64,000 bases of DNA, taken from positions 26,446 to 90,445 of the forward strand of contig JAKAFY010000001.1 in the NCBI GenBank assembly GCA_021817785.1, read 5' to 3'. Origin of the DNA: a bacterium (GTDB lineage: Bacteria; Patescibacteriota; Microgenomatia; UBA10105; UBA927). This document shows, one piece after another, positions 1-64,000 of the stretch. The position numbers were made by a program, and so were the translations under genes. The notes below the pieces were generated by a model that was not told the DNA's origin, did not search any database, and saw only the letters and a list, made by a program, of their open reading frames with translations. The first letter of the stretch is position 1. Each line of letters starts with the position of its first letter.

Positions 1-2209
1 TGATGACGGTATGCGTGCCTTGGGGCACTGCTACTGCGCGAAAATCAAAATCAGCACGCAGAAGTGTGACGGGCTTGCCGTCTACCGTTGCATGCCAGCC
101 GGGTGCGAACACGTCCGAAAGGAACAGGAGTTTAGGAGTCGTCGCGTCCGTCCGGATCGTTACGGCATTGGGAAAATATGCGCTGATCGTCGCTTCCCCT
201 GCCCCGGCGCGAGGCTCAATATCCGGCTTCTGCTCTAATACAAGCGTCTCCCTGCGGTCGAATCCCGGGGAAAATAATGTGTTCAGTATCTGCTGATCCC
301 CCGTGACGACCCGGTAATCGGAGGCCAAAAACGCCCGCGGGAACGCAGCGGTGTTTTCAAACACTTCATACGTATTGTCTTTCCATATCGACCGGTACGA
401 GGGGAAATTCCAAAACGGGTATGCCCACGGGAACCGTCCGTCGCTTAGTTTATGGACAAGATAGCGCACCCCAAGCAGCCTGTTGATATCTTCCGCATAC
501 ACACCGTGTTTATTGAGCGTCACGACGGAGTGTTCCAAATTGCCGATCGTGCCGTTGGTCGCGGCCGAAATAAACTGACCATACCGCTTCTGGAATACGG
601 CATCGTATCCTTCCAGATTCGGTATGCCGAACGCGGATGTCACTTCATTGCCGAGATTTCCTGCTATCCGGGCATACGTAGGTTTCACCGTTGCCGTCAA
701 AAACGATAGAACCGGAGCCTCCGGATAGACGTATTCTTTGGGGTCAAACGGCATCCATTTAGCAGCATACCGGTACATGTCAAACGCTGTAACCAGTATG
801 AGGATAAACAGAAGAAACGGTCGCAGACGTTTCGGAGTAAAAAATCCGATGAGTACCACTCCTGCCGATCCCGCAACCAATACCACCGGCAGATAGGAAT
901 TCCGTACGGCCACGATAAGTTTTACGGCGGGCAACGGATGTCCGACGCGCAGCCAAGCCAACAAACCCACGCCGAACACCGCTATACATCCCGCCCAGAA
1001 AAACACCGAACGGCGGATGGGCTTTTGCCATGCTGCGCGCACTTCGTCCGTTCCTATTGCGGAAAGCACCGCCAGACAGAAGCTTACCAGTATGATGATC
1101 CGGGAAGCGGAACTCGTGGAAAGCACCGGAATACGGAGCGCGTACATAAGGTCGTTTAAAGGGGTGGGTACCGCCAGCATAAGAAACAGCAGTGCGGCTC
1201 CCGCAAAAAACAGGACGTGCCGGCTCCGGCGTTTGTATACGATGGCAAAAAAGGCAAGGAGCAACGGGGCGACCCCGATAAAACTCGCCCATTCTGCATA
1301 GTGGCCGAACCAATCATTCCGGGTTACCGGATTGCCGAAAAAATCAGGAGCGAACAGCGTGACAAGATACGACCAAGGGATGATCTCCCCTTTCCCGAAC
1401 GAACTGCTCCTTCCGGACGCTTCGTAGGAAGATAACGCCGGAAATATCTGTGGTGCCGCAATACTTACCCCGGCAAAAATGAACACAAAAAGCAAACCGG
1501 CGGATGTGTTCCGGGGCGATATCCGCCAGAGATAGGTCACATAGAAAAGCGCACACAGCAACACATACACGCTTATCTGAAAATGACCGGACAAGAGAGA
1601 AAGGGCAACGCCCAGAGACACAAGCGGTCCCGCCCACCGTTTCCCCTCCGTGTATCGGTTTGCCGCATAGAGGATAAGCGGCAGATACAGCGCCGCATAC
1701 CCCAGTGTGCCGTATGCCATCCATACCGTCATGAAGCCGCAAAACATAAACGAGACGCTGCCGATTACGCTAGCGGCCCGGGAACGCGCGAGACTGCGCA
1801 AAAACAGATACATAAAAAGTCCTGCGAGTAACGGCTGAAGCAAAATCATCAGGCTCCAGGCATGAATTTCCGGAAGGATGAAAAACAACAGATTCACCGG
1901 AGAGAATACGGCACTCTGGTAATTGCCGGCGTGCGCGGTTCCGGAAAAACTGTACGGATTCCAAAGCGGCACCTCTCCCTGCCGCCACGAGCTGATCGTG
2001 ACCCGTTTCCACGGGTATATTTGCGTAATCACGTCCGGCATGGCATTGTTTTTTACCGGCATGCCATGCGTCGTGCTCCATGGCGCAAAAAACGTCACCA
2101 GGTACGTCGAGGGAAATGGCACACGGTGCTTCACGATATACGGTGAAGCAAAGAGGAGCCAGACGCCGATAATACATCCTACTGCCCAACTGGAACGTAT
2201 ATATTTCAT
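1..2209 (-). CDS. YfhO-like polytopic membrane protein (GT-C-like glycosyltransferase), C-terminally truncated at window edge
   Basis: ATG at 2209 forms an ATGA overlap with the TGA of the upstream GT2 gene. Hand translation of the minus strand gives MKYIRSSWAVGCIIGVWLLFASPYIVKHRVPFPSTYLVTFFAPWSTTHGMPVKNNAMPDVITQIYPWKRVTISSWRQGEVPLWNPYSFSGTAHAGNYQSAVFSPVNLLFF... with no stop down to position 1. The WNPYxFSG/NYQSAVF motif is typical of the YfhO family. The ORF is absent from the supplied track because it has no in-window stop. The three listed minus ORFs 780..1313, 1344..1742 and 1770..2189 are a different, stop-interrupted frame. Confidence 0.7.
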   Translation of the reverse strand, partial: MKYIRSSWAVGCIIGVWLLFASPYIVKHRVPFPSTYLVTFFAPWSTTHGMPVKNNAMPDVITQIYPWKRVTISSWRQGEVPLWNPYSFSGTAHAGNYQSAVFSPVNLLFFILPEIHAWSLMILLQPLLAGLFMYLFLRSLARSRAASVIGSVSFMFCGFMTVWMAYGTLGYAALYLPLILYAANRYTEGKRWAGPLVSLGVALSLLSGHFQISVYVLLCALFYVTYLWRISPRNTSAGLLFVFIFAGVSIAAPQIFPALSSYEASGRSSSFGKGEIIPWSYLVTLFAPDFFGNPVTRNDWFGHYAEWASFIGVAPLLLAFFAIVYKRRSRHVLFFAGAALLFLMLAVPTPLNDLMYALRIPVLSTSSASRIIILVSFCLAVLSAIGTDEVRAAWQKPIRRSVFFWAGCIAVFGVGLLAWLRVGHPLPAVKLIVAVRNSYLPVVLVAGSAGVVLIGFFTPKRLRPFLLFILILVTAFDMYRYAAKWMPFDPKEYVYPEAPVLSFLTATVKPTYARIAGNLGNEVTSAFGIPNLEGYDAVFQKRYGQFISAATNGTIGNLEHSVVTLNKHGVYAEDINRLLGVRYLVHKLSDGRFPWAYPFWNFPSYRSIWKDNTYEVFENTAAFPRAFLASDYRVVTGDQQILNTLFSPGFDRRETLVLEQKPDIEPRAGAGEATISAYFPNAVTIRTDATTPKLLFLSDVFAPGWHATVDGKPVTLLRADFDFRAVAVPQGTHTVI

Positions 2210-3000
2210 ATCAGGGTTTTTTCGTGTTCGTGTGTATCCTCTACTGATTTCCGGTTTTGCAATTCCCAAAGTTTGGCATACGTGATAAACAGACTGAATG
2301 CCTGGTATATGCTCTCCACCCAACCCACCGTACCGGCTCTCCATCCCCCCTGACGGAAATAGGAATTTCCGAAACCGGTTATTGCCACCCGCAAAAGGCG
2401 CCACCAGGATATACTCGGGTGCCCGGCGTGCAACCTGAGAAGCGCTTCGGTTTCCGACCAGTCATTCGTCTTTCTGACCATTTCCTCCAGGCTCCGGTGG
2501 GTATCATGGATCAGTTCCCCGGGCAAATCCCCGATCGCGCCGTCCGTTACCGCAGTTTCATGCAGTTCTCCCTTCCATCCCTTGAGTGCGGTACGCCGGA
2601 ATAGCCGGAGCATCCGTTCGTTTCCCGGCCACCGCTGGCCCAGATAATAATTGGTACGGCACAAACGGTAGCTTGTCGGCTTTTGCTGCGACCATGTGTC
2701 TATGGCCCGGCGTATTTCCCGCGCCAGAGGGGCGCTTACCACCTCATCGGCATCGACATAGAGAAGCCACTCGCCTGTTGCCCGTTTGGCGGCAGCATTC
2801 CGAAGCTCTGCAAAATCCCCCATCGAAAATATGGCGATATGTGCCCCGTGCGCACGGGATACCGCCACGGTTTCATCCGTTGAGCCGTTATCGGCTACCA
2901 GCACCTCATCGCAGAATGCGAGCGCATCGATGCAGGTAGCGATACGCATCGCTTCATTTTTGGCAATGATGATAGCACTAAGCGAATTTTTTCGGTTCAT
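2206..3000 (-). CDS. glycosyltransferase family 2
   Basis: ORF 2206..3033. The likely start is MNRKNSLSAIIIAKNEAMRIATCIDALAFCDEVLVADNGSTDETV (ATG at 3000). GT2 DxD/NGSTD-type N-terminus. Confidence 0.8.
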   Translation of the reverse strand: MNRKNSLSAIIIAKNEAMRIATCIDALAFCDEVLVADNGSTDETVAVSRAHGAHIAIFSMGDFAELRNAAAKRATGEWLLYVDADEVVSAPLAREIRRAIDTWSQQKPTSYRLCRTNYYLGQRWPGNERMLRLFRRTALKGWKGELHETAVTDGAIGDLPGELIHDTHRSLEEMVRKTNDWSETEALLRLHAGHPSISWWRLLRVAITGFGNSYFRQGGWRAGTVGWVESIYQAFSLFITYAKLWELQNRKSVEDTHEHEKTLI

Positions 3001-3898
3001 ATTGTTTTCCCCATTTCCCGAGCATCGCATCACGGATCGCCTGTTTTTTTACCGCGCTCCCGAACCATAAAAACCGCATGCTTTCCCGTATGAGCGCAAT
3101 TTTCGTACGCATCGGCGCGTACCGCATGCCGACCAACAGTCTGTTCCGGGTTATATAGTATTCATGCAGCATATTGCCTGCCCCGCCGGTAGAGCCGGCA
3201 TTGACATGCCAGACAACGGATCGCGGGTAATACACGAGCGTATACCCCCGGGCTTTTGCCCGCAGGCAATAATCCAGATCTTCAAGATAGAGATAAAAAT
3301 GTTCATCCAGAAACCCCACGGATTCCGCAACTGACCGGCGGATCATCATGGAACACCCGGTGATAAACGGTGTTTGTTCCACGGTGTCATACTGTCCGTG
3401 ATCCACTTCATCCACTCCCTTATGACTGGCATACATATTGTCCCAATCCACCAGCCCTCCGGCATACCAGAACACGTTTCCTCGTTCTGACGCACTATAC
3501 CGGTCGTGATGGTACTCGTGACCAGGGGCAAAATATATTTTCGATCCGGCAACTCCCACCGCTTTGTCATCAAATGCGGCCACCAACGACAGCGCATCAG
3601 GGTGTACCAGGGTATCGTTATTCAGTAGCCAAATAAAATCCGCCCCATGCTCCAGTGCATAGTTCATGCCGGCGTTATTGCCTCCCGTAAACCCCAGGTT
3701 GTGTTTCAACGCGATGCAATGGACCCACGGATAGTGGTTTCGTAACACGGAAACCGAGTCGTTGGTGGAACCGTTATCGACAACCACCGTCGTAAGCGTC
3801 ACCCCGCGCTTTTTCAGTTTCATGACGGAATCCAGACATCGGGCGGTGTCCGCTATTCCGTTCCAGTTCACGATGACGATCGCGACATGTTTTGGCAT
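2978..3898 (-). CDS. glycosyltransferase family 2 (rhamnosyl/galactosyl-transferase-like)
   Basis: MPKHVAIVIVNWNGIADTARCLDSVMKLK...VVVDNGSTNDSV, 306 aa. Typical GT2 A-type fold motifs. Confidence 0.8.
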   Translation of the reverse strand: MPKHVAIVIVNWNGIADTARCLDSVMKLKKRGVTLTTVVVDNGSTNDSVSVLRNHYPWVHCIALKHNLGFTGGNNAGMNYALEHGADFIWLLNNDTLVHPDALSLVAAFDDKAVGVAGSKIYFAPGHEYHHDRYSASERGNVFWYAGGLVDWDNMYASHKGVDEVDHGQYDTVEQTPFITGCSMMIRRSVAESVGFLDEHFYLYLEDLDYCLRAKARGYTLVYYPRSVVWHVNAGSTGGAGNMLHEYYITRNRLLVGMRYAPMRTKIALIRESMRFLWFGSAVKKQAIRDAMLGKWGKQYEPKKFA

Positions 3899-3899
3899 A

Positions 3900-4514
3900 T
3901 TAATAGGTAATAATTTTTATCCGTGCGTTGTCTATGTACGCCTCTGCCCGTATGGTGGACTGCGCCATCACGATATACCGCTTATTACCGGGATCCAATG
4001 TTATCACGGCGCTCTGATGGCTGGAGGTATTGGATTCTGTTTGCAGCTGGCTCCCCCATACGTCATGTCCGTCGGTTGCATTAAATAACTTTACGTGCAT
4101 CCACCCAATACCCACAGGAATCCTAAGATAGGATTCAAACGTTACCTGTTTGATTTTGGGATACAGCGACGTATCGATCGTCGCTTCCGCTCCGGGTATT
4201 GCTTCCCATTGGTCATTTTTGGTGGTACCGCTCCCCAACGGGACATAATATTCCTTCGGCGACGTATCGGCCTGCACCGGTGCGACGGACGGCGTCACGG
4301 CAGCAGCCGGATGATCCGTGAGTTTTGCGGTGATCAGACCGGCCATAACCGGCGTGCATGCCGCGGGGCATGCCGAGGGTGCCTCCACCGATATCGGAAC
4401 TGCCGGAGCAGTGTCGGACGCTTTCCCAAAAACGACGATATCGAGAAATACCGTGTTCGTCACGACAAACAACAGCGCTGTCGCTATAAGCAATGTGTTA
4501 AATCGACCGTCCAT
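3900..4514 (-). CDS. hypothetical membrane-anchored/secreted protein
   Basis: 204 aa with an N-terminal hydrophobic helix (LLIATALLFVVTNTVFL), then Ala/Pro/Thr-rich linker and a beta-rich C-terminal domain. No recognizable family. Embedded in the glycosylation operon. Confidence 0.5.
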   Translation of the reverse strand: MDGRFNTLLIATALLFVVTNTVFLDIVVFGKASDTAPAVPISVEAPSACPAACTPVMAGLITAKLTDHPAAAVTPSVAPVQADTSPKEYYVPLGSGTTKNDQWEAIPGAEATIDTSLYPKIKQVTFESYLRIPVGIGWMHVKLFNATDGHDVWGSQLQTESNTSSHQSAVITLDPGNKRYIVMAQSTIRAEAYIDNARIKIITY

Positions 4515-5409
4515 ATCGTCGGAGCAATTTGTACCAGACCTTCAGAACCGGATTTGTCGTATTGGTCATTTTTGACGTTATTTTCCAGTAGGCAACTTCT
4601 CCTCCGGACCGGTCAAACTCTTTCAACACGGAGGACAGCGGCATGTTCTGTTCGGGAAACCGTTCCCGCTCCCAAAGCTTGGCAAATATGATAAACGAAT
4701 AAAACGACTGCAGTATCGAAAGCACCAGACCGTGCAGTCCGTCTTTATACCCGGATTGCGCGAAGTATATTTTCAGAAAATCGGACACGGGAAAACGGAT
4801 TGCGTCCGGCCAGGTTACCCGGTATTTTGCATTGACATACTTTTGCACTTCGTTTTCTATATAGATCACCTGCATTTTTTCCAGATACTGCGCTATGGAA
4901 TCATAATTGTGATGGATATAGGGCGATAGCAGCGTCGCCGTGGGACCGGTGACCGCGATATATTCATGAACGTGTTTTTGCGGGAACGACCCTTTCCCTC
5001 TGCGGAACAGTCGCAATTGCCGATCCGGCCACCACAAACCGTGCTGGATCCAACGCCCGAAAATTATGTTTTTCCGGGGAATCCAAAATCCTGAAATATC
5101 CGAGGATACCGACCGTAACCTGGTGCGAATCTCTTTGGCCAGTTCGTCCGTGACTTCTTCATCGTCATCCAGGTTCAGGATCCATTCCGACGTGGCCTTT
5201 GTGAATCCGAAATTTTTATTGACGTTGAGCATCAGATTATTCGGCTTACTATAGACATGGGGAGTATATTTCTGGGCCACCGTCACCGTATCATCGGTGG
5301 AACCGGAATCCACGACGATAAGCTCATCGGCGAGCGACCGGACCGAAGCCAACGTACGTGCCAGGCTTTTTGACCTGTTATGAGTAGATATGACAACGCT
5401 TAGGCTCAT
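4498..5409 (-). CDS. glycosyltransferase family 2
   Basis: MSLSVVISTHNRSKSLARTLASVRSLADELIVVDSGSTDDT. ATGA overlap with upstream wzx stop. Confidence 0.8.
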   Translation of the reverse strand: MSLSVVISTHNRSKSLARTLASVRSLADELIVVDSGSTDDTVTVAQKYTPHVYSKPNNLMLNVNKNFGFTKATSEWILNLDDDEEVTDELAKEIRTRLRSVSSDISGFWIPRKNIIFGRWIQHGLWWPDRQLRLFRRGKGSFPQKHVHEYIAVTGPTATLLSPYIHHNYDSIAQYLEKMQVIYIENEVQKYVNAKYRVTWPDAIRFPVSDFLKIYFAQSGYKDGLHGLVLSILQSFYSFIIFAKLWERERFPEQNMPLSSVLKEFDRSGGEVAYWKITSKMTNTTNPVLKVWYKLLRRYGRSI

Positions 5410-6854
5410 GGTAATTTACGCAGTGACCGGATAAATCCCTGTATCCGCGCACGGTCAAGCACATATACCGTCACTGCATAAAGTATAACACCCGACGCCC
5501 CCGTAACACCCAACAACGGGATTGTCCGCGGCGTATGGGGAAGAACCAGCAGGTACCACAGGCCCTGTACGACGATCCCTGCTACTGCACTCCATATCTG
5601 TTCCCAAAACGAAAACGGGACGATCTTTTTTACCTCGACCAGCACCCAGATGATCGTCAGCGATATGACGCAGAGGGCTATGGCTACTCCGTTATATCCG
5701 AACAATTTTAGTCCGATCAGGGAAAATACCCAGGTAAGGAGCGTCCACAACACCATAAAAAACAACGTCGTCTTTATCTTCCCTACCGCATTTAATGCGT
5801 TGGTAAGCGGCGTCGTCAGTCCGGCCACTGCCGCCGTGACGACAAAAAAGTAAAACGAGGTCAGCGCCGGATTCCATTTTGCGTATTTGGGGATGATGTC
5901 CACCATCGGATGTACAAAAAACAGCAATCCCATGGAAATTGGGAGCATCGTAAGCGCCAGGCCGTAAATCGTTTTTTCTATCGCTTTGCGCAGGAGATTG
6001 ACGTCATGCTGCAGGCGGGCAAACGCCGGGAATGTCACCCGGATGATGCTGTCCATGATAAGCCGCAGCGGCACCTCTGCCCATTTTTTGGCCCATCCGA
6101 TGTATCCTACCTGGGCAAAAGGCAGGGCTTTCCCCAAAAATATGGTAAATAAGTCATCTTTGAGGAGAGCCAGAAAGGAATTCATCTGGAACGGCACGCC
6201 GAACCGCAACAGGCGGTGCAGCACGTCTTTTGAAAATCCGATGGATATCTTCCACGGACGGATCATATAAATAGTCGTAAGTCCTATGATCCCGCGCGCC
6301 AGCACGCCCCAGGTAAAGCTGGTAATCCCGAATCCCCGCCATGCCAGATAGACCGTTACCACATAGAACCCGAGCGTTTCCGCGATCGTCGGGATCACTA
6401 ATTTATCAAACTGCAATTCCCGCTCCAGAAGGATGGACGGAATAGTTTTCAGCGAGGAAAGGAAAAACGATACGATGAGTGCGCGAAACAGCCAGGTTCC
6501 GGCATCGTTGAGATGGTAGAAATGAGACACAAAACTGGAGCCGATGAACGAAATGATGACCAGGATAACGACCAGAATCTGCTGGATGGTAAATGTCGTC
6601 GTGACTTCGGCATCCGTCAGCGGTTCTTTCTTTTGGACCAACGCCGCTGCCAACCCGATATCAGAAAAATATCCCAAAAACGAAATGACGGCGGACACGA
6701 CATAATACACGCCGAAAATAGACGGAGTTAAAAGAAGCGTCAGCAAAAACGTCGCGGTAAAAGCGATAATCTGCAAAAGAAATGTCCGCGTCGTCAAGGC
6801 GACGATGCCCCGGATCGACCGTTTTTTCAGTGTCGCTATATCAATGTCTTGCAT
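5406..6854 (-). CDS. wzx: Wzx-type oligosaccharide flippase (MOP superfamily polysaccharide biosynthesis protein)
   Basis: 482 aa with about 12-14 predicted TM helices. N-terminus KRSIRGIVALTTRTFLLQIIAFTATFLLTLLLTPSIFGVYYVVSAVISF is typical of the Polysacc_synt/Wzx family. Confidence 0.75.
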   Translation of the reverse strand: MQDIDIATLKKRSIRGIVALTTRTFLLQIIAFTATFLLTLLLTPSIFGVYYVVSAVISFLGYFSDIGLAAALVQKKEPLTDAEVTTTFTIQQILVVILVIISFIGSSFVSHFYHLNDAGTWLFRALIVSFFLSSLKTIPSILLERELQFDKLVIPTIAETLGFYVVTVYLAWRGFGITSFTWGVLARGIIGLTTIYMIRPWKISIGFSKDVLHRLLRFGVPFQMNSFLALLKDDLFTIFLGKALPFAQVGYIGWAKKWAEVPLRLIMDSIIRVTFPAFARLQHDVNLLRKAIEKTIYGLALTMLPISMGLLFFVHPMVDIIPKYAKWNPALTSFYFFVVTAAVAGLTTPLTNALNAVGKIKTTLFFMVLWTLLTWVFSLIGLKLFGYNGVAIALCVISLTIIWVLVEVKKIVPFSFWEQIWSAVAGIVVQGLWYLLVLPHTPRTIPLLGVTGASGVILYAVTVYVLDRARIQGFIRSLRKLP

Positions 6855-7590
6855 AGGATTTATTTCTCCATGGCCGCGTTACAAAAAGCCGCCACAGTCC
6901 TTTGAGATCGCCAATCGCCGTCCGCATGACCCGGACCGTCGATCCGGGATTGTCGATCCATGTCACCGGTTCTTCATAGATCCTCAGTCCCTGCTTTTCC
7001 CCGACGAGCAGCAGTTCGGAATCAAAAAACCATTCGTTATCCACTATATCAGGAATAAGTTCATTCACCACACGCCGGGTTACCGCCTTAAACCCGCACT
7101 GCGCGTCGGTAAAATGGACAAAAAAGAACAGTTTGATAAGCATGATGTATCCTTTTGACGTGATGTTGCGCATCAGCCCCCTGCCGTAGACACGTGAGCC
7201 TTTTGTGTTGCGGCTGCCGATCGCTATATCGAATCCGCGTTCCAGTGCATGGAGAAGCGGCGGAAAATGCTGTAAATCCGTAGAAAGGTCTATGTCCATA
7301 TAGGCGACATACTCATCCCGGCATCTGCTCCATACGTACTTTACCGCCCGACCCCGCCCTTTTTCCGAAAGATGTACGAACGAAACGCCGGTGTGTGCGG
7401 CGGCAATTTTTTTGGCGATGGCGAGTGTGCCATCCGTTGATGCGTTGTCAGCGATCGTCACGTGCCACGAAAAGTCCGTAAGGTGCTTGGACAAAAATCC
7501 CACGAGGGTCGCAACGCTTTGCATAAGTTCGCGTTCTTCGTTATACACCGGCAAAACGATATTAACCCTTGGTTTTTCTTTGTTTGACAT
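6841..7590 (-). CDS. polyprenol-phosphate sugar synthase (DPM1/GtrB-like GT2)
   Basis: Likely start MSNKEKPRVNIVLPVYNEERELMQSV...TIADNASTDGT...DIDLSTD...QCGFKA. This matches the dolichol-phosphate mannosyltransferase-like motif set. Confidence 0.8.
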   Translation of the reverse strand: MSNKEKPRVNIVLPVYNEERELMQSVATLVGFLSKHLTDFSWHVTIADNASTDGTLAIAKKIAAAHTGVSFVHLSEKGRGRAVKYVWSRCRDEYVAYMDIDLSTDLQHFPPLLHALERGFDIAIGSRNTKGSRVYGRGLMRNITSKGYIMLIKLFFFVHFTDAQCGFKAVTRRVVNELIPDIVDNEWFFDSELLLVGEKQGLRIYEEPVTWIDNPGSTVRVMRTAIGDLKGLWRLFVTRPWRNKSYARH

Positions 7591-9229
7591 AGATATACAA
7601 CAGCAATACAAACGAAACTCCAGATATAATATTCCCGAGTATCCGTACGGGAGTATCGGTGAATTTCGCCGTGATCACCGACTGCCCCGGTCCAATTTCG
7701 AGCGTCGGCAAACCGGCGGTAATACCAGGGCGCACTTCCGTGCCGTTTATGTAATATTTCCACCCCGGAAAATACGCGATGTTTATCCGTACAAGCGCCG
7801 ACGACGTAGATTCGACAACAGACTGGTTTTCAACGGCAGTCGCGCTGATCGGCGTTACGGAAATCGGCTGACGTGACTCTATTGTATCAGATACCACGTG
7901 GGACTCGGTTACGGGGCGCACTATGGCTTTCGGCAGGTATTCATCGGATATCTTTGACGCGCGCCAGCGGATGTCCCGGGACGACTCAAACGACCCTGAC
8001 GCCGGCGTATACAGATATTGCGGAACAAACCATTTTGTATTCATGCCGATCACTGCGGCGATGGCGCCAATGGTCACTACGGTCCGCCACAAAGGATGCC
8101 GGATAAGCGTTACGACAACGCCGGAAAGGGCCGCAAGTCCGAACAGGGCAAGCGCCAAAAACCGCCACGGGTACTGCAGATATGCAAACATCGGCAGTAT
8201 CCGCCACACCTCCAGGGAGAATTGGAGCGTGAGAAATATACCGATCACCGTGCTGAGGAACGCGACAAAAAGAAACCTCCGGTTTATTTTCTTTAGCGCA
8301 CCGGTCATCCACGCCAGTATGGCCACGAGCGCGAGTATGATGTGTATCTTTCCTATCATAAATGACAGACCGTCATTCAAACATCCGGGCGCGGATCCGC
8401 CGAATCCCCAGGCAGAACTCCAAAGCTGCACCATGCAGACGAAATGATCCGCATAATTAGCGGTGGCACTGACCTGGGCCGCCACATCGGTAAAACGCAT
8501 TTCCGAAAGTGCGGGCAACCAGAAAAACGAAGCCATGCCCAAACCGAGCAGGATCCACCGGAGATGCGCTGTATATTCTTTCTTGGCCGCATCGCGGCGG
8601 AATACTCGGACCAACCAGTATATGGCAAGTCCTATTCCCAAAAATACCGTCGTGGCATACCCCAAAAGGGTATGGGAAAGGATACTCCCGAAAAGGCCTA
8701 CGGCACCGGCGACCATAGCCCGGCGCTCACGCCCGCGGACGCCGTTCCATACGAGTGCGTACAGAATAAGCGGCCAAAACAGCAACTCCCAGTACTCGCC
8801 GACCGCACCGCGGACATATATCTGTACCGCATGATACGGCGCAAAAAGATACAATACTGCGGAAAGCGCTGCTGCCTGCCAACCGACCAGGGAAAACAAA
8901 ACGGCATATACTGCCGCGGCCGGAAGCACCATGCCGAGTCCGAACATTATTTTGGTCGATGTAAGGGCCGGAACCCCCAGTGCGTAAAAAAGCCCTCCGA
9001 CATAGTACGGCAACGGGCCGTAGAAATTGTAGATGGGGTACCCGTATCCGTATCCCAAATCCGCTACCCACCGCACGGGGAACTGACCTTCCTTGAGCAC
9101 CCTGCCCATCTCCACCACGCGCTCGACCTGCGTATTATCATGCATCGGGAAATATCCCCGGGATACCAGCGGCCGCCAGGCAACATAAGACAAAAGCAGT
9201 ATGCAGACCAATGGCAACAGGCGTTTCAT
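7562..9229 (-). CDS. polytopic membrane protein, YfhO/GT-C-like putative glycosyltransferase (paralog B)
   Basis: 555 aa with many TM helices. N-terminal MHDNTQVERVVEMGRVLKEGQFPVRWVADLGYGYGYPIYNFYGPLPYY loop motif is shared with the adjacent paralog. C-terminal ~130 aa is soluble and beta-rich. Confidence 0.75.
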   Translation of the reverse strand: MKRLLPLVCILLLSYVAWRPLVSRGYFPMHDNTQVERVVEMGRVLKEGQFPVRWVADLGYGYGYPIYNFYGPLPYYVGGLFYALGVPALTSTKIMFGLGMVLPAAAVYAVLFSLVGWQAAALSAVLYLFAPYHAVQIYVRGAVGEYWELLFWPLILYALVWNGVRGRERRAMVAGAVGLFGSILSHTLLGYATTVFLGIGLAIYWLVRVFRRDAAKKEYTAHLRWILLGLGMASFFWLPALSEMRFTDVAAQVSATANYADHFVCMVQLWSSAWGFGGSAPGCLNDGLSFMIGKIHIILALVAILAWMTGALKKINRRFLFVAFLSTVIGIFLTLQFSLEVWRILPMFAYLQYPWRFLALALFGLAALSGVVVTLIRHPLWRTVVTIGAIAAVIGMNTKWFVPQYLYTPASGSFESSRDIRWRASKISDEYLPKAIVRPVTESHVVSDTIESRQPISVTPISATAVENQSVVESTSSALVRINIAYFPGWKYYINGTEVRPGITAGLPTLEIGPGQSVITAKFTDTPVRILGNIISGVSFVLLLYIYVKQRKTKG

Positions 9230-9233
9230 ATCG

Positions 9234-10757
9234 TTATGCGGCTAAACGCTTCAGAACTATTCCGTAGACAATCAGGCTGACGACAGAAACGATATCGGCC
9301 ATAAACCGTTCCGGAGTTTCCCGGAATACCGCCACAATCTGATGAACGCCGGGAGGCACGGTGATCCGCATGAATCCGAATGGATTCTGATGGTCGATGG
9401 GCGTCAATACGCCGTCTATGGTCACCCCCCAACCGGGATAGTACAGTTTGTTGATCTGGAGTACGCTTGTTTCTTTTACCCATGCGGTCGTCTTGATGGC
9501 TTCTTTCGGAAATATGCGCATGCTCAAATTTGCATCGCCGCTGATGACGTCGATGGTGTCCAGAGTACGCTGCTTCGATATTTCCGACACCCACCGGGGC
9601 ATGTATTCATTGGCTACCGTGGTCGTCCCTTCGTTGGTCGTGTAATACCCGAGCGGCTGTTGGACAAACGTTATGGATTTTTCGGCGGACATGACCGGGA
9701 TGATCCACAACGCCGCAAGTATCAGAAGAAAAAGGACCCGTTTCCTCCCCGAAAGCGCCTCCGCCGTCCGCGAAACTACCCACGGTCCCAATAACACCGG
9801 CAGGACGAGAAACCGGTACGGGAACTGGACCAGTTTAGAAAGCACCGGCATCTGCCATAGGACAGCGCTTACCGGAAGCGCTAACGCGTATCCCAGCGCG
9901 ATCAATACGATAAGCGTCATATCAAACATGCGGTGTTTGCTCTTTAATCCCAATGCCAACGCGACGCACAAAAGCGTCGGTATCCCCAACAATACGGCCT
10001 GCGGAAGCGTTATGAAATATTGCGACGGATCGGAAACGGTCACGTTCTGAAATTGCACCAACGACTGTTCAAATATGGCAGGTGCCCAGAAAAATGCGGA
10101 CAGCCCGATACCGAGTGCCATGTGCCAGATATATCGCGCAGGCTTGGGTTGCGTCAGAAGAATCACGCCAAAGGCGGAACCAAACAGCAGCGCGGTCGTA
10201 TTGTGCGAAACGATAAGAAATGCATATGCCAACGGCATCAGCCAATGCAAACCTGTGGATAGGCTGAGCATCAGTACAGCGGCCGGCAGCATGGCCAATA
10301 TCTCTCCTACCGAACCGCGATGATACATGTCATACAGCACGTACGGCGCAAAAAGAAAGCTCATGGCTCCCACAAAGCTGTTTTGCGCGCCAAACCTCCG
10401 GCGCAGTGCAAAAAATATCCCGACCGCACTTCCCGCGACCGACACGCCCAGGATAACTTTTACGGCGTTGGGGAACGAAATACCGGCAAGATGCAGCAAT
10501 GAGCCGATGTACAAAAATCCGGGATACAGAAAATTCGATACCGGATACCCGTAACTGTTATTGAGCCGCCCGATGAACCGGACGGGAAACTGGCCGGAAG
10601 ACAGGCTCTGATAAAATGCGGACAACCGGATAATCATCCATCCGCCGTCATCGGATACAAAAAATCCTGGGTGAAAAAGCGGCCAGAGCACCAACAGCGA
10701 GGCTGCTACGACAGCCACTACCCATCCCCAGGGGACGCCGGTATGTTTTTTACTCAT
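9234..10757 (-). CDS. polytopic membrane protein, YfhO/GT-C-like putative glycosyltransferase (paralog A)
   Basis: Start MSKKHTGVPWGW with ATG at 10757 forming an ATGA overlap with the upstream stop. The motif FYQSLSSGQFPVRFIGRLNNSYGYPVSNFLYPGFLY is paralogous to 7562..9229. Confidence 0.75.
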   Translation of the reverse strand: MSKKHTGVPWGWVVAVVAASLLVLWPLFHPGFFVSDDGGWMIIRLSAFYQSLSSGQFPVRFIGRLNNSYGYPVSNFLYPGFLYIGSLLHLAGISFPNAVKVILGVSVAGSAVGIFFALRRRFGAQNSFVGAMSFLFAPYVLYDMYHRGSVGEILAMLPAAVLMLSLSTGLHWLMPLAYAFLIVSHNTTALLFGSAFGVILLTQPKPARYIWHMALGIGLSAFFWAPAIFEQSLVQFQNVTVSDPSQYFITLPQAVLLGIPTLLCVALALGLKSKHRMFDMTLIVLIALGYALALPVSAVLWQMPVLSKLVQFPYRFLVLPVLLGPWVVSRTAEALSGRKRVLFLLILAALWIIPVMSAEKSITFVQQPLGYYTTNEGTTTVANEYMPRWVSEISKQRTLDTIDVISGDANLSMRIFPKEAIKTTAWVKETSVLQINKLYYPGWGVTIDGVLTPIDHQNPFGFMRITVPPGVHQIVAVFRETPERFMADIVSVVSLIVYGIVLKRLAA

Positions 10758-12277
10758 AACGCTTGAACACGTGGCGCCGTCACACGATAAAACCGAAGCT
10801 TCCGATCCGTACGGTTTCCTTTTTGGTACTCCCCGATGAGTGCCAGAGGCCATCCGGCGGGAGCCACCTGTGATTCATTCAGGATAAGATATGTTGGTCT
10901 GGACAGCGCTTCTTCCTGTATGCTGTCGGGTATCACGTTCGGCAAGGGCCAGATTCCTTTTATTTTTATATTCGGATTATCCACAAGATATATCTCGATG
11001 GAATACGGCATAAGCCCGAATGTCCCTTCCGTGTATACGTTTATCTTTTCGTGACGCACCTGTTCCCGAAGATACGACACTACTTCCGGCACGCCGCCGC
11101 CTGCCGGCCAGTCATTCATATACTGATATTGGTCGGATAACGGGATGGGTGCTGCGATCGGATTGGTGACGATCATATACGAGGTCATGGCAGCGGGACT
11201 AAGGAGGAGCACGACGAGCGCCAACCGGACCAGGGGGCGTTTGATCATATCCCACAGTTCCATGAAACTTTCCGCAGCCACAAGCAGCAGCGGGATAGTC
11301 ATAAACAAGGTAAACCGCGGATACAATATCTTGGCAAAGTTTGCCAGGGCGGCAAACGGCATCGCCCACCAGACATACAGCAGCCACCGCTCCCTCGCTT
11401 TTCCCCACCGGGTAAACAGCGGTACCAGGGTGACGACAAATACCGGCAGGGTGAGATAATTTCTCAGCCAGTCAAACATGCCCTTGAGGTTTCCCGCAAA
11501 AAAACGGAACGGCTGGTTAAGCCATTCCCGCGGGCTGAATATAAAGACGTTGTCTTTCTGCGAAACGATGTGAAAAAACGGGGATAACCGCAATACGCTA
11601 TAAAACACCTGGGACAGCACTGCCGAAACGATGACCAGTCCAGCCCATCGTGCCAGCCGGTTGAATCTGTGTTCTTTGCGCCAGTCAAACAGGATGAGGG
11701 TCAACGGCATCGCGTACAAGCTCAAAAAACCGGAACTTTTGTTGAGCATGCCGCACCCTAACACCATACCGAGGAGAAGCGCTATATCAAGCCGGACTTT
11801 CCGCACCAGAAGCACGGCCAGATACAGGCTCCAGACGGAAAACAGGGAGACCATGGAGTCATAAATCGCCATGCGGTCGTACCAAAGCGTAAACGGAATG
11901 ATCACGTATAATACGCCGGTAAACCATGACACCCGCCTGTCTCGAAAAAGTTCCCACGAAAGCACGCATACGCCGATAAGCGTACCGATCCCGGCCACCA
12001 CGGATGTCAACCGCCCCACGAACAGTGGGTCTACGCCTTTGAGTACTTTGAGTAACACCATCATGACCCAGGTAAACATCGGCTGTTTTCCGTCGGTCAG
12101 CGATATGAAGCGCCAATTGGGATCCCGCATCCCGATTTGCGACCAGCGGATGTAGATGGCTTCATCGGTAAATATAGGTAACTTCGTCAGATTCAGGAGC
12201 CGGGTAACAGCATACAGCGCGATAAGCGCTCCGAAACCAAGCAGTATGCCCCACCAAAACCGCTTTTTGTTTGCCAT
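10754..12277 (-). CDS. ArnT/PMT-family (GT39/GT83-like) membrane glycosyltransferase
   Basis: Likely start MANKKRFWWGILLGFGAL at ATG 12277, with GGAG 5 nt upstream and a TATAAT-like box. The motif LPIFTDEAIYIRWSQ is the conserved DE loop of polyprenol-phosphate-dependent GT-C enzymes. 507 aa with about 12 TM. Confidence 0.8.
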   Translation of the reverse strand: MANKKRFWWGILLGFGALIALYAVTRLLNLTKLPIFTDEAIYIRWSQIGMRDPNWRFISLTDGKQPMFTWVMMVLLKVLKGVDPLFVGRLTSVVAGIGTLIGVCVLSWELFRDRRVSWFTGVLYVIIPFTLWYDRMAIYDSMVSLFSVWSLYLAVLLVRKVRLDIALLLGMVLGCGMLNKSSGFLSLYAMPLTLILFDWRKEHRFNRLARWAGLVIVSAVLSQVFYSVLRLSPFFHIVSQKDNVFIFSPREWLNQPFRFFAGNLKGMFDWLRNYLTLPVFVVTLVPLFTRWGKARERWLLYVWWAMPFAALANFAKILYPRFTLFMTIPLLLVAAESFMELWDMIKRPLVRLALVVLLLSPAAMTSYMIVTNPIAAPIPLSDQYQYMNDWPAGGGVPEVVSYLREQVRHEKINVYTEGTFGLMPYSIEIYLVDNPNIKIKGIWPLPNVIPDSIQEEALSRPTYLILNESQVAPAGWPLALIGEYQKGNRTDRKLRFYRVTAPRVQAL

Positions 12278-12334
12278 ACTCCGATTATATCGAAAAACGT
12301 GAAATCTTGCTCGTGTAAATATGCTACACTGAAA

Positions 12335-12667
12335 ATGATGCAGATCGGATTCCATCATATTTATCACCGGAAAAACTCCCGGCAGCAACCGTACACCGTT
12401 TCCCATACGGGGCTGGCCGGTTTATTTGACAAATCGGCCTTTATCATGGGAGTTGTCTCGGTCGCGGCAAACCTTCCCCAGCTCATCGCCGTCTGGACGC
12501 GCCCGAATATCTCCGGCGTATCCGTCATCTCGTGGATCGGATTTTTTCTGGGGTCGGTATTCTGGCTTGCCTACGGCCTGGTCCACAAGGCCAAACCGAT
12601 TATCGTCATGAACGGCATGCTTATCGTGGTGCAGGGACTTGTCGTCGTGGGGCTGTTGCGGCACTGA
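12335..12667 (+). CDS. SemiSWEET / PQ-loop family small sugar transporter
   Basis: ORF 12299..12667 starts on GTG; the internal ATG at 12335 is more plausible. About 110 aa with 3 TM. FIMGVVSVAANLPQLIAVWTRPNISGVSVISWIGFF contains the PQ motif at the end of TM1. It is the only plus-strand gene in the 22-kb cluster and its 3' end overlaps the convergent gene by 47 nt. Confidence 0.6.
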   Translation: MMQIGFHHIYHRKNSRQQPYTVSHTGLAGLFDKSAFIMGVVSVAANLPQLIAVWTRPNISGVSVISWIGFFLGSVFWLAYGLVHKAKPIIVMNGMLIVVQGLVVVGLLRH

Positions 12668-13790
12668 CGGGCAACAGCGCGGACAGCAATGCGAGCGCGA
12701 CTCCGGCCAAGATACACGGACTTTTCCACCACTGTTCGGTCGCGTTATACTCACCAAAATACAGATACGGGGCATAGCTTACGAGCAAACCGAAAGAAAC
12801 GATGGCGGCAAATCTGGTGAGTTTGGTATGTATCGGAAGTACCGCCACAAACGGCACGATCCATACCCAGTACCAGGGCAAAAATTCTCGCTTCAAAAGG
12901 ACCAGACCCAGGACGACAAACATGGCAATCACCATCCAATGGATGCTTCGCCGAAGAAGCAGTACGGGGATCAGAACGATCGTGACTGTCTTGGCTGCGA
13001 TAGAAAACGCAAGCCACAGCCATGCGGACCAGCGGTCTTTTGACACATACGCCCATACGGCAAGCATCGCAAAAGCGGAAAGTACCACGTCGTTATGTGC
13101 GCTGACTAAAGATTCGGCAAGGATAAGCGGATTTAATGCAAATACAGCAAGCCCGAGTGCGGCGTTTCCGGCATCCGTTTTTTCCACGACCTTTCCTACC
13201 GCCCACGCACACAACAGATACCACCCCGCAACCATGCCTTTCATCGCAAACAGCGTCGGCACAAAATACCCGAATCCCAGAATATACGGCACGAGCGTCA
13301 TGCCGATCCAGAGCGGCGCATATGCGGTGGTCAGATGCGTCCAGCGCATGAAATTCGTCCAGGGATCCACCCCGGAAAACAACAGTGGCGTTACGACATA
13401 GGGGTTTTGGTGATATACCAGCACCGTTTTCGCCGTAAACATATAGTTAAAAAAATCATAGGAAAATGCCGCGGGGTAGGAAAACACGACGATCGCAGCG
13501 ACCAAAAAGACAATACGCCACACATCCCTTTGGTTGAGCGTATTCCGCTTCACGGCGGATAACACCATGCCGTACAGGGCAAACAGCAGGAAAAGTATGC
13601 CGATATACATGCCGGCGGCAAGCGGCCGCTGATAATACCCGACGTGCTGGAATGCTTTTTCTACTGTCTGGACGACGCTCGATCTGGACAGCGTCAAATT
13701 CAGATCGACCTGCGTATAGCTAAATAACAATAACGCAATCGAAGCGGCGATGTATCCGAAAAAAATAATATGCTTCGTCTTCATATTCAT
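12621..13790 (-). CDS. polytopic membrane protein, possible GT-C fold glycosyltransferase (DUF2029-like)
   Basis: Likely start MNMKTKHIIFFGYIAASIALLLF. About 390 aa with about 11 TM helices and aromatic-rich periplasmic loops (YDFFNYMFTAKTVLVYHQNPY). Family assignment is tentative. Confidence 0.55.
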   Translation of the reverse strand: MNMKTKHIIFFGYIAASIALLLFSYTQVDLNLTLSRSSVVQTVEKAFQHVGYYQRPLAAGMYIGILFLLFALYGMVLSAVKRNTLNQRDVWRIVFLVAAIVVFSYPAAFSYDFFNYMFTAKTVLVYHQNPYVVTPLLFSGVDPWTNFMRWTHLTTAYAPLWIGMTLVPYILGFGYFVPTLFAMKGMVAGWYLLCAWAVGKVVEKTDAGNAALGLAVFALNPLILAESLVSAHNDVVLSAFAMLAVWAYVSKDRWSAWLWLAFSIAAKTVTIVLIPVLLLRRSIHWMVIAMFVVLGLVLLKREFLPWYWVWIVPFVAVLPIHTKLTRFAAIVSFGLLVSYAPYLYFGEYNATEQWWKSPCILAGVALALLSALLPVSAATAPRRQVPAPR

Positions 13791-13798
13791 GTACGGGG

Positions 13799-14548
13799 TT
13801 ACCTGTATTTCCCCCGCATCGCGTTCCAACGGATCAGCAGGATATCGCGGAGTCCCTGGAGAGAATCCTTGATCGGATTGACGCGCCGCGTTTCCACATA
13901 GTGCCATTCCACCGGGACCTCTTGAATCGAATACCCCAACTGTTTCGCCAAAAACAGCACCTCGATATCAAATCCCGCGGTCACCATGGCCCCCTGGGTT
14001 TTCTGCGGACGGCCGTATAAGCGGAGTTTGGAGAATATTTTTTTTGCGACGTTTGCTTCAAACGCTTTGAACCCGCACTGCGTGTCCGTAATGCCTTTGA
14101 GTCCCAAAAACAATCCCCTGAGGAACATAAATCCCCGCGCCATGATGATACGCGAGAACGGCGCGCCTTCACGGTTCCCGTTACGGGAGCCTATGACGAT
14201 ATTCTTTCCCCTGGCAAAATACGGCAGGAGTTTCTCCAGTTCCGCCATGGGAGTGGCCTGGTCAAGATCCGAAAACAACACGATCGATCCCTTGGCTGCC
14301 GCTACGCCGGAAACGACGGTGCCTGCTTTTCCCATGTGCGGGTTGTGGATGACGCGGAACCCGGCGTTTGCCCGTGCGAATGCTTCGAGAAGCGCCGGCG
14401 ATGCGTCTTTGGAACCGTCATCCACGATGATGACTTCCCACGTATATGTTTGCTGGGTAAGGTACCGGTTTACCTTCTCGAGCGCGCCCAACCGGATGTT
14501 GGTTTCTTCGTTATACGACGGGATGACGACGGATAGATACGGTTTCAT
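13799..14548 (-). CDS. polyprenol-phosphate mannose/glucose synthase (DPM1-like GT2)
   Basis: Start MKPYLSVVIPSYNEETNIRLGALEKVNRYL...IIVDDGSKDAS...DLDQATP...QCGFKAF. ATGA overlap with the upstream gene. Confidence 0.85.
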   Translation of the reverse strand: MKPYLSVVIPSYNEETNIRLGALEKVNRYLTQQTYTWEVIIVDDGSKDASPALLEAFARANAGFRVIHNPHMGKAGTVVSGVAAAKGSIVLFSDLDQATPMAELEKLLPYFARGKNIVIGSRNGNREGAPFSRIIMARGFMFLRGLFLGLKGITDTQCGFKAFEANVAKKIFSKLRLYGRPQKTQGAMVTAGFDIEVLFLAKQLGYSIQEVPVEWHYVETRRVNPIKDSLQGLRDILLIRWNAMRGKYR

Positions 14549-16113
14549 TTCATGGTTCCTTTGTAGTGAACGAGTTTGAATATCGTGACAAATGACACAT
14601 GCCACTGCCCCGCAATGTCCGCGCGCCCGAATCCCGCTATTTCCCACAACGAATCCCCGAGCGGTTTGCAGTCTGCTTTTTCACAAACGATGATAAGCTG
14701 GTCCGTCACGGTTTTGCGGTCGGGATCGACTGCCGTATTTTCTATCGTGACGGGCGCCCGTTTCCATAATTCAAAAAAGTATCGGTATGCATGGTCGGAA
14801 TTCCCTCCGGTCATCAGCGCGAAATTAAACGGTTTGCCGTCGGTTTTGGAAAGCGCTGCCGCGGCGATCGTACGCATCTGACCGAGCTGGTTATTCGGAG
14901 TGGACAAAAACGGCCTGCCCTGCCAGTTCAGATACAAAAGCCCAGACAAAAGGACGACGGCGATACCCGCGCCGATTTTTTTCGCGGACAGGAACCGCAG
15001 AACCAATGCCGTACACAAAAACGGCACCGCATAAAAGAGGCCGAAATAATAGTCATAAATGCCTTTTTTATAAAATCCGAACAACGTAAGCGGGACAAAG
15101 AACCAGATCAGCACCAACACCAATCCTTTCTGCCACCCGTCCGGATGTTTTTTGCGGATAAGCGACAGCGCAAAAACAAAGAGAGATGCCGCCATGACGG
15201 CAGTGACGGATGCGGGCCAGAGCCATGTCCCTATGCCGTGTATGTTCCCCAGCTGTTCCGGCGGAGGCAGACGGAATACCAGCCTGCCAAACACCCGGAA
15301 GGCAACGTCCGTGACCGTCGTCATAAACGACGACGATGCGCCGGTATCTTTCCCTTCCAGTACGAACCGCACGATAGAAATGGTGTTGGGAAATCCGTGC
15401 CGCACTTCAAACGCCAGAAACGGCGCGTATCCCACCAGAAACCCCGCAATACCCAGCGCGTAGTACCGCACCCAGGTCCATGCGCGTCCGTAGAGTAGGT
15501 ACCACACTCCCACGACCACAAAGAGAAAGAGAAAAAGGTAATGAAGCTGCAGCCCTATCCCCAAAATCACGCCGATCCAAAACAGCAGCCCAGGCTGTGT
15601 ATGAACGACGCTTTTCCACAAAAGATACATGAGAAGTACGGCAAAAAACGGCACGGGGTTGGGATTCCAGGATGACCGGGAATACGCGATGACCAGCGGA
15701 GACAATGCATACAGACCGGCAGCGGCAAGTCCCACCCAGGCATCAAACACATCGTGACCGAACCGGTAGACCAGATAAATCGTCGCTATGCCAAACAGCG
15801 CCACCATGACCGCCGCACCCGAAGGATCCAGCCGGAATAGCCACACAAACGGCAGCATGAAATAGTAGTAGATGGGTCCTAAGAAAAATCCGCCGACGGA
15901 CGCGTTCGGGCCAAGCAGCGTAAATTTGTGATTGACGATCATGTGGAGGATGACCAGCATGTCCCGCCCCTCATCCCCCAAAAACGTCATGTACTCGGAT
16001 ATCCTGTACAGACGAAGATACGACCCCACCGCGAGGATAACGGATAAAAGTGCCGTCGGGACGAACTGGCGCAAACGTTTATACCATTGCATAAAAGAAG
16101 ATGTATCGGACAA
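14545..16113 (-). CDS. ArnT/PMT-family (GT39/GT83-like) membrane glycosyltransferase
   Basis: 522 aa. N-terminal LRLYRISEYMTFLGDEGRDMLV carries the DE-containing first periplasmic loop typical of dolichyl/undecaprenyl-phosphate sugar transferases. Many TM helices. Confidence 0.8.
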   Translation of the reverse strand: MSDTSSFMQWYKRLRQFVPTALLSVILAVGSYLRLYRISEYMTFLGDEGRDMLVILHMIVNHKFTLLGPNASVGGFFLGPIYYYFMLPFVWLFRLDPSGAAVMVALFGIATIYLVYRFGHDVFDAWVGLAAAGLYALSPLVIAYSRSSWNPNPVPFFAVLLMYLLWKSVVHTQPGLLFWIGVILGIGLQLHYLFLFLFVVVGVWYLLYGRAWTWVRYYALGIAGFLVGYAPFLAFEVRHGFPNTISIVRFVLEGKDTGASSSFMTTVTDVAFRVFGRLVFRLPPPEQLGNIHGIGTWLWPASVTAVMAASLFVFALSLIRKKHPDGWQKGLVLVLIWFFVPLTLFGFYKKGIYDYYFGLFYAVPFLCTALVLRFLSAKKIGAGIAVVLLSGLLYLNWQGRPFLSTPNNQLGQMRTIAAAALSKTDGKPFNFALMTGGNSDHAYRYFFELWKRAPVTIENTAVDPDRKTVTDQLIIVCEKADCKPLGDSLWEIAGFGRADIAGQWHVSFVTIFKLVHYKGTMK

Positions 16114-16147
16114 CCGTATCTTTATCGAGTATAGCCCATTGGCCGGG

Positions 16148-17263
16148 TTATTTCTTCCATATTACCTTGGAATATATGACGTAATTCCATACCATGATGA
16201 AGGCGGTGCCGAGAAGAAAAAAGTCGAAATACCACCGGTCCCCGAACAGACGGACGCCGAGCGCTATGGTCCCCGTTTGTATCACAATCACCCCGAACGC
16301 ACTCGTCGCGTAAAAATGCAGCAATTTCGTAACGTATTGTCCGGCTCCGGAAATTTTTTTGTGGCGGAATGTCCAGAGATTATTTAAGTTATAGTTCGAA
16401 AATATGGCGACAGCCGCCCCCACCAGATTCGCGTACGTCGCCGACATATGTGCTTTGTGGAGCAGTACCAGTATGCCTGCGTTGAGGACAAATCCTATGC
16501 CTCCTACGACCAGGAATTTACCGAACGAACCGTGGATAAATTCTTCTATTCTCGCCAGGGCGATATATCTATAAATATTGAAAATATATTCCGCCGGGGC
16601 GATTTTGGAATGCCCGTACAACCGGTCCGTAAAATGAAACGGGATTTCGCGGACGATTGCGCCGTGATGGATCGATTTATGCAAAAACGCGATTTGGAAT
16701 ACGTAGCCGCTGTATTGTTCCATTTCCCGGTGCGTTGTGTCGTAAAAATGCCTGGTGTACGCGCGGTACCCGCCGGTCCAGTCGCGGACGTTGGGGTGCC
16801 AGAGTCCGAAGCGTACGATGTTGTTTCCGACGATGCTGTAAATTTTCCGTATGAGTCCCCAATTTTCCGGAATCGCGCCTCCGGGGATATACCGGCTGCC
16901 CACGGCAAACGTGGCGCCTTTTTCGATTGCTTCGAGCAACCGGGGGGCGACTGAAGGATCGTGGGACAAATCCGCATCGATCTGCAGCACGACGTCGGCA
17001 TGCATGTGCTCAAACGCTTCCGTCATACCCCGGAGGATCGCTTTGCCCAGGCCTTCTTTTTTTCCGGAGATGAGATAGACGTTTTTGTGCGTTTTCTGAT
17101 ACGCCTTGACGACGGTGGCCGTGCCGTCCGGAGAGGTATCGTCGACGACGAGGTAGGAAATGGTGTACGTTTGTTTCGTGCCAAACGCATCCGCTAATTT
17201 TGTCAGAAGGACGCGAATATTTTCTCGTTCGTTATACGTGGGAATGACAACGACAACATTCAT
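16148..17263 (-). CDS. polyprenol-phosphate mannose synthase (Ppm1/DPM1-like GT2) fused to C-terminal GtrA-like membrane domain
   Basis: MNVVVVIPTYNERENIRVLL...VVDDTSPDGT...QIDADLSHDP, followed by a 4-TM C-terminal GtrA-like segment (FLVVGGIGFVLNAGILVLL...WNYVIYSKVIWKK). Confidence 0.85.
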   Translation of the reverse strand: MNVVVVIPTYNERENIRVLLTKLADAFGTKQTYTISYLVVDDTSPDGTATVVKAYQKTHKNVYLISGKKEGLGKAILRGMTEAFEHMHADVVLQIDADLSHDPSVAPRLLEAIEKGATFAVGSRYIPGGAIPENWGLIRKIYSIVGNNIVRFGLWHPNVRDWTGGYRAYTRHFYDTTHREMEQYSGYVFQIAFLHKSIHHGAIVREIPFHFTDRLYGHSKIAPAEYIFNIYRYIALARIEEFIHGSFGKFLVVGGIGFVLNAGILVLLHKAHMSATYANLVGAAVAIFSNYNLNNLWTFRHKKISGAGQYVTKLLHFYATSAFGVIVIQTGTIALGVRLFGDRWYFDFFLLGTAFIMVWNYVIYSKVIWKK

Positions 17264-17277
17264 ACGGCCAATGTATT

Positions 17278-18234
17278 TTAGACCCGTTCTCTCCAGTAAT
17301 TGAGAAGGTCTGCGGCGGTCTTTTCAAACGCGATTTCTGGTGACCAGCCGGTTTTGGCCTTGAACTTGGATGCGTCACCGATCAGAATCGGGACATCCGA
17401 AGGTCGCATGCGCGCCGGATCCTGCTTTATTTCCACTTTTACTTTGCTCATGGCGAGCATCATGTTCAGGACGTCTGCGATTTTTATCGCTTTGCCGGTG
17501 GCAATATTGTACACTTCCCCGGGATCACACTTTTCGACGGCCAGGAGGTACGCGCGTACCATGTCCCGGACATCGGTATAGTCCCGCTGTGCTTCCAGGT
17601 TTCCGACGTAAATGACCGGCTCCTGTTTGCCTTTTTCTATAAGGGCGATCTGTTTGGCAAACGTGGATTCCGCAAACGTGTCTCCGCGGCGCGGCCCGGT
17701 GTGGTTAAATCCGCGGGTCCGGACGATTCGGGTTTTGTAGGATTCGAAATACTGGTATCCCAGATAATCCATCGCGAGTTTGGATACCGCATAGGGCGAT
17801 AACGGACGCAGCGGATTGGTTTCTTTTATCGGCACTTCGTTTTCATAGACCATGCCGTATTCTTCGGACGAACAGGCGATCTGGATGACCGGATCTATGC
17901 CGACCTGCCGCACTGCTTCGAATAAATTCGCGGATCCTACGATGTTGACCTCCAGCGTGACTGCCGGGGATCCCCAGGACGTCGGGACAAACGACTGGGC
18001 TGCCAGGTGGAAAATATAATCCGGCTTTATTTTATTGATCGTCGTATACAAACTGTGGCTATCCAGTAAATCCGCATCCTCTAAATGCAGTTTCCCTTTT
18101 ATGGACTCTATGTGGTCCATTTTGCTCCGCGGCCGGCACAAACCGGACACTTCCACGCCCTGGGAAAGCAGAAGTTCTGCCATATAACTGCCGACAAATC
18201 CGGCTATCCCCGTAATCAATGCTTTTTTTGCCAT
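17278..18234 (-). CDS. NAD-dependent sugar-nucleotide 4,6-dehydratase/reductase (GDP-mannose 4,6-dehydratase Gmd/Rmd-like)
   Basis: Start MAKKALITGIAGFVGSYMAELLLSQGVEVSGL with ATG at 18234 preceded by AGGAGG. Extended SDR motifs GxxGxxG, SSEEYG and YAVSK (YxxxK). Confidence 0.8.
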   Translation of the reverse strand: MAKKALITGIAGFVGSYMAELLLSQGVEVSGLCRPRSKMDHIESIKGKLHLEDADLLDSHSLYTTINKIKPDYIFHLAAQSFVPTSWGSPAVTLEVNIVGSANLFEAVRQVGIDPVIQIACSSEEYGMVYENEVPIKETNPLRPLSPYAVSKLAMDYLGYQYFESYKTRIVRTRGFNHTGPRRGDTFAESTFAKQIALIEKGKQEPVIYVGNLEAQRDYTDVRDMVRAYLLAVEKCDPGEVYNIATGKAIKIADVLNMMLAMSKVKVEIKQDPARMRPSDVPILIGDASKFKAKTGWSPEIAFEKTAADLLNYWRERV

Positions 18235-18306
18235 ATGCGTCCTCCTTAATAAATAATGACAGGGTCCCTCGATTACTCTCGGGATGATCACCAACATACG
18301 CGGTGA

Positions 18307-19602
18307 TCACATTCTTCCTATACCGTAATACATGAATCCCAAATTACGAACCACCGCAGGCTCGTAAATGTTTCTTCCATCAAATAATACCAGATTTTTC
18401 ATCCCTTTGGCTAGACGCACAAGGTCCAGTTGGCGGAATTCATTCCATTCGGTAATGACGGCGACGGCGTCGGCGTCTTTGGCAGCCTCGTATGCGTCTT
18501 TTGCGTAGACGACTGCTTTCGGAAGTTTCAGTTTGGCTTTTTCCGTGGCGATCGGGTCAAATACGGTCACACTGGCGCCTTTATCCAGAAGCGACGCGAT
18601 GATGTCCAAAGACGGCGCTTCGCGCATGTCATCCGTATCCGGCTTGAATGCCAGTCCCAATACCGCGATCCGTTTTCCTTTGAGGGAACCGAAATGCCGC
18701 ACCATTTTGGCCACGAAATTCTCCCGCGCTTCGTTGTTTACCTTATGTACGGCTTTGAGTAACGAAAAATCATATCCGTACTCCCCGGCTATGGCGATAA
18801 GTGCCTTGACGTCTTTAGGAAAACAGCTGCCGCCGTAGCCCACCCCGGGATACAGGAAACTGCGGCCGATCCGCTTGTCCAGACCTACCCCCTCGAGTAC
18901 CCGTTCCACATCCGCTCCCACTTTTTCGGCGAGAAACGAAATGGCGTTGGCAAACGATATTTTGGTAGCCAGCATGGAATTGGACGCATATTTGATCAGT
19001 TCCGCAGTTTCCACATTGCACAATACGTTTTTCCCGTCGATCGGTTTGTGGAGTTCTACCAATATGTCTCTCGCGCGGTCCGAATTGGTTCCGATGACGA
19101 CGCGGTCAGGGTGCATGGTGTCGGAAAGGCCGGTCCCTTCGCGCAAAAACTCAGGACACGACGCGATGGCAAACGACGACCCCTCGGGCTTGAATGTATT
19201 GACGATCTCGGATACTTTTTTCCCGGTCCCCGGGGGCACCGTACTTTTGGTCACCACGACTTTGTATCCCACCAGGGCTTTGCCGATTTCTTCCGCGGCG
19301 GCAAATACGCTGGTCAGATCCGCCTCCCCGTTGGGTTTCGACGGCGTACCCACGGCGATAAATACGACGTTTGAGGGGGCGACGGCTTCTTTATAATCCA
19401 GCGTAAAATGCAGCCTCCCTGCACCGATATTCCGTTGCACGAGTTCGGTAAGTCCCGGCTCGTAGATTAACGGGTCGCCTTTTTTCAATTTTTCAATTTT
19501 TTCTTTGGTGCGTCCTACGACCCATACGGTATTGCCCAAATCCGCAAACACCGCGGCGGTCACAAGTCCCACATATCCGTGTCCGATAAATGCAATAGTC
19601 AT
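18307..19602 (-). CDS. ugd: UDP-glucose 6-dehydrogenase
   Basis: Start MTIAFIGHGYVGLVTAAVFADLGNTVWVVGRTKEKIEKLKKGDPLIYEPGLTELV. Has the catalytic GGSCFPKD motif and a C-terminal UDP-binding domain. Confidence 0.85.
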   Translation of the reverse strand: MTIAFIGHGYVGLVTAAVFADLGNTVWVVGRTKEKIEKLKKGDPLIYEPGLTELVQRNIGAGRLHFTLDYKEAVAPSNVVFIAVGTPSKPNGEADLTSVFAAAEEIGKALVGYKVVVTKSTVPPGTGKKVSEIVNTFKPEGSSFAIASCPEFLREGTGLSDTMHPDRVVIGTNSDRARDILVELHKPIDGKNVLCNVETAELIKYASNSMLATKISFANAISFLAEKVGADVERVLEGVGLDKRIGRSFLYPGVGYGGSCFPKDVKALIAIAGEYGYDFSLLKAVHKVNNEARENFVAKMVRHFGSLKGKRIAVLGLAFKPDTDDMREAPSLDIIASLLDKGASVTVFDPIATEKAKLKLPKAVVYAKDAYEAAKDADAVAVITEWNEFRQLDLVRLAKGMKNLVLFDGRNIYEPAVVRNLGFMYYGIGRM

Positions 19603-19645
19603 AAGAAACTTAGTATACGAAAAAAATACACGCCTGTACAGGAGT

Positions 19646-20521
19646 CTATACCGTTTCCTGCCGGTGCACCTCGGCAACTCCCTCGGCAAAATCGTGCATG
19701 ACAACTCCGAGATCCGTAATTTTCCTGTTTTTCAGCACGGCGTATTGGGGTATGGGAGCGCGCCCCGAGAAATATTCGGAAAATGACGTCTCTTGTACTA
19801 AGGACGCATCGCATCCGTATATATTTGCTATCGTTTTGGCCGCTTCATACGGGGATATCCCGGTACTCGAAACGATGTGATAGATGCCCGATGCCTGCCG
19901 GGTCATAAGGGCGTCTACGGCACGCGCGATGTCATCCACAAACGTCGGAACGAATAATTGGTCGGCGGGGGCCGTCACCTGCTGCCCTGCCTGCAGGCGT
20001 TCCAGTATTTTATGGACGAAATCCTTTTTGCCTACCGGATGTGCGCGGTACGGATTGGCGATACGGATGACCAGCCCGTGGTCTCCCAGGCTTAGCACCC
20101 GTTTGGCTCCTTCGGATTTGGTCGTTGCATACCAGCCCTGCGGATGCGGCGTATCGTCTTCGCTGTATCCATCCTTTTTTGTTCCGTCAAATGCATAATC
20201 CGTATCCACATACAGCAGCCGTTTTCCCGTCTCCCGGCACGCGTCCGCGATATATTGGGTGGCAGTCACGTTTACCTTCCATGCGGCACTTTCTTCCCCA
20301 AGCGCCCGTTCCGCTTCCGCGCCCTGTACGTTGGTGTAGGCCGCAAGGTGCAGCACCCATGGGGCACTGGTTTCCGCCGTGATACGGGCGGTAATATCCG
20401 CTTTGTCGGTTATGTCTACGCCGTTTTCCAGACTGTAGTTTTCAAACGTGTATGAGGAAGACAACAGTTCTGTGACGCGGGATCCGACGAGTCCTGAAAG
20501 GCCAGTTCCCAGTAGTTTCAT
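19646..20521 (-). CDS. rmlD: dTDP-4-dehydrorhamnose reductase
   Basis: Start MKLLGTGLSGLVGSRV with ATG at 20521 forming an ATGA overlap with the rmlB stop. RmlD-like length (291 aa) with a YAxxK motif region. Confidence 0.75.
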   Translation of the reverse strand: MKLLGTGLSGLVGSRVTELLSSSYTFENYSLENGVDITDKADITARITAETSAPWVLHLAAYTNVQGAEAERALGEESAAWKVNVTATQYIADACRETGKRLLYVDTDYAFDGTKKDGYSEDDTPHPQGWYATTKSEGAKRVLSLGDHGLVIRIANPYRAHPVGKKDFVHKILERLQAGQQVTAPADQLFVPTFVDDIARAVDALMTRQASGIYHIVSSTGISPYEAAKTIANIYGCDASLVQETSFSEYFSGRAPIPQYAVLKNRKITDLGVVMHDFAEGVAEVHRQETV

Positions 20522-21534
20522 ACGGTGCCCTGATACTGCGTTGTATAGTAGGTCTGATACGCGCCTGATTTTACATCGCGCCACCACGGCTCGTTTGCCC
20601 GGTACCATTCGACCGTACGGGTGAGCCAGGTATCAAAGTCATGCTGCGGTTTCCATCCGAGGTCATTTTTGATCTTGGACCAGTCGACCGCATATCTTCG
20701 GTCATGGCCCAGGCGGTCTTTCACGAATTCGATGGAAGACTCGTCTTTCCCCATGAGGGAAATGATCTTTTTTACGATCGTTATATTATTGATATCTTCC
20801 GTGGTCCCCCCGACACAATAGGTTTCCCCGACTTTTCCGTCGGACAGTACGGCATCTATGGCGCGGCAGTGGTCCTCGACGTAGAGCCAGTCCCGGACGT
20901 TTAACCCGTCTCCGTACACCGGCACTTTTTTCCCTTCCACCAAATTCGTAATCACCAGCGGAATAAGTTTTTCCGGAAACTGGTACGGGCCGTAGTTGTT
21001 GGAGCAGTTGGTGATCGTCACCGGCAATCCAAAAGTGTGGTAATACGCCCGCACGAGATGATCCGAGCCCGCCTTGCTTGCGGAATACGGACTTCTGGGG
21101 TTATAGAGTGTTCGTTCACTAAATGTATCCGGAGTGCCCAGTTCCAGTGATCCGAACACTTCATCCGTCGATACATGATGAAACCGTCTGACTTTGGCTT
21201 TGAGCGCCGCATCCAACAGAACCTGCGTGCCCACGACATTGGTCATGACAAAAGGCGCCGCTTCCAGTATGGACCGGTCGACATGACTTTCGGCTGCAAA
21301 GTGTACCACGATGTCGATGCCGTCCATCACCGCACCGACTGCCTTCGCATCGCAGATATCCCCCTGCACGAAACGGTACTGCGGATTTTTTTCCACCGAT
21401 GTCAGATTGTTGAGGTTTCCGGCATACGTCAGCTTGTCAAAATTTACGACCGTATCCTCCGGGTGATGGGATAGCCAGTATATGATAAAGTTGGTTCCGA
21501 TAAATCCGGCTCCGCCGGTGACAAGTAATTTCAT
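20518..21534 (-). CDS. rmlB: dTDP-glucose 4,6-dehydratase
   Basis: Start MKLLVTGGAGFIGTNFIIYWLSHHPEDTVVNFDKLTYAGNLNNL, 338 aa. Classic RmlB signature including YSASKAGSDHLVRAY. Confidence 0.9.
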   Translation of the reverse strand: MKLLVTGGAGFIGTNFIIYWLSHHPEDTVVNFDKLTYAGNLNNLTSVEKNPQYRFVQGDICDAKAVGAVMDGIDIVVHFAAESHVDRSILEAAPFVMTNVVGTQVLLDAALKAKVRRFHHVSTDEVFGSLELGTPDTFSERTLYNPRSPYSASKAGSDHLVRAYYHTFGLPVTITNCSNNYGPYQFPEKLIPLVITNLVEGKKVPVYGDGLNVRDWLYVEDHCRAIDAVLSDGKVGETYCVGGTTEDINNITIVKKIISLMGKDESSIEFVKDRLGHDRRYAVDWSKIKNDLGWKPQHDFDTWLTRTVEWYRANEPWWRDVKSGAYQTYYTTQYQGTV

Positions 21535-21640
21535 AATGCATTCTGTTTGCGTTGTCCTGATGATGCGCGTCACTGCCAACCGTTACGTGTTGTCTGTGAA
21601 CTGTTATCTGTGAACTGTTGTATGTGAACTGTGAACTTCT

Positions 21641-22390
21641 TCACAGCAGTCCCTGCTTCACCCGCTCCGCCACCTGCATATTGGCAGCCAGTAACTCGTC
21701 ATGCGACGTCCCCGCGTCCACCCACCAGTCGATGACTTCGCACATCAGGGACTTTTCCTTAAGATACATGTTGTTTAAATCCGTGACTTCCAGCTGTCCC
21801 CGTGCGGACGGCGTAAGCGTGCGGACAAAGTCAAACACCCGGTGGTCATACAGATACACGCCGGTTTGGGCGATATCGCTTTTGGGTTTTTCCGGTTTTT
21901 CTTCTATGCTCAGCACTTTTCCTTCGCCATCCATTTCGATGACGCCGTATTGCCGGGCCTCGGTATCCCGCCGCACGCCAAAGACCATTGCGCCGCGCGT
22001 TTCCTTTTCAAGCTGCGCAGTAAACCGCTCGACGGATTTTTTGAGGTCGAATTTAAAGATGTTATCCCCCAATATCACCAGAAGCGGTTCATGGTGGGAA
22101 AATTCTTCCGCAAGCTTCATGGCGTCCGCAATGCCTCCGGTCGGATTATGCTGGATGGCATAATACAGACGCATATCGAATTCGTCTCCGGACTTTAACA
22201 GGTTCGCGAAATCCCCGACGTGGTCGCCGCTGGTAATAAGCAACGCTTCTTTCATCCCGGCCTGGCGCATCATCTCCAGGGGGTAGTAAATCATCGGCTT
22301 GTTATACACCGGCAACAGATGTTTATTCGTCACCCACGTCAGCGGGCGAAGTCTGGTGGCCAATCCTCCTGCAAGTACGACACCTTTCAT
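21641..22390 (-). CDS. rmlA: glucose-1-phosphate thymidylyltransferase (short form)
   Basis: Start MKGVVLAGGLATRLRPLTWVTNKHLLPVYNKPMIYYPLEMM with ATG at 22390 preceded by AAGGAG. 249 aa nucleotidyltransferase fold. Confidence 0.8.
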   Translation of the reverse strand: MKGVVLAGGLATRLRPLTWVTNKHLLPVYNKPMIYYPLEMMRQAGMKEALLITSGDHVGDFANLLKSGDEFDMRLYYAIQHNPTGGIADAMKLAEEFSHHEPLLVILGDNIFKFDLKKSVERFTAQLEKETRGAMVFGVRRDTEARQYGVIEMDGEGKVLSIEEKPEKPKSDIAQTGVYLYDHRVFDFVRTLTPSARGQLEVTDLNNMYLKEKSLMCEVIDWWVDAGTSHDELLAANMQVAERVKQGLL

Positions 22391-22410
22391 AGGTAGTAGC
22401 TCCTTTCTCT

Positions 22411-22659
22411 TTATACCGCCAGCGTCAACAGTAAAACGATGGCAATTGATCCAATGAGGACATATTCTATCACAACGTTTCGATGCAGGTCTCCCTGCAG
22501 GGCATGATGGATGATACCCCATGCGACATAAGCGATCGTCGTCACCAGTCCGGCCACCAGCTGCAATTGCGTGTTCCCTTTGGCATACCAAAAGGTCAAC
22601 GCTCCTCCGGCCAGGATACAAAGCAGGACGAATCCGTGAATCAGTTTATGGAATTTCAT
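22411..22659 (-). CDS. small membrane protein (2 TM), unknown function
   Basis: Start MKFHKLIHGFVLLCILAGGALTFWYAKG with ATG at 22659 forming an ATGA overlap with the upstream stop. Two hydrophobic helices. Confidence 0.4.
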   Translation of the reverse strand: MKFHKLIHGFVLLCILAGGALTFWYAKGNTQLQLVAGLVTTIAYVAWGIIHHALQGDLHRNVVIEYVLIGSIAIVLLLTLAV

Positions 22660-23594
22660 ATGAGTGACCCCCGCACCAGCGTCAATCCGCATACGAGTAT
22701 CGTGACCAAAAATAAGATATGGGCTATGTTATGCCCGACCAACCGCACGATCCGCCGCCGGGATACGACATACGCGTCGACTGCCAGCACACCGATAAGC
22801 AGCCCGATAAAGATATATCCTACCTGATGGGTGAGTCCCGAAATATTGACGAGCGGCGACATTTTCACACCCTGTACCAGGGCGGAAGGAGCAGTATCCA
22901 CAGGCTTTTGCTGTGACACGGCCATAGCAGGCGCCGAGGCCTGAGCCGTCGGCTCGTTGGGGACGACGGTCTTAGCCGGGAGGGGGGCGGCAGCCTGCAC
23001 CTTTGGGATTGCTGCAACAGGTGCTGCATTGGACGCACCGAACATCTGGACCACGAGCGTCGTTTCTTCCCCGTTTAACACGCCGTTTACCACGGCAAAT
23101 CCTATATCCCGGTATCCGGCTTTTACGATATTGGCTTTATGGGACGGCGATGCCATCCAGGCAGACACCACGCCGTCGCTTGTCTGGAAATTTTTGGCGA
23201 GGTTTTCCCCTGCGAGCGTATAGTGGTACCCCGCCCCGAGGATGAAATCCCACGGTGTTTTGCCCTGCGGGCTGTTATGCGCCCAATACCCGTTGGCAAA
23301 CATATCGGCCGCTTTTGCCGCCGCAGCCTGGGACAGGGTGCTGTTTAACGTAAGCGGCGACAGTCCCAGCTTTTCCCGTTCGGCATTCGTATCGGAAAGC
23401 AGCTGTTCGACCCGGATATCGGTGGCGTATCCTAATACGTCGGGCGCTTTATGGTTTAACACTTTGATACTCAGGTTAAAAATCCCGAGGATCAGGATAT
23501 AGGCCAGCAACGCTTCGTGATGCAGCGCTTTTGCCCGATGGTTATTGCCTTCATGGGGCACCAGATAATGATGGAGTATCCGAAATATATTCAT
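22656..23594 (-). CDS. CAP/SCP (PR-1-like) domain protein with N- and C-terminal TM segments
   Basis: Central region GYWAHNSPQGKTPWDFILGAGYHYTLAGENLAKNF...AWMASPSHKANIVKAGYRDIGFAV is a CAP-domain signature. Hydrophobic helices at both ends. An Ala/Pro-rich linker follows the CAP domain. Confidence 0.65.
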   Translation of the reverse strand: MNIFRILHHYLVPHEGNNHRAKALHHEALLAYILILGIFNLSIKVLNHKAPDVLGYATDIRVEQLLSDTNAEREKLGLSPLTLNSTLSQAAAAKAADMFANGYWAHNSPQGKTPWDFILGAGYHYTLAGENLAKNFQTSDGVVSAWMASPSHKANIVKAGYRDIGFAVVNGVLNGEETTLVVQMFGASNAAPVAAIPKVQAAAPLPAKTVVPNEPTAQASAPAMAVSQQKPVDTAPSALVQGVKMSPLVNISGLTHQVGYIFIGLLIGVLAVDAYVVSRRRIVRLVGHNIAHILFLVTILVCGLTLVRGSLI

Positions 23595-23649
23595 ATTCCA
23601 GCCTATATATCCATCATAGCCTACCGAAGGCGAAAAATGCCAGGCCCTA

Positions 23650-24252
23650 TTATGGGGTCGGCGTGGCTTCCTCGGAACCTAAGACGATGACGATCTGCGT
23701 CTCTTTGTCGGAGGAGCTCTTCGTGATGGAAAGAGAGCCCGTCCATGCGCCTTTCGTCACGGTTTCCGTGGTCGTATCTCCTGTGGTGAACGTCTGCTGG
23801 ACCGTCCACGTATTGGCAGCAAGCTGCGCTTTGTAATAGGAGGTGACGGCATCCGTCGCGTCAGGCGTGGACAGCGTCAGCCAAAATCCGTTGGACTTCC
23901 CTGCCTGGGCGCCGCTTAGGGAACTCGTGACTTTCGCACCGGGATACAGCGGAAATTCCTTCGGGAACGTATCCGGCACTTTGTTACTGCCGATATCGAC
24001 TTTGGATCCCGTCTTGGGATCGGTAAACGTCATTTTCCCGTTTTCCAGATCCTGCAGATTGGTCTTGACGCCGGTCCTGTTTTCGATCACTCCCTGGAGC
24101 ATTCCAAGCCCCACGCGTTTCGCAAAAAACCGCACGACAAGCGATATGGCAAGTCCTGCTACGACGATAAGGACCAGGCATCCGACGCCTACGAATACGA
24201 GGGGATTTGTTTTCTTTTTCTCTGCCTTTTGGGCAACTTTTGTGCTAGCCAT
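23650..24252 (-). CDS. hypothetical membrane-anchored protein
   Basis: 200 aa with Lys-rich N-terminus and one TM (LVFVGVGCLVLIVVAGLAISLVV), then a Thr/Ser-rich beta domain. No family recognized. Confidence 0.5.
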   Translation of the reverse strand: MASTKVAQKAEKKKTNPLVFVGVGCLVLIVVAGLAISLVVRFFAKRVGLGMLQGVIENRTGVKTNLQDLENGKMTFTDPKTGSKVDIGSNKVPDTFPKEFPLYPGAKVTSSLSGAQAGKSNGFWLTLSTPDATDAVTSYYKAQLAANTWTVQQTFTTGDTTTETVTKGAWTGSLSITKSSSDKETQIVIVLGSEEATPTP

Positions 24253-24409
24253 ATAAGTACTCCTTTTCTTAGTGACACTTAACGAATATATGAGTTTAGT
24301 GTCACTTAGACCCGCCGCTCAACCGTTCTTTGTGACGTGTACGAATAGTACTGAAAAGTCGCAAAGCAAAGTTAGGCGGACAGATATTTTTATACCTTTT
24401 ATAGTGGTA

Positions 24410-24730
24410 TCACGAATATATGGGCGTCGCAAGATCCCGTTTTCCGTTCACGGGGATATCCAGAAGCATGCCCAACGCGTTGGCGACCGTGCACCCCACT
24501 CGCAGCCCGGTAAACGAGCCGGGACCCAAAAACACGGAGATATCGGTAATATCCGAAAGCGCACGCGAGTGCTCGTGCAACAGTTCCCCGATAAGGGGCA
24601 GCAGCGTCTGGGACTTTAACATCCTGGACTCTTTCTTTTTTTCAAATGTCCCGCCGTCCACGGTGAGTGATACCCGTGCGGTATCTACGGCAGAAGTATC
24701 GATAAACAGTATGACCGGTGTATGGTTCAT
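24410..24730 (-). CDS. tsaB: tRNA threonylcarbamoyladenosine biosynthesis protein TsaB (short form)
   Basis: MNHTPVILFIDTSAVDTARVSLTVDGG...LLPLIGELLHEHSRALSDITDISVFLGPGSFTGLRVGCTVANALG, the YeaZ/TsaB N-terminal lobe. Only 106 aa. Confidence 0.7.
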   Translation of the reverse strand: MNHTPVILFIDTSAVDTARVSLTVDGGTFEKKKESRMLKSQTLLPLIGELLHEHSRALSDITDISVFLGPGSFTGLRVGCTVANALGMLLDIPVNGKRDLATPIYS

Positions 24731-24735
24731 GGCGA

Positions 24736-25329
24736 TTATCCGCTGTCTGAGCCGTCCAGCATCTGGCGGCTGTAGGTGAGTTCCAGCAATTTCTCCAGTA
24801 AATAAAACCGTGTGTACGATTGTTTTGCTGCATCCGATCCCATATGCCCTTCATTCTCGCGCAGTATCAGCGTTCCACCAAGGCGTTTCCATAAATACAG
24901 CCCCTGCTTTTCATCGCACCTCCACGGATCCGCACTTGAATTGATGATGATAATATCCCGCGCGTTTTGACCCATACGCTTCCAGTTATAGCGCTTTTTG
25001 AGCATCGGCTCAGTCGATTCCTTTTTGAGCCACCTGGAGTTGCCGAAAGCTGCGACAAAAATCGCTTTGTATACCGGAGACCTCAATTGTTCTAATACGC
25101 TGAGAAGCAACGCACCCCCGAGGGAGTGGCCGATAAGGATAGTTGATTCGGAAAATTTTCCGTGTTCGACCACATAGGGCAGCCAATTTGTAAGATCCGG
25201 TTTTTCCGGCACGGGCAACTGCGGCACCCATACACTATATCCGCGACCTTCCAGAAACCGCTGTATCGACGGATACCAAAACGATTTCGGCGTACTGTAC
25301 CCTCCGTGGAGAATAATGGCGTTTTTCAT
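24736..25329 (-). CDS. RBBP9/YdeN-family alpha/beta serine hydrolase
   Basis: MKNAIILHGGYSTPKSFWYPSIQRFLEGRGYSVWVPQLP...LIGHSLGGALLL (GHSxG nucleophile elbow)...DPW. Paralog of 40043..40585. Confidence 0.75.
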   Translation of the reverse strand: MKNAIILHGGYSTPKSFWYPSIQRFLEGRGYSVWVPQLPVPEKPDLTNWLPYVVEHGKFSESTILIGHSLGGALLLSVLEQLRSPVYKAIFVAAFGNSRWLKKESTEPMLKKRYNWKRMGQNARDIIIINSSADPWRCDEKQGLYLWKRLGGTLILRENEGHMGSDAAKQSYTRFYLLEKLLELTYSRQMLDGSDSG

Positions 25330-25907
25330 ACTACGATGGCCCCCTGCCGCACAATGGTATACGGCGTCACGCTACAATCAACGACGGTTGATGCTTGTTT
25401 GACGCTGCATGCTCCGGGGACGACGTAATCTACCAACTTCATAAGCTCGGGATCCAACTGTTCGAACGTATACGGTGTCGGGCTTCCGTGAAAGTTTGCC
25501 GACGGCCCCAGTACCGGTACACCCACCCCGCGGATAAGGGCCAGTGCCGTTTCGTGGTTTGGCTGGCGGACGCCGATCGTGTCTCCGCCGCCGCGGATAG
25601 GGGAGTGGATCAACTCTTTTTTACACCGGGCGATGATCGTGAGCGCTCCCGGCCAATATGTTTTCATAAAACGTCGCACAATATCATCAGGGGAGTCGAG
25701 GTAGGAGAGTGCCATGGGTTCCGAGTCAACCAGTACCGGCGTGGCCTGCGTCAGCGGCCGCTTGCGCAGTGCAAACAACCGATCGACGGATGCGGGGCGG
25801 TCTATCCGGCACCCTATGCCAAATGCGGTATCGGTGGGATATATGACAATTCCTCCGGACATAAGCACCCGGATTGCTTCGTTGATCTGTTCAGACGTAG
25901 CCTTCAT
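25326..25907 (-). CDS. tsaC: L-threonylcarbamoyladenylate synthase (YrdC/Sua5 domain)
   Basis: AIRVLMSGGIVIYPTDTAFGIGCRIDRPASVDRLFALRKRP...ALTIIARC...SANFHGSPTP, the YrdC-domain signature. Confidence 0.85.
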   Translation of the reverse strand: MKATSEQINEAIRVLMSGGIVIYPTDTAFGIGCRIDRPASVDRLFALRKRPLTQATPVLVDSEPMALSYLDSPDDIVRRFMKTYWPGALTIIARCKKELIHSPIRGGGDTIGVRQPNHETALALIRGVGVPVLGPSANFHGSPTPYTFEQLDPELMKLVDYVVPGACSVKQASTVVDCSVTPYTIVRQGAIVV

Positions 25908-25930
25908 ATAGTATGTATCTTATACGACGT

Positions 25931-26085
25931 TCGTTACTTTGTTACTTCGTTACTTTGTTACTTCGTTACTTTGTTACTTCGTTACTTTGTTACTTCGTTA
26001 CTTTGTTACTTCGTTACTTTGTTACTTCGTTACTTTGTTACTTCGTTACTTTGTTACTTTGTCAATTTGTCACTTTGTTAATTCC
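25931..26085. repeat. tandem repeat array, 16-bp unit TCGTTACTTTGTTACT (itself two 8-mers TYGTTACT), about 8 perfect 16-bp copies plus degenerate 8-mers
   Basis: Read directly: ...tcgttactttgttacttcgttactttgttact... x8, then ttgtcaatttgtcactttgttaatt. Lies between the tsaE stop (26070) and tsaC start (25907). The degenerate end overlaps the last tsaE codons. The period is not a multiple of 3. Confidence 0.85.
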
Positions 26086-26528
26086 ATCTCTATCGTATGA
26101 CTCCCATCGGGCAGCGCCGCAAATCGTATATCCACCCGTGTATCCGGCAACAGCATGCCTAACCGCTCCGGCCATTCGATCACGACATATGCGGCGGGAT
26201 CCGTACGCATTTCGTCAAACCCCAACGCTTCGATGTCTGATGTGCCCTGCACGCGGTACAAATCCATGTGATAGAGCATGCGCGTCGTTTTCGGAATACT
26301 ATAACGTCGCACAATAATAAAGGTAGGCGAGGGCAGGCGACTGGTTATGCCAAGTCCCCTGGCCAGGCCCTGGGTAAACGTCGTTTTTCCGCTGCCTAGT
26401 TCTCCCCACAGGCACAGGACCCGGGGCGCCTCTCCCCTCTTGTCTGCTAAAAGGGTATGTCCAAGCGTCTCGCCCAGCTTCTGAGTAGCTTCGGCGCTTT
26501 TTGTAATTGTGTGCAAAGGTAATACCAT
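26070..26528 (-). CDS. tsaE: tRNA threonylcarbamoyladenosine biosynthesis ATPase TsaE
   Basis: TITKSAEATQKLGETLGHTLLADKRGEAPRVLCLWGELGSGKTTFTQGLARGLG. Walker A in the YjeE/TsaE context. Confidence 0.85.
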   Translation of the reverse strand: MVLPLHTITKSAEATQKLGETLGHTLLADKRGEAPRVLCLWGELGSGKTTFTQGLARGLGITSRLPSPTFIIVRRYSIPKTTRMLYHMDLYRVQGTSDIEALGFDEMRTDPAAYVVIEWPERLGMLLPDTRVDIRFAALPDGSHTIEMELTK

Positions 26529-26860
26529 ATAAGTGCGGCTCCCGTGGCGTCAATTATAACATCGCGGACGGTCGGTTCGCGGCTTGGCGTAAATATCTGG
26601 TGTATTTCGTCGCTAGCCCCATAGCCAAATGCGATAAGAAACGCGATGATCCCCCACCACCGTTTGCGCTTGGGATATGTGGCGGCCATAGCGCGGTACG
26701 ACAGCGTAAACAGCGTCATATATTCTATAAGGTGCAGCATTTTGAAAAATGCGAAGTTGAGCCAGTATTCCGGGGCTACCCGTACGCTGTGTTGGCTCGA
26801 CAGCACGAAAATCGTCGTCATCCACAACAGAACCGGCAACCAGTATCCAAAAAATAGCAT
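26447..26860 (-). CDS. VanZ-like family membrane protein
   Basis: Likely start MLFFGYWLPVLLWMTTIFVLSS. DEIHQIFTPSREPTVRDVIIDATGAAL is a VanZ signature. ORF 26447..27019 has a non-protein-like N-terminal extension. The 3' end overlaps tsaE by 82 nt. Confidence 0.6.
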   Translation of the reverse strand: MLFFGYWLPVLLWMTTIFVLSSQHSVRVAPEYWLNFAFFKMLHLIEYMTLFTLSYRAMAATYPKRKRWWGIIAFLIAFGYGASDEIHQIFTPSREPTVRDVIIDATGAALIWYYLCTQLQKAPKLLRSWARRLDIPF

Positions 26861-26931
26861 TCTTTTTGATCTTGCTCCTTCGCCGTGCCCCGCGAAGCCT
26901 TGGCGGAGTAGGGGTGTTTTCGTTGTTTTCG

Positions 26932-27756
26932 TCATTCTCGTTTTATAATTTTTTTCCATACGTCTGTTTTCTGCCACGCGGTCGCAAACGAAAGCAATGC
27001 GAGTCCGCTGCCGATACACAAAAACGAAAAGACAAACGGCGATTGGCTGACCCGCGCGCCGCTTATGGTCGCCTCGTCGCTTGTCTCCGGTATCGCATCC
27101 GAGGTTTCCACACTCTCCGATGCGATTGCACTTCCCAGTATATCAGGATTTATTTGTTCCGTGGGTGACGGCGCGCCCGTCGATGACGGTGTCGCCGTGG
27201 GAGTGACGGATGGAGATGGTGTATGGGTAGCGGTGGGATTGGGCGTATTAGTAGGAGCAGTTGTAGTAGTCGGAACTGGCGTAGGCGTATGGGTAGGGCC
27301 GGTGATGGCAATAGTTACTTCCCCGCTCCACACCGAGGCGGAACTGCAGCTAGGCGTATACCGGCCTACCTTAAACAGATATTCTCCCGGGCCGTTGTAG
27401 TACGGGCTTGCCGTATCCGGCTTCACCTTCAATACCCCGCTCCAGGTCCCCTCTTTCGAAAGATCGGTTTGCAGGATTTTATAGTACTGGGTGCAGCTTC
27501 CTCCCGGCGCATTGGTCCACGTGCCGTCGTTACTCTGCGTATAGCCAAAGTAGCTTGATCCGCTGGGATAAAACGCCCCGCGCAGATAGGAGTCGGTGCT
27601 GCAGCTGGGGCAGGAAAACTGTACGGTGATTTCCGATTCCGCGTTTTCATCCAAAGTCGTAGGAACCGCGGAAAGCGAGAGCGTCTGCGTGCTCGCAGCA
27701 AGGACAAGCGGAACAAATAATTTCCCAATGACGCTGAACCATGGCAGATGGTTCAT
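26932..27756 (-). CDS. secreted surface protein with Pro/Thr-rich linker and C-terminal hydrophobic anchor
   Basis: Signal-peptide-like N-terminus (MNHLPWFSVIGKLFVPLVLAAS). Cys-containing beta domain. The linker ITGPTHTPTPVPTTTTAPTNTPNPTATHTPSPSVTPTATPSSTGAPSPT is low complexity. C-terminal FVFSFLCIGSGLALLSFATAW helix plus basic tail. Confidence 0.6.
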   Translation of the reverse strand: MNHLPWFSVIGKLFVPLVLAASTQTLSLSAVPTTLDENAESEITVQFSCPSCSTDSYLRGAFYPSGSSYFGYTQSNDGTWTNAPGGSCTQYYKILQTDLSKEGTWSGVLKVKPDTASPYYNGPGEYLFKVGRYTPSCSSASVWSGEVTIAITGPTHTPTPVPTTTTAPTNTPNPTATHTPSPSVTPTATPSSTGAPSPTEQINPDILGSAIASESVETSDAIPETSDEATISGARVSQSPFVFSFLCIGSGLALLSFATAWQKTDVWKKIIKRE

Positions 27757-27866
27757 TTGATATACCAGTGTACGGGATGTTTATGGAAAATTCTGTACGA
27801 TGGATTGCAGTACAGGTGTTGGGACGAAATCGGAACAACAATTAACGCTATCTTAAATTTTTGATT

Positions 27867-28508
27867 TTAGCCCTTAATTTGTTTCCTGAATTCATTCTTA
27901 ATATCAAGTATTAGCTTTTCATACTTATCTTTTACGGCTTTGTTTGTTTTAATAGTTGATTCTGCATCCTTTTTTGTGAATCCCAATTGCTGTGAGCTTT
28001 GAGGCGATGTGCTTCTGATATCAATAAGTTTCAGTTTTCCAAATCTAAATTGCTCAAATTGACTAAATAATTCCATTAATTTTTTGTAATGCGATTGTTC
28101 TATAAGTAGTGTATTCTCTTCAACAGCATTTTTCGTTAATCTTATCTGCTCAGAAAATGATGGGATTTTTTCAGGAGATGGGTTGTTCCAAAGCGCATCT
28201 GCCAGCTGTTTGGTTACCATTAAAATTTTCCAAAGATTATTATAGAGTTCAAATTGTTTTTCTGAGTATCTTAAAAAGAGTACTTTTGTTTTTTCCAATT
28301 CAGTTTTTGTTTTTTCTAGTTCGGTTTGATACTTATTTTTCAAATCTTCTAATCCTCGTTCATGTGAATTTTTATACTTTTCAAGTATCCCCTGAGAGAT
28401 AATTTCACCTAACCATTTTGCAATCGCAATAATTATTGCTCCAGCCCCAAAAGTGGAGATAAAAAATGCTGCCACGATATTAAATGCGCTTTGGAATGAT
28501 ACATTCAT
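27867..28508 (-). CDS. hypothetical protein, N-terminal TM plus coiled-coil (low-GC island gene A)
   Basis: ORF 27867..28541. Start at MNVSFQSAFNIVAAFFISTFGAGAIIIAIAKWLG (28508) avoids overlap with gene B. Lys/Glu-rich coiled-coil (ELEKTKTELEKTK). AT-rich codon usage unlike flanking genes. Confidence 0.5.
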   Translation of the reverse strand: MNVSFQSAFNIVAAFFISTFGAGAIIIAIAKWLGEIISQGILEKYKNSHERGLEDLKNKYQTELEKTKTELEKTKVLFLRYSEKQFELYNNLWKILMVTKQLADALWNNPSPEKIPSFSEQIRLTKNAVEENTLLIEQSHYKKLMELFSQFEQFRFGKLKLIDIRSTSPQSSQQLGFTKKDAESTIKTNKAVKDKYEKLILDIKNEFRKQIKG

Positions 28509-28510
28509 AA

Positions 28511-28867
28511 TTAATAATTTAGATTGTTTGCCCTTAACCAATCGTGTAGTTGATCGGGATCAACATTGTTAAACCCTAAATATCTGTTCTTAGTTAAATA
28601 TCCAATATGCTGCCCATTTAAATAAATTGCTGGGGGAGTACTTGTATAAGGGTTAAACGGACTTAATGAGGAATACTGACTTCCGTAGGTTCCATATTTG
28701 TTAAAAATTGATGTTGCGGAGTATTGATTCCCATAATATCCATAAGGGTTGGAAATTGATTCAGCATCAAAATTATTAAGCGAAAGTTTTCCAAGATATT
28801 GACCGTCATTAGCAAGTAAAAACGATTCATGGTTTTGAGCTTTTGCAAGGATTTGCTGAAATTCCAT
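28511..28867 (-). CDS. hypothetical protein with NPYG/Tyr-Gly-rich repeats (island gene B)
   Basis: 118 aa with SNPYGYYGNQYSATSIFNKYGTYGSQYSSLSPFNPYTSTPP repeat-like region. No family recognized. Confidence 0.45.
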   Translation of the reverse strand: MEFQQILAKAQNHESFLLANDGQYLGKLSLNNFDAESISNPYGYYGNQYSATSIFNKYGTYGSQYSSLSPFNPYTSTPPAIYLNGQHIGYLTKNRYLGFNNVDPDQLHDWLRANNLNY

Positions 28868-28885
28868 ATAATAATTTTTAAAACG

Positions 28886-29578
28886 CTAAGCCATCTCTTT
28901 ATCGTATTTTTGGGTTAATAATTCAGCTTCTATCCAGTGAGTTGTTAATTTTATCAATTCTTTTAGATTACTTATGTCTTTATCTGTCCAAGTTCGATAG
29001 TAATGAACCTCATCGTTTCCTAGCCACGCCGCTCTCTCAGTACATTTTTTAATATTTGTATCATCTATCAGAGCTAAGACAGGTGCGAGTGTCTTATATT
29101 TTTTAATTTCCTCTGCTCGTTCAGGGTATTTTACAGATAGGTAATCTTTAACTAAGTACTCCAGACTCTTCCTATAGCCTCCACCACAAACCTCATCTAA
29201 ACCCATTGATTCTGCTATATAAGCTTGATTATATATTCTTCGAAATTTAGGCGACGTCATGTTAATTTCATTAGGAAATTCAATTGGTTTAAAATACTCA
29301 GGGACTCCAACCTGGGCCAATGTAAAATAATCGCCATGACGTCCCACCTTGGAATAATATGCAATAAAATATCTCTTACATTCGTTGCGAGAACACTTAA
29401 AAACAACTTCAACTATTTCGTCATAGTCCCATAACGCACCCAAATTTTGAGAATTCTTAAATATTGGACTTGTTGGTTTTCCACACCTCCCGCAGATATC
29501 AGGAAAGTCGTTTATCGTAATTGAACCACGACTTCCTTCATTAATCTCTAACGATATCAAAGATGTATCTCTAGCCAT
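28886..29578 (-). CDS. zinc-ribbon plus DUF4145-like domain protein (island gene C)
   Basis: 230 aa. N-terminal Cys4 (CGRCGKPTSP...CSRNECKRY). C-terminal ERAAWLGNDEVHYYRTW resembles the DUF4145 R-x-GN-x-x-H core. The assignment is tentative. Confidence 0.5.
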   Translation of the reverse strand: MARDTSLISLEINEGSRGSITINDFPDICGRCGKPTSPIFKNSQNLGALWDYDEIVEVVFKCSRNECKRYFIAYYSKVGRHGDYFTLAQVGVPEYFKPIEFPNEINMTSPKFRRIYNQAYIAESMGLDEVCGGGYRKSLEYLVKDYLSVKYPERAEEIKKYKTLAPVLALIDDTNIKKCTERAAWLGNDEVHYYRTWTDKDISNLKELIKLTTHWIEAELLTQKYDKEMA

Positions 29579-29777
29579 ATAATTAGCAACATCGTACCAC
29601 TACTTAACCTAAAGTCAATTGTTTTTAAGTAATGGTTTCGCGCCGCCGCGTTAATGCGAGTCAAGGGAGCGTTCGCGCACTCGTTCAATCCTTCACATCC
29701 GTGAAAGACATCAACCCGCCACGCTGATTAGTTTTACACCTCGTCCCATAGGCTACCTCGTCCAAGTTTATTAGTTC

Positions 29778-29798
29778 GCACCCCCGGTGTGTGGGCAG
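29778..29798. repeat. GC-rich palindromic element copy 1 (variant CGCACCCCCGGTGTGTGGGCA)
   Basis: Read in the divergent C/D intergenic region. Shares the GCAC..CC..GG..GGTGTG..GGG core with copies 2-4 but has the central CCGGGGG inverted to CCCCCGG. Confidence 0.5.
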
Positions 29799-29869
29799 AT
29801 AACTCCCATAGAGGTCATATTGTTAGCAGATGAAAAGATGTAATTTAGAGCGTATAATTGCCCTTTACT

Positions 29870-30502
29870 ATGAATTACGAACGTATTTTGCCTCATACAA
29901 CCGAACGGGAGATTGTTCGTGAAGCTGCTTCCAAGAGTCCATTACATTTGGTTTTCGCGGGCGCATCAAGTACAGGAAAAACAACAATGATGGAGATATT
30001 GAGTACGCAGATTGGAGTACCAACCATACCGGAAACGGCACGCTCAATCATAAAAGAACAGGGTTGGAAACGTGAAGACTTAGACAATGCCGCCACACTG
30101 TATGATCTTCAGCAGCGGATTGTAACCAAACAGTACGAACAAGAAATTGTGCTCGCACACGTACCACATTGTTCTGATCGAAGTATCTTTGATCCCCTAG
30201 TGTACGCAGAAATGTATCTCGGGCTGGAAGCGATGGAAAAACTCAAACAGATGCCGGAATATTCCGGGATAGATACCATATATAAAAATGCGCTATTTAT
30301 CGTTATCGAACCAAACGAACGCACATTTCGTAATGATGGGGTTCGGATTTTACCGGATATTCAATTCGCACGGGAATTTAATAACCGCATTAAACGGATT
30401 TTAGAGGACTATAAATTGCCCTACATAGAAATACACTCGGCCTCTATACACGAGCGCGAGGAGGAAATCTATAGAAAGCTGGCACAAAAACTTCTTTTGT
30501 GA
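29870..30502 (+). CDS. P-loop NTPase (AAA_28/NadR-like ATPase or kinase) (island gene D)
   Basis: ORF 29858..30502 starts on TTG inside a TATAAT box; ATG at 29870 (MNYERIL) is more likely. Walker A LVFAGASSTGKTTMMEIL and a Walker B-like LFIVIEPNE. Confidence 0.6.
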   Translation: MNYERILPHTTEREIVREAASKSPLHLVFAGASSTGKTTMMEILSTQIGVPTIPETARSIIKEQGWKREDLDNAATLYDLQQRIVTKQYEQEIVLAHVPHCSDRSIFDPLVYAEMYLGLEAMEKLKQMPEYSGIDTIYKNALFIVIEPNERTFRNDGVRILPDIQFAREFNNRIKRILEDYKLPYIEIHSASIHEREEEIYRKLAQKLLL

Positions 30503-30510
30503 GCTTGTTT

Positions 30511-30532
30511 CGTACACCGGGGGTGTGGGTGA
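30511..30532. repeat. GC-rich palindromic element copy 2 (CGTACACCGGGGGTGTGGGTGA)
   Basis: Nine nt after the stop of island gene D. Stem CACACC / GGTGTG around GGG. Confidence 0.7.
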
Positions 30533-30547
30533 ATAGTTTCTTCATTT

Positions 30548-30964
30548 TTGACTTATAATAATTTCCGGTGTACTATTTGTCCGATGGCACGCGTATATCA
30601 CACCGGCGGAAAAGAAGATACTATAATCGGATTTACAGCTGTCGAGTTTAACGCTAATAATCACACCCTCCGAATAACAACTGACTCACCCAAATCCCTC
30701 GCCAACTGGATACGGAGAGACCTCCGTAGAGGTGATATATCTCTTTGGCTCGCATCCGAAGACAAAGCTGATTTAGCGTACACATCAGATATATTAAAAC
30801 GGCGGGTTATTACTCGTGATCGAGGTTCATTGGCATTTCGCCTACGGGAATCAGGGACGGCAAAAGTCACAATATACCCTTCACGAATGAGCCGGAAACA
30901 AATTAAACCCATTGAGTTACCTGTATTCGCAGAGTTATTTTTTAGACCGTCGCACGACGCCTGA
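30548..30964 (+). CDS. hypothetical protein (island gene E)
   Basis: 138 aa ORF with no recognizable motifs. Alternative start at MARVYHTGG (30584). Confidence 0.4.
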   Translation: MTYNNFRCTICPMARVYHTGGKEDTIIGFTAVEFNANNHTLRITTDSPKSLANWIRRDLRRGDISLWLASEDKADLAYTSDILKRRVITRDRGSLAFRLRESGTAKVTIYPSRMSRKQIKPIELPVFAELFFRPSHDA

Positions 30965-31016
30965 AGTTAGATACGTACAATCTTTATTACGCGTTCTCGA
31001 AAATGAACATCCACTA

Positions 31017-31424
31017 TTAGGCGGTGGTGCGTACCATTTTTTGGGGGAAATTTATCCCAAGAAAATAATCAGTAGGTTTATGTGACGCTAGGAGTGCTTT
31101 GATTTGATCCACAACCGGCAGTTTTAATGACTTAATATCAAATGGCGTTCTCATGTCTAAGTGGATGCTGGCAAACGACATCGGGTGAAGCAGATCCGCA
31201 GCATCAGCGGTTAATGTTTCTAACAGCGGGCGTTCTTGAGACTTGGCCATCAATGTAACGTTAACGTATTTATGTACTTGATACGGCTTTACTACTTTCC
31301 AGCCTTTTGAGTGCGCTACGCGATCTTCGGTGGTTCTAAACAGTAAATCTCCCTTCTGGTTCATTTCAAGAGAGGCTTCTTTAATCATGGAAGAAATTAT
31401 ACCTATTTTTGAAGAAAATGTCAA
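31017..31424 (-). CDS. hypothetical protein (island gene F)
   Basis: 135 aa ORF. Possible internal start MIKEASLEMNQ. No recognizable motifs. Confidence 0.4.
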   Translation of the reverse strand: MTFSSKIGIISSMIKEASLEMNQKGDLLFRTTEDRVAHSKGWKVVKPYQVHKYVNVTLMAKSQERPLLETLTADAADLLHPMSFASIHLDMRTPFDIKSLKLPVVDQIKALLASHKPTDYFLGINFPQKMVRTTA

Positions 31425-31442
31425 CTATAGGCTATATATTTT

Positions 31443-31497
31443 ACGCACACCGGGGGTGTGGGTGAGTAGGCATTACATCGACAGCCGGTCGACTTCG
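31443..31497. repeat. direct repeat copy 3: palindromic element ACGCACACCGGGGGTGTGGGTGA plus a duplicated gene 3' end (..ACATCGACAGCCGGTCGACTTCG)
   Basis: About 52-bp repeat nearly identical to 31813..31864. Its minus-strand reading gives ..HEVDRLSM-stop, a remnant of the C-terminal codons (..FEVDRLSI-stop) of the gene at 31840..33042. Confidence 0.75.
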
Positions 31498-31557
31498 TGA
31501 AAATTTCATTCTTACAAAAGCCCAGCGTGTGAGGTTGATCATTTCGAACAGGAACTA

Positions 31558-31770
31558 TTAATGACCTCCAAACGGCCAATGTAATCCCTTTTTTCTAGTT
31601 TTCTGTTCATTCTTCTTCCAATCTTCGCCCGTTTCACCAAATGGATGACATGGCATAGGACACACAACACTTCCACCAGGAATTTTATCCAGATTTGGTT
31701 TTTTGACCTTTAATTTAGTTCCGTCACCCCAATCTACTTCTTTTACTTTAGTTTCGTTTTTACCACCCAT
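31558..31770 (-). CDS. hypothetical small protein (island gene G)
   Basis: ORF 31558..31818. Likely start MGGKNETKVKEVDWG (31770). Lys-rich with a CPMPCHPFG motif. Flanked by the ~52-bp direct repeats. Confidence 0.35.
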   Translation of the reverse strand: MGGKNETKVKEVDWGDGTKLKVKKPNLDKIPGGSVVCPMPCHPFGETGEDWKKNEQKTRKKGLHWPFGGH

Positions 31771-31812
31771 AAGAAGAGAGATTATAACAGAATTAGTTAT
31801 TAAACAAAAATA

Positions 31813-31864
31813 ACGCACACCGGGGGCATGGGTGAAAAATTATATTGACAGCCGGTCGACTTCG
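31813..31864. repeat. direct repeat copy 4: palindromic element ACGCACACCGGGGGCATGGGTGA plus the authentic 3' end of the C39-like peptidase gene
   Basis: Overlaps the stop codon (31840) of the PcsB-like gene. Same ~52-bp unit as copy 3. Confidence 0.75.
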
Positions 31865-33042
31865 AAGACGCTTCCCAGGGAATAGCTATCCGTAAACACT
31901 TTGTCGTGTCCCCCGTCCTGATAGGGATCGTTCATGATGTACTGGCCGTTGGAGTAGGATTTTATGACGACAAAGTGCGTATCAAATGGTCCATAATTAA
32001 TTCCAACAATAACTGGACCATCTTTAACCAAATCAGGACTTAATTTATATCCGACACTAAATCTATTAATAGTTACTCCCTTTACGCTTATAAAGCCTTT
32101 AAGTAACATTGCTGTTCCAACGGAAAAATTACTTGGATCAGATACGGCGATATCTAGTGGCTTAATATCGGTGCGTCCTAAATGACTTGCTACCATGGCA
32201 ACAGATGTAACAAGACATCCGACACGAGCAATACTACATGACCCATTACAATCGTTTCTCCCGTTTATTAATACATTCCCCCACTGGCTGTCCCGCTGGT
32301 TGTAATAGCATCCCCAACTATCGCAGTGCGTTTGTCCCGACAGCAATCCGCCGCCCTGGCTGGTCGCAAAGCTTGCAAATCCTGCCAGCTGCGCCCGCGC
32401 GGCAGCCAGTAAGCTCTGGTATTTGCTCTCGTCATTTTGGGTTTGGGACAGAAGCGACTGTTTCTCGCTTTTTTGCTGGGCCAGCAAATTGGTGCGCTGC
32501 ACGAGCTGTTTATTGAGCGCTTCCTGCTCTATGCGCTTTTTCTCCCGCATGTCTTTCCGGTCGTTATAGTCGTTTTGGGTAAGCTGCAGCTGTTTATACA
32601 GCTGGGTGTCTTCTTCCTGCAGTTGCATCAGGTACTTTGCCCTGGTAATCATCTCGGTAAAGTCGGAACTAAACAGCAGCCACCCGAACTGCGACGCGGT
32701 CGACCGTTTGTACGACTGCGGTATGCGGTACAGCACCATCTGCAGCCGTTGGGTTTTCAGATCCTCCAGCTTGCCGATTTCGCCGTCCAGCTGGTTTATC
32801 TCTCCGTCCAGCGCCGTAATTTTCCGTTTGGTATCGTCTATCTGCAGACTCGTCAGCGTAATCTGGGAATTGAGAAGCGTGATTTGTTTGGACAGGGTGT
32901 CTTTCTGTGTCTGCAGTCCCGCAATGGTTTGCTCCAGTGTTGCGATCGTCGTCTGCAAATCCGTCTGGGAATCCGCAAAAACCCTCACGGACACAAGCGT
33001 GAGTATAAAGACGATGACGCCGATCTGAAGAATTTTTTTCAT
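31840..33042 (-). CDS. secreted coiled-coil protein with C-terminal C39-like (papain-fold) cysteine peptidase domain; PcsB/EnvC-like FtsEX-associated hydrolase candidate
   Basis: 400 aa with signal peptide (MKKILQIGVIVFILTLVSVRVFA), a long Q/L-rich coiled-coil (aa 25-230), and a C-terminal domain. That domain carries HCDSWGCYYNQ...CSIARVGCLVTSVAMVASHLG...GINYGPFDTHFVVIKSY...NDPY, matching the Peptidase_C39_2 Cys/His arrangement. Sits immediately downstream of ftsX. Confidence 0.7.
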   Translation of the reverse strand: MKKILQIGVIVFILTLVSVRVFADSQTDLQTTIATLEQTIAGLQTQKDTLSKQITLLNSQITLTSLQIDDTKRKITALDGEINQLDGEIGKLEDLKTQRLQMVLYRIPQSYKRSTASQFGWLLFSSDFTEMITRAKYLMQLQEEDTQLYKQLQLTQNDYNDRKDMREKKRIEQEALNKQLVQRTNLLAQQKSEKQSLLSQTQNDESKYQSLLAAARAQLAGFASFATSQGGGLLSGQTHCDSWGCYYNQRDSQWGNVLINGRNDCNGSCSIARVGCLVTSVAMVASHLGRTDIKPLDIAVSDPSNFSVGTAMLLKGFISVKGVTINRFSVGYKLSPDLVKDGPVIVGINYGPFDTHFVVIKSYSNGQYIMNDPYQDGGHDKVFTDSYSLGSVFEVDRLSI

Positions 33043-33064
33043 ACGGGCGCGTACGTAGATATGG

Positions 33065-33958
33065 TTACTTTAAGTAACGGATAAGTGCGGTCCAGCTCCC
33101 CACGGCGCCGAGAATAAATCCCAATACCACGGTGCTCACAAAAAATCCGAATGCGGACAGCAAGAACACGGGGCTTACGAGACTGGCAAACAGCAGGTGA
33201 AGCATGGGAATCATGCCCAAAAATCCGTACAACAACGGCCGCATCCACGCGATAACGCCGATCAAAATGAGAGACGCGATAGCCGCGCCCACGGCGCCAT
33301 AGGTGCCGCCCTCTACGATAAACGGCGCGCGTATGGTCCACGGCGACGCACCGACGAGTGTCAGAATTTCTATCTCATCGCGTTTGAGCGCTACCTTCAT
33401 CGCGATTACCGTCCCGATGATAAGCAGCGAATCTATGGCCAGAAGCAGTGCCAATGTGCCGCCCACCAGGCGGATAGCATTGGTCCAGTTGAGTAGCGAC
33501 TCTACCACATCGCGCTGGTAGACCACTTCATCCACTCCCTCGCTTCCCTGGATAAGCGGCGTCAACTGCGAAAGATACTGCGGGTCGGTCGCAGACACTT
33601 CGAGGGAGGCGGGCAATATGTCCGCCGTCACCATCTCGAGAAGCAGCGGATCGTTTTTGTTTTGCTGCTGGTAGATGGACAGTGCCTCGTCTTTGGAAAT
33701 AAATTTCGTGGAGGCGACTTTGCCGGTGGCTTCCAGTTTCTTTTTCAGCGCATCCGCTTCCACCTGCCCTGCTTTCGGCGTAAAAAAGACGGTAATCTGG
33801 GGCTTTCCTTCAAAAAATCCCAGGATGGAGACCGAGGCCATGCTTGCCAGGAAAAATACGCCGCCGACCAGAAACGTCAGGAACATAGTAAGCGTCGCTG
33901 CCAAGGCCTGGTTGGGAGATCTGCGGATATGGGTGCGTACTTCTCTAATGAGCGGCAT
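33065..33958 (-). CDS. ftsX: cell division ABC transporter permease FtsX
   Basis: 297 aa with N-terminal TM, a large extracytoplasmic loop and 3 C-terminal TM helices. Position after ftsE. Confidence 0.85.
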   Translation of the reverse strand: MPLIREVRTHIRRSPNQALAATLTMFLTFLVGGVFFLASMASVSILGFFEGKPQITVFFTPKAGQVEADALKKKLEATGKVASTKFISKDEALSIYQQQNKNDPLLLEMVTADILPASLEVSATDPQYLSQLTPLIQGSEGVDEVVYQRDVVESLLNWTNAIRLVGGTLALLLAIDSLLIIGTVIAMKVALKRDEIEILTLVGASPWTIRAPFIVEGGTYGAVGAAIASLILIGVIAWMRPLLYGFLGMIPMLHLLFASLVSPVFLLSAFGFFVSTVVLGFILGAVGSWTALIRYLK

Positions 33959-34676
33959 CGTGTTTCCCTCCTTTGGGTTCTTTTTTCTCGTGTTTGGTCA
34001 GATGATAATGTCCTTTTTCCTCGTCGCGGACGACATGTCCGTGTTCTATGGTGATCGTACGGCGTTTCAGCCGGTTGACGACGTCCGCATTATGGCTGGC
34101 GACGATGACGGTCGTGCCCAGGCGGTTTATTTCTTCCAGTATGTCGATGATGCCCCAGGACGTTTCCGGGTCCAGGTTGCCCGTCGGTTCGTCGGCAAGC
34201 AGCATTTTCGGACCGCCCACGATTGCGCGTGCGATACTCACCCGTTGCATCTCCCCGGCAGAAAGCTGTATGGGGAACACGTCTTTTTTATCCAAAAGGC
34301 CGACCAGTTCCAGGACGTTTTTCACGCCGTCCGGTATGTCTTTGACGGGTTTGCCCAGAATTTCCAGCACCATCGCCACATTTTCGTAGACGGTGCGGTC
34401 CATAAGCAGTTTGAAATCCTGAAATACGATACCCACTTTGCGCCGCAGCAGATGGATGTTTTTGGGCGTTAACTTTTTCAGGTCGTATTCATCGATCACG
34501 ATATTACCCGAGGTAGGCAAAAGGTCGCGGATGAGCAGACGCAGGATAGTCGTTTTGCCGGAGCCGGATGGGCCGATAAGGAACACAAATTCACCATCCG
34601 GTATTTCTACGGACAGGTCAACGATTCCCGGAATTTTCCCCGGATAAAATTTGGAGACGTCAGTAAAGCGAATCAT
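33945..34676 (-). CDS. ftsE: cell division ATP-binding protein FtsE
   Basis: GPSGSGKTT Walker A, LSAGEMQRVSIARA signature and [11 protein letters not shown] Walker B. MIRFTDVSKFYPG N-terminus typical of FtsE. Confidence 0.9.
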   Translation of the reverse strand: MIRFTDVSKFYPGKIPGIVDLSVEIPDGEFVFLIGPSGSGKTTILRLLIRDLLPTSGNIVIDEYDLKKLTPKNIHLLRRKVGIVFQDFKLLMDRTVYENVAMVLEILGKPVKDIPDGVKNVLELVGLLDKKDVFPIQLSAGEMQRVSIARAIVGGPKMLLADEPTGNLDPETSWGIIDILEEINRLGTTVIVASHNADVVNRLKRRTITIEHGHVVRDEEKGHYHLTKHEKKEPKGGKHDAAH

Positions 34677-34700
34677 CCCAGATACCAGATACCAATACCG

Positions 34701-35228
34701 TTACTGTACTTCCAGCCGCTCGACATCCATAAGCCATGGAGCCTTGAGGGCCTGTAACGTAGCGCCGCACACTTTTACTTTCAGGCCGACGTATTGATCG
34801 AGGTCGATGATGGAAGAGATAAGGTACGCCGTCTGCGACGGGCCGCCCGGACGGGTGAGATGGTGTGTCCCCTCTCCGTCTATGCCGCCTTTGTCGAGCG
34901 TGCCGACCGGACAGTTGGTAAACTTGGATGCATCCTGCACTCCGGCTACCTTTGCCGGATTGCCCGCCGTGCCGGTGGTGACGACCATGGCAGCGCCGGA
35001 CGTGCTTTTATGCGACAGGATATAGCCGGTCCCCAACCCGAAAAGTATAAGGACGACATATACTGCCAAAATGACCATGGAATTCTGTTTCATCTGCTGT
35101 ACGGGATGTTTGGCGTCGCGCGCATCGATCGGACGGACAAGCTCGCTGGGTTGTGTATTCATAGATAGTTCGGCGGGGTCCGTTGTGGGACGCACCGGTT
35201 TCGGTTTCATATCTTTTCTCATTATCAC
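34701..35228 (-). CDS. hypothetical membrane-anchored protein
   Basis: 175 aa with basic N-terminus and one TM (MVILAVYVVLILFGLGTGYIL), then a soluble domain. Located between prfB and ftsE. Confidence 0.5.
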   Translation of the reverse strand: MIMRKDMKPKPVRPTTDPAELSMNTQPSELVRPIDARDAKHPVQQMKQNSMVILAVYVVLILFGLGTGYILSHKSTSGAAMVVTTGTAGNPAKVAGVQDASKFTNCPVGTLDKGGIDGEGTHHLTRPGGPSQTAYLISSIIDLDQYVGLKVKVCGATLQALKAPWLMDVERLEVQ

Positions 35229-35231
35229 GGC

Positions 35232-36242
35232 TTACGAATATTTTTTCAAGTATGCGAGTATAAAGTCTTCGAGATTCCCGTCCAGCACGCTTTCGGTGTC
35301 GGATGTTTCGTATTCCGTACGCAGGTCTTTGACCATGTGGTACGGGTGCAGCACGTAGGAGCGGATCTGGTTACCCCAGCCCGGCGTTTTGTATACGCCG
35401 CGCAAATCTTTCTGCTGCGCGATACGCTTCTGATTTTCCATTTCCCATAGTTTGGCCCGCAGCATTTTCAGCGCGAACTCGCGGTTCTGCCCCTGGTACC
35501 GCTGCGCCTGGCTGGCGACGATGATGCCGGTAGGCTTATGCTTCAAGCGCACGGCGGTAGAAACCTTGTTGACGTTTTGGCCGCCTTTGCCGCCGCTCCG
35601 ATAAAATTCCCATTCCAGGTCTTCTTCGCGTATGTCCGATCCTGCGTCTTCTTCGATGATCGGCAGCACTTCCACCATGGCAAACGACGTCTGACGCAGT
35701 TTGTCCGCATTAAACGGAGACTGGCGCACGAGGCGGTGCACCCCGGCTTCTGCTTTGAGGAATCCGAATGCGTACCGGCCCGTCACTTCAAACGTAATGC
35801 TTTTTATGCCTGCTTCGTCTCCCGGCGTATAGTCCATTTCTTCCGCTTTCCAGCCTTTGATTTCTATATAGCGCGTGTACATGCGATAGAGCATCTGCGT
35901 CCAGTCCATGGCTTCCGTCCCACCCTGGCCGGCGTGGAGTGCGATGATGGCGTTTCCTTTGTCATACGGCCCCGAAAGATAGAGTGCAAATTCCAGCCGG
36001 GTGATTTCTTTGGCAAGTGCCGCTTCATCGCCAAGCTCGACCATGAGCTCAAACTCTTCCCCTTCGGCAAGTTCCTTTTGCAGGGAAGAAAGTTCCTGCA
36101 TCTTTTTGGCGGCGCGTTCGGGCTCTTTCCAAAAATCCTCATGCATGGTTTCGGCTTCCAGTTCGCGGATGTCGTGGCGCATGCCGTCCAGGTTCAGTTT
36201 CGCAAGCAATTCTGCTGCACGTGCTTTCAGTGCTTCATCCAT
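35232..36242 (-). CDS. prfB: peptide chain release factor 2
   Basis: SPF tripeptide (RQSPFNAD) and GGQ ([11 protein letters not shown]). Uninterrupted ORF, with no programmed +1 frameshift site (no CTTTGAC) upstream. Confidence 0.9.
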
Positions 36243-36261
36243 GGAAGTATTGTACCATGCG

Positions 36262-37011
36262 TCACGCTTTCCCGAGGAAATGCTGGACGATTGGGATAAG
36301 AAGCGTCCCTAAAATGAGTAACGTGATCTGCATCAGGGACGTGGTTCCTTTGCGTTTGGTGAGAAGTTCCGGGATCAGGTCGCTGGACGCAATATAGATA
36401 AAGTTTCCGGCCGCAAACGGCAGCATGTATTGCTCGACCACGCGGTATTGGGTGGCGGCATACAGAAGAAGCAGCGTCCCGGCTACCGCAGTCAGTGCGG
36501 AATAAAAATTATACGTGAGCGCTTTTTTGTGGGAAAATCCTCCGTGAATAAGTACCAGAAAATCACTTAATTCGTGCGGAATTTCGTGGGCGATGATGGC
36601 AAGCGTCGTCGTAATCCCGATCGGAATGGACGCGATATATGCGGCGCCTATGACCGCTCCGTCGGTAAAGTTATGGATCCCGTCGCCGATGAGGGTAAGG
36701 TATGCCACCGGTTTCTCTTCTTCGTGTTCATGATCGCCGTCGATATGGTGGTGCCAGGAAATCAGCTTTTCCAGACAAAAAAACGACACGATACCGACCA
36801 AAATCCAGGTGTACGTCGCCCCTCCCAGCCGGTCTATGCTTTCGGGTATGAGGTCCAAAAACGCGCCCCCCAGCAATACCCCGGAAGAAAACGCCAATGA
36901 ATACGTGATAATTTCTTCCAGTACCTGTTTTTTAAACCGCACGAGCGACGCGCCCAGCAGGGAGAGCAAACTGACGATCGTCACGGATAACAGGGCCAAC
37001 CAAACGTTCAT
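36262..37011 (-). CDS. ZIP-family zinc/metal transporter (ZupT-like)
   Basis: Likely start [15 protein letters not shown]. His-rich loop [18 protein letters not shown] and HEIPHE motifs of ZIP transporters. ORF 36262..37200 has a non-protein-like N-terminal extension. Confidence 0.8.
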
Positions 37012-37025
37012 GTGCGTGTATTGTA

Positions 37026-37412
37026 TCACTGTTTTGTAGCACTCGGTGTCGCGCAAAGGATTTGCTGCAGTTCCGCTTTCTGACTGTCCGGCAGGGTGTT
37101 CACCTGTCCCACGATCTGTTTGACCACCTGGGAGACGACTGCCTGGGAAGCGGACTGGGCGATACTGGAAACGATTGCGTTCCCCTGGGCCACTGCCCAA
37201 TCCTGTACGTTTATGGGTGTGGTCGGTTGATTATCGGTAACGCCCAGTACGTCTGCTGCCTGTTTCCCGAGCGGCGTTTGCTCTACCGCCTGGCGCACCT
37301 GAGAAAGTGCCGCAGGGCTTGGCTTGCTGGTGAGTTTGGGCCACAACAGACTGGCGACGGAAATCGCCACAGCAGCTCCCACGGCGGCAAACAAAAACTG
37401 AAGTGCGGACAT
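37026..37412 (-). CDS. hypothetical small secreted/membrane protein
   Basis: Start MSALQFLFAAVGAAVAISVASLLWPKL with ATG at 37412 and TATAAT-like plus AGGGG upstream. Gln/Ala/Val-rich. ORF 37026..37772 extends spuriously antisense to ruvC. Confidence 0.45.
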   Translation of the reverse strand: MSALQFLFAAVGAAVAISVASLLWPKLTSKPSPAALSQVRQAVEQTPLGKQAADVLGVTDNQPTTPINVQDWAVAQGNAIVSSIAQSASQAVVSQVVKQIVGQVNTLPDSQKAELQQILCATPSATKQ

Positions 37413-37473
37413 ACCCCTATTATAGCGGCATATATAGAATTGCGCATCGCGCTCATGGTATAACAGGTACGGT

Positions 37474-37974
37474 ATGATTCGTATATTAGGCATAGATCCG
37501 GGGACGGCACGGGTGGGCTGGGGCATGATCGAAGAAAACTTCGGCAGAATCACCACATTACAATACGGCTGTATTACCACGGAAAAAGACGAACTGGCAG
37601 AACGGCGGCTTTCCGTCATTTTCCACTCGCTTACGAAATTGCTTACGGTACTTCGTCCCGACTGCGTCAGTGTCGAGGATTTGTTTTTTGCCACCAATGC
37701 CAAGACGGCGATCGCGGTAGGCCAGGCCCGCGGCGTCATACTGTTGGCTGCATCCGAGCGGCATATTCCCATAGCCTCCTATAGCCCCGTTGCCGTCAAA
37801 AAAGCCATCTGCGGCACGGGTACCGCCCCCAAAGAACAGGTAGGGAAAATGATTACGAAACTGTTGCGCTTAAAAGAAATTCCCAAGCCGGACGACACGG
37901 CCGACGCGCTCGCTATAGCCGCTACCCATGCGTATTCGTATAAACTAAAAGCAGAGATGCAAAAACCCCGCTAA
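37474..37974 (+). CDS. ruvC: Holliday junction resolvase RuvC
   Basis: MIRILGIDPGTARVGWGMIEE...VEDLFF...DALAIAATHA, RuvC catalytic motifs. Confidence 0.9.
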   Translation: MIRILGIDPGTARVGWGMIEENFGRITTLQYGCITTEKDELAERRLSVIFHSLTKLLTVLRPDCVSVEDLFFATNAKTAIAVGQARGVILLAASERHIPIASYSPVAVKKAICGTGTAPKEQVGKMITKLLRLKEIPKPDDTADALAIAATHAYSYKLKAEMQKPR

Positions 37975-37997
37975 TCTGCTACGCTCTAGGGCACTAT

Positions 37998-38567
37998 ATG
38001 ATCGCGCAGTTAACCGGCACCATCGCAAGCGAGCATGGATATAACCCCATCATTATCGACGTCCATGGCGTAGGCTACAGTGTGCATGTCCCCGGCCGCA
38101 TCGCGCACCAGGTACAAAAAGGACAATCCGTCGTCATGCACATCCATACCCACGTCCGGGAAGATGCGCTGGACCTTTTCGGCTTTGTATCCCGCGATGA
38201 GCTTTCGATGTTTAACCTGCTCCTGACCGTATCCGGGGTAGGACCTAAAACCGCGCTCGGCGTCATGGACCACGAAGCGTCCCATATACGCCGCGCTATA
38301 GAAAAAGGAGACGTGGACTTTTTTACGTCGGTGCCCCGTCTTGGGAAAAAGAACGCGCAAAAAATCATTATCGAGCTCCGCTCCAAACTGACCGGAGTCA
38401 CCGGCGATCTGCCGGATGACGGGGAGGGAGAAACCAAGGAGTTGGCCGACGCATTGCTTTCCATGGGATTTGACCGCACGGAAATACGCAACGTCATGAA
38501 AAAATTGCCGGACGGCACGCTGGAAGTAAAACTCCGCCACGCGCTCAAATATTTGGGAAAAACATAA
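37998..38567 (+). CDS. ruvA: Holliday junction branch migration protein RuvA
   Basis: MIAQLTGTI...LFGF...ELSMFNLLLTVSGVGPKTALGV, RuvA HhH domain. Confidence 0.9.
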   Translation: MIAQLTGTIASEHGYNPIIIDVHGVGYSVHVPGRIAHQVQKGQSVVMHIHTHVREDALDLFGFVSRDELSMFNLLLTVSGVGPKTALGVMDHEASHIRRAIEKGDVDFFTSVPRLGKKNAQKIIIELRSKLTGVTGDLPDDGEGETKELADALLSMGFDRTEIRNVMKKLPDGTLEVKLRHALKYLGKT

Positions 38568-38570
38568 TGT

Positions 38571-39605
38571 ATGGCCAAAAAAAATGATTTCATAGACCCG
38601 CTCGTAAACGCCGTCACTCCCGAGGAACAAAATCTCCTGGTGTCGCTTCGCGCCGGCGACTGGTCGGAATTCGCCGGACAGATCGGCGTCAAAAAGGCGC
38701 TGCACATCGCCATCGCGGCGGCCAAAAAACGCAAAGAACCCATGGAACATATCCTGCTCTATGGCCCGCCGGGACTTGGCAAAACCACACTTGCACACAT
38801 CATCGGCAAAGAACTGGGAGTCAATGTCCGGGTCACGAGCGGCCCTGCCATCGAGCGAAGCGGCGACCTGGCTGCCATCCTGACGAATTTGGAACCCAAC
38901 GATATTTTATTTATTGATGAAATCCACAGGCTGAATAAAGTCGTCGAAGAAACCCTGTATCCTGCGATGGAAGACTATGCGCTGGATATCGTCATCGGCA
39001 AAGGCCCGTCGGCACGGTCCGTGCGGCTGGACCTTCCCCCGTTTACGATCATCGGCGCCACCACCCGGGCGGGTTTGCTTTCCAGCCCCATGCGGGACCG
39101 GTTCGGGCTTATCTCCCGGCTGGAATTTTACTCCCCTGTTGAAGTCGAAGAGATACTGGAACGGGCAGCCAAAAAGTTGCAGGTAAAAATGGATGCGGTC
39201 GCCAAAAAAGAACTGGCAAAGCGAAGCAGGGGTACCCCGCGTATCGCGCTCCGGCTTTTAAAGCGCGTCCGGGATGTGGCCCAGGTAGAAGGAGAAGGAG
39301 TGATCACCGTGCCGATTCTCGACCGGTCGCTTTCGCTCTTTGAAGTAGACGGTATGGGGCTAGACCGCTCGGACCGGAGACTGCTTACCCTCATGATCGA
39401 CAAATTTGACGGCGGACCCGTGGGTATCGAGACATTGGCGGCGGCTCTTGCCGAAGATATGGGCACGGTAGAAGAGGTATTGGAGCCGTATCTTATGCAG
39501 ATCGGGTTTCTGAAACGCACACCCCGCGGCCGGCAGGTCACCCAGGCGGCATTTACCCACATGGGCAAAGTTCCGACCAAAAAACAGCAGGAAGAATTGT
39601 TCTGA
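38571..39605 (+). CDS. ruvB: Holliday junction branch migration ATPase RuvB
   Basis: [23 protein letters not shown]...[12 protein letters not shown]...[18 protein letters not shown]. Confidence 0.95.
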
Positions 39606-39659
39606 TATACTATACGCATGGTTGAATTGGGAAATTCGCACGAACACGCGCCGTTTAAG

Positions 39660-40037
39660 ATGGCATATATCGGCATCAAATTTCATCCCGACGGCAGCAA
39701 CTCCGAAAAGATCCGATCCATCAAACAAGCCGTACAGGATGCCGGCATCACTCCCTACGCGTTTGTAGAAGAAACCAATACCCACGCATCGCCACAGGAA
39801 ATGATGGCAAAGGATATGCAAAAAATGGACGAGTGCGATGTGCTTGTGCTCGATGCGTCAGAGCCGTCTATAGGGCTAGGCATAGAAGCTCAATATGCGT
39901 TCGGCAAAAAACCTATTATCACGATCGCAGAGGAAGGGTCTACCGTATCGGATTCCATAAAAGGAATATCCGACCGCTTTTTGGAATACAAAAACGAGAA
40001 TGATCTGAAAGAAAAATTGAAAGAGGCATTACAGTAA
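39660..40037 (+). CDS. nucleoside 2-deoxyribosyltransferase-like protein
   Basis: Start MAYIGIKFHPDGSN. CDVLVLDASEPSIGLGIEAQYAFGKKPIITIAE matches the PF05014 core (D-x-G-T/S-x-x-E-x-G-y-A-x-x-x-g-K-p). Confidence 0.55.
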   Translation: MAYIGIKFHPDGSNSEKIRSIKQAVQDAGITPYAFVEETNTHASPQEMMAKDMQKMDECDVLVLDASEPSIGLGIEAQYAFGKKPIITIAEEGSTVSDSIKGISDRFLEYKNENDLKEKLKEALQ

Positions 40038-40042
40038 CCTCT

Positions 40043-40585
40043 TTATTCTATCAACTTCAGTAAAAGAGGAAATTCTTTATATGGCTGATGCATGGCGTTA
40101 GAACCCATATGCCCTTCGCCGTGACGGATGATGAGCGTTCCGCCAAATGTGTCAAACAACTTTCTTCCCTGTGTATCGTCACACCCCCATGGGTCGTTGT
40201 CGGAATTTATGAAGATCAAATCTTCGCAATGTGACGTAATTTTTTCCGCATCATATGCCTCTTTTAGGATAGGCTGCTGGTCCGATTTGAGCGGTGTCAT
40301 AAATCCCGCTATGAATATGGCCCGTTTTATCCTGACATGTATGGATTCCAACACGGATAATATGATCGCCGCGCCACTGGAATGACCAACGATTACCGTT
40401 TCGTCCGTAAACACTCCGTGTTGCAAAATAAAGGGAAGCTGAATCTTCAAATCCGGCGTATCCGCTCCGGGCAGTTGCGGCGTCCACACGTCCCACTGTT
40501 TTGTCCGCAACGTATTTGTAATCCAGGGATACCACAATTGATCAGGAGTAGCACTTTGCCCGTGGAGGATGATCGCGTTCTTCAT
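40043..40585 (-). CDS. RBBP9/YdeN-family alpha/beta serine hydrolase (paralog)
   Basis: MKNAIILHGQSATPDQLWYPWITNTLRTKQWDVWTPQLP...VGHSSGAAIIL...DPWGCDD. Same architecture as 24736..25329. Confidence 0.75.
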   Translation of the reverse strand: MKNAIILHGQSATPDQLWYPWITNTLRTKQWDVWTPQLPGADTPDLKIQLPFILQHGVFTDETVIVGHSSGAAIILSVLESIHVRIKRAIFIAGFMTPLKSDQQPILKEAYDAEKITSHCEDLIFINSDNDPWGCDDTQGRKLFDTFGGTLIIRHGEGHMGSNAMHQPYKEFPLLLKLIE

Positions 40586-40651
40586 GTTGCCATTATATAG
40601 AGAGATTACCTGAAGTTCAAAAGAATACGGATCTTATCGGAGAAATCATGT

Positions 40652-41518
40652 TTACAGCGAAGACCAATCGGACTGGTGCTCGAAGAGGGCGTCATGCATT
40701 TCCCAGAATTTTCCCTGGTCGGATGCGCATGCCGCTGCTTCCGCGGATTTCTGTGCGCGCGGGTGGATACTTACCAGCGGAAAATATTTGTACGCTAACA
40801 CTACTTTGTCCCCGTATTCTTTTTCCACCTGCTTGATCGTGGGATACGCCTGTTCGCAGTATGGGCACTGGAAATCCGAAAATTCCACGATCGTTACCGG
40901 AGCTCCCGCTTTCCCCCGTATATGCGCATCCCCGATGGATACGGCACGCGGCTTCGGGTCAAAGGCTCCCTGTTTGGCAGCGGCCTGCAGGTTCTGGGAA
41001 TAATCCGCCGGGTTGTCAGAACCCGTACCGGCTAATTCCTTATCGATAATTTCCTTAAAACTTTCAAACGGAAATGCGCCGCCCAACAGTCGGCCGTTGA
41101 TGAAAAACGCCGGCGTACCGTTTACTCCGGCTGCGTTTCCTTCGGCGACATCTTTAGCAATCACTGGCGCTTTGGACCCGCTGTTCATGCACGTTATCAG
41201 TTTGTTGCTGTCTGCTTTTGCAAATTTGGCCATCGCTGCCATGGCATCTTCAAATGATTTGTATTTGGCAGCAGGAGCTCCCGGAGCTGCTGCCGTTGGC
41301 GCGGAACCGTTTTTCTCCAGGTATTGCACTTTGGTATACAAAGTCCCCAGCAAAAACGATGCGATACACAGTAATACGACGAGGATAATGATGCTTACCG
41401 GCATTTTATACGGGGTAGCCATCGTTTGGACCGGAGCATATGAAACCGGCGCTGCTGCCGGAGGCGGCATCATCGGCGCGGATAGCTCTGCGGTTTTTGT
41501 TTTCTTTGCTCTCGGCAT
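40652..41518 (-). CDS. membrane-anchored DsbA-like thiol-disulfide oxidoreductase with apparently permuted domain order
   Basis: ORF 40652..41602; likely start MPRAKKTK (41518). One TM (VSIIILVVLLCIASFLLGTL). GVNGTPAFFINGRLLGGAFPFESF (cis-Pro strand, normally C-terminal) comes before VTIVEFSDFQCPYCEQAYPTIK (CxxC, normally N-terminal) and QGKFWEMHDALFEHQ. The protein then ends. Confidence 0.6.
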   Translation of the reverse strand: MPRAKKTKTAELSAPMMPPPAAAPVSYAPVQTMATPYKMPVSIIILVVLLCIASFLLGTLYTKVQYLEKNGSAPTAAAPGAPAAKYKSFEDAMAAMAKFAKADSNKLITCMNSGSKAPVIAKDVAEGNAAGVNGTPAFFINGRLLGGAFPFESFKEIIDKELAGTGSDNPADYSQNLQAAAKQGAFDPKPRAVSIGDAHIRGKAGAPVTIVEFSDFQCPYCEQAYPTIKQVEKEYGDKVVLAYKYFPLVSIHPRAQKSAEAAACASDQGKFWEMHDALFEHQSDWSSL

Positions 41519-41633
41519 ACACCATATAATAAAGGACTGTTTTCCCACATGCAATATCTCAAAATGTTTCCGGCATGCCGGAATTGTAATGTAATCGATC
41601 ACGGACGCGTGATAACCGTGTTATACTTTGGCT

Positions 41634-42665
41634 ATGAAGTCGTTTCTTTTCCGGTTTTGGAAATGGATTGCAGTCGGAACTATTTTCGTCATCGCGCTTT
41701 TCGGATGGACGCGCTACAACAGTGCCAAACAAACCGCATCGCTTATCGGCACGGCGAAAGTGGCGCGAATGGATTTTGTCAAAGCCATATCCTCGTCCGG
41801 AAAAACTGCTGATGATACGTCGGTAGACCTGAAATTCCAGACCTCCGGCAAACTCGCGTGGGTCGGGGTCAAAGAAGGAGACGCCGTCCGCAAAGGCCAG
41901 GTCATCGCGTCGCTGGACCAGCGGGAAGTCCAGAAAACGCTTCAGAAAGACCTCAATACGTATATGACCCAGCGCTGGACATTTGACCAGACGCATCAGG
42001 ATAACCAGGGACAGATCGTCACGGATGCGCTGAAGCGAATACTTGATAAATCGCAATTTGCGCTGGACAACACCGTGCTGGACGTCGAACTTCAAAACCT
42101 TGCGATAGAATTTTCCAACCTCACCTCCCCCATAGACGGCATCGTCACTCATATCGATACGCCGGTCGCGGGCGTAAACATAACACCCGCTGCCGCGGTA
42201 TTTACCGTCGCCGACCCCAAAAGCCTGGTGTTTACCGCCAATGTGGATGAAACGGATGTCGGCAGCCTGTCCCTGGGACAGCCGGCCACCATCACGCTGG
42301 ACGCGTTTCCCGAAGCCACGTTTTCCGGAAAAGTATCGTATATCTCGTATTCTTCCGAACTTTCCAGCGGAGGGGCTACCGTATTTCCCGTCAAAGTACT
42401 TTTCGACGCGCCCGCAAACCTCCGTATCGGACTAAACGGCGATATATCGATCATCGTGGACCGCCAGACGGATGTACTTACCATCCCTACGTCTGCCATA
42501 CGCGAAGATACCAGCGCCACGTACGTCTATCGGAAAACAAAAACGGGATATCAGAAAACCGCGGTGACATTGGGCGCACGAAACGATACGGACGCCGTCG
42601 TTACCTCGGGACTTTCCAACGGAGACAGCGTCGTAATCAAAGGGTTCAGCAGTATTCCAAAATGA
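41634..42665 (+). CDS. efflux transporter periplasmic adaptor subunit (HlyD/MacA family)
   Basis: ORF 41628..42665 starts on TTG; ATG at 41634 (MKSFLF). N-terminal TM. Lipoyl/beta-barrel motifs (GKLAWVGVKEGDAVRKGQVIASLD). Confidence 0.8.
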   Translation: MKSFLFRFWKWIAVGTIFVIALFGWTRYNSAKQTASLIGTAKVARMDFVKAISSSGKTADDTSVDLKFQTSGKLAWVGVKEGDAVRKGQVIASLDQREVQKTLQKDLNTYMTQRWTFDQTHQDNQGQIVTDALKRILDKSQFALDNTVLDVELQNLAIEFSNLTSPIDGIVTHIDTPVAGVNITPAAAVFTVADPKSLVFTANVDETDVGSLSLGQPATITLDAFPEATFSGKVSYISYSSELSSGGATVFPVKVLFDAPANLRIGLNGDISIIVDRQTDVLTIPTSAIREDTSATYVYRKTKTGYQKTAVTLGARNDTDAVVTSGLSNGDSVVIKGFSSIPK

Positions 42666-43357
42666 CAGACCTGCTCCGGCTTTCCGGTATTTCCAAAGCA
42701 TACGAAATGGATGGGGTGACGTTCCAGGCTCTGGATAACGTCTCGCTGTCTATCCAGAAAGGGGAATTTGTCGCTATCATGGGTCCGTCCGGCAGCGGTA
42801 AATCGACGCTCATGCATATCGTGGGCTGTCTGGACCGGCCCACATCAGGCCACGTCATCATCGAAGACCGCGATATCTCTACCGCCAGCGACCGCGAACT
42901 TGCCGCTATCCGCAACACCCATATAGGATTTGTATTCCAGCAGTTCAATCTTCTCCGCAAAACGAGTGCGCTGACCAATGTGGAACTTCCCATGGTCTAT
43001 GCCAATGTGGCCCCGAAAGTCCGTCATGACCGCGCGGTTGCCATGCTTGCTGAGGTGGGATTGTCGGAAAAAATGAACAATTATCCTTCCCAACTCTCCG
43101 GAGGGCAGCAGCAGCGCGTGGCTATAGCGCGTGCTCTGGTCACCAATCCCAGTATTATTTTGGCGGATGAGCCGACCGGCAATCTGGACAGCAAATCCGG
43201 CAAAGACATCATGGCAATTTTCGAGCATCTCCATGCGGCGGGCGGCACCATCGTACTCGTCACGCATGACGAGTCGGTTGCCCGGCATGCGAAACGGATC
43301 GTACGGATAGCTGACGGTAAAATTTTATCGGATAGCGGAAAACGGAAACGGATATGA
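42662..43357 (+). CDS. ABC transporter ATP-binding protein (MacB/LolD type)
   Basis: [27 protein letters not shown] and [11 protein letters not shown]. Confidence 0.9.
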
Positions 43358-44547
43358 ATTTTTTGGAATACATCACATTAGCGCTTACGTCGCTTCGGAC
43401 GAACAAAGTCCGGTCGCTTCTTACCATGCTCGGTATCATCATCGGCGTAGCTTCCGTCATCCTGCTGGTGTCCATTGGTTCCGGACTACAAGCATTTATC
43501 ACCCAGCAATTTGCGAGTTTAGGAGCCAACACGCTTTTCGTACTCCCCGGCAAAGTGGATTTGCGGAGCGGCGGCCCTGCGACCCCGGTATCCAAATTCG
43601 AAATATCGGATATCTACGACATCCTCCACGAAAGCGAATACGTGCGACTGGCAGTTCCCGGCGTCATCCAACAGGCGACCCTGACGGCCAAAGGCAATAC
43701 CGCGTCCGAGCAGATCGCGGGGATATGGGAGGATTATTTTAAAATCGCATCCTATGAGGCAAATTACGGCGACATCATCCGTCAGACCGACGTCGAGCGC
43801 ACGCGCAAAGTCATCGTATTGGGCGCTACCGCGGCTAAAGACCTGTTCGGCGATACCGATCCGGTGGGACAAACGGTGACGCTGGGAGACGTGCGGTATA
43901 TCGTCAAAGGGGTACTGGTAGCCAAAGGCGGCGGGGGCGGACTGGGGTCGGACATCGACCAGCGCGCGTTTATCCCCTACACGACGGCGCTCCGGCAGTT
44001 TAACCTGACCCGGCCGTACGCCATATTTATACAGACGACGGATGCCAAAACCGTGGCCCAGGCCGCGGAAGACGTGAAGCGTATCCTGCTTAAACGCTTG
44101 AAACCCGATGACTTCACCGTCCTGCAACAAACCGAACTGTTAAATACCATAACCCAATTTCTGAGTGTGATTACCGTCGCCCTCGGGGGGATCGCCGCCA
44201 TATCGCTGCTTGTCGGAGGCATCGGCATTATGAATATCATGCTGGTATCGGTCACCGAGCGCACCCGCGAAATAGGACTACGGAAAGCGGTAGGCGGAAC
44301 ATCGCAGGATATCTTGATCCAGTTTCTTATCGAAGCGATTATTCTAAGTCTCGTCGGCGGACTGTTAGGCATAGCCATCGGCTCCCTGGGGGCATACGCC
44401 ATGCATTCGTTTATTCAGACCCAGGTGACGGCCTGGTCCGTGGGACTTGCCGCGGGATTTTCCACACTGATCGGCGTCATTTTCGGAGTAGCCCCTGCCA
44501 TACGGGCGGCAAAACTCGATCCTATCGAAGCATTGCGGTACGAATAA
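43354..44547 (+). CDS. ABC transporter permease (MacB/FtsX-like fold)
   Basis: [36 protein letters not shown], a large periplasmic domain and 3 C-terminal TM. Confidence 0.85.
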
Positions 44548-44559
44548 TGGGATGACAGG

Positions 44560-47097
44560 TCACTGCACGATTTTCAAAGACTTCACGATTTCAAACCACG
44601 CCACGCTGACGACGGATGCCACGGCCACCAGTCCGATGTCGCCGATAGGCAATGCGCCGAAGTGAAAAAGTCCCCGTAAAAACGGCTGGTATAAAATACC
44701 GAACACCGCTACAATTGCTCCGACCATCACGGACCACAATGCGGTATTTCTGCGTGTGAGAATGGTAAAAAAGTTCTCCCGCCAGGATAAATTGATGACG
44801 ATAAGCAGCAGATCCGCCAGCACGAGTGCCAGAAAAGCCACAGCGCGTGTTTCCGTTTCGCTGGCTCCTGAATGCATGACGTAGAGGATGAGTGCTACCA
44901 CCGCACCCAAAATCCCGATTCCCTGCAGTGCGGAGACGCCCACCATACGCATATCAAACAGCCGTTGCCGGAGCGGCCTGGGCGGCCGTTTCATGATCTG
45001 TTCGTCTTCGGGCTCCGCTTCGAATACCGTAGAACAGGACGGGTCGATGATAAGTTCCAAAAAGGCGATGTGGGCGGGAAGCAATATGATCGGCAAACGG
45101 AAAAGCGGCATAAGCAGCGACAATCCGGCGATGGGCAAATGCACGGCGATCGTATACCCCATGGCGCGTTTGAGATTGTCGTAGATCCGCCGCCCTAACC
45201 GCACTGCCGACACGATCGACGAAAAATCGTCATTTAACAGTACCAATGCCGACGCCTCGCGGGCCACATCGGTACCCCGCTCCCCCATGGCTATGCCGAT
45301 GTGTGCGGATTTCAGCGCCGGCGCATCGTTTACCCCGTCGCCTGTCATGGCGACGATGTCCCCGTTTGCCTTGAGCGCATTAACGATGGCCAGTTTTTGT
45401 TCCGGCATGATGCGGGCGAATACATTGGTCACCCGTATGCGTTCGCGGAGCGTTTCCTCCGTCATGTGCGCCAGTTCCGTGCCGGTAATGACGGCGTTGG
45501 GATTGGCAAATCCCGCTTCTCCGGCTATCCACGATGCGGTACCCGGATAATCTCCGGTTATCATGATGACCCGCATCCCGGCATCATACGTTTCCCGGAT
45601 TGCCGCGGGGACGCTACTTCTTACCGGATCCAAAAATCCTAACAATCCCATAAACTCGAAACGGAACCGGTGCTGGTTTTCCGGAAGAATTTTTTTGGTA
45701 AATGATGCTTTGGCTACCCCAAGCACCCGCAGACCCCGTTTGGATAATTCTTCGATGCGGGACAGCAATATATCGCGGTCATGTTTGGACATGTGGCATA
45801 GTTCCGCGATCGCTTCCGGAGCTCCTTTTGCAGCCACGACATACGACGAGGAATCCGGGGATTTCCAGACATGGGAAAGCGCCAATAATTTTTCCGATAA
45901 CGGATATTCCCGGACAATCGTCCATTTGTCGTGCAGATGCTCCGTACCGGACAGATATTCCACTCCCACCCGACGGATATCTTTTTCGATCGGGTCATAG
46001 GGATCCCGCTGGCTTGCCAGCACCGCATATTCCAATAACCGGTGATACGACTCGGACAACGGCGCGGATGCGGATGTCGTGACTTCCCGGTACGACGTGC
46101 GGTCGGCTAGGGTAACAAGCGTCATTTTATTTTGCGTCAGCGTCCCGGTTTTATCGACGCACAAAACGGTAGCCGCACCCAGCGTCTCTATGGCTGCGGC
46201 CCTGCGGGTCAGCACTTTCCGTTTGGAAATCCGCCATGCGCCCAGGGTAAGAAACACCAGCAATACGACCGGAAACTCTTCGGGAAGCAATGCCATGGAA
46301 AGCGTGAGTCCGGCGAGAAGACCCTGCAACAGCGTGCCGCGCATGACGCTATATACGACGGCCACCAGCACGCAGAGCGCCAGTCCTCCGATGGTTGCGA
46401 TACGCACGATATGTGCCGTTTCTTTATGGAGCAGGGTGTCTTCTTCGTGGACGGCGCTTAATGCTTTGCCGATTTTTCCCATCTCCGTACGTATCCCGGT
46501 ATGGATGACCCGGGCGACCCCGCGGCCTGCCACCACCATGGTGCCCGAGTAGATGTACGGCAATCCGTCTCCACCCGGGCGGGCGGATTTGTCTTCTTTG
46601 CGCCACACCGTCTTCCTCACCGGAACGGATTCTCCCGTCAGGAGCGACTCGTCTACCGACAAATTTTCCTGCTCCAGTAATACGGCATCCGCAGGCACCC
46701 TGTCCCCTTCGCGCAAAACGATAATGTCGTCGCATACTACCTCGCGGCCGGATATCCGCAGTCTGATGCCGCCCCGTATGACGAGCGCCCTGGGGCTTGC
46801 CAGATTCCGAAGTGCTTCAAGTGTGCGCTCTGTCTTGTGTTCCTGATACAGGGTTATGCCGATGACGACGAACACAAACGAAAGCAGCATAAGCGCGTCT
46901 TTCGGTTCGCCCAATATAAAATACAATCCGCCGGTACCCAAAAGGAGAAGCAGCATCGGCTCCGACAAGACGCGCAAAAAGATTGCGAAGACGCTTTGTT
47001 TCCGCTGGGACGGAAGTTCATTGGGGCCGTCCCGAAGGAGACGCTTCTCAACTTCTTCGTTTGTGAGTCCTTGTATGACGGGTAAATGTGTTGTCAT
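44560..47097 (-). CDS. cation-transporting P-type ATPase (P2/P3-type, Ca2+/Mg2+-ATPase-like)
   Basis: 845 aa. CVDKTGTLTQNKM phosphorylation motif, TGDGVNDAPALK hinge and about 10 TM. Confidence 0.9.
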   Translation of the reverse strand: MTTHLPVIQGLTNEEVEKRLLRDGPNELPSQRKQSVFAIFLRVLSEPMLLLLLGTGGLYFILGEPKDALMLLSFVFVVIGITLYQEHKTERTLEALRNLASPRALVIRGGIRLRISGREVVCDDIIVLREGDRVPADAVLLEQENLSVDESLLTGESVPVRKTVWRKEDKSARPGGDGLPYIYSGTMVVAGRGVARVIHTGIRTEMGKIGKALSAVHEEDTLLHKETAHIVRIATIGGLALCVLVAVVYSVMRGTLLQGLLAGLTLSMALLPEEFPVVLLVFLTLGAWRISKRKVLTRRAAAIETLGAATVLCVDKTGTLTQNKMTLVTLADRTSYREVTTSASAPLSESYHRLLEYAVLASQRDPYDPIEKDIRRVGVEYLSGTEHLHDKWTIVREYPLSEKLLALSHVWKSPDSSSYVVAAKGAPEAIAELCHMSKHDRDILLSRIEELSKRGLRVLGVAKASFTKKILPENQHRFRFEFMGLLGFLDPVRSSVPAAIRETYDAGMRVIMITGDYPGTASWIAGEAGFANPNAVITGTELAHMTEETLRERIRVTNVFARIMPEQKLAIVNALKANGDIVAMTGDGVNDAPALKSAHIGIAMGERGTDVAREASALVLLNDDFSSIVSAVRLGRRIYDNLKRAMGYTIAVHLPIAGLSLLMPLFRLPIILLPAHIAFLELIIDPSCSTVFEAEPEDEQIMKRPPRPLRQRLFDMRMVGVSALQGIGILGAVVALILYVMHSGASETETRAVAFLALVLADLLLIVINLSWRENFFTILTRRNTALWSVMVGAIVAVFGILYQPFLRGLFHFGALPIGDIGLVAVASVVSVAWFEIVKSLKIVQ

Positions 47098-47204
47098 GGC
47101 GAAGTACCAGTATACGAAATATCCGGCGCGACAATCTGTACACTTTCGTACACATTTTCATAGTACCGCATTTCCTGCGTAGACGCTCTGTATATGACGG
47201 AGGT

Positions 47205-48557
47205 TCAGACGGATGCCAATACGCGGGTAAGAACATCGATAACCCGTACCATTTCTTCGGGTGACTCCAGCCCCGGGGATATACGGAGAAATATGTTTTC
47301 AAAGGGACTGCGCGGAGACCATGTGTATACACGCGTTACCGGAGTGCCGAATGTGCTCCCGGCAAGAAGCGGGACATGGCTCTTTTTGGCTTCACGGACC
47401 ACAGATTGCATTACTGCTCTATACGTGCGGTATGACGCTCCGGGGAATTCTATGGCGACAAACGCACCGGTATACCCTATCCGTTTGGCCGTACGAAATC
47501 CCGCATGCGACGCCAAACCGGGATAGCTTGCGCGGACATGCGGCAGGGAGGAAATTGCGCGAGCGATTTCTGCCGCATTTGTTGCTAACCTCTGAAGATA
47601 ACCCGCATGAACTTTTTTGTTCGGGGAAGGCATGGTAGCCGCCGCTGCTTCCGATATATTTACTCCGGCATGGTCGCGCACGCGATAGATCGTATCTGCC
47701 GGTATGCCGTGTGCCCACAGTATGCCCCCTGTCGTCCGATCCAACCCGAACTGATGAAATTTATTGAGACTCTCATATGCCATCAGCGATACGTTCCGCG
47801 CAAGATATGCGTGGGCCGGCATCCGGAAATGTTCCATAGATACGCATGTCGTATCGATCACCATATCGACATGATGCCTAAGTTTCCCCGCAAACGCATA
47901 AATGCGCGAAACATCCGCAACAGTCATGGAGGGGTCGTTTGCCAGAAGATCAAAAAATATGGCATGGGGCGCGATATCTGCGAGTGCGGCCGGCGATGCT
48001 TCATCAAATATGGTTATACGGTCATCAGGAAACATCATGTGCAAAAGTTCCTGATTTTCGAAATAGCTGTGCCGGCCCACGGCAATGCGATAGGTATCCG
48101 GCAACCGCTGCCGGACGACAAGCGCTGCAACCGTAAGCGCCGCCATGCCGCTCGTCGTAGCAAACGCGGTGGGAGCACCGAACAAACGGGGTATGTATTC
48201 GCGTACATATGCTTTTTCATATGCGATTCCTACGGGGTGCTGGTCCCGTTTATAGTCATTTATATTTGCGAGAATTTTTCCCTGTTCGTCTCCGACTTCG
48301 TTTGCGTACGATGCATCAAACGCGGGCGACTGCCAATGATCCGCGGTAAGTGTTCCCCCGAGCTGACCATATAAAACATGACAGTGCTGGAATACCCCGT
48401 GCCATGCGCCGATATCGGCCGGTTCGTTCCGCTGTACACATTCCCGAAGCGTTTGAAATTCGCGTACTAGCTGCGATGCATTCCGTTTTTTCCGGAGCTT
48501 TTGCGCGGCATCGTCGACAAGATACAGAAGGATTTGATTTTGCACATCCATACGCAC
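47205..48557 (-). CDS. PLP-dependent enzyme, Cys/Met-metabolism family (cystathionine gamma-synthase/lyase-like)
   Basis: AFATTSGMAALTVA and ESLNKFHQFGLDRTTGGIL resemble the SGMAA and SxTKYxGGHSD PLP-lysine region. The N-terminal ~60 aa extension is atypical. Confidence 0.6.
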   Translation of the reverse strand: MRMDVQNQILLYLVDDAAQKLRKKRNASQLVREFQTLRECVQRNEPADIGAWHGVFQHCHVLYGQLGGTLTADHWQSPAFDASYANEVGDEQGKILANINDYKRDQHPVGIAYEKAYVREYIPRLFGAPTAFATTSGMAALTVAALVVRQRLPDTYRIAVGRHSYFENQELLHMMFPDDRITIFDEASPAALADIAPHAIFFDLLANDPSMTVADVSRIYAFAGKLRHHVDMVIDTTCVSMEHFRMPAHAYLARNVSLMAYESLNKFHQFGLDRTTGGILWAHGIPADTIYRVRDHAGVNISEAAAATMPSPNKKVHAGYLQRLATNAAEIARAISSLPHVRASYPGLASHAGFRTAKRIGYTGAFVAIEFPGASYRTYRAVMQSVVREAKKSHVPLLAGSTFGTPVTRVYTWSPRSPFENIFLRISPGLESPEEMVRVIDVLTRVLASV

Positions 48558-48577
48558 ACCATTATATAATATGTCTC

Positions 48578-49285
48578 ATGGAAAACCCCGTACGCATCAC
48601 CATTACCGCCGGCATGGACGGAGATGAATATACAGGGATCGAAGCCGCACGCGTGGTAGAGAAAAAGTACCGGACCCAAAAAAATATCGTCGTCCTCCCG
48701 CTCATAAACGAAGCAGGATACAAACATCACACCAGCTGGTCGCCAATTGATAACAAATATCCCAAATTTGTTTTTCCCGGCTCACATCGCGGCACCCACA
48801 CAGCACAACGTATGTATGAGTTGTTTGAAACATATATCAAACACACGGACCTTTGGATAGATCTGCACGGCGGAGCGACCAATGAAATACTTACCCCGTT
48901 TCTCTGGCTCTACCGGAGCAGGCATCGGGATATCCGGGCTATACACCAACGGGTGATCGAAACCACGAGTGCGCCCATCGTCGTCTATGACCGGCATCCG
49001 TTTATGAATTATTCTGCGCTGTTAGACAAGCTGCATATCGCCCATATCCTGATGGAATGCGGGGATCAGGGGACAGCGCGGAAAGAGGATGTGCGTGCGC
49101 TGATTACCTGGGTAGATGAAATCATACACCCCACTGCGACTACACACCGAAATCCTCTGGTCTACACATCAGTACGCTATGTGTTTGATGTAAACAAACG
49201 AATCGAAAACGGTCAGCTTTTGTGGAAACGCACGGATACGGATATACCCAGAGGTGAGGTAGCGGCGGCGTATGCGCTGCGGTAA
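48578..49285 (+). CDS. succinylglutamate desuccinylase/aspartoacylase (AstE/AspA) family zinc hydrolase
   Basis: Start MENPVRITITAGMDGDEYTGIEAARVV with ATG at 48578 after TATAAT...DLHGG. Divergent from the PLP-enzyme gene. Confidence 0.65.
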   Translation: MENPVRITITAGMDGDEYTGIEAARVVEKKYRTQKNIVVLPLINEAGYKHHTSWSPIDNKYPKFVFPGSHRGTHTAQRMYELFETYIKHTDLWIDLHGGATNEILTPFLWLYRSRHRDIRAIHQRVIETTSAPIVVYDRHPFMNYSALLDKLHIAHILMECGDQGTARKEDVRALITWVDEIIHPTATTHRNPLVYTSVRYVFDVNKRIENGQLLWKRTDTDIPRGEVAAAYALR

Positions 49286-49286
49286 C

Positions 49287-50396
49287 TTACTCTTTACACC
49301 CGGTCCCAAGTCCTCCGACGCAATCTTCTGCGGGCGGCTTCCCCCGCTCCGGACACTTGAGCGAATAGATACACGCATCATCGGCGACACTCTGGATTTC
49401 CTGTGCTACCGGGGTTTGGTCGCTGCCGACGATGACCAGCAGACGGTCCAAATCTTTGGGTTCGTATGAATCATACGGCGTCACTTCTTTCCCGTTTACA
49501 TAGAGTGTCACCTTTTTTCCGGAAAAGCTTAGCTTCAAGGAATCAAATAAGTCTTTTAACGTGACGCCCTGTTTGTGGATATGGATAAGGTCTCCTTTTC
49601 CGTCATGGAAATGGATAAACTCGTTCAGGTCCTTCCCGTCTTTGGACTGGTATATGGCCTGGGTGAAGTCTATGGGTTTGCCGTCCAGGACGACCTTTAT
49701 GTTGGCATGCGCATGATAGGACTCTGCAGGAGTAATGTTCGGAGTTGGCGCCTTTGCTATGGCGGCTTTCACCAATGCCTCAAAGTCTGCAAGACTTCCG
49801 GGATTTTCCAGCTTTATGCCATCAAGATAAAATGTCGGGGTCGCATTCACGCCCAGGGAATTGCCGTCCTGCGTATCCCGGTCCACGATGTTTTTGATTT
49901 CCGCGCTGTCCAGATCTTTGGTAAATGTAGGGACATCCAACCCGATATCTTTGGCGTAGCCCAAAATGTATTTTCGCGCATCAGTCCCTTCCGACCACTC
50001 CGCTTGCTTCTCGTACAGCATGTTGTGCATTTCCCAGTATTTGCCCTGTTTGCCCGCAGCCTGCGCGGCATCCGCGGCAATGGGTGCGTTGGGATGCATG
50101 GGAAGCGGAAATTCGCGGAACACATACGTTAACGAACTTTTGAAATCCGACAGCACCTGCTTCACCAGCGGGTGATACGCGCCGCAGGCCGGACACTGAT
50201 AGTCCCCGAACTCGACGAGCGTGACCGTCGCGGACGTCGTGGATATTTTATAACTATCGGGACGGATAAGCAGGGACATATCGGCTTTTTGGGGAGTTCC
50301 GGCGGATGAATTCCCGCTCAGAAAAAACAATGCGCCGCCGATGATGGCGACGGTAGCTACGATGATACCGACGAACAGCTTGGTTTCATCACTCAT
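49287..50396 (-). CDS. membrane-anchored DsbA-like thiol-disulfide oxidoreductase with ~170-aa C-terminal extension
   Basis: TM (LFVGIIVATVAIIGGALFF), VTLVEFGDYQCPACG (CxxC), GKYWEMHNMLYEKQ and GVNATPTFYLDG in canonical order. The extra C-terminal domain ends in a Cys-rich tail (CIYSLKCPERGKPPAEDCVGGLGTGC). Confidence 0.75.
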   Translation of the reverse strand: MSDETKLFVGIIVATVAIIGGALFFLSGNSSAGTPQKADMSLLIRPDSYKISTTSATVTLVEFGDYQCPACGAYHPLVKQVLSDFKSSLTYVFREFPLPMHPNAPIAADAAQAAGKQGKYWEMHNMLYEKQAEWSEGTDARKYILGYAKDIGLDVPTFTKDLDSAEIKNIVDRDTQDGNSLGVNATPTFYLDGIKLENPGSLADFEALVKAAIAKAPTPNITPAESYHAHANIKVVLDGKPIDFTQAIYQSKDGKDLNEFIHFHDGKGDLIHIHKQGVTLKDLFDSLKLSFSGKKVTLYVNGKEVTPYDSYEPKDLDRLLVIVGSDQTPVAQEIQSVADDACIYSLKCPERGKPPAEDCVGGLGTGCKE

Positions 50397-50440
50397 ATAT
50401 GTCAGCGATTATAGTACACCTTCCCGGTCTCACCAAGGGA

Positions 50441-50923
50441 TCAATATAATTTCGCTTTTTCCGGTTTTCCGATCTTTACATAATACTGCTTCCACAGCGA
50501 CGCGGATTGTTCCTTAAGGTCGGCGTATGGCGCTTCGGTGACCGTCATGGCACCAAAAAATCCATCAAACTCCGGCGTATGCTTTAAATCGGCCATGCCG
50601 GCTTTCTGCGGATCGATCATGGCAAAGTGCACGTCGGATATATTCGTCCGTGCGATAAAGAAACTGCACGCGCAGCAGGGCTCAGCGGAACTGATAAGCA
50701 TAAATTTCCTATGCGGATCTAGAAGCGTATTGATATCCATCTTCCGGAGACACTGTATTTCGGCATGGGCGCTGATATCGCGGGTGGAAAAATTTTCGTT
50801 TTGTCCTTCGGCGACAACGGTGCCGGATTCGTCAATGATGAGCGACCCGATCGGATAGTTCCCGGAGTCGAGTGCCTGCCGCGCTAATACAATTGTTTTT
50901 TCCAGATAATCCCGTGTATTCAT
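50441..50923 (-). CDS. CMP/dCMP-type zinc deaminase (tRNA adenosine deaminase TadA-like)
   Basis: ORF 50441..50971 begins on GTG overlapping secA. ATG at 50923 (MNTRDYLEK) forms an ATGA overlap with the secA stop. HAEIQCLRK and PCCACS zinc-binding motifs. Confidence 0.7.
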   Translation of the reverse strand: MNTRDYLEKTIVLARQALDSGNYPIGSLIIDESGTVVAEGQNENFSTRDISAHAEIQCLRKMDINTLLDPHRKFMLISSAEPCCACSFFIARTNISDVHFAMIDPQKAGMADLKHTPEFDGFFGAMTVTEAPYADLKEQSASLWKQYYVKIGKPEKAKLY

Positions 50924-53616
50924 TGCGTCTGCGGATAATGACACTTCTTCCACTTTTTTCCGCTGCCGCACCAGCAGGGGTCATTGCGGCCCAGGGAAGA
51001 ATTTTTGACCACCGGCGTAGGTGTGCCGGATGCTTCTGCGGCATTTGTATGCATATGTTTGGCTGCTTGGGACAACGCCGTTTCCTGGGGGATGACGGGA
51101 GCCGATGCCACCTGCTGTGCCGCCGGATTCTGCTGCACCTGTACTTTAAATATCCGATGGGCGATCTCGCTGTCTATCCCGGCTACTAATTGTTCGAACA
51201 TGGTAAATGCTTCATTTTTATACTCGACGAGCGGATCGCGCTGCCCGTAGCCTCTGAGCCCGATTCCCTCGCGCAGATCATCTATGGCATCCAGGTGGTC
51301 CATCCAGAGATTATCGATGACCTGCAGACTCACCCATCGCTCCACCTGCCGCATGATATCCGGGGTCACCTGCGTTTCCCGCTGGGCGTACACGTCGGCT
51401 ACTATCTTGGCAAGAAAATCGGTGATATCTGCCGGATTATGCAGCTGTTCGACCTGTTTTAACAACTGCTGCTGGGACGCTTCGTCAAACGGGATAATGG
51501 AAACAAACTCCGTCACGATTTTCGCCCTGTCTATGACTTCATTTTCCGGGCTGTAGACTGCGACGATATTTCCCACCTCGCCGGTTATTTTTTTGATAAT
51601 CGCGTCCTTTTGGTTTTCCCCTTCCAGAATTTTTCTTCTGCGGCGGTAGATGATTTCGCGGTGCTTATTGAGGACGTCATCGTATTCCACCAGATGCTTC
51701 CGGCTGTCAAAGTGGAATCCCTCGACTTTCGTCTGCGCCTGCTCCAACGCGCGGCTGACCATAGCGTGTTCGAGCGGCACTTCCTCCGGAAGTTTGAAAA
51801 TCGTCATGAGCTTGGATACCTGGTCTCCGCCGAACAAACGCATGATTTCGTCTTCCAGCGATACGTAGAAACGGCTGGCCCCGGGGTCTCCCTGACGGCC
51901 GCTACGGCCACGCAGCTGATTGTCTATGCGCCGGGATTCGTGCCGCTCCGTGCCGATGACATACAACCCGCCTGCCGCCACCACCTCATCATGGCGCTTC
52001 TGCCATGCGGCCATATCTTTTTTCCACTCGGATTCCGTTTTATACTCCCATTTTTCCTTTTTGGATCCGCCGAGGATAATGTCCACACCTCGGCCCGCCA
52101 TGTTGGTAGCTACCGTAATAGCCCCTTTCTTTCCGGCTTCGGTAATGATCATGGCTTCCTTGAGATGATTTTTGGCGTTTAATACCTGGTGTGGGATGCC
52201 TTTGTGGGTGAGTAAATCGCTTATGATTTCGTTCTTATCTATCGAGGTCGTGCCTACCAGTACCGGCTGCCCTTTTTTGTAGTGCTCGATGATGTCTTCT
52301 GCCACAGCCGTGTATTTGGCGCGGGTGGTTTTGTATACCATATCCGCGTAGTCCGCACGTGCCAGCGGCCGGTGCGTCGGGATGATGAGTACGTCGAGGT
52401 TATAGATTTTTTTGAATTCTTCGGCTTCGGTTGCCGCCGTACCCGTCATGCCGCCGAGTTTCTCGTACATACGGAAATAGTTTTGCAGAGATACGGTGGC
52501 CAAGGTGCGGCTTTCCTGCTGGATTGCGACGCCTTCTTTGGCCTCTATAGCCTGGTGGATGCCTTCGCTGAATCTCCTGCCGGTAAGCAAGCGTCCGGTA
52601 AACTCGTCAACGATGACCACCTGCCCGTCTTTGACGATGTAATCTTTCTCCCGGTGAAACAGCGCCCGGGCTTTCAGCGCTGCTTCTATGTGGTGTACAG
52701 TTTCAAAACTGGTTTCGTAGATATTGCCCAAGCCCAGCATTTTCTCCACTTTGAGTATGCCGTGATCGGTCAGGTGCGCGGTGCGCAGTTTTTCGTCTAT
52801 CATGTAATCCGTTTCGGCGGTAAGTTTTTCCACTATTTTGGCGTAATCATAATATTTGTGCGTGGCCTCTGCCGCAGGCGCGGAAATGATGTGCGGCGTA
52901 CGTGCCTCATCGATGAGAATCGAGTCTACCTCGTCGATGATGGCATAGTGATATTCGCGCTGGACCAGCTGGCTCATGTCGCTTGCCATGTTGTCCCGTA
53001 GATAGTCAAAACCGAATTCGGAGTTTATGCCATAGGTAATATCGGCAAGATATGCCTCCCTGCGGCTTACCGGTTTGAGATGTTCGAGCCTCCAGTCGTT
53101 TGCCGTGGGATTTACATAGTCAGGATCATAGACAAATGACTGTTCTCCGATGATGGCCGATACGGACAAACCCAGCATGTGGTATATGCGTCCCATCCAG
53201 CCGGCATCGCGCCGGGCCAGATAATCGTTTACGGTCACCAAATGGGCGCCCCTCCCGGTGAGCGCGTTGAGGTACAGCGCCGGAGTCGCGGACAACGTCT
53301 TTCCTTCTCCGGTTTTTTGCTCGGCCACCTTCCCCTGATGGAGCGCGATAGCAGCGATAAGCTGTACGTCGTAGTGGCGTTCGCCGATGGTACGGAATGC
53401 CGCTTCCCGGACCAATGCGTATGCTTCCGGTAATAGGTCATCGAGCGTTTGCCCGGCGGCTAACCGTTCCTTGAATTCTGCCGTCTTTTTGGCAAAATCC
53501 GTATCTTTCAGGAGCTTGACGTCCGCGTCCTGCGCATTGATACGCTCGACGATAGCGCGCAATCTGGTAATCTCTTTTTCGTTCGTATCCAAAAGCTTCG
53601 AGAGGAATTTAAACAT
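50920..53616 (-). CDS. secA: preprotein translocase ATPase SecA
   Basis: 898 aa with DEAD-motor motifs and a C-terminal zinc finger CWCGSGKKWKKCH. Confidence 0.95.
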   Translation of the reverse strand: MFKFLSKLLDTNEKEITRLRAIVERINAQDADVKLLKDTDFAKKTAEFKERLAAGQTLDDLLPEAYALVREAAFRTIGERHYDVQLIAAIALHQGKVAEQKTGEGKTLSATPALYLNALTGRGAHLVTVNDYLARRDAGWMGRIYHMLGLSVSAIIGEQSFVYDPDYVNPTANDWRLEHLKPVSRREAYLADITYGINSEFGFDYLRDNMASDMSQLVQREYHYAIIDEVDSILIDEARTPHIISAPAAEATHKYYDYAKIVEKLTAETDYMIDEKLRTAHLTDHGILKVEKMLGLGNIYETSFETVHHIEAALKARALFHREKDYIVKDGQVVIVDEFTGRLLTGRRFSEGIHQAIEAKEGVAIQQESRTLATVSLQNYFRMYEKLGGMTGTAATEAEEFKKIYNLDVLIIPTHRPLARADYADMVYKTTRAKYTAVAEDIIEHYKKGQPVLVGTTSIDKNEIISDLLTHKGIPHQVLNAKNHLKEAMIITEAGKKGAITVATNMAGRGVDIILGGSKKEKWEYKTESEWKKDMAAWQKRHDEVVAAGGLYVIGTERHESRRIDNQLRGRSGRQGDPGASRFYVSLEDEIMRLFGGDQVSKLMTIFKLPEEVPLEHAMVSRALEQAQTKVEGFHFDSRKHLVEYDDVLNKHREIIYRRRRKILEGENQKDAIIKKITGEVGNIVAVYSPENEVIDRAKIVTEFVSIIPFDEASQQQLLKQVEQLHNPADITDFLAKIVADVYAQRETQVTPDIMRQVERWVSLQVIDNLWMDHLDAIDDLREGIGLRGYGQRDPLVEYKNEAFTMFEQLVAGIDSEIAHRIFKVQVQQNPAAQQVASAPVIPQETALSQAAKHMHTNAAEASGTPTPVVKNSSLGRNDPCWCGSGKKWKKCHYPQTQ

Positions 53617-53644
53617 GAGACCCTTATTTTATCATACCCAAGTC

Positions 53645-54283
53645 TTATCGGGCGAGGAAAAACCGGTTGTACGGCAGGTCAGCCCGGGAGACACGGGAAA
53701 ATTGTTTTTTCAGTATCGTGTAAAGACCTTCTGATCGTTGTTCAAACGCGCCGTCGTGCAGAAAATTGAAAAGAACCGACCCCCCAGGCGTTATGCGCGC
53801 GCGCAGATGTCGTACAAATTGTTCTGAGGATTCAAACTCTGGGATCATTCGGCCGATATACAAATCAACGATGATGAGATCGTATTTCTTCCTGTCCTTT
53901 TGGACGTATTCCGACGCATCAGAGGTGACAAGCTTCAATGGTGTAATACCCGATAGTCCAAAATATTTCCGACCTATGGCGATGATCCGTTCATCTATAT
54001 CCACTCCCGTAAGCGATGCCCCGGGATACCGCGCGTGAAGCATATGGATGACCGATCCGCCGCCTACGCCCAAGACCAGGATGGTTTGTACCCTGGTCAC
54101 CTCCGGAAGCTCCACGTGCGAAAACGCGTACATCCAGAAGCCTTCGATCATCGGCCCGGATTGCTGGATACCGTTCACCAACAGTTTTTTCCTGCCGTTT
54201 TCCATCACCACGCGGATATCCCTATTATACGGAGACGATGCACGGGTGATCGTCCGGGGAAAAAGATAAGAAAGCCAGTTCAT
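53645..54283 (-). CDS. class I SAM-dependent methyltransferase, spermidine synthase-like
   Basis: ILVLGVGGGSVIHMLHARYPGASLTGVDIDERIIAIGRKYF and DLIIVDLY, a Rossmann MTase/aminopropyltransferase-like fold. Confidence 0.6.
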   Translation of the reverse strand: MNWLSYLFPRTITRASSPYNRDIRVVMENGRKKLLVNGIQQSGPMIEGFWMYAFSHVELPEVTRVQTILVLGVGGGSVIHMLHARYPGASLTGVDIDERIIAIGRKYFGLSGITPLKLVTSDASEYVQKDRKKYDLIIVDLYIGRMIPEFESSEQFVRHLRARITPGGSVLFNFLHDGAFEQRSEGLYTILKKQFSRVSRADLPYNRFFLAR

Positions 54284-55608
54284 CGGCGTATTTCTTTTTT
54301 GCCAACCAGTGGCTGCAAAACCTCCGGAATACGTATGGACCCATCCGCCTGCTGATAATTTTCCAGTATGGCGATGAGAATCCGCGGGGATGCGATCGCC
54401 GTATTATTGAGCGTATGGACGTATTTTGTCGACCCGTCTTTTGCTTTATACCGGATTTTCAGCCGACGTGACTGAAAGTCGCCCATAAATGAATTTGACA
54501 TGGTTTCTCCGTAATTTCCATATCCTGAGCCTGCCGAAGGACGCCCGGGCATCCACGTTTCCACGTCATACTTTTTTACCTGCGGCTCCCCCATATCTCC
54601 GGTGCACATCAAAAGTACCCGGTATGGGAGTCCCAGATCCTGCAATATTTCCTCTGAATTCGCCAACAACTCTTCATGGAGAGTAAGGGAAGTACTCGTT
54701 TCCGCTGGCGCCACAATTACTTGTTCAATTTTGTTAAATTGGTGCACTCTGTAGACCCCTTTGGTATCTTTGCCGTAACTGCCCGCCTCCCTGCGGTAAC
54801 AGGACGAAAACGCGACAAATTTTTTCGGTAAATCTTTTTCAAGAAGCATCTCGTCTGCAAAATATGAGGTCACCGGCACTTCTGCCGTCCCGGCAAGATA
54901 CATATCATCTTTTTCGAGATGATACACTTCATCCCGCCCCCATGGCAGCTGTGCATTCCCAAACAACGTAAACTCTTTGACGATGCTTGGTGCGATCAAC
55001 GGAGTATATCCTTTGGCCACCAGTTTCTGAAACGCATAAAACATCACGGCAAATTCAAGCATGGCTGCTTCATTTTTCAGAAAATAGGCGCGGAATCCGC
55101 CGACTTTCGCACCCCGATCAAAATCGATAAGGTCCAATGACCGTGCAAGCTCTATATGATCTTTTGGAACGAAATCAAACTCAGGAATCTTTCCAACTTT
55201 TTTTACCTCGACGTTATCATGCTCATCTTTTCCGATAGGCACCGACGCGTCCGGCACATTGGGGACGGTAAGCATAAGCAGATTAAACTGCTCTTCCGTC
55301 GCCCGCGTTTCGTCTTCCAGCGCCTTGAGCTCCCCCTCCGGATGACTGAATTGCCGTACCGCTTCATCGACAGCCTTTTGTTTCTTTTCCTTATCCGCAC
55401 GATCCTCCGGAGATAGTTGTTGTATCGCTTGCTTTATGGCGTCGTTTACTTTGTTCTTCTCCGACTTCATGGCATCCCGCTTCTCGATAAGCTCCCGCCG
55501 CTTCTCATCGAGCCGCAGCAGTGCATCCCAATCTACCTCGCGATTTTTGTTTTTCGCAGCGGTTTTGCAAAGTTCCAGATTTTCCCGAATAAATTTTATA
55601 TCCAGCAT
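54280..55608 (-). CDS. serS: seryl-tRNA synthetase
   Basis: Start MLDIKFIRENLE. N-terminal coiled-coil arm and class II motifs (FRREAGSYGKDTKGVYRVHQF, GSGYGNYGE). Confidence 0.9.
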   Translation of the reverse strand: MLDIKFIRENLELCKTAAKNKNREVDWDALLRLDEKRRELIEKRDAMKSEKNKVNDAIKQAIQQLSPEDRADKEKKQKAVDEAVRQFSHPEGELKALEDETRATEEQFNLLMLTVPNVPDASVPIGKDEHDNVEVKKVGKIPEFDFVPKDHIELARSLDLIDFDRGAKVGGFRAYFLKNEAAMLEFAVMFYAFQKLVAKGYTPLIAPSIVKEFTLFGNAQLPWGRDEVYHLEKDDMYLAGTAEVPVTSYFADEMLLEKDLPKKFVAFSSCYRREAGSYGKDTKGVYRVHQFNKIEQVIVAPAETSTSLTLHEELLANSEEILQDLGLPYRVLLMCTGDMGEPQVKKYDVETWMPGRPSAGSGYGNYGETMSNSFMGDFQSRRLKIRYKAKDGSTKYVHTLNNTAIASPRILIAILENYQQADGSIRIPEVLQPLVGKKEIRR

Positions 55609-55768
55609 ACCGAGTAGTGAAATTTCGACCATTGCGTTTTACGCTTTGGGAAATTCCCTCTTCCTTTCTATCGCAATCGCATTCAATATATTTCCGGGTA
55701 ATCAATTTCTTATGCAATGACACCAAAGCGTGTCGAAATTCTACTACCCGGATAGTTGTAGAATACGG

Positions 55769-56416
55769 CTAAAGTGCATGGTTTGCAAGGTTAGACCGTA
55801 AGCCCTCTAAATGTTTTGTATCGTTTACCGCACTCACCTTTACTTCATCGCCTTTAAGATATATCGTTGTGATGGCCGCGGGCTGAAGTTCTATATTCCA
55901 CATCTTATCAGGGTCCATCGCAAGCAAATCTACCAATAGCGACCGGATAATATTATCATGGGTCACTACTACAGTAGTACCGTAAACAGCCGGCAGTAGT
56001 TCGTTCCACCAGTCCATTGTGCGCATCCTGGTCTGTGCAAATGTTTCCCCGCCGGGAAATGCCGCCTGAGACGGAGCACTTTGCCATAACGCATATTCTC
56101 TGGTCCAGCGGTCACGTATCGCTCCAATAGCATTCCCTTCCCAATCACCATGGTTTGTTTCAATAATTTTAGGCTCTACTTCCACCGATACTTCGGCATG
56201 CCACTTTGCTATAGCGTCCGCCGTCTGCCGCGTACGCGTTAAAGGACTCGTAATAAGTCGGTCTATCTGTATATCACGTAACCGATCGCCCAACGCATTG
56301 GCTTGCCTTTGCCCCAACTCCGATAACGGCGTGTCATAGGTTTGTCCCTGATATATGCCCTCGGTATTTGCTACCGATTCGCCATGACGCACCAAATACA
56401 GCATTTTTTCGACCAT
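55769..56416 (-). CDS. histidine phosphatase family protein (phosphoglycerate mutase/CobC-like)
   Basis: LYLVRHGESVANTEGIYQG...SPLTRTRQTA. RHG catalytic motif. Confidence 0.8.
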   Translation of the reverse strand: MVEKMLYLVRHGESVANTEGIYQGQTYDTPLSELGQRQANALGDRLRDIQIDRLITSPLTRTRQTADAIAKWHAEVSVEVEPKIIETNHGDWEGNAIGAIRDRWTREYALWQSAPSQAAFPGGETFAQTRMRTMDWWNELLPAVYGTTVVVTHDNIIRSLLVDLLAMDPDKMWNIELQPAAITTIYLKGDEVKVSAVNDTKHLEGLRSNLANHAL

Positions 56417-56660
56417 AAAAAAACACCTCCTTTTCTTTTTGAAAAGACGAGGTGTTCTCGTGGTGCCACTTTTCTTTGGTATATCGTTGCCGATATACGC
56501 TTCGTCACTTCTCCGCCAGTTGGCGACAAAGCGACTATTCTGTAACGGGAACTCCCGGATTTTCTTCGATACTCCTGTTGTAGTACTTTCGAAAATCGGC
56601 TCTACCGAGGGAATGTTCGGTATATAACGCCTGTATGTACTTGTTAACGTTCATATATTA
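56417..56660 (-). promoter_or_regulatory. structured ~240-nt 5' leader ending in a terminator/anti-SD hairpin directly abutting the start codon (riboswitch- or attenuator-like)
   Basis: The minus-strand RNA ends ...ACACCUCGUCUUUUCAAAAAGAAAAGGAGGUGUUUUUUUAUG. About 13 bp of stem (ACACCUC/GAGGUGU plus CUUUUC/GAAAAG) sequesters GGAGG. A U7 tract follows, then AUG. There is no room for a separate promoter between hairpin and start. Confidence 0.45.
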
Positions 56661-57311
56661 TCACGATTTTCTGCCTTCCACAACATCCCGTACTGCAAAA
56701 TGCGCTTCCGCAAACGGCAACGCCAGACGGAACACCACGAAAAATACCGCGGCGTTTATGTACATAAGTACCGCCCGCTGCAGGCCAAAGAGAGCAAACG
56801 TCAGGATACCGAGTACGGTATCCATAAGCAGAAAAAACTTGGGGGCGGATATGCGGCTGAATTTTCGGACAATCGGCATGATCGAACTGTAGCTGCCGAA
56901 ACTATAGCCGTTCGCCATAACAAGCGCGATAGCCAGCGCCGCCGAAGTGCCTTGGGTGATAGTAAAAAACATGTAGGAAACGAGCGGTTCGTGCGCTACC
57001 TGCTGGATATGGAGGAAATTTTTTGACGAATCGATAAAAAACGAAACCAGCACGTACCCGTACACCCCACGCAACCCGGCAGTTTTTCCCGCGATCACAA
57101 ACGAGAGGAGTAATACTATCGTGTTTGCGATAAGCAGCGTCATACCGACCGGGAAATGAAGGACATAATTGATATCCAGTGCGTATCCCGGAAACCCACC
57201 GCTTACCAGCCGATACCGCCATGAGAGATAGTTTATAGACAGTCCCAACAAGATGATGCCAAAGGATGATATGACCAACCGGTATAGTTCACGTACTATT
57301 TTTTTGTTCAT
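56661..57311 (-). CDS. YitT-family (DUF161) membrane protein
   Basis: 216 aa with 5-6 TM. SFGIILLGLSINYLSWRYRLVSGGFPGYAL is a YitT N-terminal signature. Confidence 0.7.
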   Translation of the reverse strand: MNKKIVRELYRLVISSFGIILLGLSINYLSWRYRLVSGGFPGYALDINYVLHFPVGMTLLIANTIVLLLSFVIAGKTAGLRGVYGYVLVSFFIDSSKNFLHIQQVAHEPLVSYMFFTITQGTSAALAIALVMANGYSFGSYSSIMPIVRKFSRISAPKFFLLMDTVLGILTFALFGLQRAVLMYINAAVFFVVFRLALPFAEAHFAVRDVVEGRKS

Positions 57312-57922
57312 GATTGTAGCGTCTGGAAATAGAGCTTTATCCGCTCGACGGCGTGTTTTCTGTGATTATACCTGTCCGTTTCTTCTGCGGTCATTATGTT
57401 TTGGTCATAGTACTTTCCTATGGTCGGTAAAAAAAGAATCGAGCGGTATGGGAATCCTTCCGACCGAGCGGTCGACGGTGCAAGAGGCACAATGCCGCGC
57501 ACTTTATCTTCGGCCGTAGCCAGTACCTTGCCGTCGGCAGATACGAGCACCAATACGAGCCGGAGTTGCGCCTGGCGTTTCGTAAGCGGTATATCTTTCA
57601 TCCGTTCAAACGCATAGGCGATAAGTTCCGCATCCGTGCTCTCCCGATTTTTGTGTACCCACCTATGGGAATGGATCCCCGGCTCGCCGCCAAGTGCATC
57701 TATCTCAAATCCCCCATCATCGGCCAGCGTCATAAGACCGGATTTTTTTGCGTAATACCTGGCTTTTAAAACCGCGTTTTCTTCAAATGTGTTCCCTGTT
57801 TCTTCTACGCTGTCCGTGATGCAGACATCCTTGAGACTTACCAGATCGAGCGGCACGTCGGAAAGGAATTTCCGTATCTCGGCGAGTTTTCCGGGGTTGG
57901 TAGTAGCGATAAGTAATTTCAT
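57308..57922 (-). CDS. rdgB: non-canonical purine NTP pyrophosphatase (RdgB/HAM1)
   Basis: MKLLIATTNPGKLAEIRKFL...ETGNTFEENAVLKARY. Confidence 0.85.
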   Translation of the reverse strand: MKLLIATTNPGKLAEIRKFLSDVPLDLVSLKDVCITDSVEETGNTFEENAVLKARYYAKKSGLMTLADDGGFEIDALGGEPGIHSHRWVHKNRESTDAELIAYAFERMKDIPLTKRQAQLRLVLVLVSADGKVLATAEDKVRGIVPLAPSTARSEGFPYRSILFLPTIGKYYDQNIMTAEETDRYNHRKHAVERIKLYFQTLQS

Positions 57923-57980
57923 AAAGCTCAAATATCAAAATCCAAATGACAAACCAAATCTAAAATCCAAATCGTCAGAC

Positions 57981-58349
57981 TTATTTATTCAGAATAGCAG
58001 AGAAAATCAAAACCAGCTCATGCACTTCTTTCCATAGTAGCCGACACGTCTCTACGCCCTGCGGTACCGCTTTAGATATCATGCGTAGCCAGTGCATCGT
58101 TTCTTTACTTTCCTTCTTGCACAACGCTATCTTAAATCGAAAATCCTTTTTAGAATCAGCGGCATCAGCTTCCATGTAGTTTGCCCCAATACTTGTCGCT
58201 GACCGGACAAGTTGGTTGATGAGCGGAGAATTTATTGGCGAAGCCGGGACAGTGCTGGCAAATTCGATAACGCGCTCGCCGAATACGGCCGTTCGTTCCT
58301 GTAAATCATACTTTTTTGAGGGCTTTGAACTTTGAGCTTGATTTGTCAT
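57981..58349 (-). CDS. four-helix-bundle protein (23S rRNA intervening-sequence protein family, TIGR02436-like)
   Basis: Start MTNQAQSSKPSKKYDLQERTAVFGERVIEFASTVP...SIGANYMEADAADSKKDFRFKIALCKKESKETMHWLRMI. Confidence 0.7.
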   Translation of the reverse strand: MTNQAQSSKPSKKYDLQERTAVFGERVIEFASTVPASPINSPLINQLVRSATSIGANYMEADAADSKKDFRFKIALCKKESKETMHWLRMISKAVPQGVETCRLLWKEVHELVLIFSAILNK

Positions 58350-58372
58350 TTGAGCGTTGACCTTTGAGCGTA

Positions 58373-58975
58373 TTATAATCCGAGTTCTTCGTGATGGTCC
58401 TGCATGGTCTTCAGCGTGAGGGCAATAAAATCTGCAAGCGGAATGTGCAGCTTTTCTTCGCATTGGGCGATCTGTTCACGTTCTACCGCAGCGGCAAATG
58501 CCTTTTGTTTCCATTTCTTTAACACTGCCTCTACGGTCACCTGTTGTAATCGACTCTTTCCTTGCCCCTCCGAAGCTTCATGCGAAGGGAGGTCGGGACG
58601 AACAAGCGCAACAGCGACGATAAAGCCAGTCAATTCATCGACAGTCTCCAACGCCCATTCCATATCTCCTTCGAGCTCTGCCAGATGCGTGAGTTTTCGG
58701 TTATGCGACATCATGGCATGAACAATAGGCCCATCTGTTTCCCCCGTATCATTAAGCCACGCAAGCGTGTGCTTGGTGTGCATATCCGGCGTGTCTTTGG
58801 TTTCTTCCCAGTCTGCGTCGTGGAGAAGCCCCAATGTCTCCCACATATCGGGGTTTCCCCCCAGCTTTTCTGCCAGCGCCCGCATGGCAAATCCTACCGC
58901 ATACATGTGCCGGCGGAGATTCTGGTTTTGGGTGTGTGCGTGGAGCAAATCGAGTGCCTGATTCTTCGTGATCAT
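58373..58975 (-). CDS. HD-domain phosphohydrolase (YqeK/HDIG-like)
   Basis: Start MITKNQALDLLHAHTQNQNLRRHMYAVGFAMRALAEKLGG...LGLLHDADWE (H...HD...D). Confidence 0.65.
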   Translation of the reverse strand: MITKNQALDLLHAHTQNQNLRRHMYAVGFAMRALAEKLGGNPDMWETLGLLHDADWEETKDTPDMHTKHTLAWLNDTGETDGPIVHAMMSHNRKLTHLAELEGDMEWALETVDELTGFIVAVALVRPDLPSHEASEGQGKSRLQQVTVEAVLKKWKQKAFAAAVEREQIAQCEEKLHIPLADFIALTLKTMQDHHEELGL

Positions 58976-58979
58976 GGAT

Positions 58980-60914
58980 TTATTTAAAAAGTGAAAATTT
59001 CTTGGTAAACTCACGAAGCTCGTCTGTTTTTCCAAACAGACAGATACCGAAATAATCAAGTTCAGCCTCCGGTGTTTCACCGGTTTTGCGGACCTGATCC
59101 GCCGATGTACCGACGGTCATCGTACTCGTAAAGTCGGTGAATATAATACCGCGTTTTTTTGCTTCTTCACGCACTGATCTGATTTGTTTTGCGTTATCTG
59201 CTTTCAATACGATAAACGGGAAGTGGGAAATATTTGGATGCACTCCCCCCTCTTTATCTTTATATTGCAAAAAGCACATATCTTTGGCTTTCTCAAATCC
59301 TCCGGCCAAACCGGCCGTCATGTGACCCAGGGCATTCATCAATCTGCCCGCTTCGACATCGTCTCGCAGAATTGCGATAAACCGCATACTCTTTTCATCC
59401 GGCAACGAAGTGGCCTTGACTGCTACCGGAGCTACGTCAACACCTGTCATTTTCTCCGGTCTAAGTGTGGGAAATGGGATCACTTCTTTAATCGATCGTG
59501 CGTCGGTAAGAAGCATCACGAACCGGTCGATACCTATGGCTATCCCGCACGTCGGAGGAAATCCGTGTTCGATCGCGGTGAGATAATCGTAGTCCGTCTG
59601 ATGCGCTTCATCGAAGCCTGCTTTTTCCCGTTCTTTTTCGTCGATAAACCGTTTGCGTAAATCTATCGGGTCGTTCAACTCCGTATAGTTGTTGCCGAGT
59701 TCGGAGCCAAACGCAAACATTTCGAACCGTTGGGTAAACCGCGGGTCCGCACATTTTTTGGCCAATGGCGAAATTTCTATCGGATAGTCATAGATAATCG
59801 TCGGCTGGATAAGTTTTTCCTCCACTGCTTCTTCAAACAGGAATGCGATACATTCTCCGATATGCTGCATTTTTTTCAATTCCGCGAATTTATGTTCGGC
59901 TATGCCTTCTACTTTTTGTATTGCGGCTTTCGCCTCGGCCAGCGTCTTCCACGATAGTGCATCGACCCCGGTAAATTCTTTGATGGCTTCCACGACTTTG
60001 TACCTGCTCCAGGGGCGTTTTACGTTCATCTCCACACCCTGATACATAAATTTCGTGGTTCCCAATACTTTGAGCGCTGTGTACTCAAAAATTTCTTCGA
60101 TGATATCCATGCCATAGGAATAATCCTCATACGCAATTTGCGCTTCAAACATCGTAAATTCCGGATTATGATCATGATCCACTCCTTCATTCCGGAATAC
60201 TTTTGTGATTTCAAACACTTTATCAAATCCACCGACGATCATCCGTTTCAAATACATTTCATCGGAAATCCTAAGATAAAAATTTGCATCGAGTTCGTTG
60301 TGGTGGGTAGAAAACGGCCTGGCAAATCCGCCGCCATAGACCGGCTGCAATGTCGGGGTTTCCACTTCCAGAAATCCGCGGTCCGTCAGAAAATCCCGCA
60401 CGCTATCTATAATCTTGCTTCGCAGTTGCAACCGATGTTTTACGTCTTCATTGAGTATCGTATCCAGATACCGTTTGCGGTACCGTTCCTCTACATCCTT
60501 CAATCCATGCCATTGATCAGGAAGAGGCAAAAGTGTTTTCGTAAGCAGCTGGAAGTCACTCGCAAAGACAGACACTTCACCCGCCTGCGTTTTGCCAATC
60601 ATGCCCTGCACGGCAATAAAATCAGCAATATCGAGAAGCGGAATAAGGGAAAATGCGGCGGCAGTACACGAGTCGGCTTTGAGCACCACCTGAATGTGCC
60701 CTGATTCGTCCTGCATGTCGACGAAATAGATTTTTCCGTGTCCGCGCATACCGACGATACGTCCGGTGATCGCCACTTCTTTTGCATCCATCTCACGAGC
60801 TTGTCCGATGGTTTGGTCGCGGCGCACGCTAGAGGGATATGGGTCTATCCCCTGCTTTTTTAACGCTTCAAGCTTTTCCAACCGAGCCTTTTTCAGATCA
60901 TCTATGGTTGCCAT
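58980..60914 (-). CDS. lysS: lysyl-tRNA synthetase (class II) with ~150-aa C-terminal DUF2000-like extension
   Basis: Start MATIDDLKKARLEKLE. OB anticodon-binding domain plus class II motifs through GIAIGIDRFVMLLTDARSIKEVIPFPTLRP. An extra domain follows: KSMRFIAILRDDVEAGRLMNALGHMTAGLAGG...FPFIVLKADNAKQIR... Confidence 0.85.
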   Translation of the reverse strand: MATIDDLKKARLEKLEALKKQGIDPYPSSVRRDQTIGQAREMDAKEVAITGRIVGMRGHGKIYFVDMQDESGHIQVVLKADSCTAAAFSLIPLLDIADFIAVQGMIGKTQAGEVSVFASDFQLLTKTLLPLPDQWHGLKDVEERYRKRYLDTILNEDVKHRLQLRSKIIDSVRDFLTDRGFLEVETPTLQPVYGGGFARPFSTHHNELDANFYLRISDEMYLKRMIVGGFDKVFEITKVFRNEGVDHDHNPEFTMFEAQIAYEDYSYGMDIIEEIFEYTALKVLGTTKFMYQGVEMNVKRPWSRYKVVEAIKEFTGVDALSWKTLAEAKAAIQKVEGIAEHKFAELKKMQHIGECIAFLFEEAVEEKLIQPTIIYDYPIEISPLAKKCADPRFTQRFEMFAFGSELGNNYTELNDPIDLRKRFIDEKEREKAGFDEAHQTDYDYLTAIEHGFPPTCGIAIGIDRFVMLLTDARSIKEVIPFPTLRPEKMTGVDVAPVAVKATSLPDEKSMRFIAILRDDVEAGRLMNALGHMTAGLAGGFEKAKDMCFLQYKDKEGGVHPNISHFPFIVLKADNAKQIRSVREEAKKRGIIFTDFTSTMTVGTSADQVRKTGETPEAELDYFGICLFGKTDELREFTKKFSLFK

Positions 60915-60961
60915 ATATGTATTATATACATCCACCTTCGCCAAGGCTACGGTGGACACAG

Positions 60962-60992
60962 AAAACCCCGCTCGTCGGCGGGGTTATTTTTT
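60962..60992. terminator. bidirectional rho-independent terminator (greA 3' end)
   Basis: AACCCCGC-TCGTCG-GCGGGGTT hairpin with T6 on the plus strand and U4C on the minus strand. Confidence 0.55.
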
Positions 60993-61005
60993 ATATCAGC
61001 TGATC

Positions 61006-61470
61006 TTACTCTATGTGTAAGATCTTGTAGAGGATTTTACCCGCCGGGGCTTCTACCTCTACTTTGTCGCCGACCTTCTTGCCAAGCAATGCTTTGCCAA
61101 GTGGCGACTCATGGGAGATTTTTTTACTCATGGGATCCGCTTCCCACTCGCCGACGATGGTAAATTCTTCTTTTTTGCCGTTGATGTGGAGCGTGACTTT
61201 GCATCCCAAATCTATCTGGCCTTTGGAGTGGCTGCTGATGACTTTTACGCCGTGCAATATTTCCTCCAGCTCGAGTATGCGTCCGTCGATGAACGCCAGC
61301 GCCTGTTTGGCGTCGGTGTATTCGCTGTTTTCGGACAGATCTCCCTGCTCGCGGGCGTTGGCAAGGCGTTCCACAGCTACCGGGCGTTTTGTGCTCACCA
61401 GGTCCTCATACTCGGCCTTGAGCGTCGCCAGTCCTTCTTTGGTCAACATGACATTATGATTGGTATCCAT
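61006..61470 (-). CDS. greA: transcription elongation factor GreA
   Basis: Start MDTNHNVMLTKEGLATLKAEYEDLV...NAREQGDLSENSEYTDAKQ. Confidence 0.85.
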   Translation of the reverse strand: MDTNHNVMLTKEGLATLKAEYEDLVSTKRPVAVERLANAREQGDLSENSEYTDAKQALAFIDGRILELEEILHGVKVISSHSKGQIDLGCKVTLHINGKKEEFTIVGEWEADPMSKKISHESPLGKALLGKKVGDKVEVEAPAGKILYKILHIE

Positions 61471-61695
61471 ATATTCAGTAAAAAAAGCCTCCCCAGGAGC
61501 ATATATATTCCGGGGAGACACTACGTTATAAATTCATCGGGTACGCGTTTAGGCGTACCAACCAGCTAGAATTCTCTCAAACTTATATACCCTTGTCAAG
61601 TCCCGATAGCCTCAAAAAATGGCTATCGTGGATGCACGATCCCGGCTTCGCCGAGGATCGGCACGCATATATAATATTTGATAAAATACAATGTA

Positions 61696-61947
61696 ATGTT
61701 CTTTGTTTATATACTTAAATCGATTAAGTCAGGAACTTATTACATAGGATGCACAAACGATATCGAGAGAAGATTAAAAGAGCATAATTCAGGTATTAGC
61801 ATCTACACAAAAACCGATAAACCATGGAAATTATGTTACAATGAAGCGTTCAATTCGTTATCGGAAGCAAGAAAAAGAGAAAATCAAATTAAATCGTGGA
61901 AAAAACGTAAAGCGATTGAGAAATTAATACAGGCCCCCATCGTCTAG
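61696..61947 (+). CDS. GIY-YIG nuclease-family small protein (UPF0213-like)
   Basis: MFFVYILKSIKSGTYYIGCTNDIERRLKEHNSG. AT-rich. The last 5 codons overlap the tRNA-Glu 5' end. Confidence 0.6.
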   Translation: MFFVYILKSIKSGTYYIGCTNDIERRLKEHNSGISIYTKTDKPWKLCYNEAFNSLSEARKRENQIKSWKKRKAIEKLIQAPIV

Positions 61948-62006
61948 CGGCCTAGGACGGTTCCTTCTCAAGGAACAAATCGTCGGTCCGAATCCGACTG
62001 GGGGTA
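61933..62006 (+). tRNA. tRNA-Glu (anticodon CUC)
   Basis: Hand-folded cloverleaf: acceptor GCCCCCA/TGGGGGT, D-stem GTCT/GGAC, anticodon stem GTTCC/GGAAC with loop TTCTCAA (anticodon CTC), T-stem GTCGG/CCGAC with loop TCCGAAT, discriminator A. Confidence 0.8.
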
Positions 62007-62014
62007 CATACAAT

Positions 62015-62046
62015 AAATCGCTTGGCAATGCCGAGCGATTTTTTGT
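62015..62046 (+). terminator. rho-independent terminator after tRNA-Glu
   Basis: AATCGCTTGGC-AAT-GCCGAGCGATT hairpin followed by TTTTTTG. Confidence 0.55.
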
Positions 62047-62405
62047 ATACGCCAGACGGTGAGGAACGACCAACGGTGCGTCGACTGGTTCGTTAGCGAG
62101 CTAATTCTGATTGGCGAGCTTACGAACCATCGATCCTCGAAGGGGAAATCCGACTGGAGGCGAACCGCGTACGGTGCGCGCCGCTTTGAACGAAGTGAAA
62201 AGCAAGTACTCTCGGAGTAAATCCGACATGGCTATCGTGTTGAATCATCAATCTGTCAACACCCGGTGTTGGTAAAGCTAAAATTTGGAGTATGAATTAT
62301 GGCCAACTCAAGGCTAATTCCAAATGTATAAATAGTACGATTTTGTAAAATAGATTACATCGGAATATAACAGTTAATGATATATTATAAGACACTTAAG
62401 TCATC

Positions 62406-62639
62406 ATGGTTATGTGTTTAAAACGGATTGAAAAAAATAATGCAATTGATGCATTGGAAAAGGCCCTTGAAGCTCACGCGGCAGCGTATCAGGCCGGAGG
62501 ATGGGGAGCCTTATCCCCATACGCACAAAAATTGCATGAGCTAGATGAGATAGCATTTCGATCAGCACGCGCTCCAAAAGGTGGTAAGCAAGCTCGACTT
62601 TTGCGTGGATACCAAGAGGTGCGCCGTCGATTCTTCTAA
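62406..62639 (+). CDS. hypothetical small protein
   Basis: 77 aa ORF in the AT-rich region downstream of the tRNA. No motifs. Confidence 0.3.
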   Translation: MVMCLKRIEKNNAIDALEKALEAHAAAYQAGGWGALSPYAQKLHELDEIAFRSARAPKGGKQARLLRGYQEVRRRFF

Positions 62640-62708
62640 TGCCATTTTGGCTTCTACTTCCACGGACATCAGACGAAGATCACACAACATCCAATTCCGT
62701 TGGCATCT

Positions 62709-63347
62709 CTATACGTTTGAATCTTTATTGGATTCCAGAATATAATTTGCTAATTCTTTTCTACTCCATAACTCTACATTTAATTTATTTGATACGTATT
62801 CAGCATTTTTCGTAAAGCTGCTATTTGTTATGACAAGGGCATGGTCACAGTTAAACATCGCCTTTGCAGCAACTAGCTTTTCTACTGCCGTATTGTCTAC
62901 GTGCTCATGTTGTCGATAGCGTTTGGCTTGCACCGCAGTTTTTTGTCCATCCTTAGTAATTATCAAATCTGCACCATACTCGTTACCCGGATGTGACTGA
63001 GAAAAATGATCAACGGAATATCCTAATCTCTGAAACAGAATCACCAAGTATTTCTCAAATTGCTCACCCGTCATTTTGTCAATCTCTGGTAGCCCGGCTC
63101 GAAAGATTTTTAGTTGTTCATATATCTGATAAACAAAACCAATGATTACAAGCTCTGCAAGAAGAACTAGGAGGGCCCAGACCCATGCGGGAACAAACAC
63201 ATCGACATTTGGGATATATGCACCAGTTGTTGTAATACCGTGGTTCTTGGTAATAACAAGGAACCCGATATACCCGGCTAAAAGAGCTCCAAATTGATAC
63301 AATAAATTCTCTAACGAATATTTCGATCTACGCCTATAACTCATCAA
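62709..63347 (-). CDS. membrane-anchored Mrr_cat-type restriction endonuclease-like protein
   Basis: Two N-terminal TM helices, then GEQFEKYLVILFQRLGYSVDHFSQSHPGNEYGADLIITKDGQKTAVQAKRYRQHEHV (PD-(D/E)xK Mrr catalytic core). Confidence 0.65.
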   Translation of the reverse strand: MMSYRRRSKYSLENLLYQFGALLAGYIGFLVITKNHGITTTGAYIPNVDVFVPAWVWALLVLLAELVIIGFVYQIYEQLKIFRAGLPEIDKMTGEQFEKYLVILFQRLGYSVDHFSQSHPGNEYGADLIITKDGQKTAVQAKRYRQHEHVDNTAVEKLVAAKAMFNCDHALVITNSSFTKNAEYVSNKLNVELWSRKELANYILESNKDSNV

Positions 63348-63470
63348 TTACCACTATATACCGCAGTGAAAAAAAGTTCCAATTCGTTCCAAACTGATGT
63401 ACTACATACCATTCGGTCTACGGCTATAACGCAAATTTCACCCATACACTGAAGGCGCAGAGCTCCAGAA

Positions 63471-63812
63471 CTATGAAGATGTATGTACTCCCCTAGCGCC
63501 CATATACACCATGACCAACAACACAATTGCTTCTATATGATACCCATCCGGACGAAGAAGTCTTTGCATAAATGCGGTATTTTGATGAAAGACTACATGA
63601 AATACGACGGAAATGGGCAACGTAAACCACAGCCACGCTGTCCGGGAAACACGTACGGAGAATTTTGCAGCCAGTCGGGACAGGATCGGTGCCAAAATAT
63701 AGATCCCTATATAGGAGACGACGACATCAAAAATCGCATACGGACCAATCCGGAAGTGCCGCAGATATGTTATATCTATCACCCGTATAGTGTACCAGAT
63801 GCTTTCCTCCAC
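63471..63812 (-). CDS. hypothetical membrane protein
   Basis: 113 aa, hydrophobic. No motifs. Confidence 0.3.
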   Translation of the reverse strand: MEESIWYTIRVIDITYLRHFRIGPYAIFDVVVSYIGIYILAPILSRLAAKFSVRVSRTAWLWFTLPISVVFHVVFHQNTAFMQRLLRPDGYHIEAIVLLVMVYMGARGVHTSS

Positions 63813-63937
63813 AAGGGATACTAATCAATGTAAGTCTAAAATATTCTATTCAATCGCTTCCATATCATCGTGTATACAAAAATTTGTATTTTATATCACA
63901 CATTACTACACTGGATAATAGAAAGGGGTACCACGTT

Positions 63938-64000
63938 ATGAAATCATCATCTTCGCTTTCCAGACAAACGTTCGGCATGATGATCGGCCTCGGAGTCCAA
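63938..64000 (+). CDS. partial CDS start (MKSSSSLSRQTFGMMIGLGVQ...), function unknown
   Basis: ATG preceded by AAAGGGG. Runs off the window end. Confidence 0.3.
   Translation, partial: MKSSSSLSRQTFGMMIGLGVQ

Follow-up and report, generated by a model that had tools for sequence, protein, structure and literature searches.

A candidate RAZR-type zinc-ribbon/DUF4145 protein and a putative small-molecule kinase as probable independent cargo of a low-GC island in a Patescibacteria-type genome

Among the closest described systems, PD-T7-4/RAZR of Escherichia coli UMB1727 is a single-gene abortive-infection RNase that joins a zinc finger to a DUF4145 domain (PMC13017515; PMC9519451). RAZR assembles around ring-shaped phage proteins, which leads to its activation, and cleaves single-stranded RNA, resulting in abortive infection; its catalytic residues R146 and H154 lie at a non-canonical Arg–His distance of eight residues, yet the protein is an active RNase (PMC13017515). 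A second validated single-protein defence, DS-38, also combines a HEPN domain with a zinc finger, which its authors describe as unlike that of PD-T7-4 (bioRxiv 10.1101/2025.01.08.631726), so that several zinc-finger/HEPN clades exist. The HepT toxins of HEPN-MNT systems (PDB 5yep, 7ae2 and 8xdj) differ in that their HEPN motif is the canonical Rx4-6H and an MNT gene is their conserved partner.

Within the 64 kb window, that is, the whole stretch of DNA analysed, we compared these systems with two genes, C and D, that lie in a low-GC island (Table 1). The first-pass annotation had described them as a divergent pair with a spacer of about 280 bp, and both ORFs are indeed present, separated by 279 bp if D starts at an alternative TTG (ORF 29858-30502) or by 291 bp if it starts at the ATG. 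The low-GC island reported around them is equally borne out by base composition, with 32–43% GC per 1-kb interval from 28 to 32 kb against ~50–55% on both sides. Per-gene values are 35.8% for C and 42.7% for D, compared with 48–55% for the flanking host genes, and GC3 is 26–29% in C (29%) and its neighbours g118 and g213 and 41% in D. The insertion lies between the stop codon of a CwlO-like/C39 peptidase gene and the promoter region of a 274-aa gene. At this site three close relatives (L181, L182 and L185) are empty, with 54–83 bp in place of the island, and other relatives carry different cargo, in which a comparison with the island genes revealed no resemblance. The island is a small mosaic in a Patescibacteria-type genome, and the site that it occupies, immediately 3' of the peptidase gene, is variable.

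Table 1. Features of the low-GC island and its flanks, in window coordinates.
Feature	Position	Strand	Description and basis
274-aa gene	26932-27756	-	
Whole low-GC island	27811..31839	.	~4.0 kb; empty site in relatives, junction alignments, composition
g213	27867..28508	-	213 aa, N-terminal transmembrane segment and coiled coil; ORF, public gene call
g118	28511..28867	-	118 aa, Tyr/Asn/Ser-rich; called in public assemblies; 18 nt downstream of C
Gene C	28886..29578	-	230 aa; ORF
Candidate sigma-70-like promoter of C	29591..29618	-	TTGACT, 16-nt spacer with TG, TACGAT; promoter scan
GC-rich patch	29633..29800	.	54.8% GC, host-like composition; separates the C and D promoters
Repeat copy 1, degenerate	29774..29802	.	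Contains palindrome CACCCCCGGTGTG at 29779-29791
Promoter-like site for D	29830..29858	+	ATGAAA, 17-nt spacer, TATAAT; consensus match only
Gene D	29870..30502	+	210 aa from ATG; start as in public gene calls
Hairpin repeat copy 2	30508..30536	+	Begins 6 nt past the D stop codon
Repeat copy 3	31441-31469	+	Adjoins a 26-nt copy of the peptidase gene 3' end; composite 31441..31497
Repeat copy 4	31811-31839	+	Adjoins the genuine peptidase gene 3' end; composite 31811..31864
CwlO-like/C39 peptidase gene	31840-33042	-	

Hairpin repeats punctuate the island. Three good copies fit CGYACACCGGGGGTGTGGGTGA with no more than two mismatches, where 0 matches are expected by chance, and the palindrome previously noted between C and D proved to lie inside a degenerate copy; no further copies occur in the 64 kb window. 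Copies 1 and 2 bracket D. The peptidase gene end in L181 matches the duplicate (31471-31497) at 89%, and this duplicate and copy 3 together look like an att-type duplication; copy 4, read on the minus strand, looks as if it also forms the terminator of the peptidase gene. An integron-like reading of the repeats was not favoured, given the short hairpin with its 6-bp stem, the mixed orientation of the cassettes and the lack of an integrase gene in the island. No recombinase gene was seen among the island ORFs.

Within the spacer between C and D, the candidate promoter of C ends ~13 nt before the ATG, which would leave a very short leader, and is the only part upstream of C that is conserved at the loci of the 80% homologue of C. 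The promoter-like site for D lies just 5' of its ATG. The two candidates thus occupy opposite ends of the spacer, ~210 bp apart, with host-like sequence and one repeat copy between them, and the shared divergent promoter region that had been proposed is better described as two separate candidate promoters. The GC-rich patch reported there is present, but its composition equals the host level, so that it is unusual only against the surrounding island. Examined as a candidate RNA element, it gave no tRNA or Rfam match, and its predicted folding did not surpass that of shuffled controls (z = +1.15); no significant similarity was found elsewhere, and the patch is not conserved upstream of the closest C homologue.

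The C protein (AF2 model, pLDDT 91) carries an N-terminal Cys4 zinc ribbon (C29, C32, C62 and C67) within a beta domain of residues ~8–91, and its C-terminal part (residues ~103–228) is a helical DUF4145/HEPN domain with the HEPN fold. Across 27–88 homologues from many phyla, little or no variation occurs at the four cysteines (as C29-x2-C32 and C62-x4-C67) or at R136, E140, G187, N188, D189 and H192; R136, E140 and K144 are invariant. The signature of the helical domain reads R182-x4-G187-N188-D189-E190-x-H192 (R-A-A-W-L-G-N-D-E-x-H). The position of the canonical HEPN arginine, five residues before the histidine, is occupied by an invariant glycine, and the canonical Rx4-6H motif is absent; the nearest conserved arginine, R182 (≥90% conserved), precedes H192 by ten residues, so that catalysis by C is not assured.

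Family assignment of C depends on its relatives. Searches with C itself against Pfam, NCBIfam and PADLOC returned nothing useful, including no match to PF13643 (DUF4145) at E ≤ 1, and only PHROGs gave matches. In contrast, 24 of 27 relatives match DUF4145, four of them over the whole model and above the Pfam gathering cut-off of 23.1 bits (P0050, P0100, P0085 and P0092, at 27–29 bits). The DUF4145 assignment of C therefore follows from its full-length homology (37–44% identity) to proteins that pass PF13643, and the DUF4145-like part of the earlier description of C holds at the level of the family rather than as a direct match. The PHROG 1305 match of C is labelled 'DNA binding protein', as are several phage records. 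The zinc ribbon shows a weak profile match to that of RPB9 (E = 0.28), a comparison likewise made by the RAZR authors for their own protein (PMC13017515).

C and RAZR are alike in length (~220–230 aa), in the succession of an RPB9-type N-terminal Cys4 ribbon and a C-terminal DUF4145-type divergent HEPN domain, in being encoded by a single gene without a conserved partner on mobile elements, and in their non-canonical Arg–His spacing. They differ in the value of that spacing (ten residues in C for the candidate pair R182–H192, against eight) and in the distance from the histidine to the C-terminus (38 residues in C, ~65 in RAZR). At the sequence level, phmmer and two profile searches gave no match at E ≤ 10 between C and the RAZR chain of PDB 9Y6U/9Y9C, entries confirmed to be in the library. 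C and 27 relatives gave no meaningful match in PADLOC, version 2.0 of which we take to contain a PD-T7-4 model, and a blastn comparison of gammaproteobacterial C homologues with E. coli genomes found nothing. With DS-38, compared by description, C shares the combination of a zinc finger and a HEPN domain. Unlike the HEPN-MNT toxins, C lacks both the canonical motif and a conserved partner and carries a zinc-ribbon domain as putative sensor.

Relatives of C are widespread and do not keep constant company. They are encoded on 384 viral contigs, and neighbourhoods were sampled at 80 genome loci (of at least 523), 80 viral loci (of the 384) and four contigs of the 80% homologue. All-against-all clustering revealed no neighbouring family in more than five of 80 loci, a Pfam scan of 148 immediate neighbours no family in more than two, and Pfam and PADLOC scans of the same 148 no conserved partner. 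The families that do recur are recombinases, integrases, HNH endonucleases and IS110 transposases, and DNA similarity to the locus of the 80% homologue stops at the ends of the C ORF (17 nt past the stop codon). C is solitary and mobile. The defence-island signal is weak, as many immediate neighbours have housekeeping roles; in Streptococcus phage Spn1, a C homologue resides in the lysogeny module beside a CI repressor, an Abi gene and an integrase.

We consider it probable that C and D are independent cargo, C being a lone abortive-infection RNase of the RAZR type and D a small-molecule kinase, where we infer the defence, RNase, sensing and kinase activities. By analogy of architecture with RAZR/PD-T7-4, the most likely role of C is that of an abortive-infection RNase that needs no partner. 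The anti-phage or abortive-infection context suggested by the first-pass annotation is thus plausible for C, but does not extend to a pairing with D. Independent acquisition is indicated by the GC3 gap between the two genes, the host-like sequence and repeat that lie between them, the empty site in some relatives, the different cargo at this site in others and the occurrence elsewhere of the g118–g213 pair without C. C and D would accordingly have been acquired separately and become neighbours in the mosaic island. The zinc ribbon of C may act as a sensor for a phage protein, to which it would bind; this contact and oligomerization would then bring the DUF4145/HEPN domains into an active arrangement, in which they would cut cellular and phage RNA and so stop translation.

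More tentatively, the C family could represent a separate and widespread clade of zinc-ribbon/HEPN immune sensors, extending from Patescibacteria to Streptococcus prophages, that has arisen or diverged from RAZR beyond recognition by sequence and has a glycine-substituted 'GNDExH' active site and other phage triggers. In this lineage, several mini-cassettes, each mobile on its own, would be stacked at an insertion hot spot, C among them; the hot spot, with no recombinase among the island ORFs, would sit at the peptidase gene 3' end and bear att-like hairpin repeats as its mark.

It is unlikely that C, rather than being a nuclease, serves mobile elements as a zinc-ribbon protein that binds nucleic acids or acts in regulation, its HEPN-like domain being a catalytically dead scaffold. 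The 'DNA binding protein' label in PHROG 1305 and in phage records, the invariant glycine in place of the canonical arginine and the position of the Spn1 prophage homologue in a regulatory lysogeny region would all suit such a role. However, the label is annotation only, N188, D189, H192, R136 and E140 remain invariant over very wide divergence, as an active site would, and the Arg–His spacing of RAZR, an active RNase, is also non-canonical. Prophage lysogeny modules are, moreover, a typical home of defence genes, and the Abi gene of Spn1 lies two genes away from the C homologue.

Returning to the reading of C and D as independent cargo, the D protein is an AAA_28-like P-loop NTPase, as first proposed, by direct match to Pfam PF13521 (E = 8.1e-23; 81.9 bits, cut-off 27), and also matches the NadR domain model TIGR01526 (E = 3.6e-11) and the NadR structure 6gye (E = 7e-5). 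Its motifs comprise a Walker A sequence (GASSTGKT), E55-x-A-R58, D103-R104 and a D156-G-x-R159 lid, and the residues of the conserved columns (G31-x4-G36-K37-T, D103-R104 and D156-G-x-R159) are all intact. Foldseek comparison of the AF2 model (pLDDT 93.8) ranked deoxyadenosine kinase 8puu, NadR 6gyf/6gye, and thymidylate and shikimate kinases highest, with no polynucleotide or protein kinase among the matches listed. The C-terminal kinase domain of NadR and the deoxynucleoside kinases (6gye/6gyf, 1lw7, 8puu and 2jat) have AAA_28 membership, the Walker A motif, the D-G-x-R lid and the overall fold in common with D, with Foldseek E-values of 8e-7 to 4e-5 and TM-scores of 0.59–0.66 at 16–23% identity; NadR additionally possesses adenylyltransferase and HTH domains, whereas D is a stand-alone protein without them. 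On these profile and model comparisons, D probably acts as a kinase of small molecules, with the ribosylnicotinamide-kinase domain of NadR and the deoxynucleoside kinases as its kin.

Close relatives of D are few, with only two above 40% identity among 1.84 billion representative proteins. The near relatives (40–41% identity) are chromosomal and occupy housekeeping neighbourhoods, beside PdxS/PdxT, a HAD hydrolase, a thymidine kinase and a PMT glycosyltransferase, and a metagenome scan with a three-sequence alignment yielded four weak loci only. Nothing meaningful was found in PADLOC (best E = 0.008), and the PHROGs matches were phrog_2107 and phrog_3462, the latter labelled 'moron, auxiliary metabolic gene'. 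These phage families, the NadR ribosylnicotinamide-kinase matches and the placement of D inside the inserted island, between repeat copies 1 and 2, would be compatible with D as the relevant cargo, a NAD or nucleotide salvage kinase, unrelated to C, that helps the element or its host against nucleotide or NAD depletion. Against this stand the chromosomal, housekeeping contexts of its nearest relatives and the scarcity of relatives in the metagenome scan, and we regard it as improbable.

The genes on the other side of C belong to a different unit. On the viral contig L188, a homologue of g118, which itself has no family match, adjoins a 57% relative of g213, with no C homologue present; g118–g213 is an independent two-gene module. 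C, g118 and g213 lie close together and are probably co-transcribed here, and their common strand, gaps of 18 nt and 3 nt, similar GC (31–36%) and similar GC3 would also be expected of a three-gene operon system specific to the island. Such a system is nonetheless very doubtful, since a g118 or g213 homologue lies near 0 of 160 C homologues, the 80% homologue occurs without both genes, its DNA similarity ending shortly past the C stop codon, and the pair on the viral contig does without C.

Homologues of C and D were not found together elsewhere in the co-occurrence check that the first-pass annotation had suggested: a D-type gene lies near a C homologue at 0 of 80 genome loci, 0 of 80 viral loci and 0 of the four contigs of the 80% homologue (0/164), and a C-family gene at 0 of six loci with D relatives. 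This test leaves the proposed two-component C–D module close to refuted. HEPN toxins are often under the control of a partner enzyme, as in AMPylation of HepT by MNT (cf. 8xdj), and C and D are divergent neighbours within foreign DNA, the island, with the conserved residues of D all intact; it is nevertheless highly unlikely that the two form a defence or toxin–antitoxin module in which D regulates or neutralizes the HEPN protein or repairs cut RNA, in view of the co-occurrence counts, the housekeeping surroundings of the near relatives of D, its negligible PADLOC match, the differing GC3 of the two genes, the distance between their candidate promoters and a D fold that fits small-molecule kinases, polynucleotide and protein kinases being absent from the matches listed.

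Adjacency in a low-GC island is not evidence of a functional pair, and the two cargo genes here are cleanly told apart as unrelated by the comparative test. An active C would carry the RAZR-type design, a ribbon sensor fused to a HEPN RNase, into bacteria of the candidate phyla radiation and into a sequence clade overlooked by current defence-finder models. It would then also help with annotation in ~0.3% of species genomes and in hundreds of prophages where such proteins are labelled 'DUF4145' or 'DNA binding protein'.

The divergent ORFs C and D described in the first-pass annotation are present (see table) and lie in a low-GC stretch, with 32–43% GC at 28–32 kb against ~50–55% in the surroundings (1-kb windows). 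Public annotation of identical contigs (GCA_021842445.1, GCA_027424485.1 and others) places the start of D at the ATG at 29870. The spacer, put earlier at ~280 bp, measures 279–291 bp, with ~210 bp between the candidate promoters of the two genes. Its GC-rich patch (29633–29800; 168 nt, 54.8% GC) is high relative to the island yet at host level, gave no Rfam match and folded no better than shuffled sequence, while the palindrome reported there (29779–29791) belongs to a degenerate copy of a hairpin repeat.

Coordinates of the genes, candidate promoters and repeats of the islet
Feature	Position	Strand	Description
Gene C	28886–29578	-	230 aa ORF
Gene D	29858–30502 from TTG, or from ATG at 29870 (210 aa)	+	ORF
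Candidate C promoter	29618 to 29591	-	Kept in the loci of the 80% identical homologue
Candidate D promoter	29830–29858	+	Promoter-like site
g118 and g213	27867–28867	-	g118: Tyr/Asn/Ser-rich, 118 aa; g213: transmembrane segment and coiled coil
Hairpin repeat copies 1–4	29774–29802, 30508–30536, 31441–31469, 31811–31839		22–29 nt, core CACACC-GGG-GGTGTG

The C protein itself had no significant match in Pfam, NCBIfam or PADLOC; it aligned over its full length with PHROG 1305 (E = 1.9e-38), and the protein collection contains 459 homologues of it. In alignments of 27, 88 and 37 diverse members, four cysteines are invariant or nearly so (C29-x2-C32 and C62-x4-C67), and the C-terminal part has a conserved block, G-x-G-Y-R136-K-x-L-E140-x-L-x-K144-D followed by R182-A-A-W-L-G187-N188-D189-E190-x-H192. 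The earlier ‘DUF4145-like’ label is correct at the family level, because 24 of 27 relatives match Pfam DUF4145, four of them above the gathering score over the entire 88-position model. An AlphaFold2 model built from 88 sequences (pLDDT 91) comprises a six-stranded beta domain (residues 8–91) and a helical domain (103–228), and its best meaningful Foldseek matches were the HEPN proteins 1wol and 2hsb (probability 0.96–0.97). The modelled helical domain has a HEPN fold; Anantharaman et al. placed DUF4145 in the HEPN superfamily (PMC3710099).

The family occurs on mobile DNA, with homologues in 384 viral contigs and several plasmids. Streptococcus phage Spn1 carries one (4010–4699) in its lysogeny module, between the CI repressor and the early lytic genes, with an Abi gene two genes away and an integrase in the same module. 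Pneumococcal and S. suis prophages also hold a C-family gene in a lysogeny module with an integrase, an Abi protein and a CI repressor. Such genes appear in 36 Streptococcus phage records, labelled just ‘hypothetical’ or ‘DNA binding protein’.

Gene D was rightly called an AAA_28-like P-loop NTPase (Pfam AAA_28, E = 8.1e-23). It also matched the NadR kinase-domain model TIGR01526 (E = 3.6e-11), and its best PDB sequence matches were NadR (6gye, 1lw7) and a deoxynucleoside kinase. Only two near relatives (41 and 40% identity) turned up among 1.84 billion representative proteins scanned. Walker A, E-x-A-R, D-R and the D-G-x-R lid are conserved and intact, and Foldseek on the structure model (pLDDT 93.8) retrieved Giardia and Mycoplasma deoxyadenosine kinases, the NadR kinase domain, and thymidylate and shikimate kinases. 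D is a small-molecule kinase-like enzyme. No tie to known defence proteins emerged, the top PADLOC match reaching E = 0.008.

The first-pass annotation had suggested a two-component defence module of C and D, which homologues never found together elsewhere were set beforehand to refute; no pairing was found. Searching 80 C-homologue loci from 80 species genomes (6 kb flanks each) with a D-family profile yielded no D-family gene, bar one marginal P-loop match ~3 kb off (E = 4e-4), and no homologues of other island genes; 80 viral contigs with a C homologue likewise contained neither. Reciprocally, a C-family gene is absent from the loci of D's two near relatives, whose neighbours are PdxS/PdxT, a HAD hydrolase, thymidine kinase or a PMT glycosyltransferase, and from four weaker metagenome loci. 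The nearest C homologue (80% identity) stands alone beside ornithine carbamoyltransferase on four contigs, and DNA similarity to its locus ends at the ORF limits (28869–29581). The commonest neighbour families were serine recombinase, tyrosine integrase, HNH endonuclease and IS110 transposase (3–5 of 80 loci each); among 148 immediate neighbours, a few of which are restriction genes, no Pfam family occurs more than twice. C is without any conserved partner, and C and D seem to have been acquired independently and to have ended up side by side. Both first-pass domain assignments were correct, and C plausibly has a role in defence. The two-component module is unsupported.

The host genome is probably of Patescibacteria type, since homologues of its proteins are labelled Gottesmanbacteria or Microgenomates at source. 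The surrounding ~4.0 kb segment (27811–31839) is an insertion starting directly after the stop codon of a CwlO-like/C39 peptidase gene. In three relatives whose peptidase gene is 70–80% identical (L181, L182, L185), the order runs FtsE, FtsX, peptidase, a 54–83 bp gap, the next gene and TsaE with nothing inserted; two other relatives (L179/L180 and L183/L184) hold different unrelated single genes at the site (ORFs of 181 and 129 aa). Because the site is empty in some relatives and carries other cargo in others, the gap 3' of the peptidase gene is a small variable hot spot in the lineage. The cargo is mosaic: GC3 is 26–29% for C, g118 and g213, 38–41% for D and the ORFs g138 and g135, and 57–67% in sampled flanking host genes. 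The genes g118 and g213, neither of any known family, are adjacent again on an unrelated 35 kb viral contig (L188, 898–1902), next to a Dam-like methylase and without C or D, and may be another small module.

All four hairpin repeat copies are intergenic and within the island, where copies stand between the right-hand modules. The three good copies match CGYACACCGGGGGTGTGGGTGA (at 30511, 31444 and 31814), for which no chance matches are expected; no further copies occur in the 64 kb window, and six related genomes lack the repeat at the corresponding site. Copies 3 and 4 are longer, at ~55 nt, and take in a duplicate of the peptidase gene's last 26 nt (31472–31497 versus 31839–31864; 367 nt apart, 92% identity), an att-like signature. 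In L179 (10140–10340) a second copy of this gene's last ~55 nt lies ~85 nt past the true stop codon. These duplicated ends suggest site-specific integration into the peptidase gene's 3' end; no recombinase-like match was found among seven island ORFs scanned. Copy 4 would also serve the peptidase gene as a terminator-like hairpin.

Other features of the region were recorded. The motif ATCGTACA, 5' of the next gene, is kept in the window and all five loci read (L179, L181, L182, L183, L185). The ~480 bp island stretch 30537–31016 has no gene called in public assemblies and no Rfam match at the gathering threshold; a 138-aa ORF in it (30548–30964) has no homologue beyond identical contigs and no family match. 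A tandem array at 25930–26080 (16-nt unit TTCGTTACTTTGTTAC, 9.4 copies, 96% match) separates the Sua5/TsaC-like gene from TsaE, reaches 11 nt into the 3' end of the TsaE ORF (26070–26528, minus strand) and yields spurious repetitive ORFs.

The closest precedent in design is PD-T7-4, a ‘Zn finger-HEPN’ system of one CDS (~219 aa) that often overlaps an integrase gene (PMC9519451) and is now named RAZR. RAZR binds phage proteins that form rings, either portals or an Erf-like annealing protein, through its zinc-finger domain; binding drives assembly of a 24-mer with an active DUF4145/HEPN RNase, which cuts tRNA, rRNA and mRNA so that infection is aborted (PMC13017515). DS-38 is a second validated zinc-finger/HEPN single-gene system, with a different zinc finger (bioRxiv 10.1101/2025.01.08.631726). 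C shares the RAZR architecture, a zinc ribbon followed by DUF4145/HEPN; however, its conserved Arg and His are 10 residues apart instead of 8, and an invariant glycine takes the place of the canonical HEPN arginine in the C family. Neither C nor two C-family profiles matched a RAZR chain (OA and OM in the 9Y6U/9Y9C model; PMC13017515) at E ≤ 10 in PDB sequences that include 9Y6U/9Y9C, where the control query Gp77 matched at E = 1.4e-142, and family members had no meaningful match to PADLOC models. RAZR family membership is not established, and given these differences C, RAZR-type in design, should be filed as a distinct candidate zinc-ribbon/DUF4145 clade.

The evidence best fits C working on its own: by analogy with RAZR, sensing of a phage protein would fall to its zinc ribbon and RNA cleavage to its HEPN domain. 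The Spn1 lysogeny-module context and the homologues on viral contigs and plasmids support a defence reading. On this view C is a candidate for single-gene defence of the zinc-ribbon/HEPN type; its kinase-like neighbour is unrelated, and the mosaic islet that holds both occupies an insertion hot spot. Single-gene defence of this kind is already known, and C would be an added candidate member.

Follow-up and report, generated by a model that had tools for sequence, protein, structure and literature searches.

Why does one short GC-rich palindrome recur within a small low-GC island of a Microgenomates (CPR) bacterium: as a recombination site, as an operator or as an RNA hairpin? Bacteria of the candidate phyla radiation rely on other cells, and their genomes measure about 1 Mb. 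To our knowledge, their mobile elements and gene-capture mechanisms are poorly described. We analyzed the locus within a window of 64 kb, the whole stretch of DNA under study (64,000 nucleotides). A repeat search of this window returned three strong copies and one degenerate copy of a 29-nt GC-rich imperfect palindrome:

29774..29802, plus strand: motif copy 1, degenerate with an altered spacer, 69% identical to the reference; the AAA_28 gene starts about 70 nt downstream
30508..30536, plus strand: motif copy 2, the reference copy; 8 nt past the stop of the AAA_28 gene
31441..31469, plus strand: motif copy 3, the consensus copy, 90% identity to the reference; between the 70-aa and 123-aa genes
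31811..31839, plus strand: motif copy 4, 76% identity to the reference, TAACGCACA-CCGGGGG-CATGGGTGAAAAA; chromosome/island joint, 4 nt past the peptidase stop

The four palindromes claimed in the initial annotation were thus recovered by repeat grouping, and the three strong ones again by a search with the 20-mer CACACCGGGGGTGTGGGTGA. This 20-mer is found at 31446-31465 (no mismatch), 30513-30532 (one mismatch) and 31816-31835 (two mismatches), all on the plus strand, with no match in 100 dinucleotide-preserving shuffles. A position weight matrix built from the four copies detected nothing further above 12 bits in the 64 kb. The copies span 2.1 kb, and none occurs elsewhere among the approximately 60 intergenic regions of the window. 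Within the window, the motif is confined to 29774-31839. A fifth, degenerate copy at ~27811-27835, at the far edge of the island, looked plausible by eye and failed the matrix scan.

The motif consists of two 9-nt arms, TTACGCACA and TGTGGGTGA, separated by the 7-nt spacer CCGGGGG. The spacer is identical in copies 2-4 and the arms are variable; the only arm with a strong deviation is the outermost, chromosome-adjacent CATGGGTGA of copy 4. Copy 3 contains a perfect 6-bp stem (CACACC GGG GGTGTG). The flanks of the motif are asymmetric (TwwCG... and ...GGGTGArwAr), and copies 2-4 share a single chromosomal orientation with neighboring genes pointing both ways. Copy 1 had been described as carrying an inverted center. 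This wording is acceptable because the exact 13-mer CACACCGGGGGTG is common to copy 1, on the opposite strand, and the other copies; in direct register, however, 16 of 22 positions are identical as well, and the orientation of copy 1 is ambiguous.

The copies lie in an insertion of 4.0 kb which starts at the stop codon of an FtsEX-linked, C39-like peptidase gene. Its features are as follows:

27811..31839, no strand assigned: the whole low-GC insertion, 38.6% GC vs 52% in the flanks; missing from related lineages
27867..29578, minus strand: block D, three genes of 230, 118 and 213 aa; 35% GC; far side without the motif
29830..30502, plus strand: cassette C, gene for an AAA_28 / NadR-type kinase-like ATPase (29870-30502), preceded by a promoter-like site (29830-29858)
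30548..31424, no strand assigned: cassette B, a 123-aa near-ORFan gene and a convergent 126-aa ORF
30584-30964, plus strand: the 126-aa ORF of cassette B, missed by gene callers, with its own promoter-like site (30548-30576)
31017-31388, minus strand: the 123-aa gene of cassette B, with a perfect TTGACA-17-TATAAT promoter (31396-31424)
31472..31497, minus strand: relic of the peptidase gene end (final 26 nt, 24/26 identical, relic stop codon included); adjoins motif copy 3
31558..31789, minus strand: cassette A, coding for a 70-aa ORFan protein; the extended -10 box TGTTATAAT (31781-31789) lies 10 nt ahead of the ATG
31839..31864, minus strand: genuine 3' end of the peptidase gene, partner of the relic; together with copy 4 a repeat unit of ~57 nt
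31840..33042, minus strand: target gene, encoding a CwlO-like hydrolase of 400 aa with coiled coils and a Peptidase_C39_2 domain; ftsE and ftsX lie directly upstream

The peptidase gene, ftsX and ftsE border the island on one side, and a 274-aa gene, VanZ and TsaE on the other. The cassettes measure 0.37-0.93 kb, with a GC content of 35-42% (vs 52%), and have promoters of their own, unlike classical integron cassettes. Cassette C is oriented opposite to the remaining island genes. The 70-aa and 123-aa proteins are orphans, for which an exhaustive HMMER search gave one 42%-identical match. The AAA_28 protein matched the NadR kinase domain weakly in a PDB sequence search, which was uninformative for the other proteins, and had no match among viral contigs; the island DNA had none in the phage and plasmid collections. 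The intergenic region 29585-29815 gave no fold signal (z = +0.7 and -1.1).

Comparison with seven related lineages places the motif at an edge of the insertion. Homology ends 0-6 nt beyond the peptidase stop codon and resumes at window positions 27760-27809, just upstream of the 274-aa gene; the motif is absent from the corresponding loci of all seven lineages. The spot is empty in two relatives (L176 and L177) and holds different cargo in the others, among them L174, L178, L187 and L202, which identifies it as an insertion hotspot. L174 carries an 88-nt relic of the peptidase gene end with 15 differences, all synonymous; therefore, foreign DNA with a peptidase 3' end has entered this spot before. 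The inserts of the related lineages have no comparable flanking repeats, and lineage-specific hairpins directly follow the peptidase stop in these genomes. Two independent assemblies break at most 6 nt apart at the left edge of copy 2 and read through the other copies; one of the two is a mosaic strain or an assembly chimera. No excised form or alternative cassette order was seen, the gene order being identical in every contig that carries island proteins.

At the chromosomal joint the peptidase gene end itself is duplicated. Cassette A is bracketed by a direct repeat of ~57 nt, in which the terminal 26 nt of the peptidase gene are joined to the motif by a short spacer. The alignment of the relic scores 42, compared with a maximum of 24 in 500 shuffles. 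This duplication of copies 3 and 4 together with the gene end reads as a classic attL/attR signature. [quoted passage not shown] Three of the copies had been said to follow a stop codon immediately. This holds at genuine stops for copies 2 and 4; the stop at copy 3 is that of the relic. The statement that the motif marks every cassette boundary was too broad, since the far island end (~27810) is motif-free, as are the joints within the three-gene block 27867-29578.

Of the three functions suggested initially, a recombination site delimiting cassettes is the best supported, given the homology edge, the 57-nt duplication and the fixed orientation. The hotspot, the relic in L174, the spacer shared by copies 2-4, the low-GC orphan cargo and the assembly breaks at copy 2 likewise speak for it. 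We tentatively take the motif to represent att-type junction sites from the serial insertion of small promoter-bearing cassettes, with a recombinase that acted in trans or was lost. From the same features we infer the following course of events. Small gene cassettes with their own promoters would have been inserted one after the other by site-specific recombination, at a site which lies just past the FtsEX-linked peptidase gene and overlaps its 3' end. With every insertion, the gene-adjacent site would be recreated and a further copy deposited beyond the new cassette. Outward from the peptidase gene, the cassettes would thus alternate with the sites, copy 4 preceding cassette A, copy 3 lying between A and B, copy 2 between B and C, and copy 1 after C. 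Copies 4 and 3, the newest joint, would then have retained the full duplication of ~57 nt and older joints the 29-nt core alone, with the oldest (copy 1) decayed. The 9-nt inverted arms and the asymmetric 7-nt spacer would correspond to the layout of a tyrosine-recombinase core site, and the deviant outer arm CATGGGTGA of copy 4 resembles the B-type arm expected in a hybrid attL. This argument from arms and spacer carries no statistical weight because there are only four copies from one lineage. As with CIMEs and CALINs, the recombinase would act from outside the island or have been lost. In addition, the hairpin probably works as a transcription stop or insulator, copy 4 being the likely terminator of the peptidase gene. 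Several observations count against recombination: no recombinase was found among the island proteins or the 30 other window ORFs scanned with Pfam, neither an excised nor a rearranged form turned up in the contigs, the joints are uneven, the far edge has no motif and the inserts of the relatives are not flanked by repeats.

The strongest of the alternatives, on balance unlikely, is that the motif is an RNA hairpin, i.e. a terminator, insulator or 3'-end stabilizer between transcription units, whose copies arose passively as homologous or illegitimate recombination stacked DNA from the corresponding locus in other strains. On the minus strand of copy 4 the hairpin is followed by CGTTATTTTT, and a terminator scan picks up this site right past the peptidase stop. 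The initial annotation had excluded a canonical terminator on the grounds that no U-tract follows. That is true of copies 1-3, whereas a T-tract (CGTTATTTTTGTTT) is present on the minus strand of copy 4, which the scan rates as terminator-like, so that the stem-loop with U-tract after a gene end which defines an intrinsic terminator is seen at this one copy. All four stem transitions keep the pairing through G-U wobble on the strand that is transcribed into the copy (minus for copy 4, plus for copies 2 and 1). The minimum free energy folds agree with this wobble-preserved pairing, for which we estimate a chance of about 1 in 16 by our own count. Moreover, the mosaic L003 suggests that the region is transferred through homologous recombination in the core genes on its flanks, and the peptidase stops of the relatives are likewise directly trailed by hairpins. 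However, the T-tract is confined to copy 4, the stems are short (6 bp) with unremarkable fold z-scores (-0.6 to -2.5), and copy 1 has no upstream gene on either strand. The asymmetric flanks keep one chromosomal orientation regardless of the direction of the upstream gene. Hairpins of comparable size are frequent in the window (20, mostly inside ORFs by coordinates), and a hairpin as such is therefore no signal. Finally, the identical 29-nt sequences beside unrelated ORFan genes would still require a copying mechanism.

An operator shared by the cassette promoters, as had also been suggested, is improbable. Here the motif would be bound by an island-encoded dimeric DNA-binding protein that co-regulates these promoters. 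The core is indeed a 6-3-6 palindrome (CACACC-GGG-GGTGTG), and every copy lies upstream of a promoter-like site on either strand, with the palindrome centers at approximately -49, -63, -66 and -79 from the inferred starts (our own count). In addition, the 230-aa island protein, which has one distant relative among viral contigs, matches phrog_1305, annotated as 'DNA binding protein' (E = 1.9e-38). The distances are variable, however, without overlap with a -35 or -10 box; one half-site is broken in copy 4, and the conserved sequence runs asymmetrically past the palindrome. None of the island proteins has a helix-turn-helix or other regulator domain, and the structure models of the 123-aa and 230-aa proteins (pLDDT of 43 and 36, respectively) were too poor for use. 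The duplicated peptidase 3' end is left unexplained by an operator.

Still less probable are miniature non-autonomous transposable elements (REP/RAYT-like or IS200/IS605 PATE-like), mobilized by a transposase encoded elsewhere, of which the copies would be ends or hairpins. Their intergenic location beside stop codons and their GC-rich, imperfectly palindromic sequence would fit, and the arms ...CACA and TGTG... could be viewed as CA/TG termini around a short GC core. Against this, no further copies exist in the approximately 60 intergenic regions of the 64 kb or in the related lineages, and no Y1/HUH transposase is encoded among the scanned ORFs (island and 30 further window ORFs). We also scanned three public collections (596 Gb, which do not contain the source assembly) with the query ACACCGGGGGNNTGGGTGA, for which ~70 matches are expected by chance. 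Single hits at chance level were obtained in unrelated, mostly high-GC organisms (87 in genome contigs, 77 in metagenome contigs and 2 in viral contigs), and none of the fetched loci contained a second copy. A dispersed REP or BIME element is disfavored because copies are lacking elsewhere in the 64 kb and in the related loci, and no multi-copy locus occurs in the collections. Of the REP-like stabilizer proposed initially, a local role as an RNA hairpin may still apply.

A degenerate integron cassette array with the motif as attC, which would account for small, mostly single-gene ORFan units with palindromic sites in one orientation and no integrase nearby (cf. PMC4889954), is very far-fetched and appears effectively refuted by the box search: 27700-32000 contains no RYYYAAC...GTTRRRY box pair on either strand (regular expression; shuffle mean 1.1) and no isolated R box lies within 90 nt of a copy, the sites measure 25-29 nt instead of the usual >=55 nt, no IntI gene was found, the 30 further ORFs have no Phage_integrase match, the cassettes bring their own promoters and the island has no Rfam match at E <= 5.

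We also considered and rejected Tn7-like ends (suggested by the TGTGGG within the motif, but the copies occur singly, in direct orientation and at distances of hundreds of bp) as well as iterons, parS sites and DNA-uptake sequences (incompatible spacing and copy number).

Overall, the hairpin most likely marks repeated site-specific insertion, either as its site or as the scar left behind. Should the joints be active recombination sites, they would form a minimal cassette-stacking system outside the integron family, and the locus would be a concrete site for tracing the enzyme. If they are nothing more than scars, the spot behind the ftsEX-hydrolase operon is still documented as a conserved insertion hotspot, usable for tracking strain-level gene flux in Microgenomates. 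More speculatively, and we think this rather unlikely, Microgenomates may possess an integron-like cassette capture of their own. A 25-29 bp hairpin site (9-7-9, CCGGGGG) and an unlinked putative recombinase would stack promoter-bearing, leaderless, mostly orphan cassettes behind a cell-division hydrolase gene, at a spot serving as a clade-wide capture hotspot. The literature searched contained no account of an integron or cassette system specific to CPR bacteria.

Among known systems, intrinsic terminators are matched by the minus strand of copy 4, a GC-rich hairpin and T-tract directly past a stop codon. They differ from copies 1-3, which have no T-tract, and sequence identity would be unexpected between the terminators of unrelated genes. 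REP and BIME elements are likewise GC-rich imperfect palindromes just past stop codons; they are dispersed in tens to hundreds of copies, in contrast to four within 2.1 kb. The pdif modules of Acinetobacter plasmids and IMEX are Xer-dependent; small sets of genes are bounded there by imperfect-palindrome sites of ~28 bp, built as arm, spacer and arm, and the recombinase is encoded elsewhere in the genome. By analogy, the island motif may be regarded as a similar arm-spacer-arm palindrome bounding small gene modules, with copies that are direct instead of alternating in orientation. The dif site itself has an 11-6-11 layout with a conserved XerD arm and lies at the replication terminus. We rejected it here: the GC-rich motif is by eye unlike the AT-rich dif/XerD arm, and the cumulative GC skew falls steadily across the island without a switch of sign, so the island is not the terminus.

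CALINs, integron cassette arrays without an integrase (PMC4889954), resemble the locus as a short array of single-gene, database-orphan units with imperfect palindromes in one orientation and no neighboring integrase. The differences are sites of 25-29 nt without R''/R' boxes, promoters within the cassettes, one inverted cassette and no attI or Pc. In tandem accretion, as in CIMEs and the ICESt1/ICESt3-related islands at fda of Streptococcus thermophilus, att-flanked segments without integration genes stack at a gene 3' end; the gene end is duplicated, and new insertions enter the att site that contains it (PMC5704250). The island resembles these in that its units, which have no integration genes, are stacked behind a conserved gene whose 3' end has been duplicated; it is also missing from related genomes at the equivalent site. 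It differs in its units of 0.37-0.93 kb in place of several kb, in the gene-end relic at one joint only, in having no ICE, IME or integrase nearby, and in its Microgenomates host.

The GC content of the window drops from ~52% to 32–43% across 28–32 kb, directly after the stop codon of an FtsEX-linked, C39-like peptidase gene whose homologues carry the source names Gottesmanbacteria or Microgenomates, which places the host in the Microgenomates group of the CPR. In seven related lineages with a 71–80% identical peptidase, the gene order is prfB, a 170-aa gene, ftsE, ftsX, the peptidase gene, a 250–287-aa gene and then tsaE. The placement of tsaE refers to those relatives whose contigs extend that far, and the 250–287-aa gene was not seen in locus L202, which has only 0.7 kb downstream. 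Nucleotide homology of the relatives to the window ends 0–6 nt beyond the peptidase stop codon and restarts at 27760–27809; positions 27811–31839 are therefore a 4.0-kb insertion. The spot is empty in two relatives (L176 and L177, ~80 bp between the flanking genes), and four others (L174, L178, L187 and L202) each contain different small genes there. It is thus an insertion hotspot. Eight assemblies or samples contain the same array with identical gene order; it is therefore no assembly artefact. Cassettes A, B and C, in this order from the peptidase gene, occupy the intervals between the motif copies. The features of the array are as follows.

29774–29802: motif copy 1; beyond it, a three-gene block (GC 35%)
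30508–30536: motif copy 2
31441–31469: motif copy 3
31811–31839: motif copy 4
31840–33042, minus strand: peptidase gene
Cassette A (nearest the peptidase gene): 70-aa gene, TGTTATAAT 10 nt upstream of the ATG
Cassette B: 123-aa gene with a perfect TTGACA-17-TATAAT promoter
Cassette B, 30584–30964, plus strand: second ORF (126 aa), TTGACT-17-TACTAT promoter-like site, convergent with the 123-aa gene
Cassette C: AAA_28, NadR-kinase-like ATPase gene, opposite strand

The recurring GC-rich palindrome described in the initial annotation is real. A repeat search returned a 29-nt unit in four copies, with distances of 734, 933 and 370 nt between successive starts. The 20-mer CACACCGGGGGTGTGGGTGA occurs on the plus strand at 31446 (no mismatch), 30513 (one) and 31816 (two), with no match in 100 dinucleotide-preserving shuffles. 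Scanning both strands of the 64 kb with a PWM derived from all four copies revealed no further copy scoring above 12 bits. The conserved unit (~29 nt) reads TwwCGyACA-CCGGGGG-yrTGGGTGArwAr, and its core CACACC-GGG-GGTGTG comprises a 6-bp stem and a 3-nt loop. When the flanks are counted in, TTACGCACA and TGTGGGTGA form the arms (symmetric at 7/9 positions). Between them lies the asymmetric 7-nt centre CCGGGGG, which is invariant in copies 2–4, whereas the arms vary; the most deviant arm is CATGGGTGA on the chromosome-facing side of copy 4. The layout is probably arm-spacer-arm. Copies 2–4 have one orientation in common. Copy 1 is degenerate (16/22 identity to the others in direct register) and in an alternative register shares an exact 13-mer with them on the opposite strand, its orientation being ambiguous because the core is palindromic.

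No motif was detected in the seven relatives with up to 6 mismatches in 22 allowed; it belongs to the insert of this lineage. A pattern scan gave single hits, mostly from high-GC organisms: 87 in 185,579 species-representative genomes, 77 in JGI metagenome contigs and 2 in IMG/VR, against a chance expectation of ~70 per 596 Gb. Since these numbers are near chance and no fetched hit locus contained a second copy, the motif, as far as the 64 kb and these collections show, is not a generic REP element, as had been considered.

Positions 31472–31497, beside copy 3, match the peptidase gene's actual end (31839–31864) at 24 of 26 positions, relic stop codon included (score 42, null maximum 24). Copies 3 and 4 are therefore both part of a longer direct repeat of ~57 nt (gene end, 4–7 nt, motif) which flanks the 70-aa gene. 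No such relic was found at copies 2 and 1. In L174 the 3' end of that lineage's peptidase gene is present twice, as a direct repeat (88 nt, 83% identity, L174 positions 11108–11335), with 52 nt containing the palindrome CAACCCG-T-CGGGTTG in between. All 15 differences between these copies are synonymous by hand translation, so the second end must derive from a functional gene of another lineage. With this repeat, a relative shows its own, independent signature of insertion at the same hotspot.

A local recombinase is absent: none was found among the island proteins or 30 further ORFs of the window, which are housekeeping genes, as are the syntenic neighbours in the relatives. AAA_28 is the only Pfam domain above the curated cut-off among the island proteins. 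In PADLOC the sole results were two marginal hits, both for the AAA_28 protein, and all NCBIfam hits remained below threshold. In PHROGs the AAA_28 protein matched kinase families, and a 230-aa island protein matched phrog_1305, which carries the annotation 'DNA binding protein'. A comparison with 5.8 billion proteins yielded essentially no homologues of the 70-aa and 123-aa proteins, and the 126-aa ORF is uncalled in every public assembly. Throughout the window many host genes have a TATAAT-like -10 box a few nt upstream of the start codon and few have a Shine-Dalgarno-like sequence, which suggests that mRNAs with a short leader or none are widespread. The island genes share this start style; their donors were therefore probably related organisms or their elements.

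Elsewhere in the window, the interval between the Sua5-like and TsaE genes contains an 8-nt unit (TTCGTTAC / TTTGTTAC) repeated in tandem ~25 times (25898–26107). Several independent assemblies break here (contig L001 ends at 25925 and L002 at 25943, and L192 starts at 26033). A 46-nt inverted repeat (57926–58369, 72% complementary) surrounds a 23S_rRNA_IVP family ORF (57981–58463). Directly after tRNA-Glu (61933–62007) the GC content falls to 41–43%, and an Mrr_cat restriction endonuclease ORF is located at 62709–63347; the region 61933–64000 is possibly another islet, again of low GC and next to a tRNA gene.

We tentatively regard the motif copies as att-type junctions left by serial site-specific insertion at the peptidase gene end. 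The recombination site proposed in the initial annotation is favoured by the direct repeats, the gene-end duplication and the fixed orientation, whereas no recombinase was found, and both recombination at the motif and the order of insertions are what we infer. Cassettes would have been inserted one after another at the gene end by a recombinase that acts in trans or has since been lost. The main alternative, a terminator or insulator function as an RNA hairpin, appears less probable, and the two roles are mutually compatible. Copy 4 is terminator-like on the minus strand, so the earlier statement that the motif is no canonical terminator does not hold for this copy. All four stem transitions leave the stem paired through G-U on the strand that is transcribed locally, for which the probability by chance is about 1 in 16 (counted post hoc). 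Against this alternative stand the lack of T-tracts at copies 1–3 and the asymmetric flanks, whose orientation on the chromosome stays the same whatever the gene direction. Weaker than both readings are an operator, which is unlikely, and a miniature transposable element, which is more doubtful still; an attC site failed the box test and is highly improbable.

Contig L003 (SRR13240876; window 30515–36242) matches the window at 100% identity across 4.7 kb, from 35253 to 30515, covering the 175-aa gene, ftsE, ftsX, the peptidase gene and cassettes A and B. Past 35253 (prfB, zip, fur) identity is just 46–84% in 250-nt bins, the switch falling within the final 22 nt of prfB. This mosaic reflects either a chimeric assembly or a recent transfer between diverged lineages by homologous recombination. 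L003 terminates inside copy 2 (30515), and L192 (SRR13241953), arriving from the other side, terminates at 30509, just short of it; both read through the remaining copies. These ends would fit heterogeneity at that joint, but a chimeric assembly or an effect of coverage is also possible. The evidence comes from one lineage, in which no recombination product was observed.

With respect to known systems, REP or dif identity was rejected for the array, and it is no member of the integron family, since the defining attC features were tested and not found. New here would be integrase-free cassettes bounded by att sites of a new, short type in a CPR genome; the pattern is clean, and its host group is under-studied. 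In its working the array comes closest to CIME or CALIN-type arrays, and it resembles CIME accretion (PMC5704250) in the proposed serial insertion at a gene end.

Follow-up and report, generated by a model that had tools for sequence, protein, structure and literature searches.

The 64-kb window (by which we mean the whole stretch of DNA that was analysed) contains the conserved block prfB-ftsE-ftsX-peptidase, in which synteny is conserved and whose last member encodes a cell-wall peptidase with full-length homologues across the Microgenomates and weak NCBIfam matches to the EnvC and PcsB N-terminal families. Directly behind this gene lies a lineage-specific island of low GC content, bounded by the peptidase stop codon on one side and by the conserved ATCGTACAG promoter region of a gene for a 274-aa protein (26932-27756) on the other, and 5312 bp separate the peptidase stop from TsaE in the window vs ~850-1270 bp in most relatives. 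The features with which we are concerned are the following:

31840-33042, minus strand: peptidase gene, 400 aa, PcsB/CwlO-like coiled coil plus Peptidase_C39_2 domain (Pfam PF13529, E 1e-6)
31985-32270, minus strand: segment of the peptidase gene with a foreign codon composition (285 bp, ~codons 258-352)
31840-31864, minus strand: coding part of repeat copy 1, with the final 7 codons and the stop of the live gene (CGAAGTCGACCGGCTGTCAATATAA)
31811-31839, minus strand: hairpin P1, non-coding part of copy 1, a GC-rich stem of 6-9 bp followed by a T-run
31558-31770, minus strand: gene G, a lysine-rich ORFan of 70 aa, called as a gene in public contigs
31498-31557, minus strand: non-coding tail of 60 nt that follows the stop of G and leads up to the remnant
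31473-31497, minus strand: coding part of repeat copy 2, a gene end that is displaced and dead (CGAAGTCGACCGGCTGTCGATGTAA, ..EVDRLSM*)
31441-31469, minus strand: hairpin P2, non-coding part of copy 2, with a perfect CACACC/GGTGTG stem
31017-31424, minus strand: module F, a 123-aa ORF (31017-31388) and its promoter (31396-31424)
30508-30536, no strand assigned: hairpin P3, 6 nt past the stop of the plus-strand AAA_28 gene
29870-30502, plus strand: AAA_28 / NadR-type P-loop kinase-like gene, 210 aa (Pfam PF13521, E 8e-23)
29774-29802, no strand assigned: hairpin P4, a variant copy (69% identity)
27867-29578, minus strand: most AT-rich part of the island (GC 0.30-0.35), with ORFs of 230, 118 and 213 aa
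27795-31839, no strand assigned: the whole lineage-specific low-GC island, 4.0 kb, from composition profiles

The final 25 nt of the peptidase gene and the 22-29-nt hairpin P that follows them are present twice, at 31811-31864 and 31441-31497. The initial annotation had described a unit of ~52 bp occurring twice some 370 bp apart with a gene between the copies, and we found this to be accurate for both halves of the repeat and for gene G, which lies between them. An alignment of the two full copies spans 52-55 nt and needs one indel, of 3 nt, which falls in the stop-to-hairpin spacer, and this alignment is well beyond chance: the 18-mer GACAGCCGGTCGACTTCG has exactly two occurrences (31480-31497 and 31847-31864) against an expectation of ~0.08 matches, even with 3 mismatches allowed. 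Only six families of direct repeats with a 14-nt seed exist in the whole window, the gene-end/hairpin repeats among these. The same arrangement, base-for-base identical or within ~0.14%, was present in the eight further public contigs that we checked, which represent several samples and three sources (ENA, NCBI, Logan). We rejected an assembly artefact or chance as the origin of the repeat, as it greatly exceeds what shuffling would lead one to expect and independent assemblies show it in identical form.

Copy 1 is the real end of the 400-aa ORF (...FEVDRLSI*), and copy 2, which reads HEVDRLSM*, is a dead remnant of 8 codons, just as had been proposed. Stop codons stand in the same frame immediately upstream of copy 2 and the remnant is, therefore, not within a longer ORF, a possibility that we considered and rejected. 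The right edge of the tail, TTTTCA/CGAAGTC (the slash marks the junction), is where similarity to the gene begins abruptly, and no more was found when it was sought upstream of that point. We conclude that the repeat is a genuine scar of foreign DNA inserted directly behind the peptidase gene. Between the copies the spacer has been replaced (TTTT vs TGCCTAC) and the adjoining 18 nt and 14 nt are identical, that is, the divergence is clumped in the selectively free spacer, with the coding part and the hairpin stem conserved. This is the pattern expected for two alleles of one module, the window case alone being too short to decide between diverged alleles and fresh duplicates.

The hairpin motif CACACCGGGGGTGTGGGTGA occurs at 31446-31465 (no mismatches), 31816-31835 (two) and 30513-30532 (one), none being expected by chance, and a fourth, loop-flipped copy is found at 29774-29802. 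P1 scored as terminator-like on the minus strand and likely ends transcription of the peptidase gene. It carries two substitutions (CACACC to CATGCC) for which pairing is kept solely through U.G and G.U in RNA of the minus strand, a pairing that was read directly from the sequence, the fold being computed. The single substitution in P3 keeps pairing in the plus-strand RNA only, and its fold reaches -12.5 kcal/mol on the plus strand vs -5.4 on the minus strand. The flanks of P4 are in direct register with P3 and its loop is flipped, with CCC and not GGG on the plus strand. At the boundaries of modules the hairpins would probably serve to end transcripts or as insulators. All four copies fall within a 2-kb stretch of the island (29774-31839), and the hairpin was found nowhere else in the window, including after the other ~60 genes, nor in 1.5 Mb of related loci; likewise, the islands of other lineages have no P-like boundary repeats. 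IMG/VR gave 0 matches and the JGI metagenomes gave 5, all on unrelated contigs of 59-73% GC with no other similarity, which we consider chance matches, and the idea of a widespread repeat was rejected accordingly. Also rejected was the idea, suggested by one related locus (L110), that P is the decayed 3' end of a tRNA-Glu gene, as the similarity was not significant after multiple tests.

The cargo of the island consists of modules in both orientations that have promoters of their own. Gene G is preceded by a TATAAT box (31781-31786), its only match among 5.8 billion protein clusters is itself, family searches with it gave no matches, and its AlphaFold model is poor (pLDDT 57). Module F has a promoter that matches the consensus TTGACA-17-TATAAT at 12/12 positions and a single, distant homologue (P0123), encoded in another genome in which it adjoins a tRNA-Glu gene, beginning 5 nt past the tRNA 3' end; the DNA homology of that locus with the window starts sharply at GCCTATAGTTGA. 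Neither the F promoter nor its start motif was found in IMG/VR. The AAA_28 gene, which also has PHROG and NCBIfam matches, is cargo on the strand opposite to that of the peptidase gene, and the 230-aa ORF matches phrog_1305, annotated as "DNA binding protein"; the region that encodes the latter (27867-29578) is the oldest or the most AT-rich part of the island. O126 (30584-30964), for which there is no homologue and which is uncalled in public contigs, was treated as a doubtful ORF. We detected no similarity of the island to any other locus, phage or plasmid, and a prophage or plasmid origin was rejected for lack of a DNA match in the phage and plasmid collections; viral relatives amount to a weak one for p230 and none for AAA_28. 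Rfam searches of the island and of the GC-rich spacer at 29585-29775 revealed no RNA family, fold z-scores were unremarkable, and PADLOC was negative for defence systems save for one marginal match, so that this candidate was also set aside.

We found no evidence of machinery that could have moved these modules. A Pfam search of the ~65 ORFs of the window, island included, found no integrase, transposase or recombinase, and thus no cognate enzyme of the kind for which the initial annotation had called; a Y1/HUH transposase or RAYT-type gene was not found in the window either, and 27700-32000 has no attC-like R''(RYYYAAC)...R'(GTTRRRY) pair on either strand. All 13-14 contigs with an identical peptidase or F protein carry G, and an intermediate allele (gene-P-F without G) was not found among the contigs compared. 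The proposal of an element that targets the 3' end of the gene consequently stands in part: the gene end is repeated and its terminus is intact, but there is neither a recombinase in the window nor a shared att core. We found no evidence for a self-contained integrating element with a cognate integrase: G is an ORFan seen nowhere else, the palindrome is private to the island, and 14/14 contigs with F also carry G. The suggestion that the further palindrome copies mark serial insertions is plausible.

The site behind the peptidase stop is a hypervariable insertion hotspot. Among the best 80 of 351 related loci the usual order is peptidase, ~80 bp, the 274-aa gene and TsaE. Empty sites, for which it had been advised to look in relatives, are present in the immediate clade (L010, L011 and L112) and also in L013, L014 and L017; in four close relatives with an empty site, ~55-85 bp separate the peptidase gene from the conserved 274-aa gene. 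Elsewhere, in the window and at least six other cases, the site is occupied by small, unrelated cargo that is different in each case (the window, L008, L092, L095/96, L101, L113 and L114), and no cargo is common to the hotspots of different lineages. The flanks are fixed, the cargo differs or is missing across lineages, its composition is atypical and mobility genes are lacking. The other six occupied hotspots have no repeats. One locus, L003, was considered as proof of the transfer of the block between species and discarded, since it could equally be an assembly chimera with a switch at a conserved 35-mer.

A duplicated gene end was also found in L008, L009 and L012, where 88 nt recur with a period of 140 nt and 83% identity; these three were the only ones among 95 loci in which diverged remnants of the gene end could be detected at the protein level. 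The remnant of L008 (11248-11334) is followed by a gene of 181 aa. All 15/15 differences between its two copies are synonymous and both copies encode an identical peptide of 28 aa, which argues that one copy came from a diverged functional orthologue and not from duplication in situ followed by drift; when the copies were aligned to empty sites, neither was singled out as the older. The repeats of L008 enclose only 52 nt, in which a hairpin is present and a gene is absent, and the insert would be a piece of a homologous locus rather than an element. The junction is 86 nt before the stop in L008 vs 25 nt in the window, so there is no att core common to both, although in each case the longest perfectly identical block opens the repeat (18 nt in the window, 20 nt in L008). 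On this comparison of sequences we regard L008 as an independent second case with a different junction. Of the initial interpretation, it is supported that an intact gene terminus is kept and an old terminus displaced downstream.

The peptidase gene provides a further sign of exchange. In the 285-bp patch GC3 falls to ~0.2 vs 0.65-0.7 on both sides, a value as low as was reached in 0/20000 codon shuffles, and no comparable dip was found in the peptidase gene of relatives. The affinities of the patch are also unlike those of the rest of the gene, its nearest relatives including lineages from outside the clade. The low GC3 of the patch together with its differing affinities shows that the anchor gene is itself recombinant, a mosaic, which is a sign, independent of the repeat, of homologous recombination with diverged DNA.

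How, then, did a second gene end come to lie downstream of G? The explanation that we favour, and to which we would give an even chance of being correct, is that recombination left the repeat as a scar in a hypervariable hotspot, flanked by core genes, of Microgenomates (CPR) chromosomes, the process being homologous recombination with an occasional illegitimate or short-homology join. The intergenic interval that has the essential ftsEX-linked peptidase gene on one side and the conserved 274-aa gene on the other would accept foreign DNA, and cargo would normally be exchanged without a trace by homologous recombination in both of these conserved flanking genes. Occasionally there would be homology on one side only: the incoming piece would be the same locus of a diverged relative, with its own gene end, terminator hairpin and cargo, and the other side would be closed by a join inside the resident gene end in one of two ways: 1. 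by homology-facilitated illegitimate recombination or 2. by a single crossover in the identical block of 18-20 nt. The gene would then read into one copy of the terminus and the other copy would be displaced downstream as a dead remnant. For the window this could mean that the new gene end came with P1-G-tail, or with everything from the remnant onward, and that the old and new gene ends now flank G. We infer the order of these events, as well as an enzymology of general recombination, probably after DNA uptake, the natural competence of the host being assumed from CPR bacteria in general. Among the latter, natural transformation is reported for the Saccharibacteria.

The recombination scar reading is supported by the hotspot, the recurrence in L008, the mosaic anchor gene, the clumping of divergence in the spacer, the absence of mobility genes in the window and precedents in the literature. 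In both cases the displaced and live ends look like diverged alleles (all differences synonymous in L008, the spacer replaced in the window), and in both a conserved gene body is followed by a displaced 3' fragment and then by other genes (in the window, 31473-31497 and then F). Against it is that homology-facilitated illegitimate recombination usually deletes recipient DNA and does not duplicate it, and that a repeat opening with its longest identical block looks like a crossover core. Also, the reading does not predict four P hairpins at module boundaries only, and to account for the P copies it needs either several events or a common donor.

Could a site-specific system have built the array instead? 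The initial annotation leaned this way, and its view would translate into a recombinase, acting in trans, that integrated a small non-autonomous module (P1-promoter-G-tail, 370 bp) as it had earlier modules, the attachment site being hairpin P together with the final ~25 nt of the peptidase gene, with integration regenerating the terminus in the manner of tRNA- and 3'-end-targeting islands and of decayed tycheposon-type arrays. We think this possible, if rather unlikely. The direct repeats do exactly bound a discrete promoter-plus-ORF module, with the 18-nt identical block at the left edge and diverged arms behind it as in attL/attR hybrids, but in L008 the junction is elsewhere and encloses 52 nt only, and no repeats of any kind occur at the other six occupied hotspots. 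P stands at four module boundaries, each time shortly upstream of promoter-like sequence, but it is absent from IMG/VR and all related loci (its JGI matches being unrelated, high-GC and due to chance), the modules lie in both orientations, and the centre of P is 3 nt, which is too short for the typical overlap region of a tyrosine recombinase. A tRNA 3' end is a classical integration site and the sharp 5' boundary of F at GCCTATAGTTGA does recur 5 nt past one in the second genome, but P does not significantly resemble the 3' end of tRNA-Glu. Finally, the all-synonymous divergence in L008 would also fit an element-borne gene end under selection, and the array resembles the tycheposons of Prochlorococcus, in which stacked partial att sites are pushed outward by new arrivals (10.1101/2020.12.28.424599), but there is no recombinase in the island or the window, no homologue of G anywhere among 5.8 billion protein clusters and no presence/absence polymorphism among 14 contigs. 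A bolder version, which we consider quite unlikely, is that the P hairpins are the recombination sites of an undescribed, IntI/attC-independent gene-capture system of CPR bacteria, for which F beside tRNA-Glu would mark a second docking site. Promoter-carrying micro-cassettes of 0.4-1 kb may in that case be stacked at the 3' end of the ftsEX-linked hydrolase gene, and a recombinase encoded elsewhere may recognise the gene end plus hairpin and regenerate the terminus with each insertion.

A local accident of replication or repair, in which a fork stall or break at the GC-rich hairpin after the stop led to template switching, the copying of a foreign or ectopic segment (G) and then the re-copying of gene end and hairpin, is in our opinion very unlikely. 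Hairpins are known fragile or slippage sites and the duplicated unit ends exactly at one; a single event would suffice and a homologous donor locus would be unneeded, and the flipped loop of P4 is typical of a hairpin-mediated micro-inversion. Copies made in situ begin identical, however, whereas here the spacer is replaced between identical stretches of 18 and 14 nt, the synonymous differences in L008 require two independently selected gene ends, and the different cargo at the same place in many lineages is left unexplained. Scarcely credible at all is an integron-like cassette array (CALIN) with P as the attC site. Small ORFan genes separated by a recurring imperfect palindrome beside a fixed chromosomal position do recall one, but attC sites are 57-141 nt long and P (22-29 nt) is far below that size, no RYYYAAC...GTTRRRY pair exists anywhere in the island, an IntI-type integrase is absent from the ORFs of the window, the modules have their own promoters (12/12 consensus positions for F) and both orientations, and the repeat contains coding sequence of the neighbouring gene. 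With three defining features contradicted, we rejected the integron/CALIN candidate.

Genomes of the CPR/Patescibacteria, a group of ultra-small bacteria, are tiny and few mobile elements can be recognised in them, and the acquisition of strain-specific genes is poorly documented. The locus is a concrete and comparably sampled example in which one intergenic spot is empty or filled with ORFans depending on the lineage, the ORFan cargo has strong promoters of its own, and the two lineages with a scar show that the exchange involved the 3' end of the neighbouring gene itself. If general recombination is the true explanation, then gene flux in CPR bacteria can run on uptake and flanking homology alone; if the site-specific rival is true, then there is a recombinase system still to be discovered. 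The interval from the peptidase gene to the 274-aa gene is also a ready marker of strain-level variation and might serve genetic tools for Microgenomates as a neutral site of insertion.

Several known systems resemble parts of this locus. The P hairpins share with REP/BIME elements that they are short, GC-rich, imperfect palindromes just past stop codons, in either orientation and probably terminators, but there are only four copies of P, in one 2-kb stretch of the island, and no RAYT-type gene; the many copies dispersed genome-wide and the RAYT transposase of REP/BIME systems were seen neither in the 64 kb nor in related loci. As in tRNA/tmRNA islands and tycheposons, the 3' part of an intact target gene flanks the insert as a direct repeat, newer arrivals would displace older ones and integrase-less remnants would accumulate. 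Unlike them, the 64-kb window lacks an integrase, the target is a protein-coding gene plus terminator, the junction varies between lineages in place of the same core recurring in independent insertions (it differs in L008, and six hotspots have no repeat), and the bounded unit is 370 bp, or 140 bp in L008.

Hotspots flanked by core genes have been proposed to turn over via flanking homologous recombination; examples are cDHS1 and cDHS2 in Pseudomonas aeruginosa, where, as here, highly variable cargo lies between fixed core genes (PMC10250203). Common to both are also an atypical base composition, the lack of integrase or transposase scars and a turnover proposed to proceed through the conserved flanks. 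The island described here differs in its size (0.3-4 kb vs a median of 26 kb), in its cargo, which is mostly ORFans with no defence systems recognised by PADLOC, and in that a recombination scar is visible.

C-terminal displacement is reportedly also a property of rhs loci, and it is with rhs/T6SS arrays that the present locus invites a further comparison. Here a housekeeping divisome peptidoglycan hydrolase takes the place of the polymorphic toxin, the peptide specified by the new end is unchanged where an array would acquire another toxin domain, and the remnants amount to just 8 and 28 codons. No immunity genes can be recognised in the cargo, and the host belongs to the CPR. In other respects the loci would be alike: a conserved 5' gene body is the homology anchor, the incoming DNA brings a new 3' end and one or more downstream genes, and the old 3' end is displaced downstream and kept as a fragment, successive events building arrays. 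[quoted passage not shown]

The initial annotation described a repeated peptidase gene end flanking G, a 70-aa ORFan gene, and this observation stands. An 18-mer, GACAGCCGGTCGACTTCG, occurs exactly twice, at 31480-31497 and 31847-31864, within two 52-55-nt copies that each comprise a gene end and hairpin P, a 22-29-nt palindrome. The surrounding features are:

minus strand, conserved block: prfB, a 175-aa gene, ftsE, ftsX and a 400-aa 'PcsB-like' gene (31840-33042)
31811-31864: copy 1, with the live terminus ...FEVDRLSI*
between the copies: G (31558-31770, 70 aa), with a TATAAT box ahead of it and a 60-nt tail behind
31441-31497: copy 2, with the displaced end HEVDRLSM*
beyond ~27795: a conserved 274-aa gene (26932-27756), then a VanZ-family gene, then tsaE

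The similarity between the copies, over 52-55 nt, is not due to chance, nor does the remnant belong to a longer intact ORF, because two in-frame stops lie directly upstream of HEVDRLSM*. Similarity sets in abruptly at CGAAGTC and ends past GGTGTGCGT. The copies differ by two substitutions, both in the last two codons, by a CA-to-TG change in one stem arm of P and by a replaced spacer (TTTT vs TGCCTAC). Eight more public contigs, built from several samples by several assemblers, have the same arrangement, identical or nearly so. Judged by what its closest homologs and loci are called, the window is chromosomal DNA from the Microgenomates/Gottesmanbacteria group of the Candidate Phyla Radiation (CPR). 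We conclude that both the CPR hotspot and the recombination scar within it, the repeat, are real, and that the scar is well documented.

The 400-aa protein combines a coiled coil at its N-terminus with a C-terminal Peptidase_C39_2 domain. Past its stop codon, GC falls from ~0.53 to 0.30-0.45 and remains low as far as ~27795, the extent of what we call the island. Further along, at 25898-26107, an 8-nt unit is repeated ~26 times head to tail, TTCGTTAC and TTTGTTAC taking turns, between a Sua5/YrdC-family gene (25326-25907) and tsaE (26070-26528); the array overlaps the ends of both.

Loci with peptidase relatives were compared in the best 80 of 351 genome loci and in ~25 metagenome contigs. In the great majority, a homolog of the 274-aa gene follows within ~30-250 bp of the peptidase stop, and in most tsaE is ~0.85-1.3 kb from that stop vs 5.3 kb in the window.

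Contents of the site in the immediate clade (70-80% protein identity)
L010, L011, L112: empty site of 55-85 bp, without hairpin P
L008: 181-aa gene
L092: 101-aa gene
L095/96: 78-aa gene
L101: 129-aa gene
L113: two small membrane proteins
L114: ~0.7 kb including a small ORF

We found no kinship among these cargos and the window's seven island ORFs, and direct reading of the sequences shows that every insertion has its right-hand edge at (A)TCGTACAG, the conserved region with the promoter of the 274-aa gene. Compared with 30515-36242, one contig (L003/L108, Logan SRR13240876) matches the window at 100% identity between 35200 and 30515 but at only ~80% across prfB, and its upstream gene order differs (FUR present). 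The change in identity coincides with 35 nt of sequence conserved between species, and P3, the third hairpin copy, is cut by the contig end. Either the assembly is chimeric here or the ftsEX-peptidase-island block has truly recombined between species.

One relative carries a gene-end duplication of its own, independent of that in the window. In a 1.2-Mb Gottesmanbacteria MAG (JAHFKK010000001.1; L008/L009/L012), the last 88 nt of the peptidase gene are duplicated at 11108-11335 of L008, with a 140-nt period and 83% identity. The copies bracket only 52 nt, holding a small hairpin, CAACCCGTCGGGTTG, and no gene, and the junction lies 86 nt ahead of the stop vs 25 nt in the window. Both copies encode PYQEGGHDKVFTDSYSLGSVFEVDRVSI*, and all 15 of their 15 differences are synonymous where about a quarter of random substitutions would be, which rules out a recent duplicate decaying neutrally. 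Each copy evolved as the working gene end of a different lineage, and the two were later brought together. Nucleotide- and protein-level searches of ~95 loci gave no further gene-end duplicates.

The window's peptidase gene is itself a mosaic. Its GC3 is 0.65-0.7 over codons 1-255, ~0.2 over codons ~258-352 (a 285-bp patch at 32270-31985) and 0.6-0.8 over the last 48 codons. A patch this low arose in 0 of 20000 codon shuffles, and FtsE, FtsX and the relatives' peptidase genes have no comparable dip. The nearest relatives of the patch include the out-clade L013, L014 and L015; the segments flanking it have their nearest relatives within the clade (L008, L010 and L092). The patch resembles a homeologous gene-conversion tract within the catalytic domain, and judging from composition and affinities its source was probably a lower-GC relative; if so, the 3' half of the gene has exchanged sequence with diverged DNA on at least one further occasion.

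Pfam searches covered the ORFs of the island and virtually every other ORF in the window, a 64-kb portion of the genome. They gave matches to glycosyltransferases, sugar-nucleotide enzymes, RuvABC, SecA, tRNA synthetases and the like, and none to a transposase, an HUH protein or a recombinase of the tyrosine or serine type. No Rfam family matched the island, which also has no attC-type R''/R' pair and no DNA similarity to any of 50,697 phage or 72,556 plasmid records. An integron reading was excluded on three defining features. Among the island proteins, one alone has an IMG/VR relative, a weak one (L111, 27% identical): a 230-aa protein (28886-29578) that matches phrog_1305 'DNA binding protein' (E 2e-38) and no Pfam family. 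G matched only itself among 5.8 billion protein clusters, and F, the 123-aa ORF of the next module, has a single distant homolog among 1.84 billion representatives. That homolog (L110 1-471, GCA_036706575.1) lies 5 nt beyond a tRNA-Glu(UUC) 3' end, and its DNA homology to window 31017-31440 begins sharply at GCCTATAGTTGA in the -35 region and spans the promoter and the first 8 codons of F (MIKEASLE). Its public gene call begins 14 codons too late.

Several other stretches deserve mention. From P3 to the F stop (30537-31016, ~480 bp) there is promoter-like sequence and a 126-aa plus-strand ORF (30584-30964) with no public gene call and no homolog, which may be a decayed or non-coding remnant. 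Between P4, the fourth hairpin, and the start of the 230-aa gene lies a non-coding 190 nt (29585-29775) of ~50% GC in the AT-rich island, with no Rfam match and ordinary folding energy (z = -1.5 and +1.1). A second lower-GC region (55000-64000, 0.41-0.47) contains tRNA-Glu(CTC) at 61933-62007 with a terminator hairpin behind it and, at 62709-63347, the gene for an Mrr-type restriction endonuclease; it may be another variable region beside a tRNA gene. Two Ser_hydrolase (PF06821) paralogs 15 kb apart (24736-25329 and 40043-40585) share a 46-nt stretch at 74% identity.

P, with the core CACACC-GGG-GGTGTG, occurs in three copies at ≤2 mismatches and a fourth variant, all within the island. It is absent from IMG/VR and from 1.5 Mb of related loci, and in JGI metagenomes appears only as chance matches on unrelated high-GC contigs. 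A T-run follows P1, whose terminator score fits an intrinsic terminator of the peptidase gene. Read from the sequence, the substitutions in P1 are compatible with stem pairing in minus-strand RNA alone (through U.G and G.U) and that in P3 with pairing in plus-strand RNA alone, in each case the strand of the gene ending just before (the peptidase gene and the 210-aa AAA_28 gene, respectively); fold energies agree. P2 comes after G, and P4 (29774-29802) after no gene. The flanks of P4 are in direct register with those of P3, but the inner stem and the 3-nt loop of P4 run the other way (CCC for GGG), which resembles a hairpin-mediated micro-inversion. Each P lies 6-30 nt upstream of the next module's promoter-like sequence, and a perfect TTGACA-17-TATAAT stands ahead of F. 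Terminator score, strand-matched pairing and placement ahead of promoter-like sequences lead us to read P as a putative terminator or insulator hairpin at module boundaries. This island-private family is the sole feature left unexplained, with a modest chance of being something new.

What kind of event left the scar? The diverged, orthologous incoming gene end of L008, the unconserved junction, the further recombination tract and the lack of any recombinase in the window point to general recombination with related genomes' versions of the same locus and an occasional duplicating join, an explanation to which we give about an even chance. The usual course would be a double crossover in the conserved flanks; being scar-free, such exchange would account for many different cargos without repeats. 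More rarely, one homologous crossover combined with an illegitimate or short-homology join would duplicate the gene end, and in the window the last arrival would be either G or everything from the remnant on. Accidental template switching at the hairpin fits the allele-like divergence poorly and seems improbable. The initial annotation favored a site-specific element that regenerates the gene terminus on insertion, which we consider unlikely but retain because the longest identical block opens each repeat, P marks the module boundaries, and the sharp 5' boundary of F recurs in another genome 5 nt past a tRNA-Glu gene.

On present evidence, then, the scar is mechanistically ordinary. A site-specific element would liken the locus to decayed tycheposon arrays (10.1101/2020.12.28.424599). 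The general-recombination reading is compatible with what is described for core-gene-flanked hotspots (PMC10250203), and the same mechanism has been proposed for orphan 3' fragments in rhs loci and T6SS effector-immunity arrays (PMC5361080).
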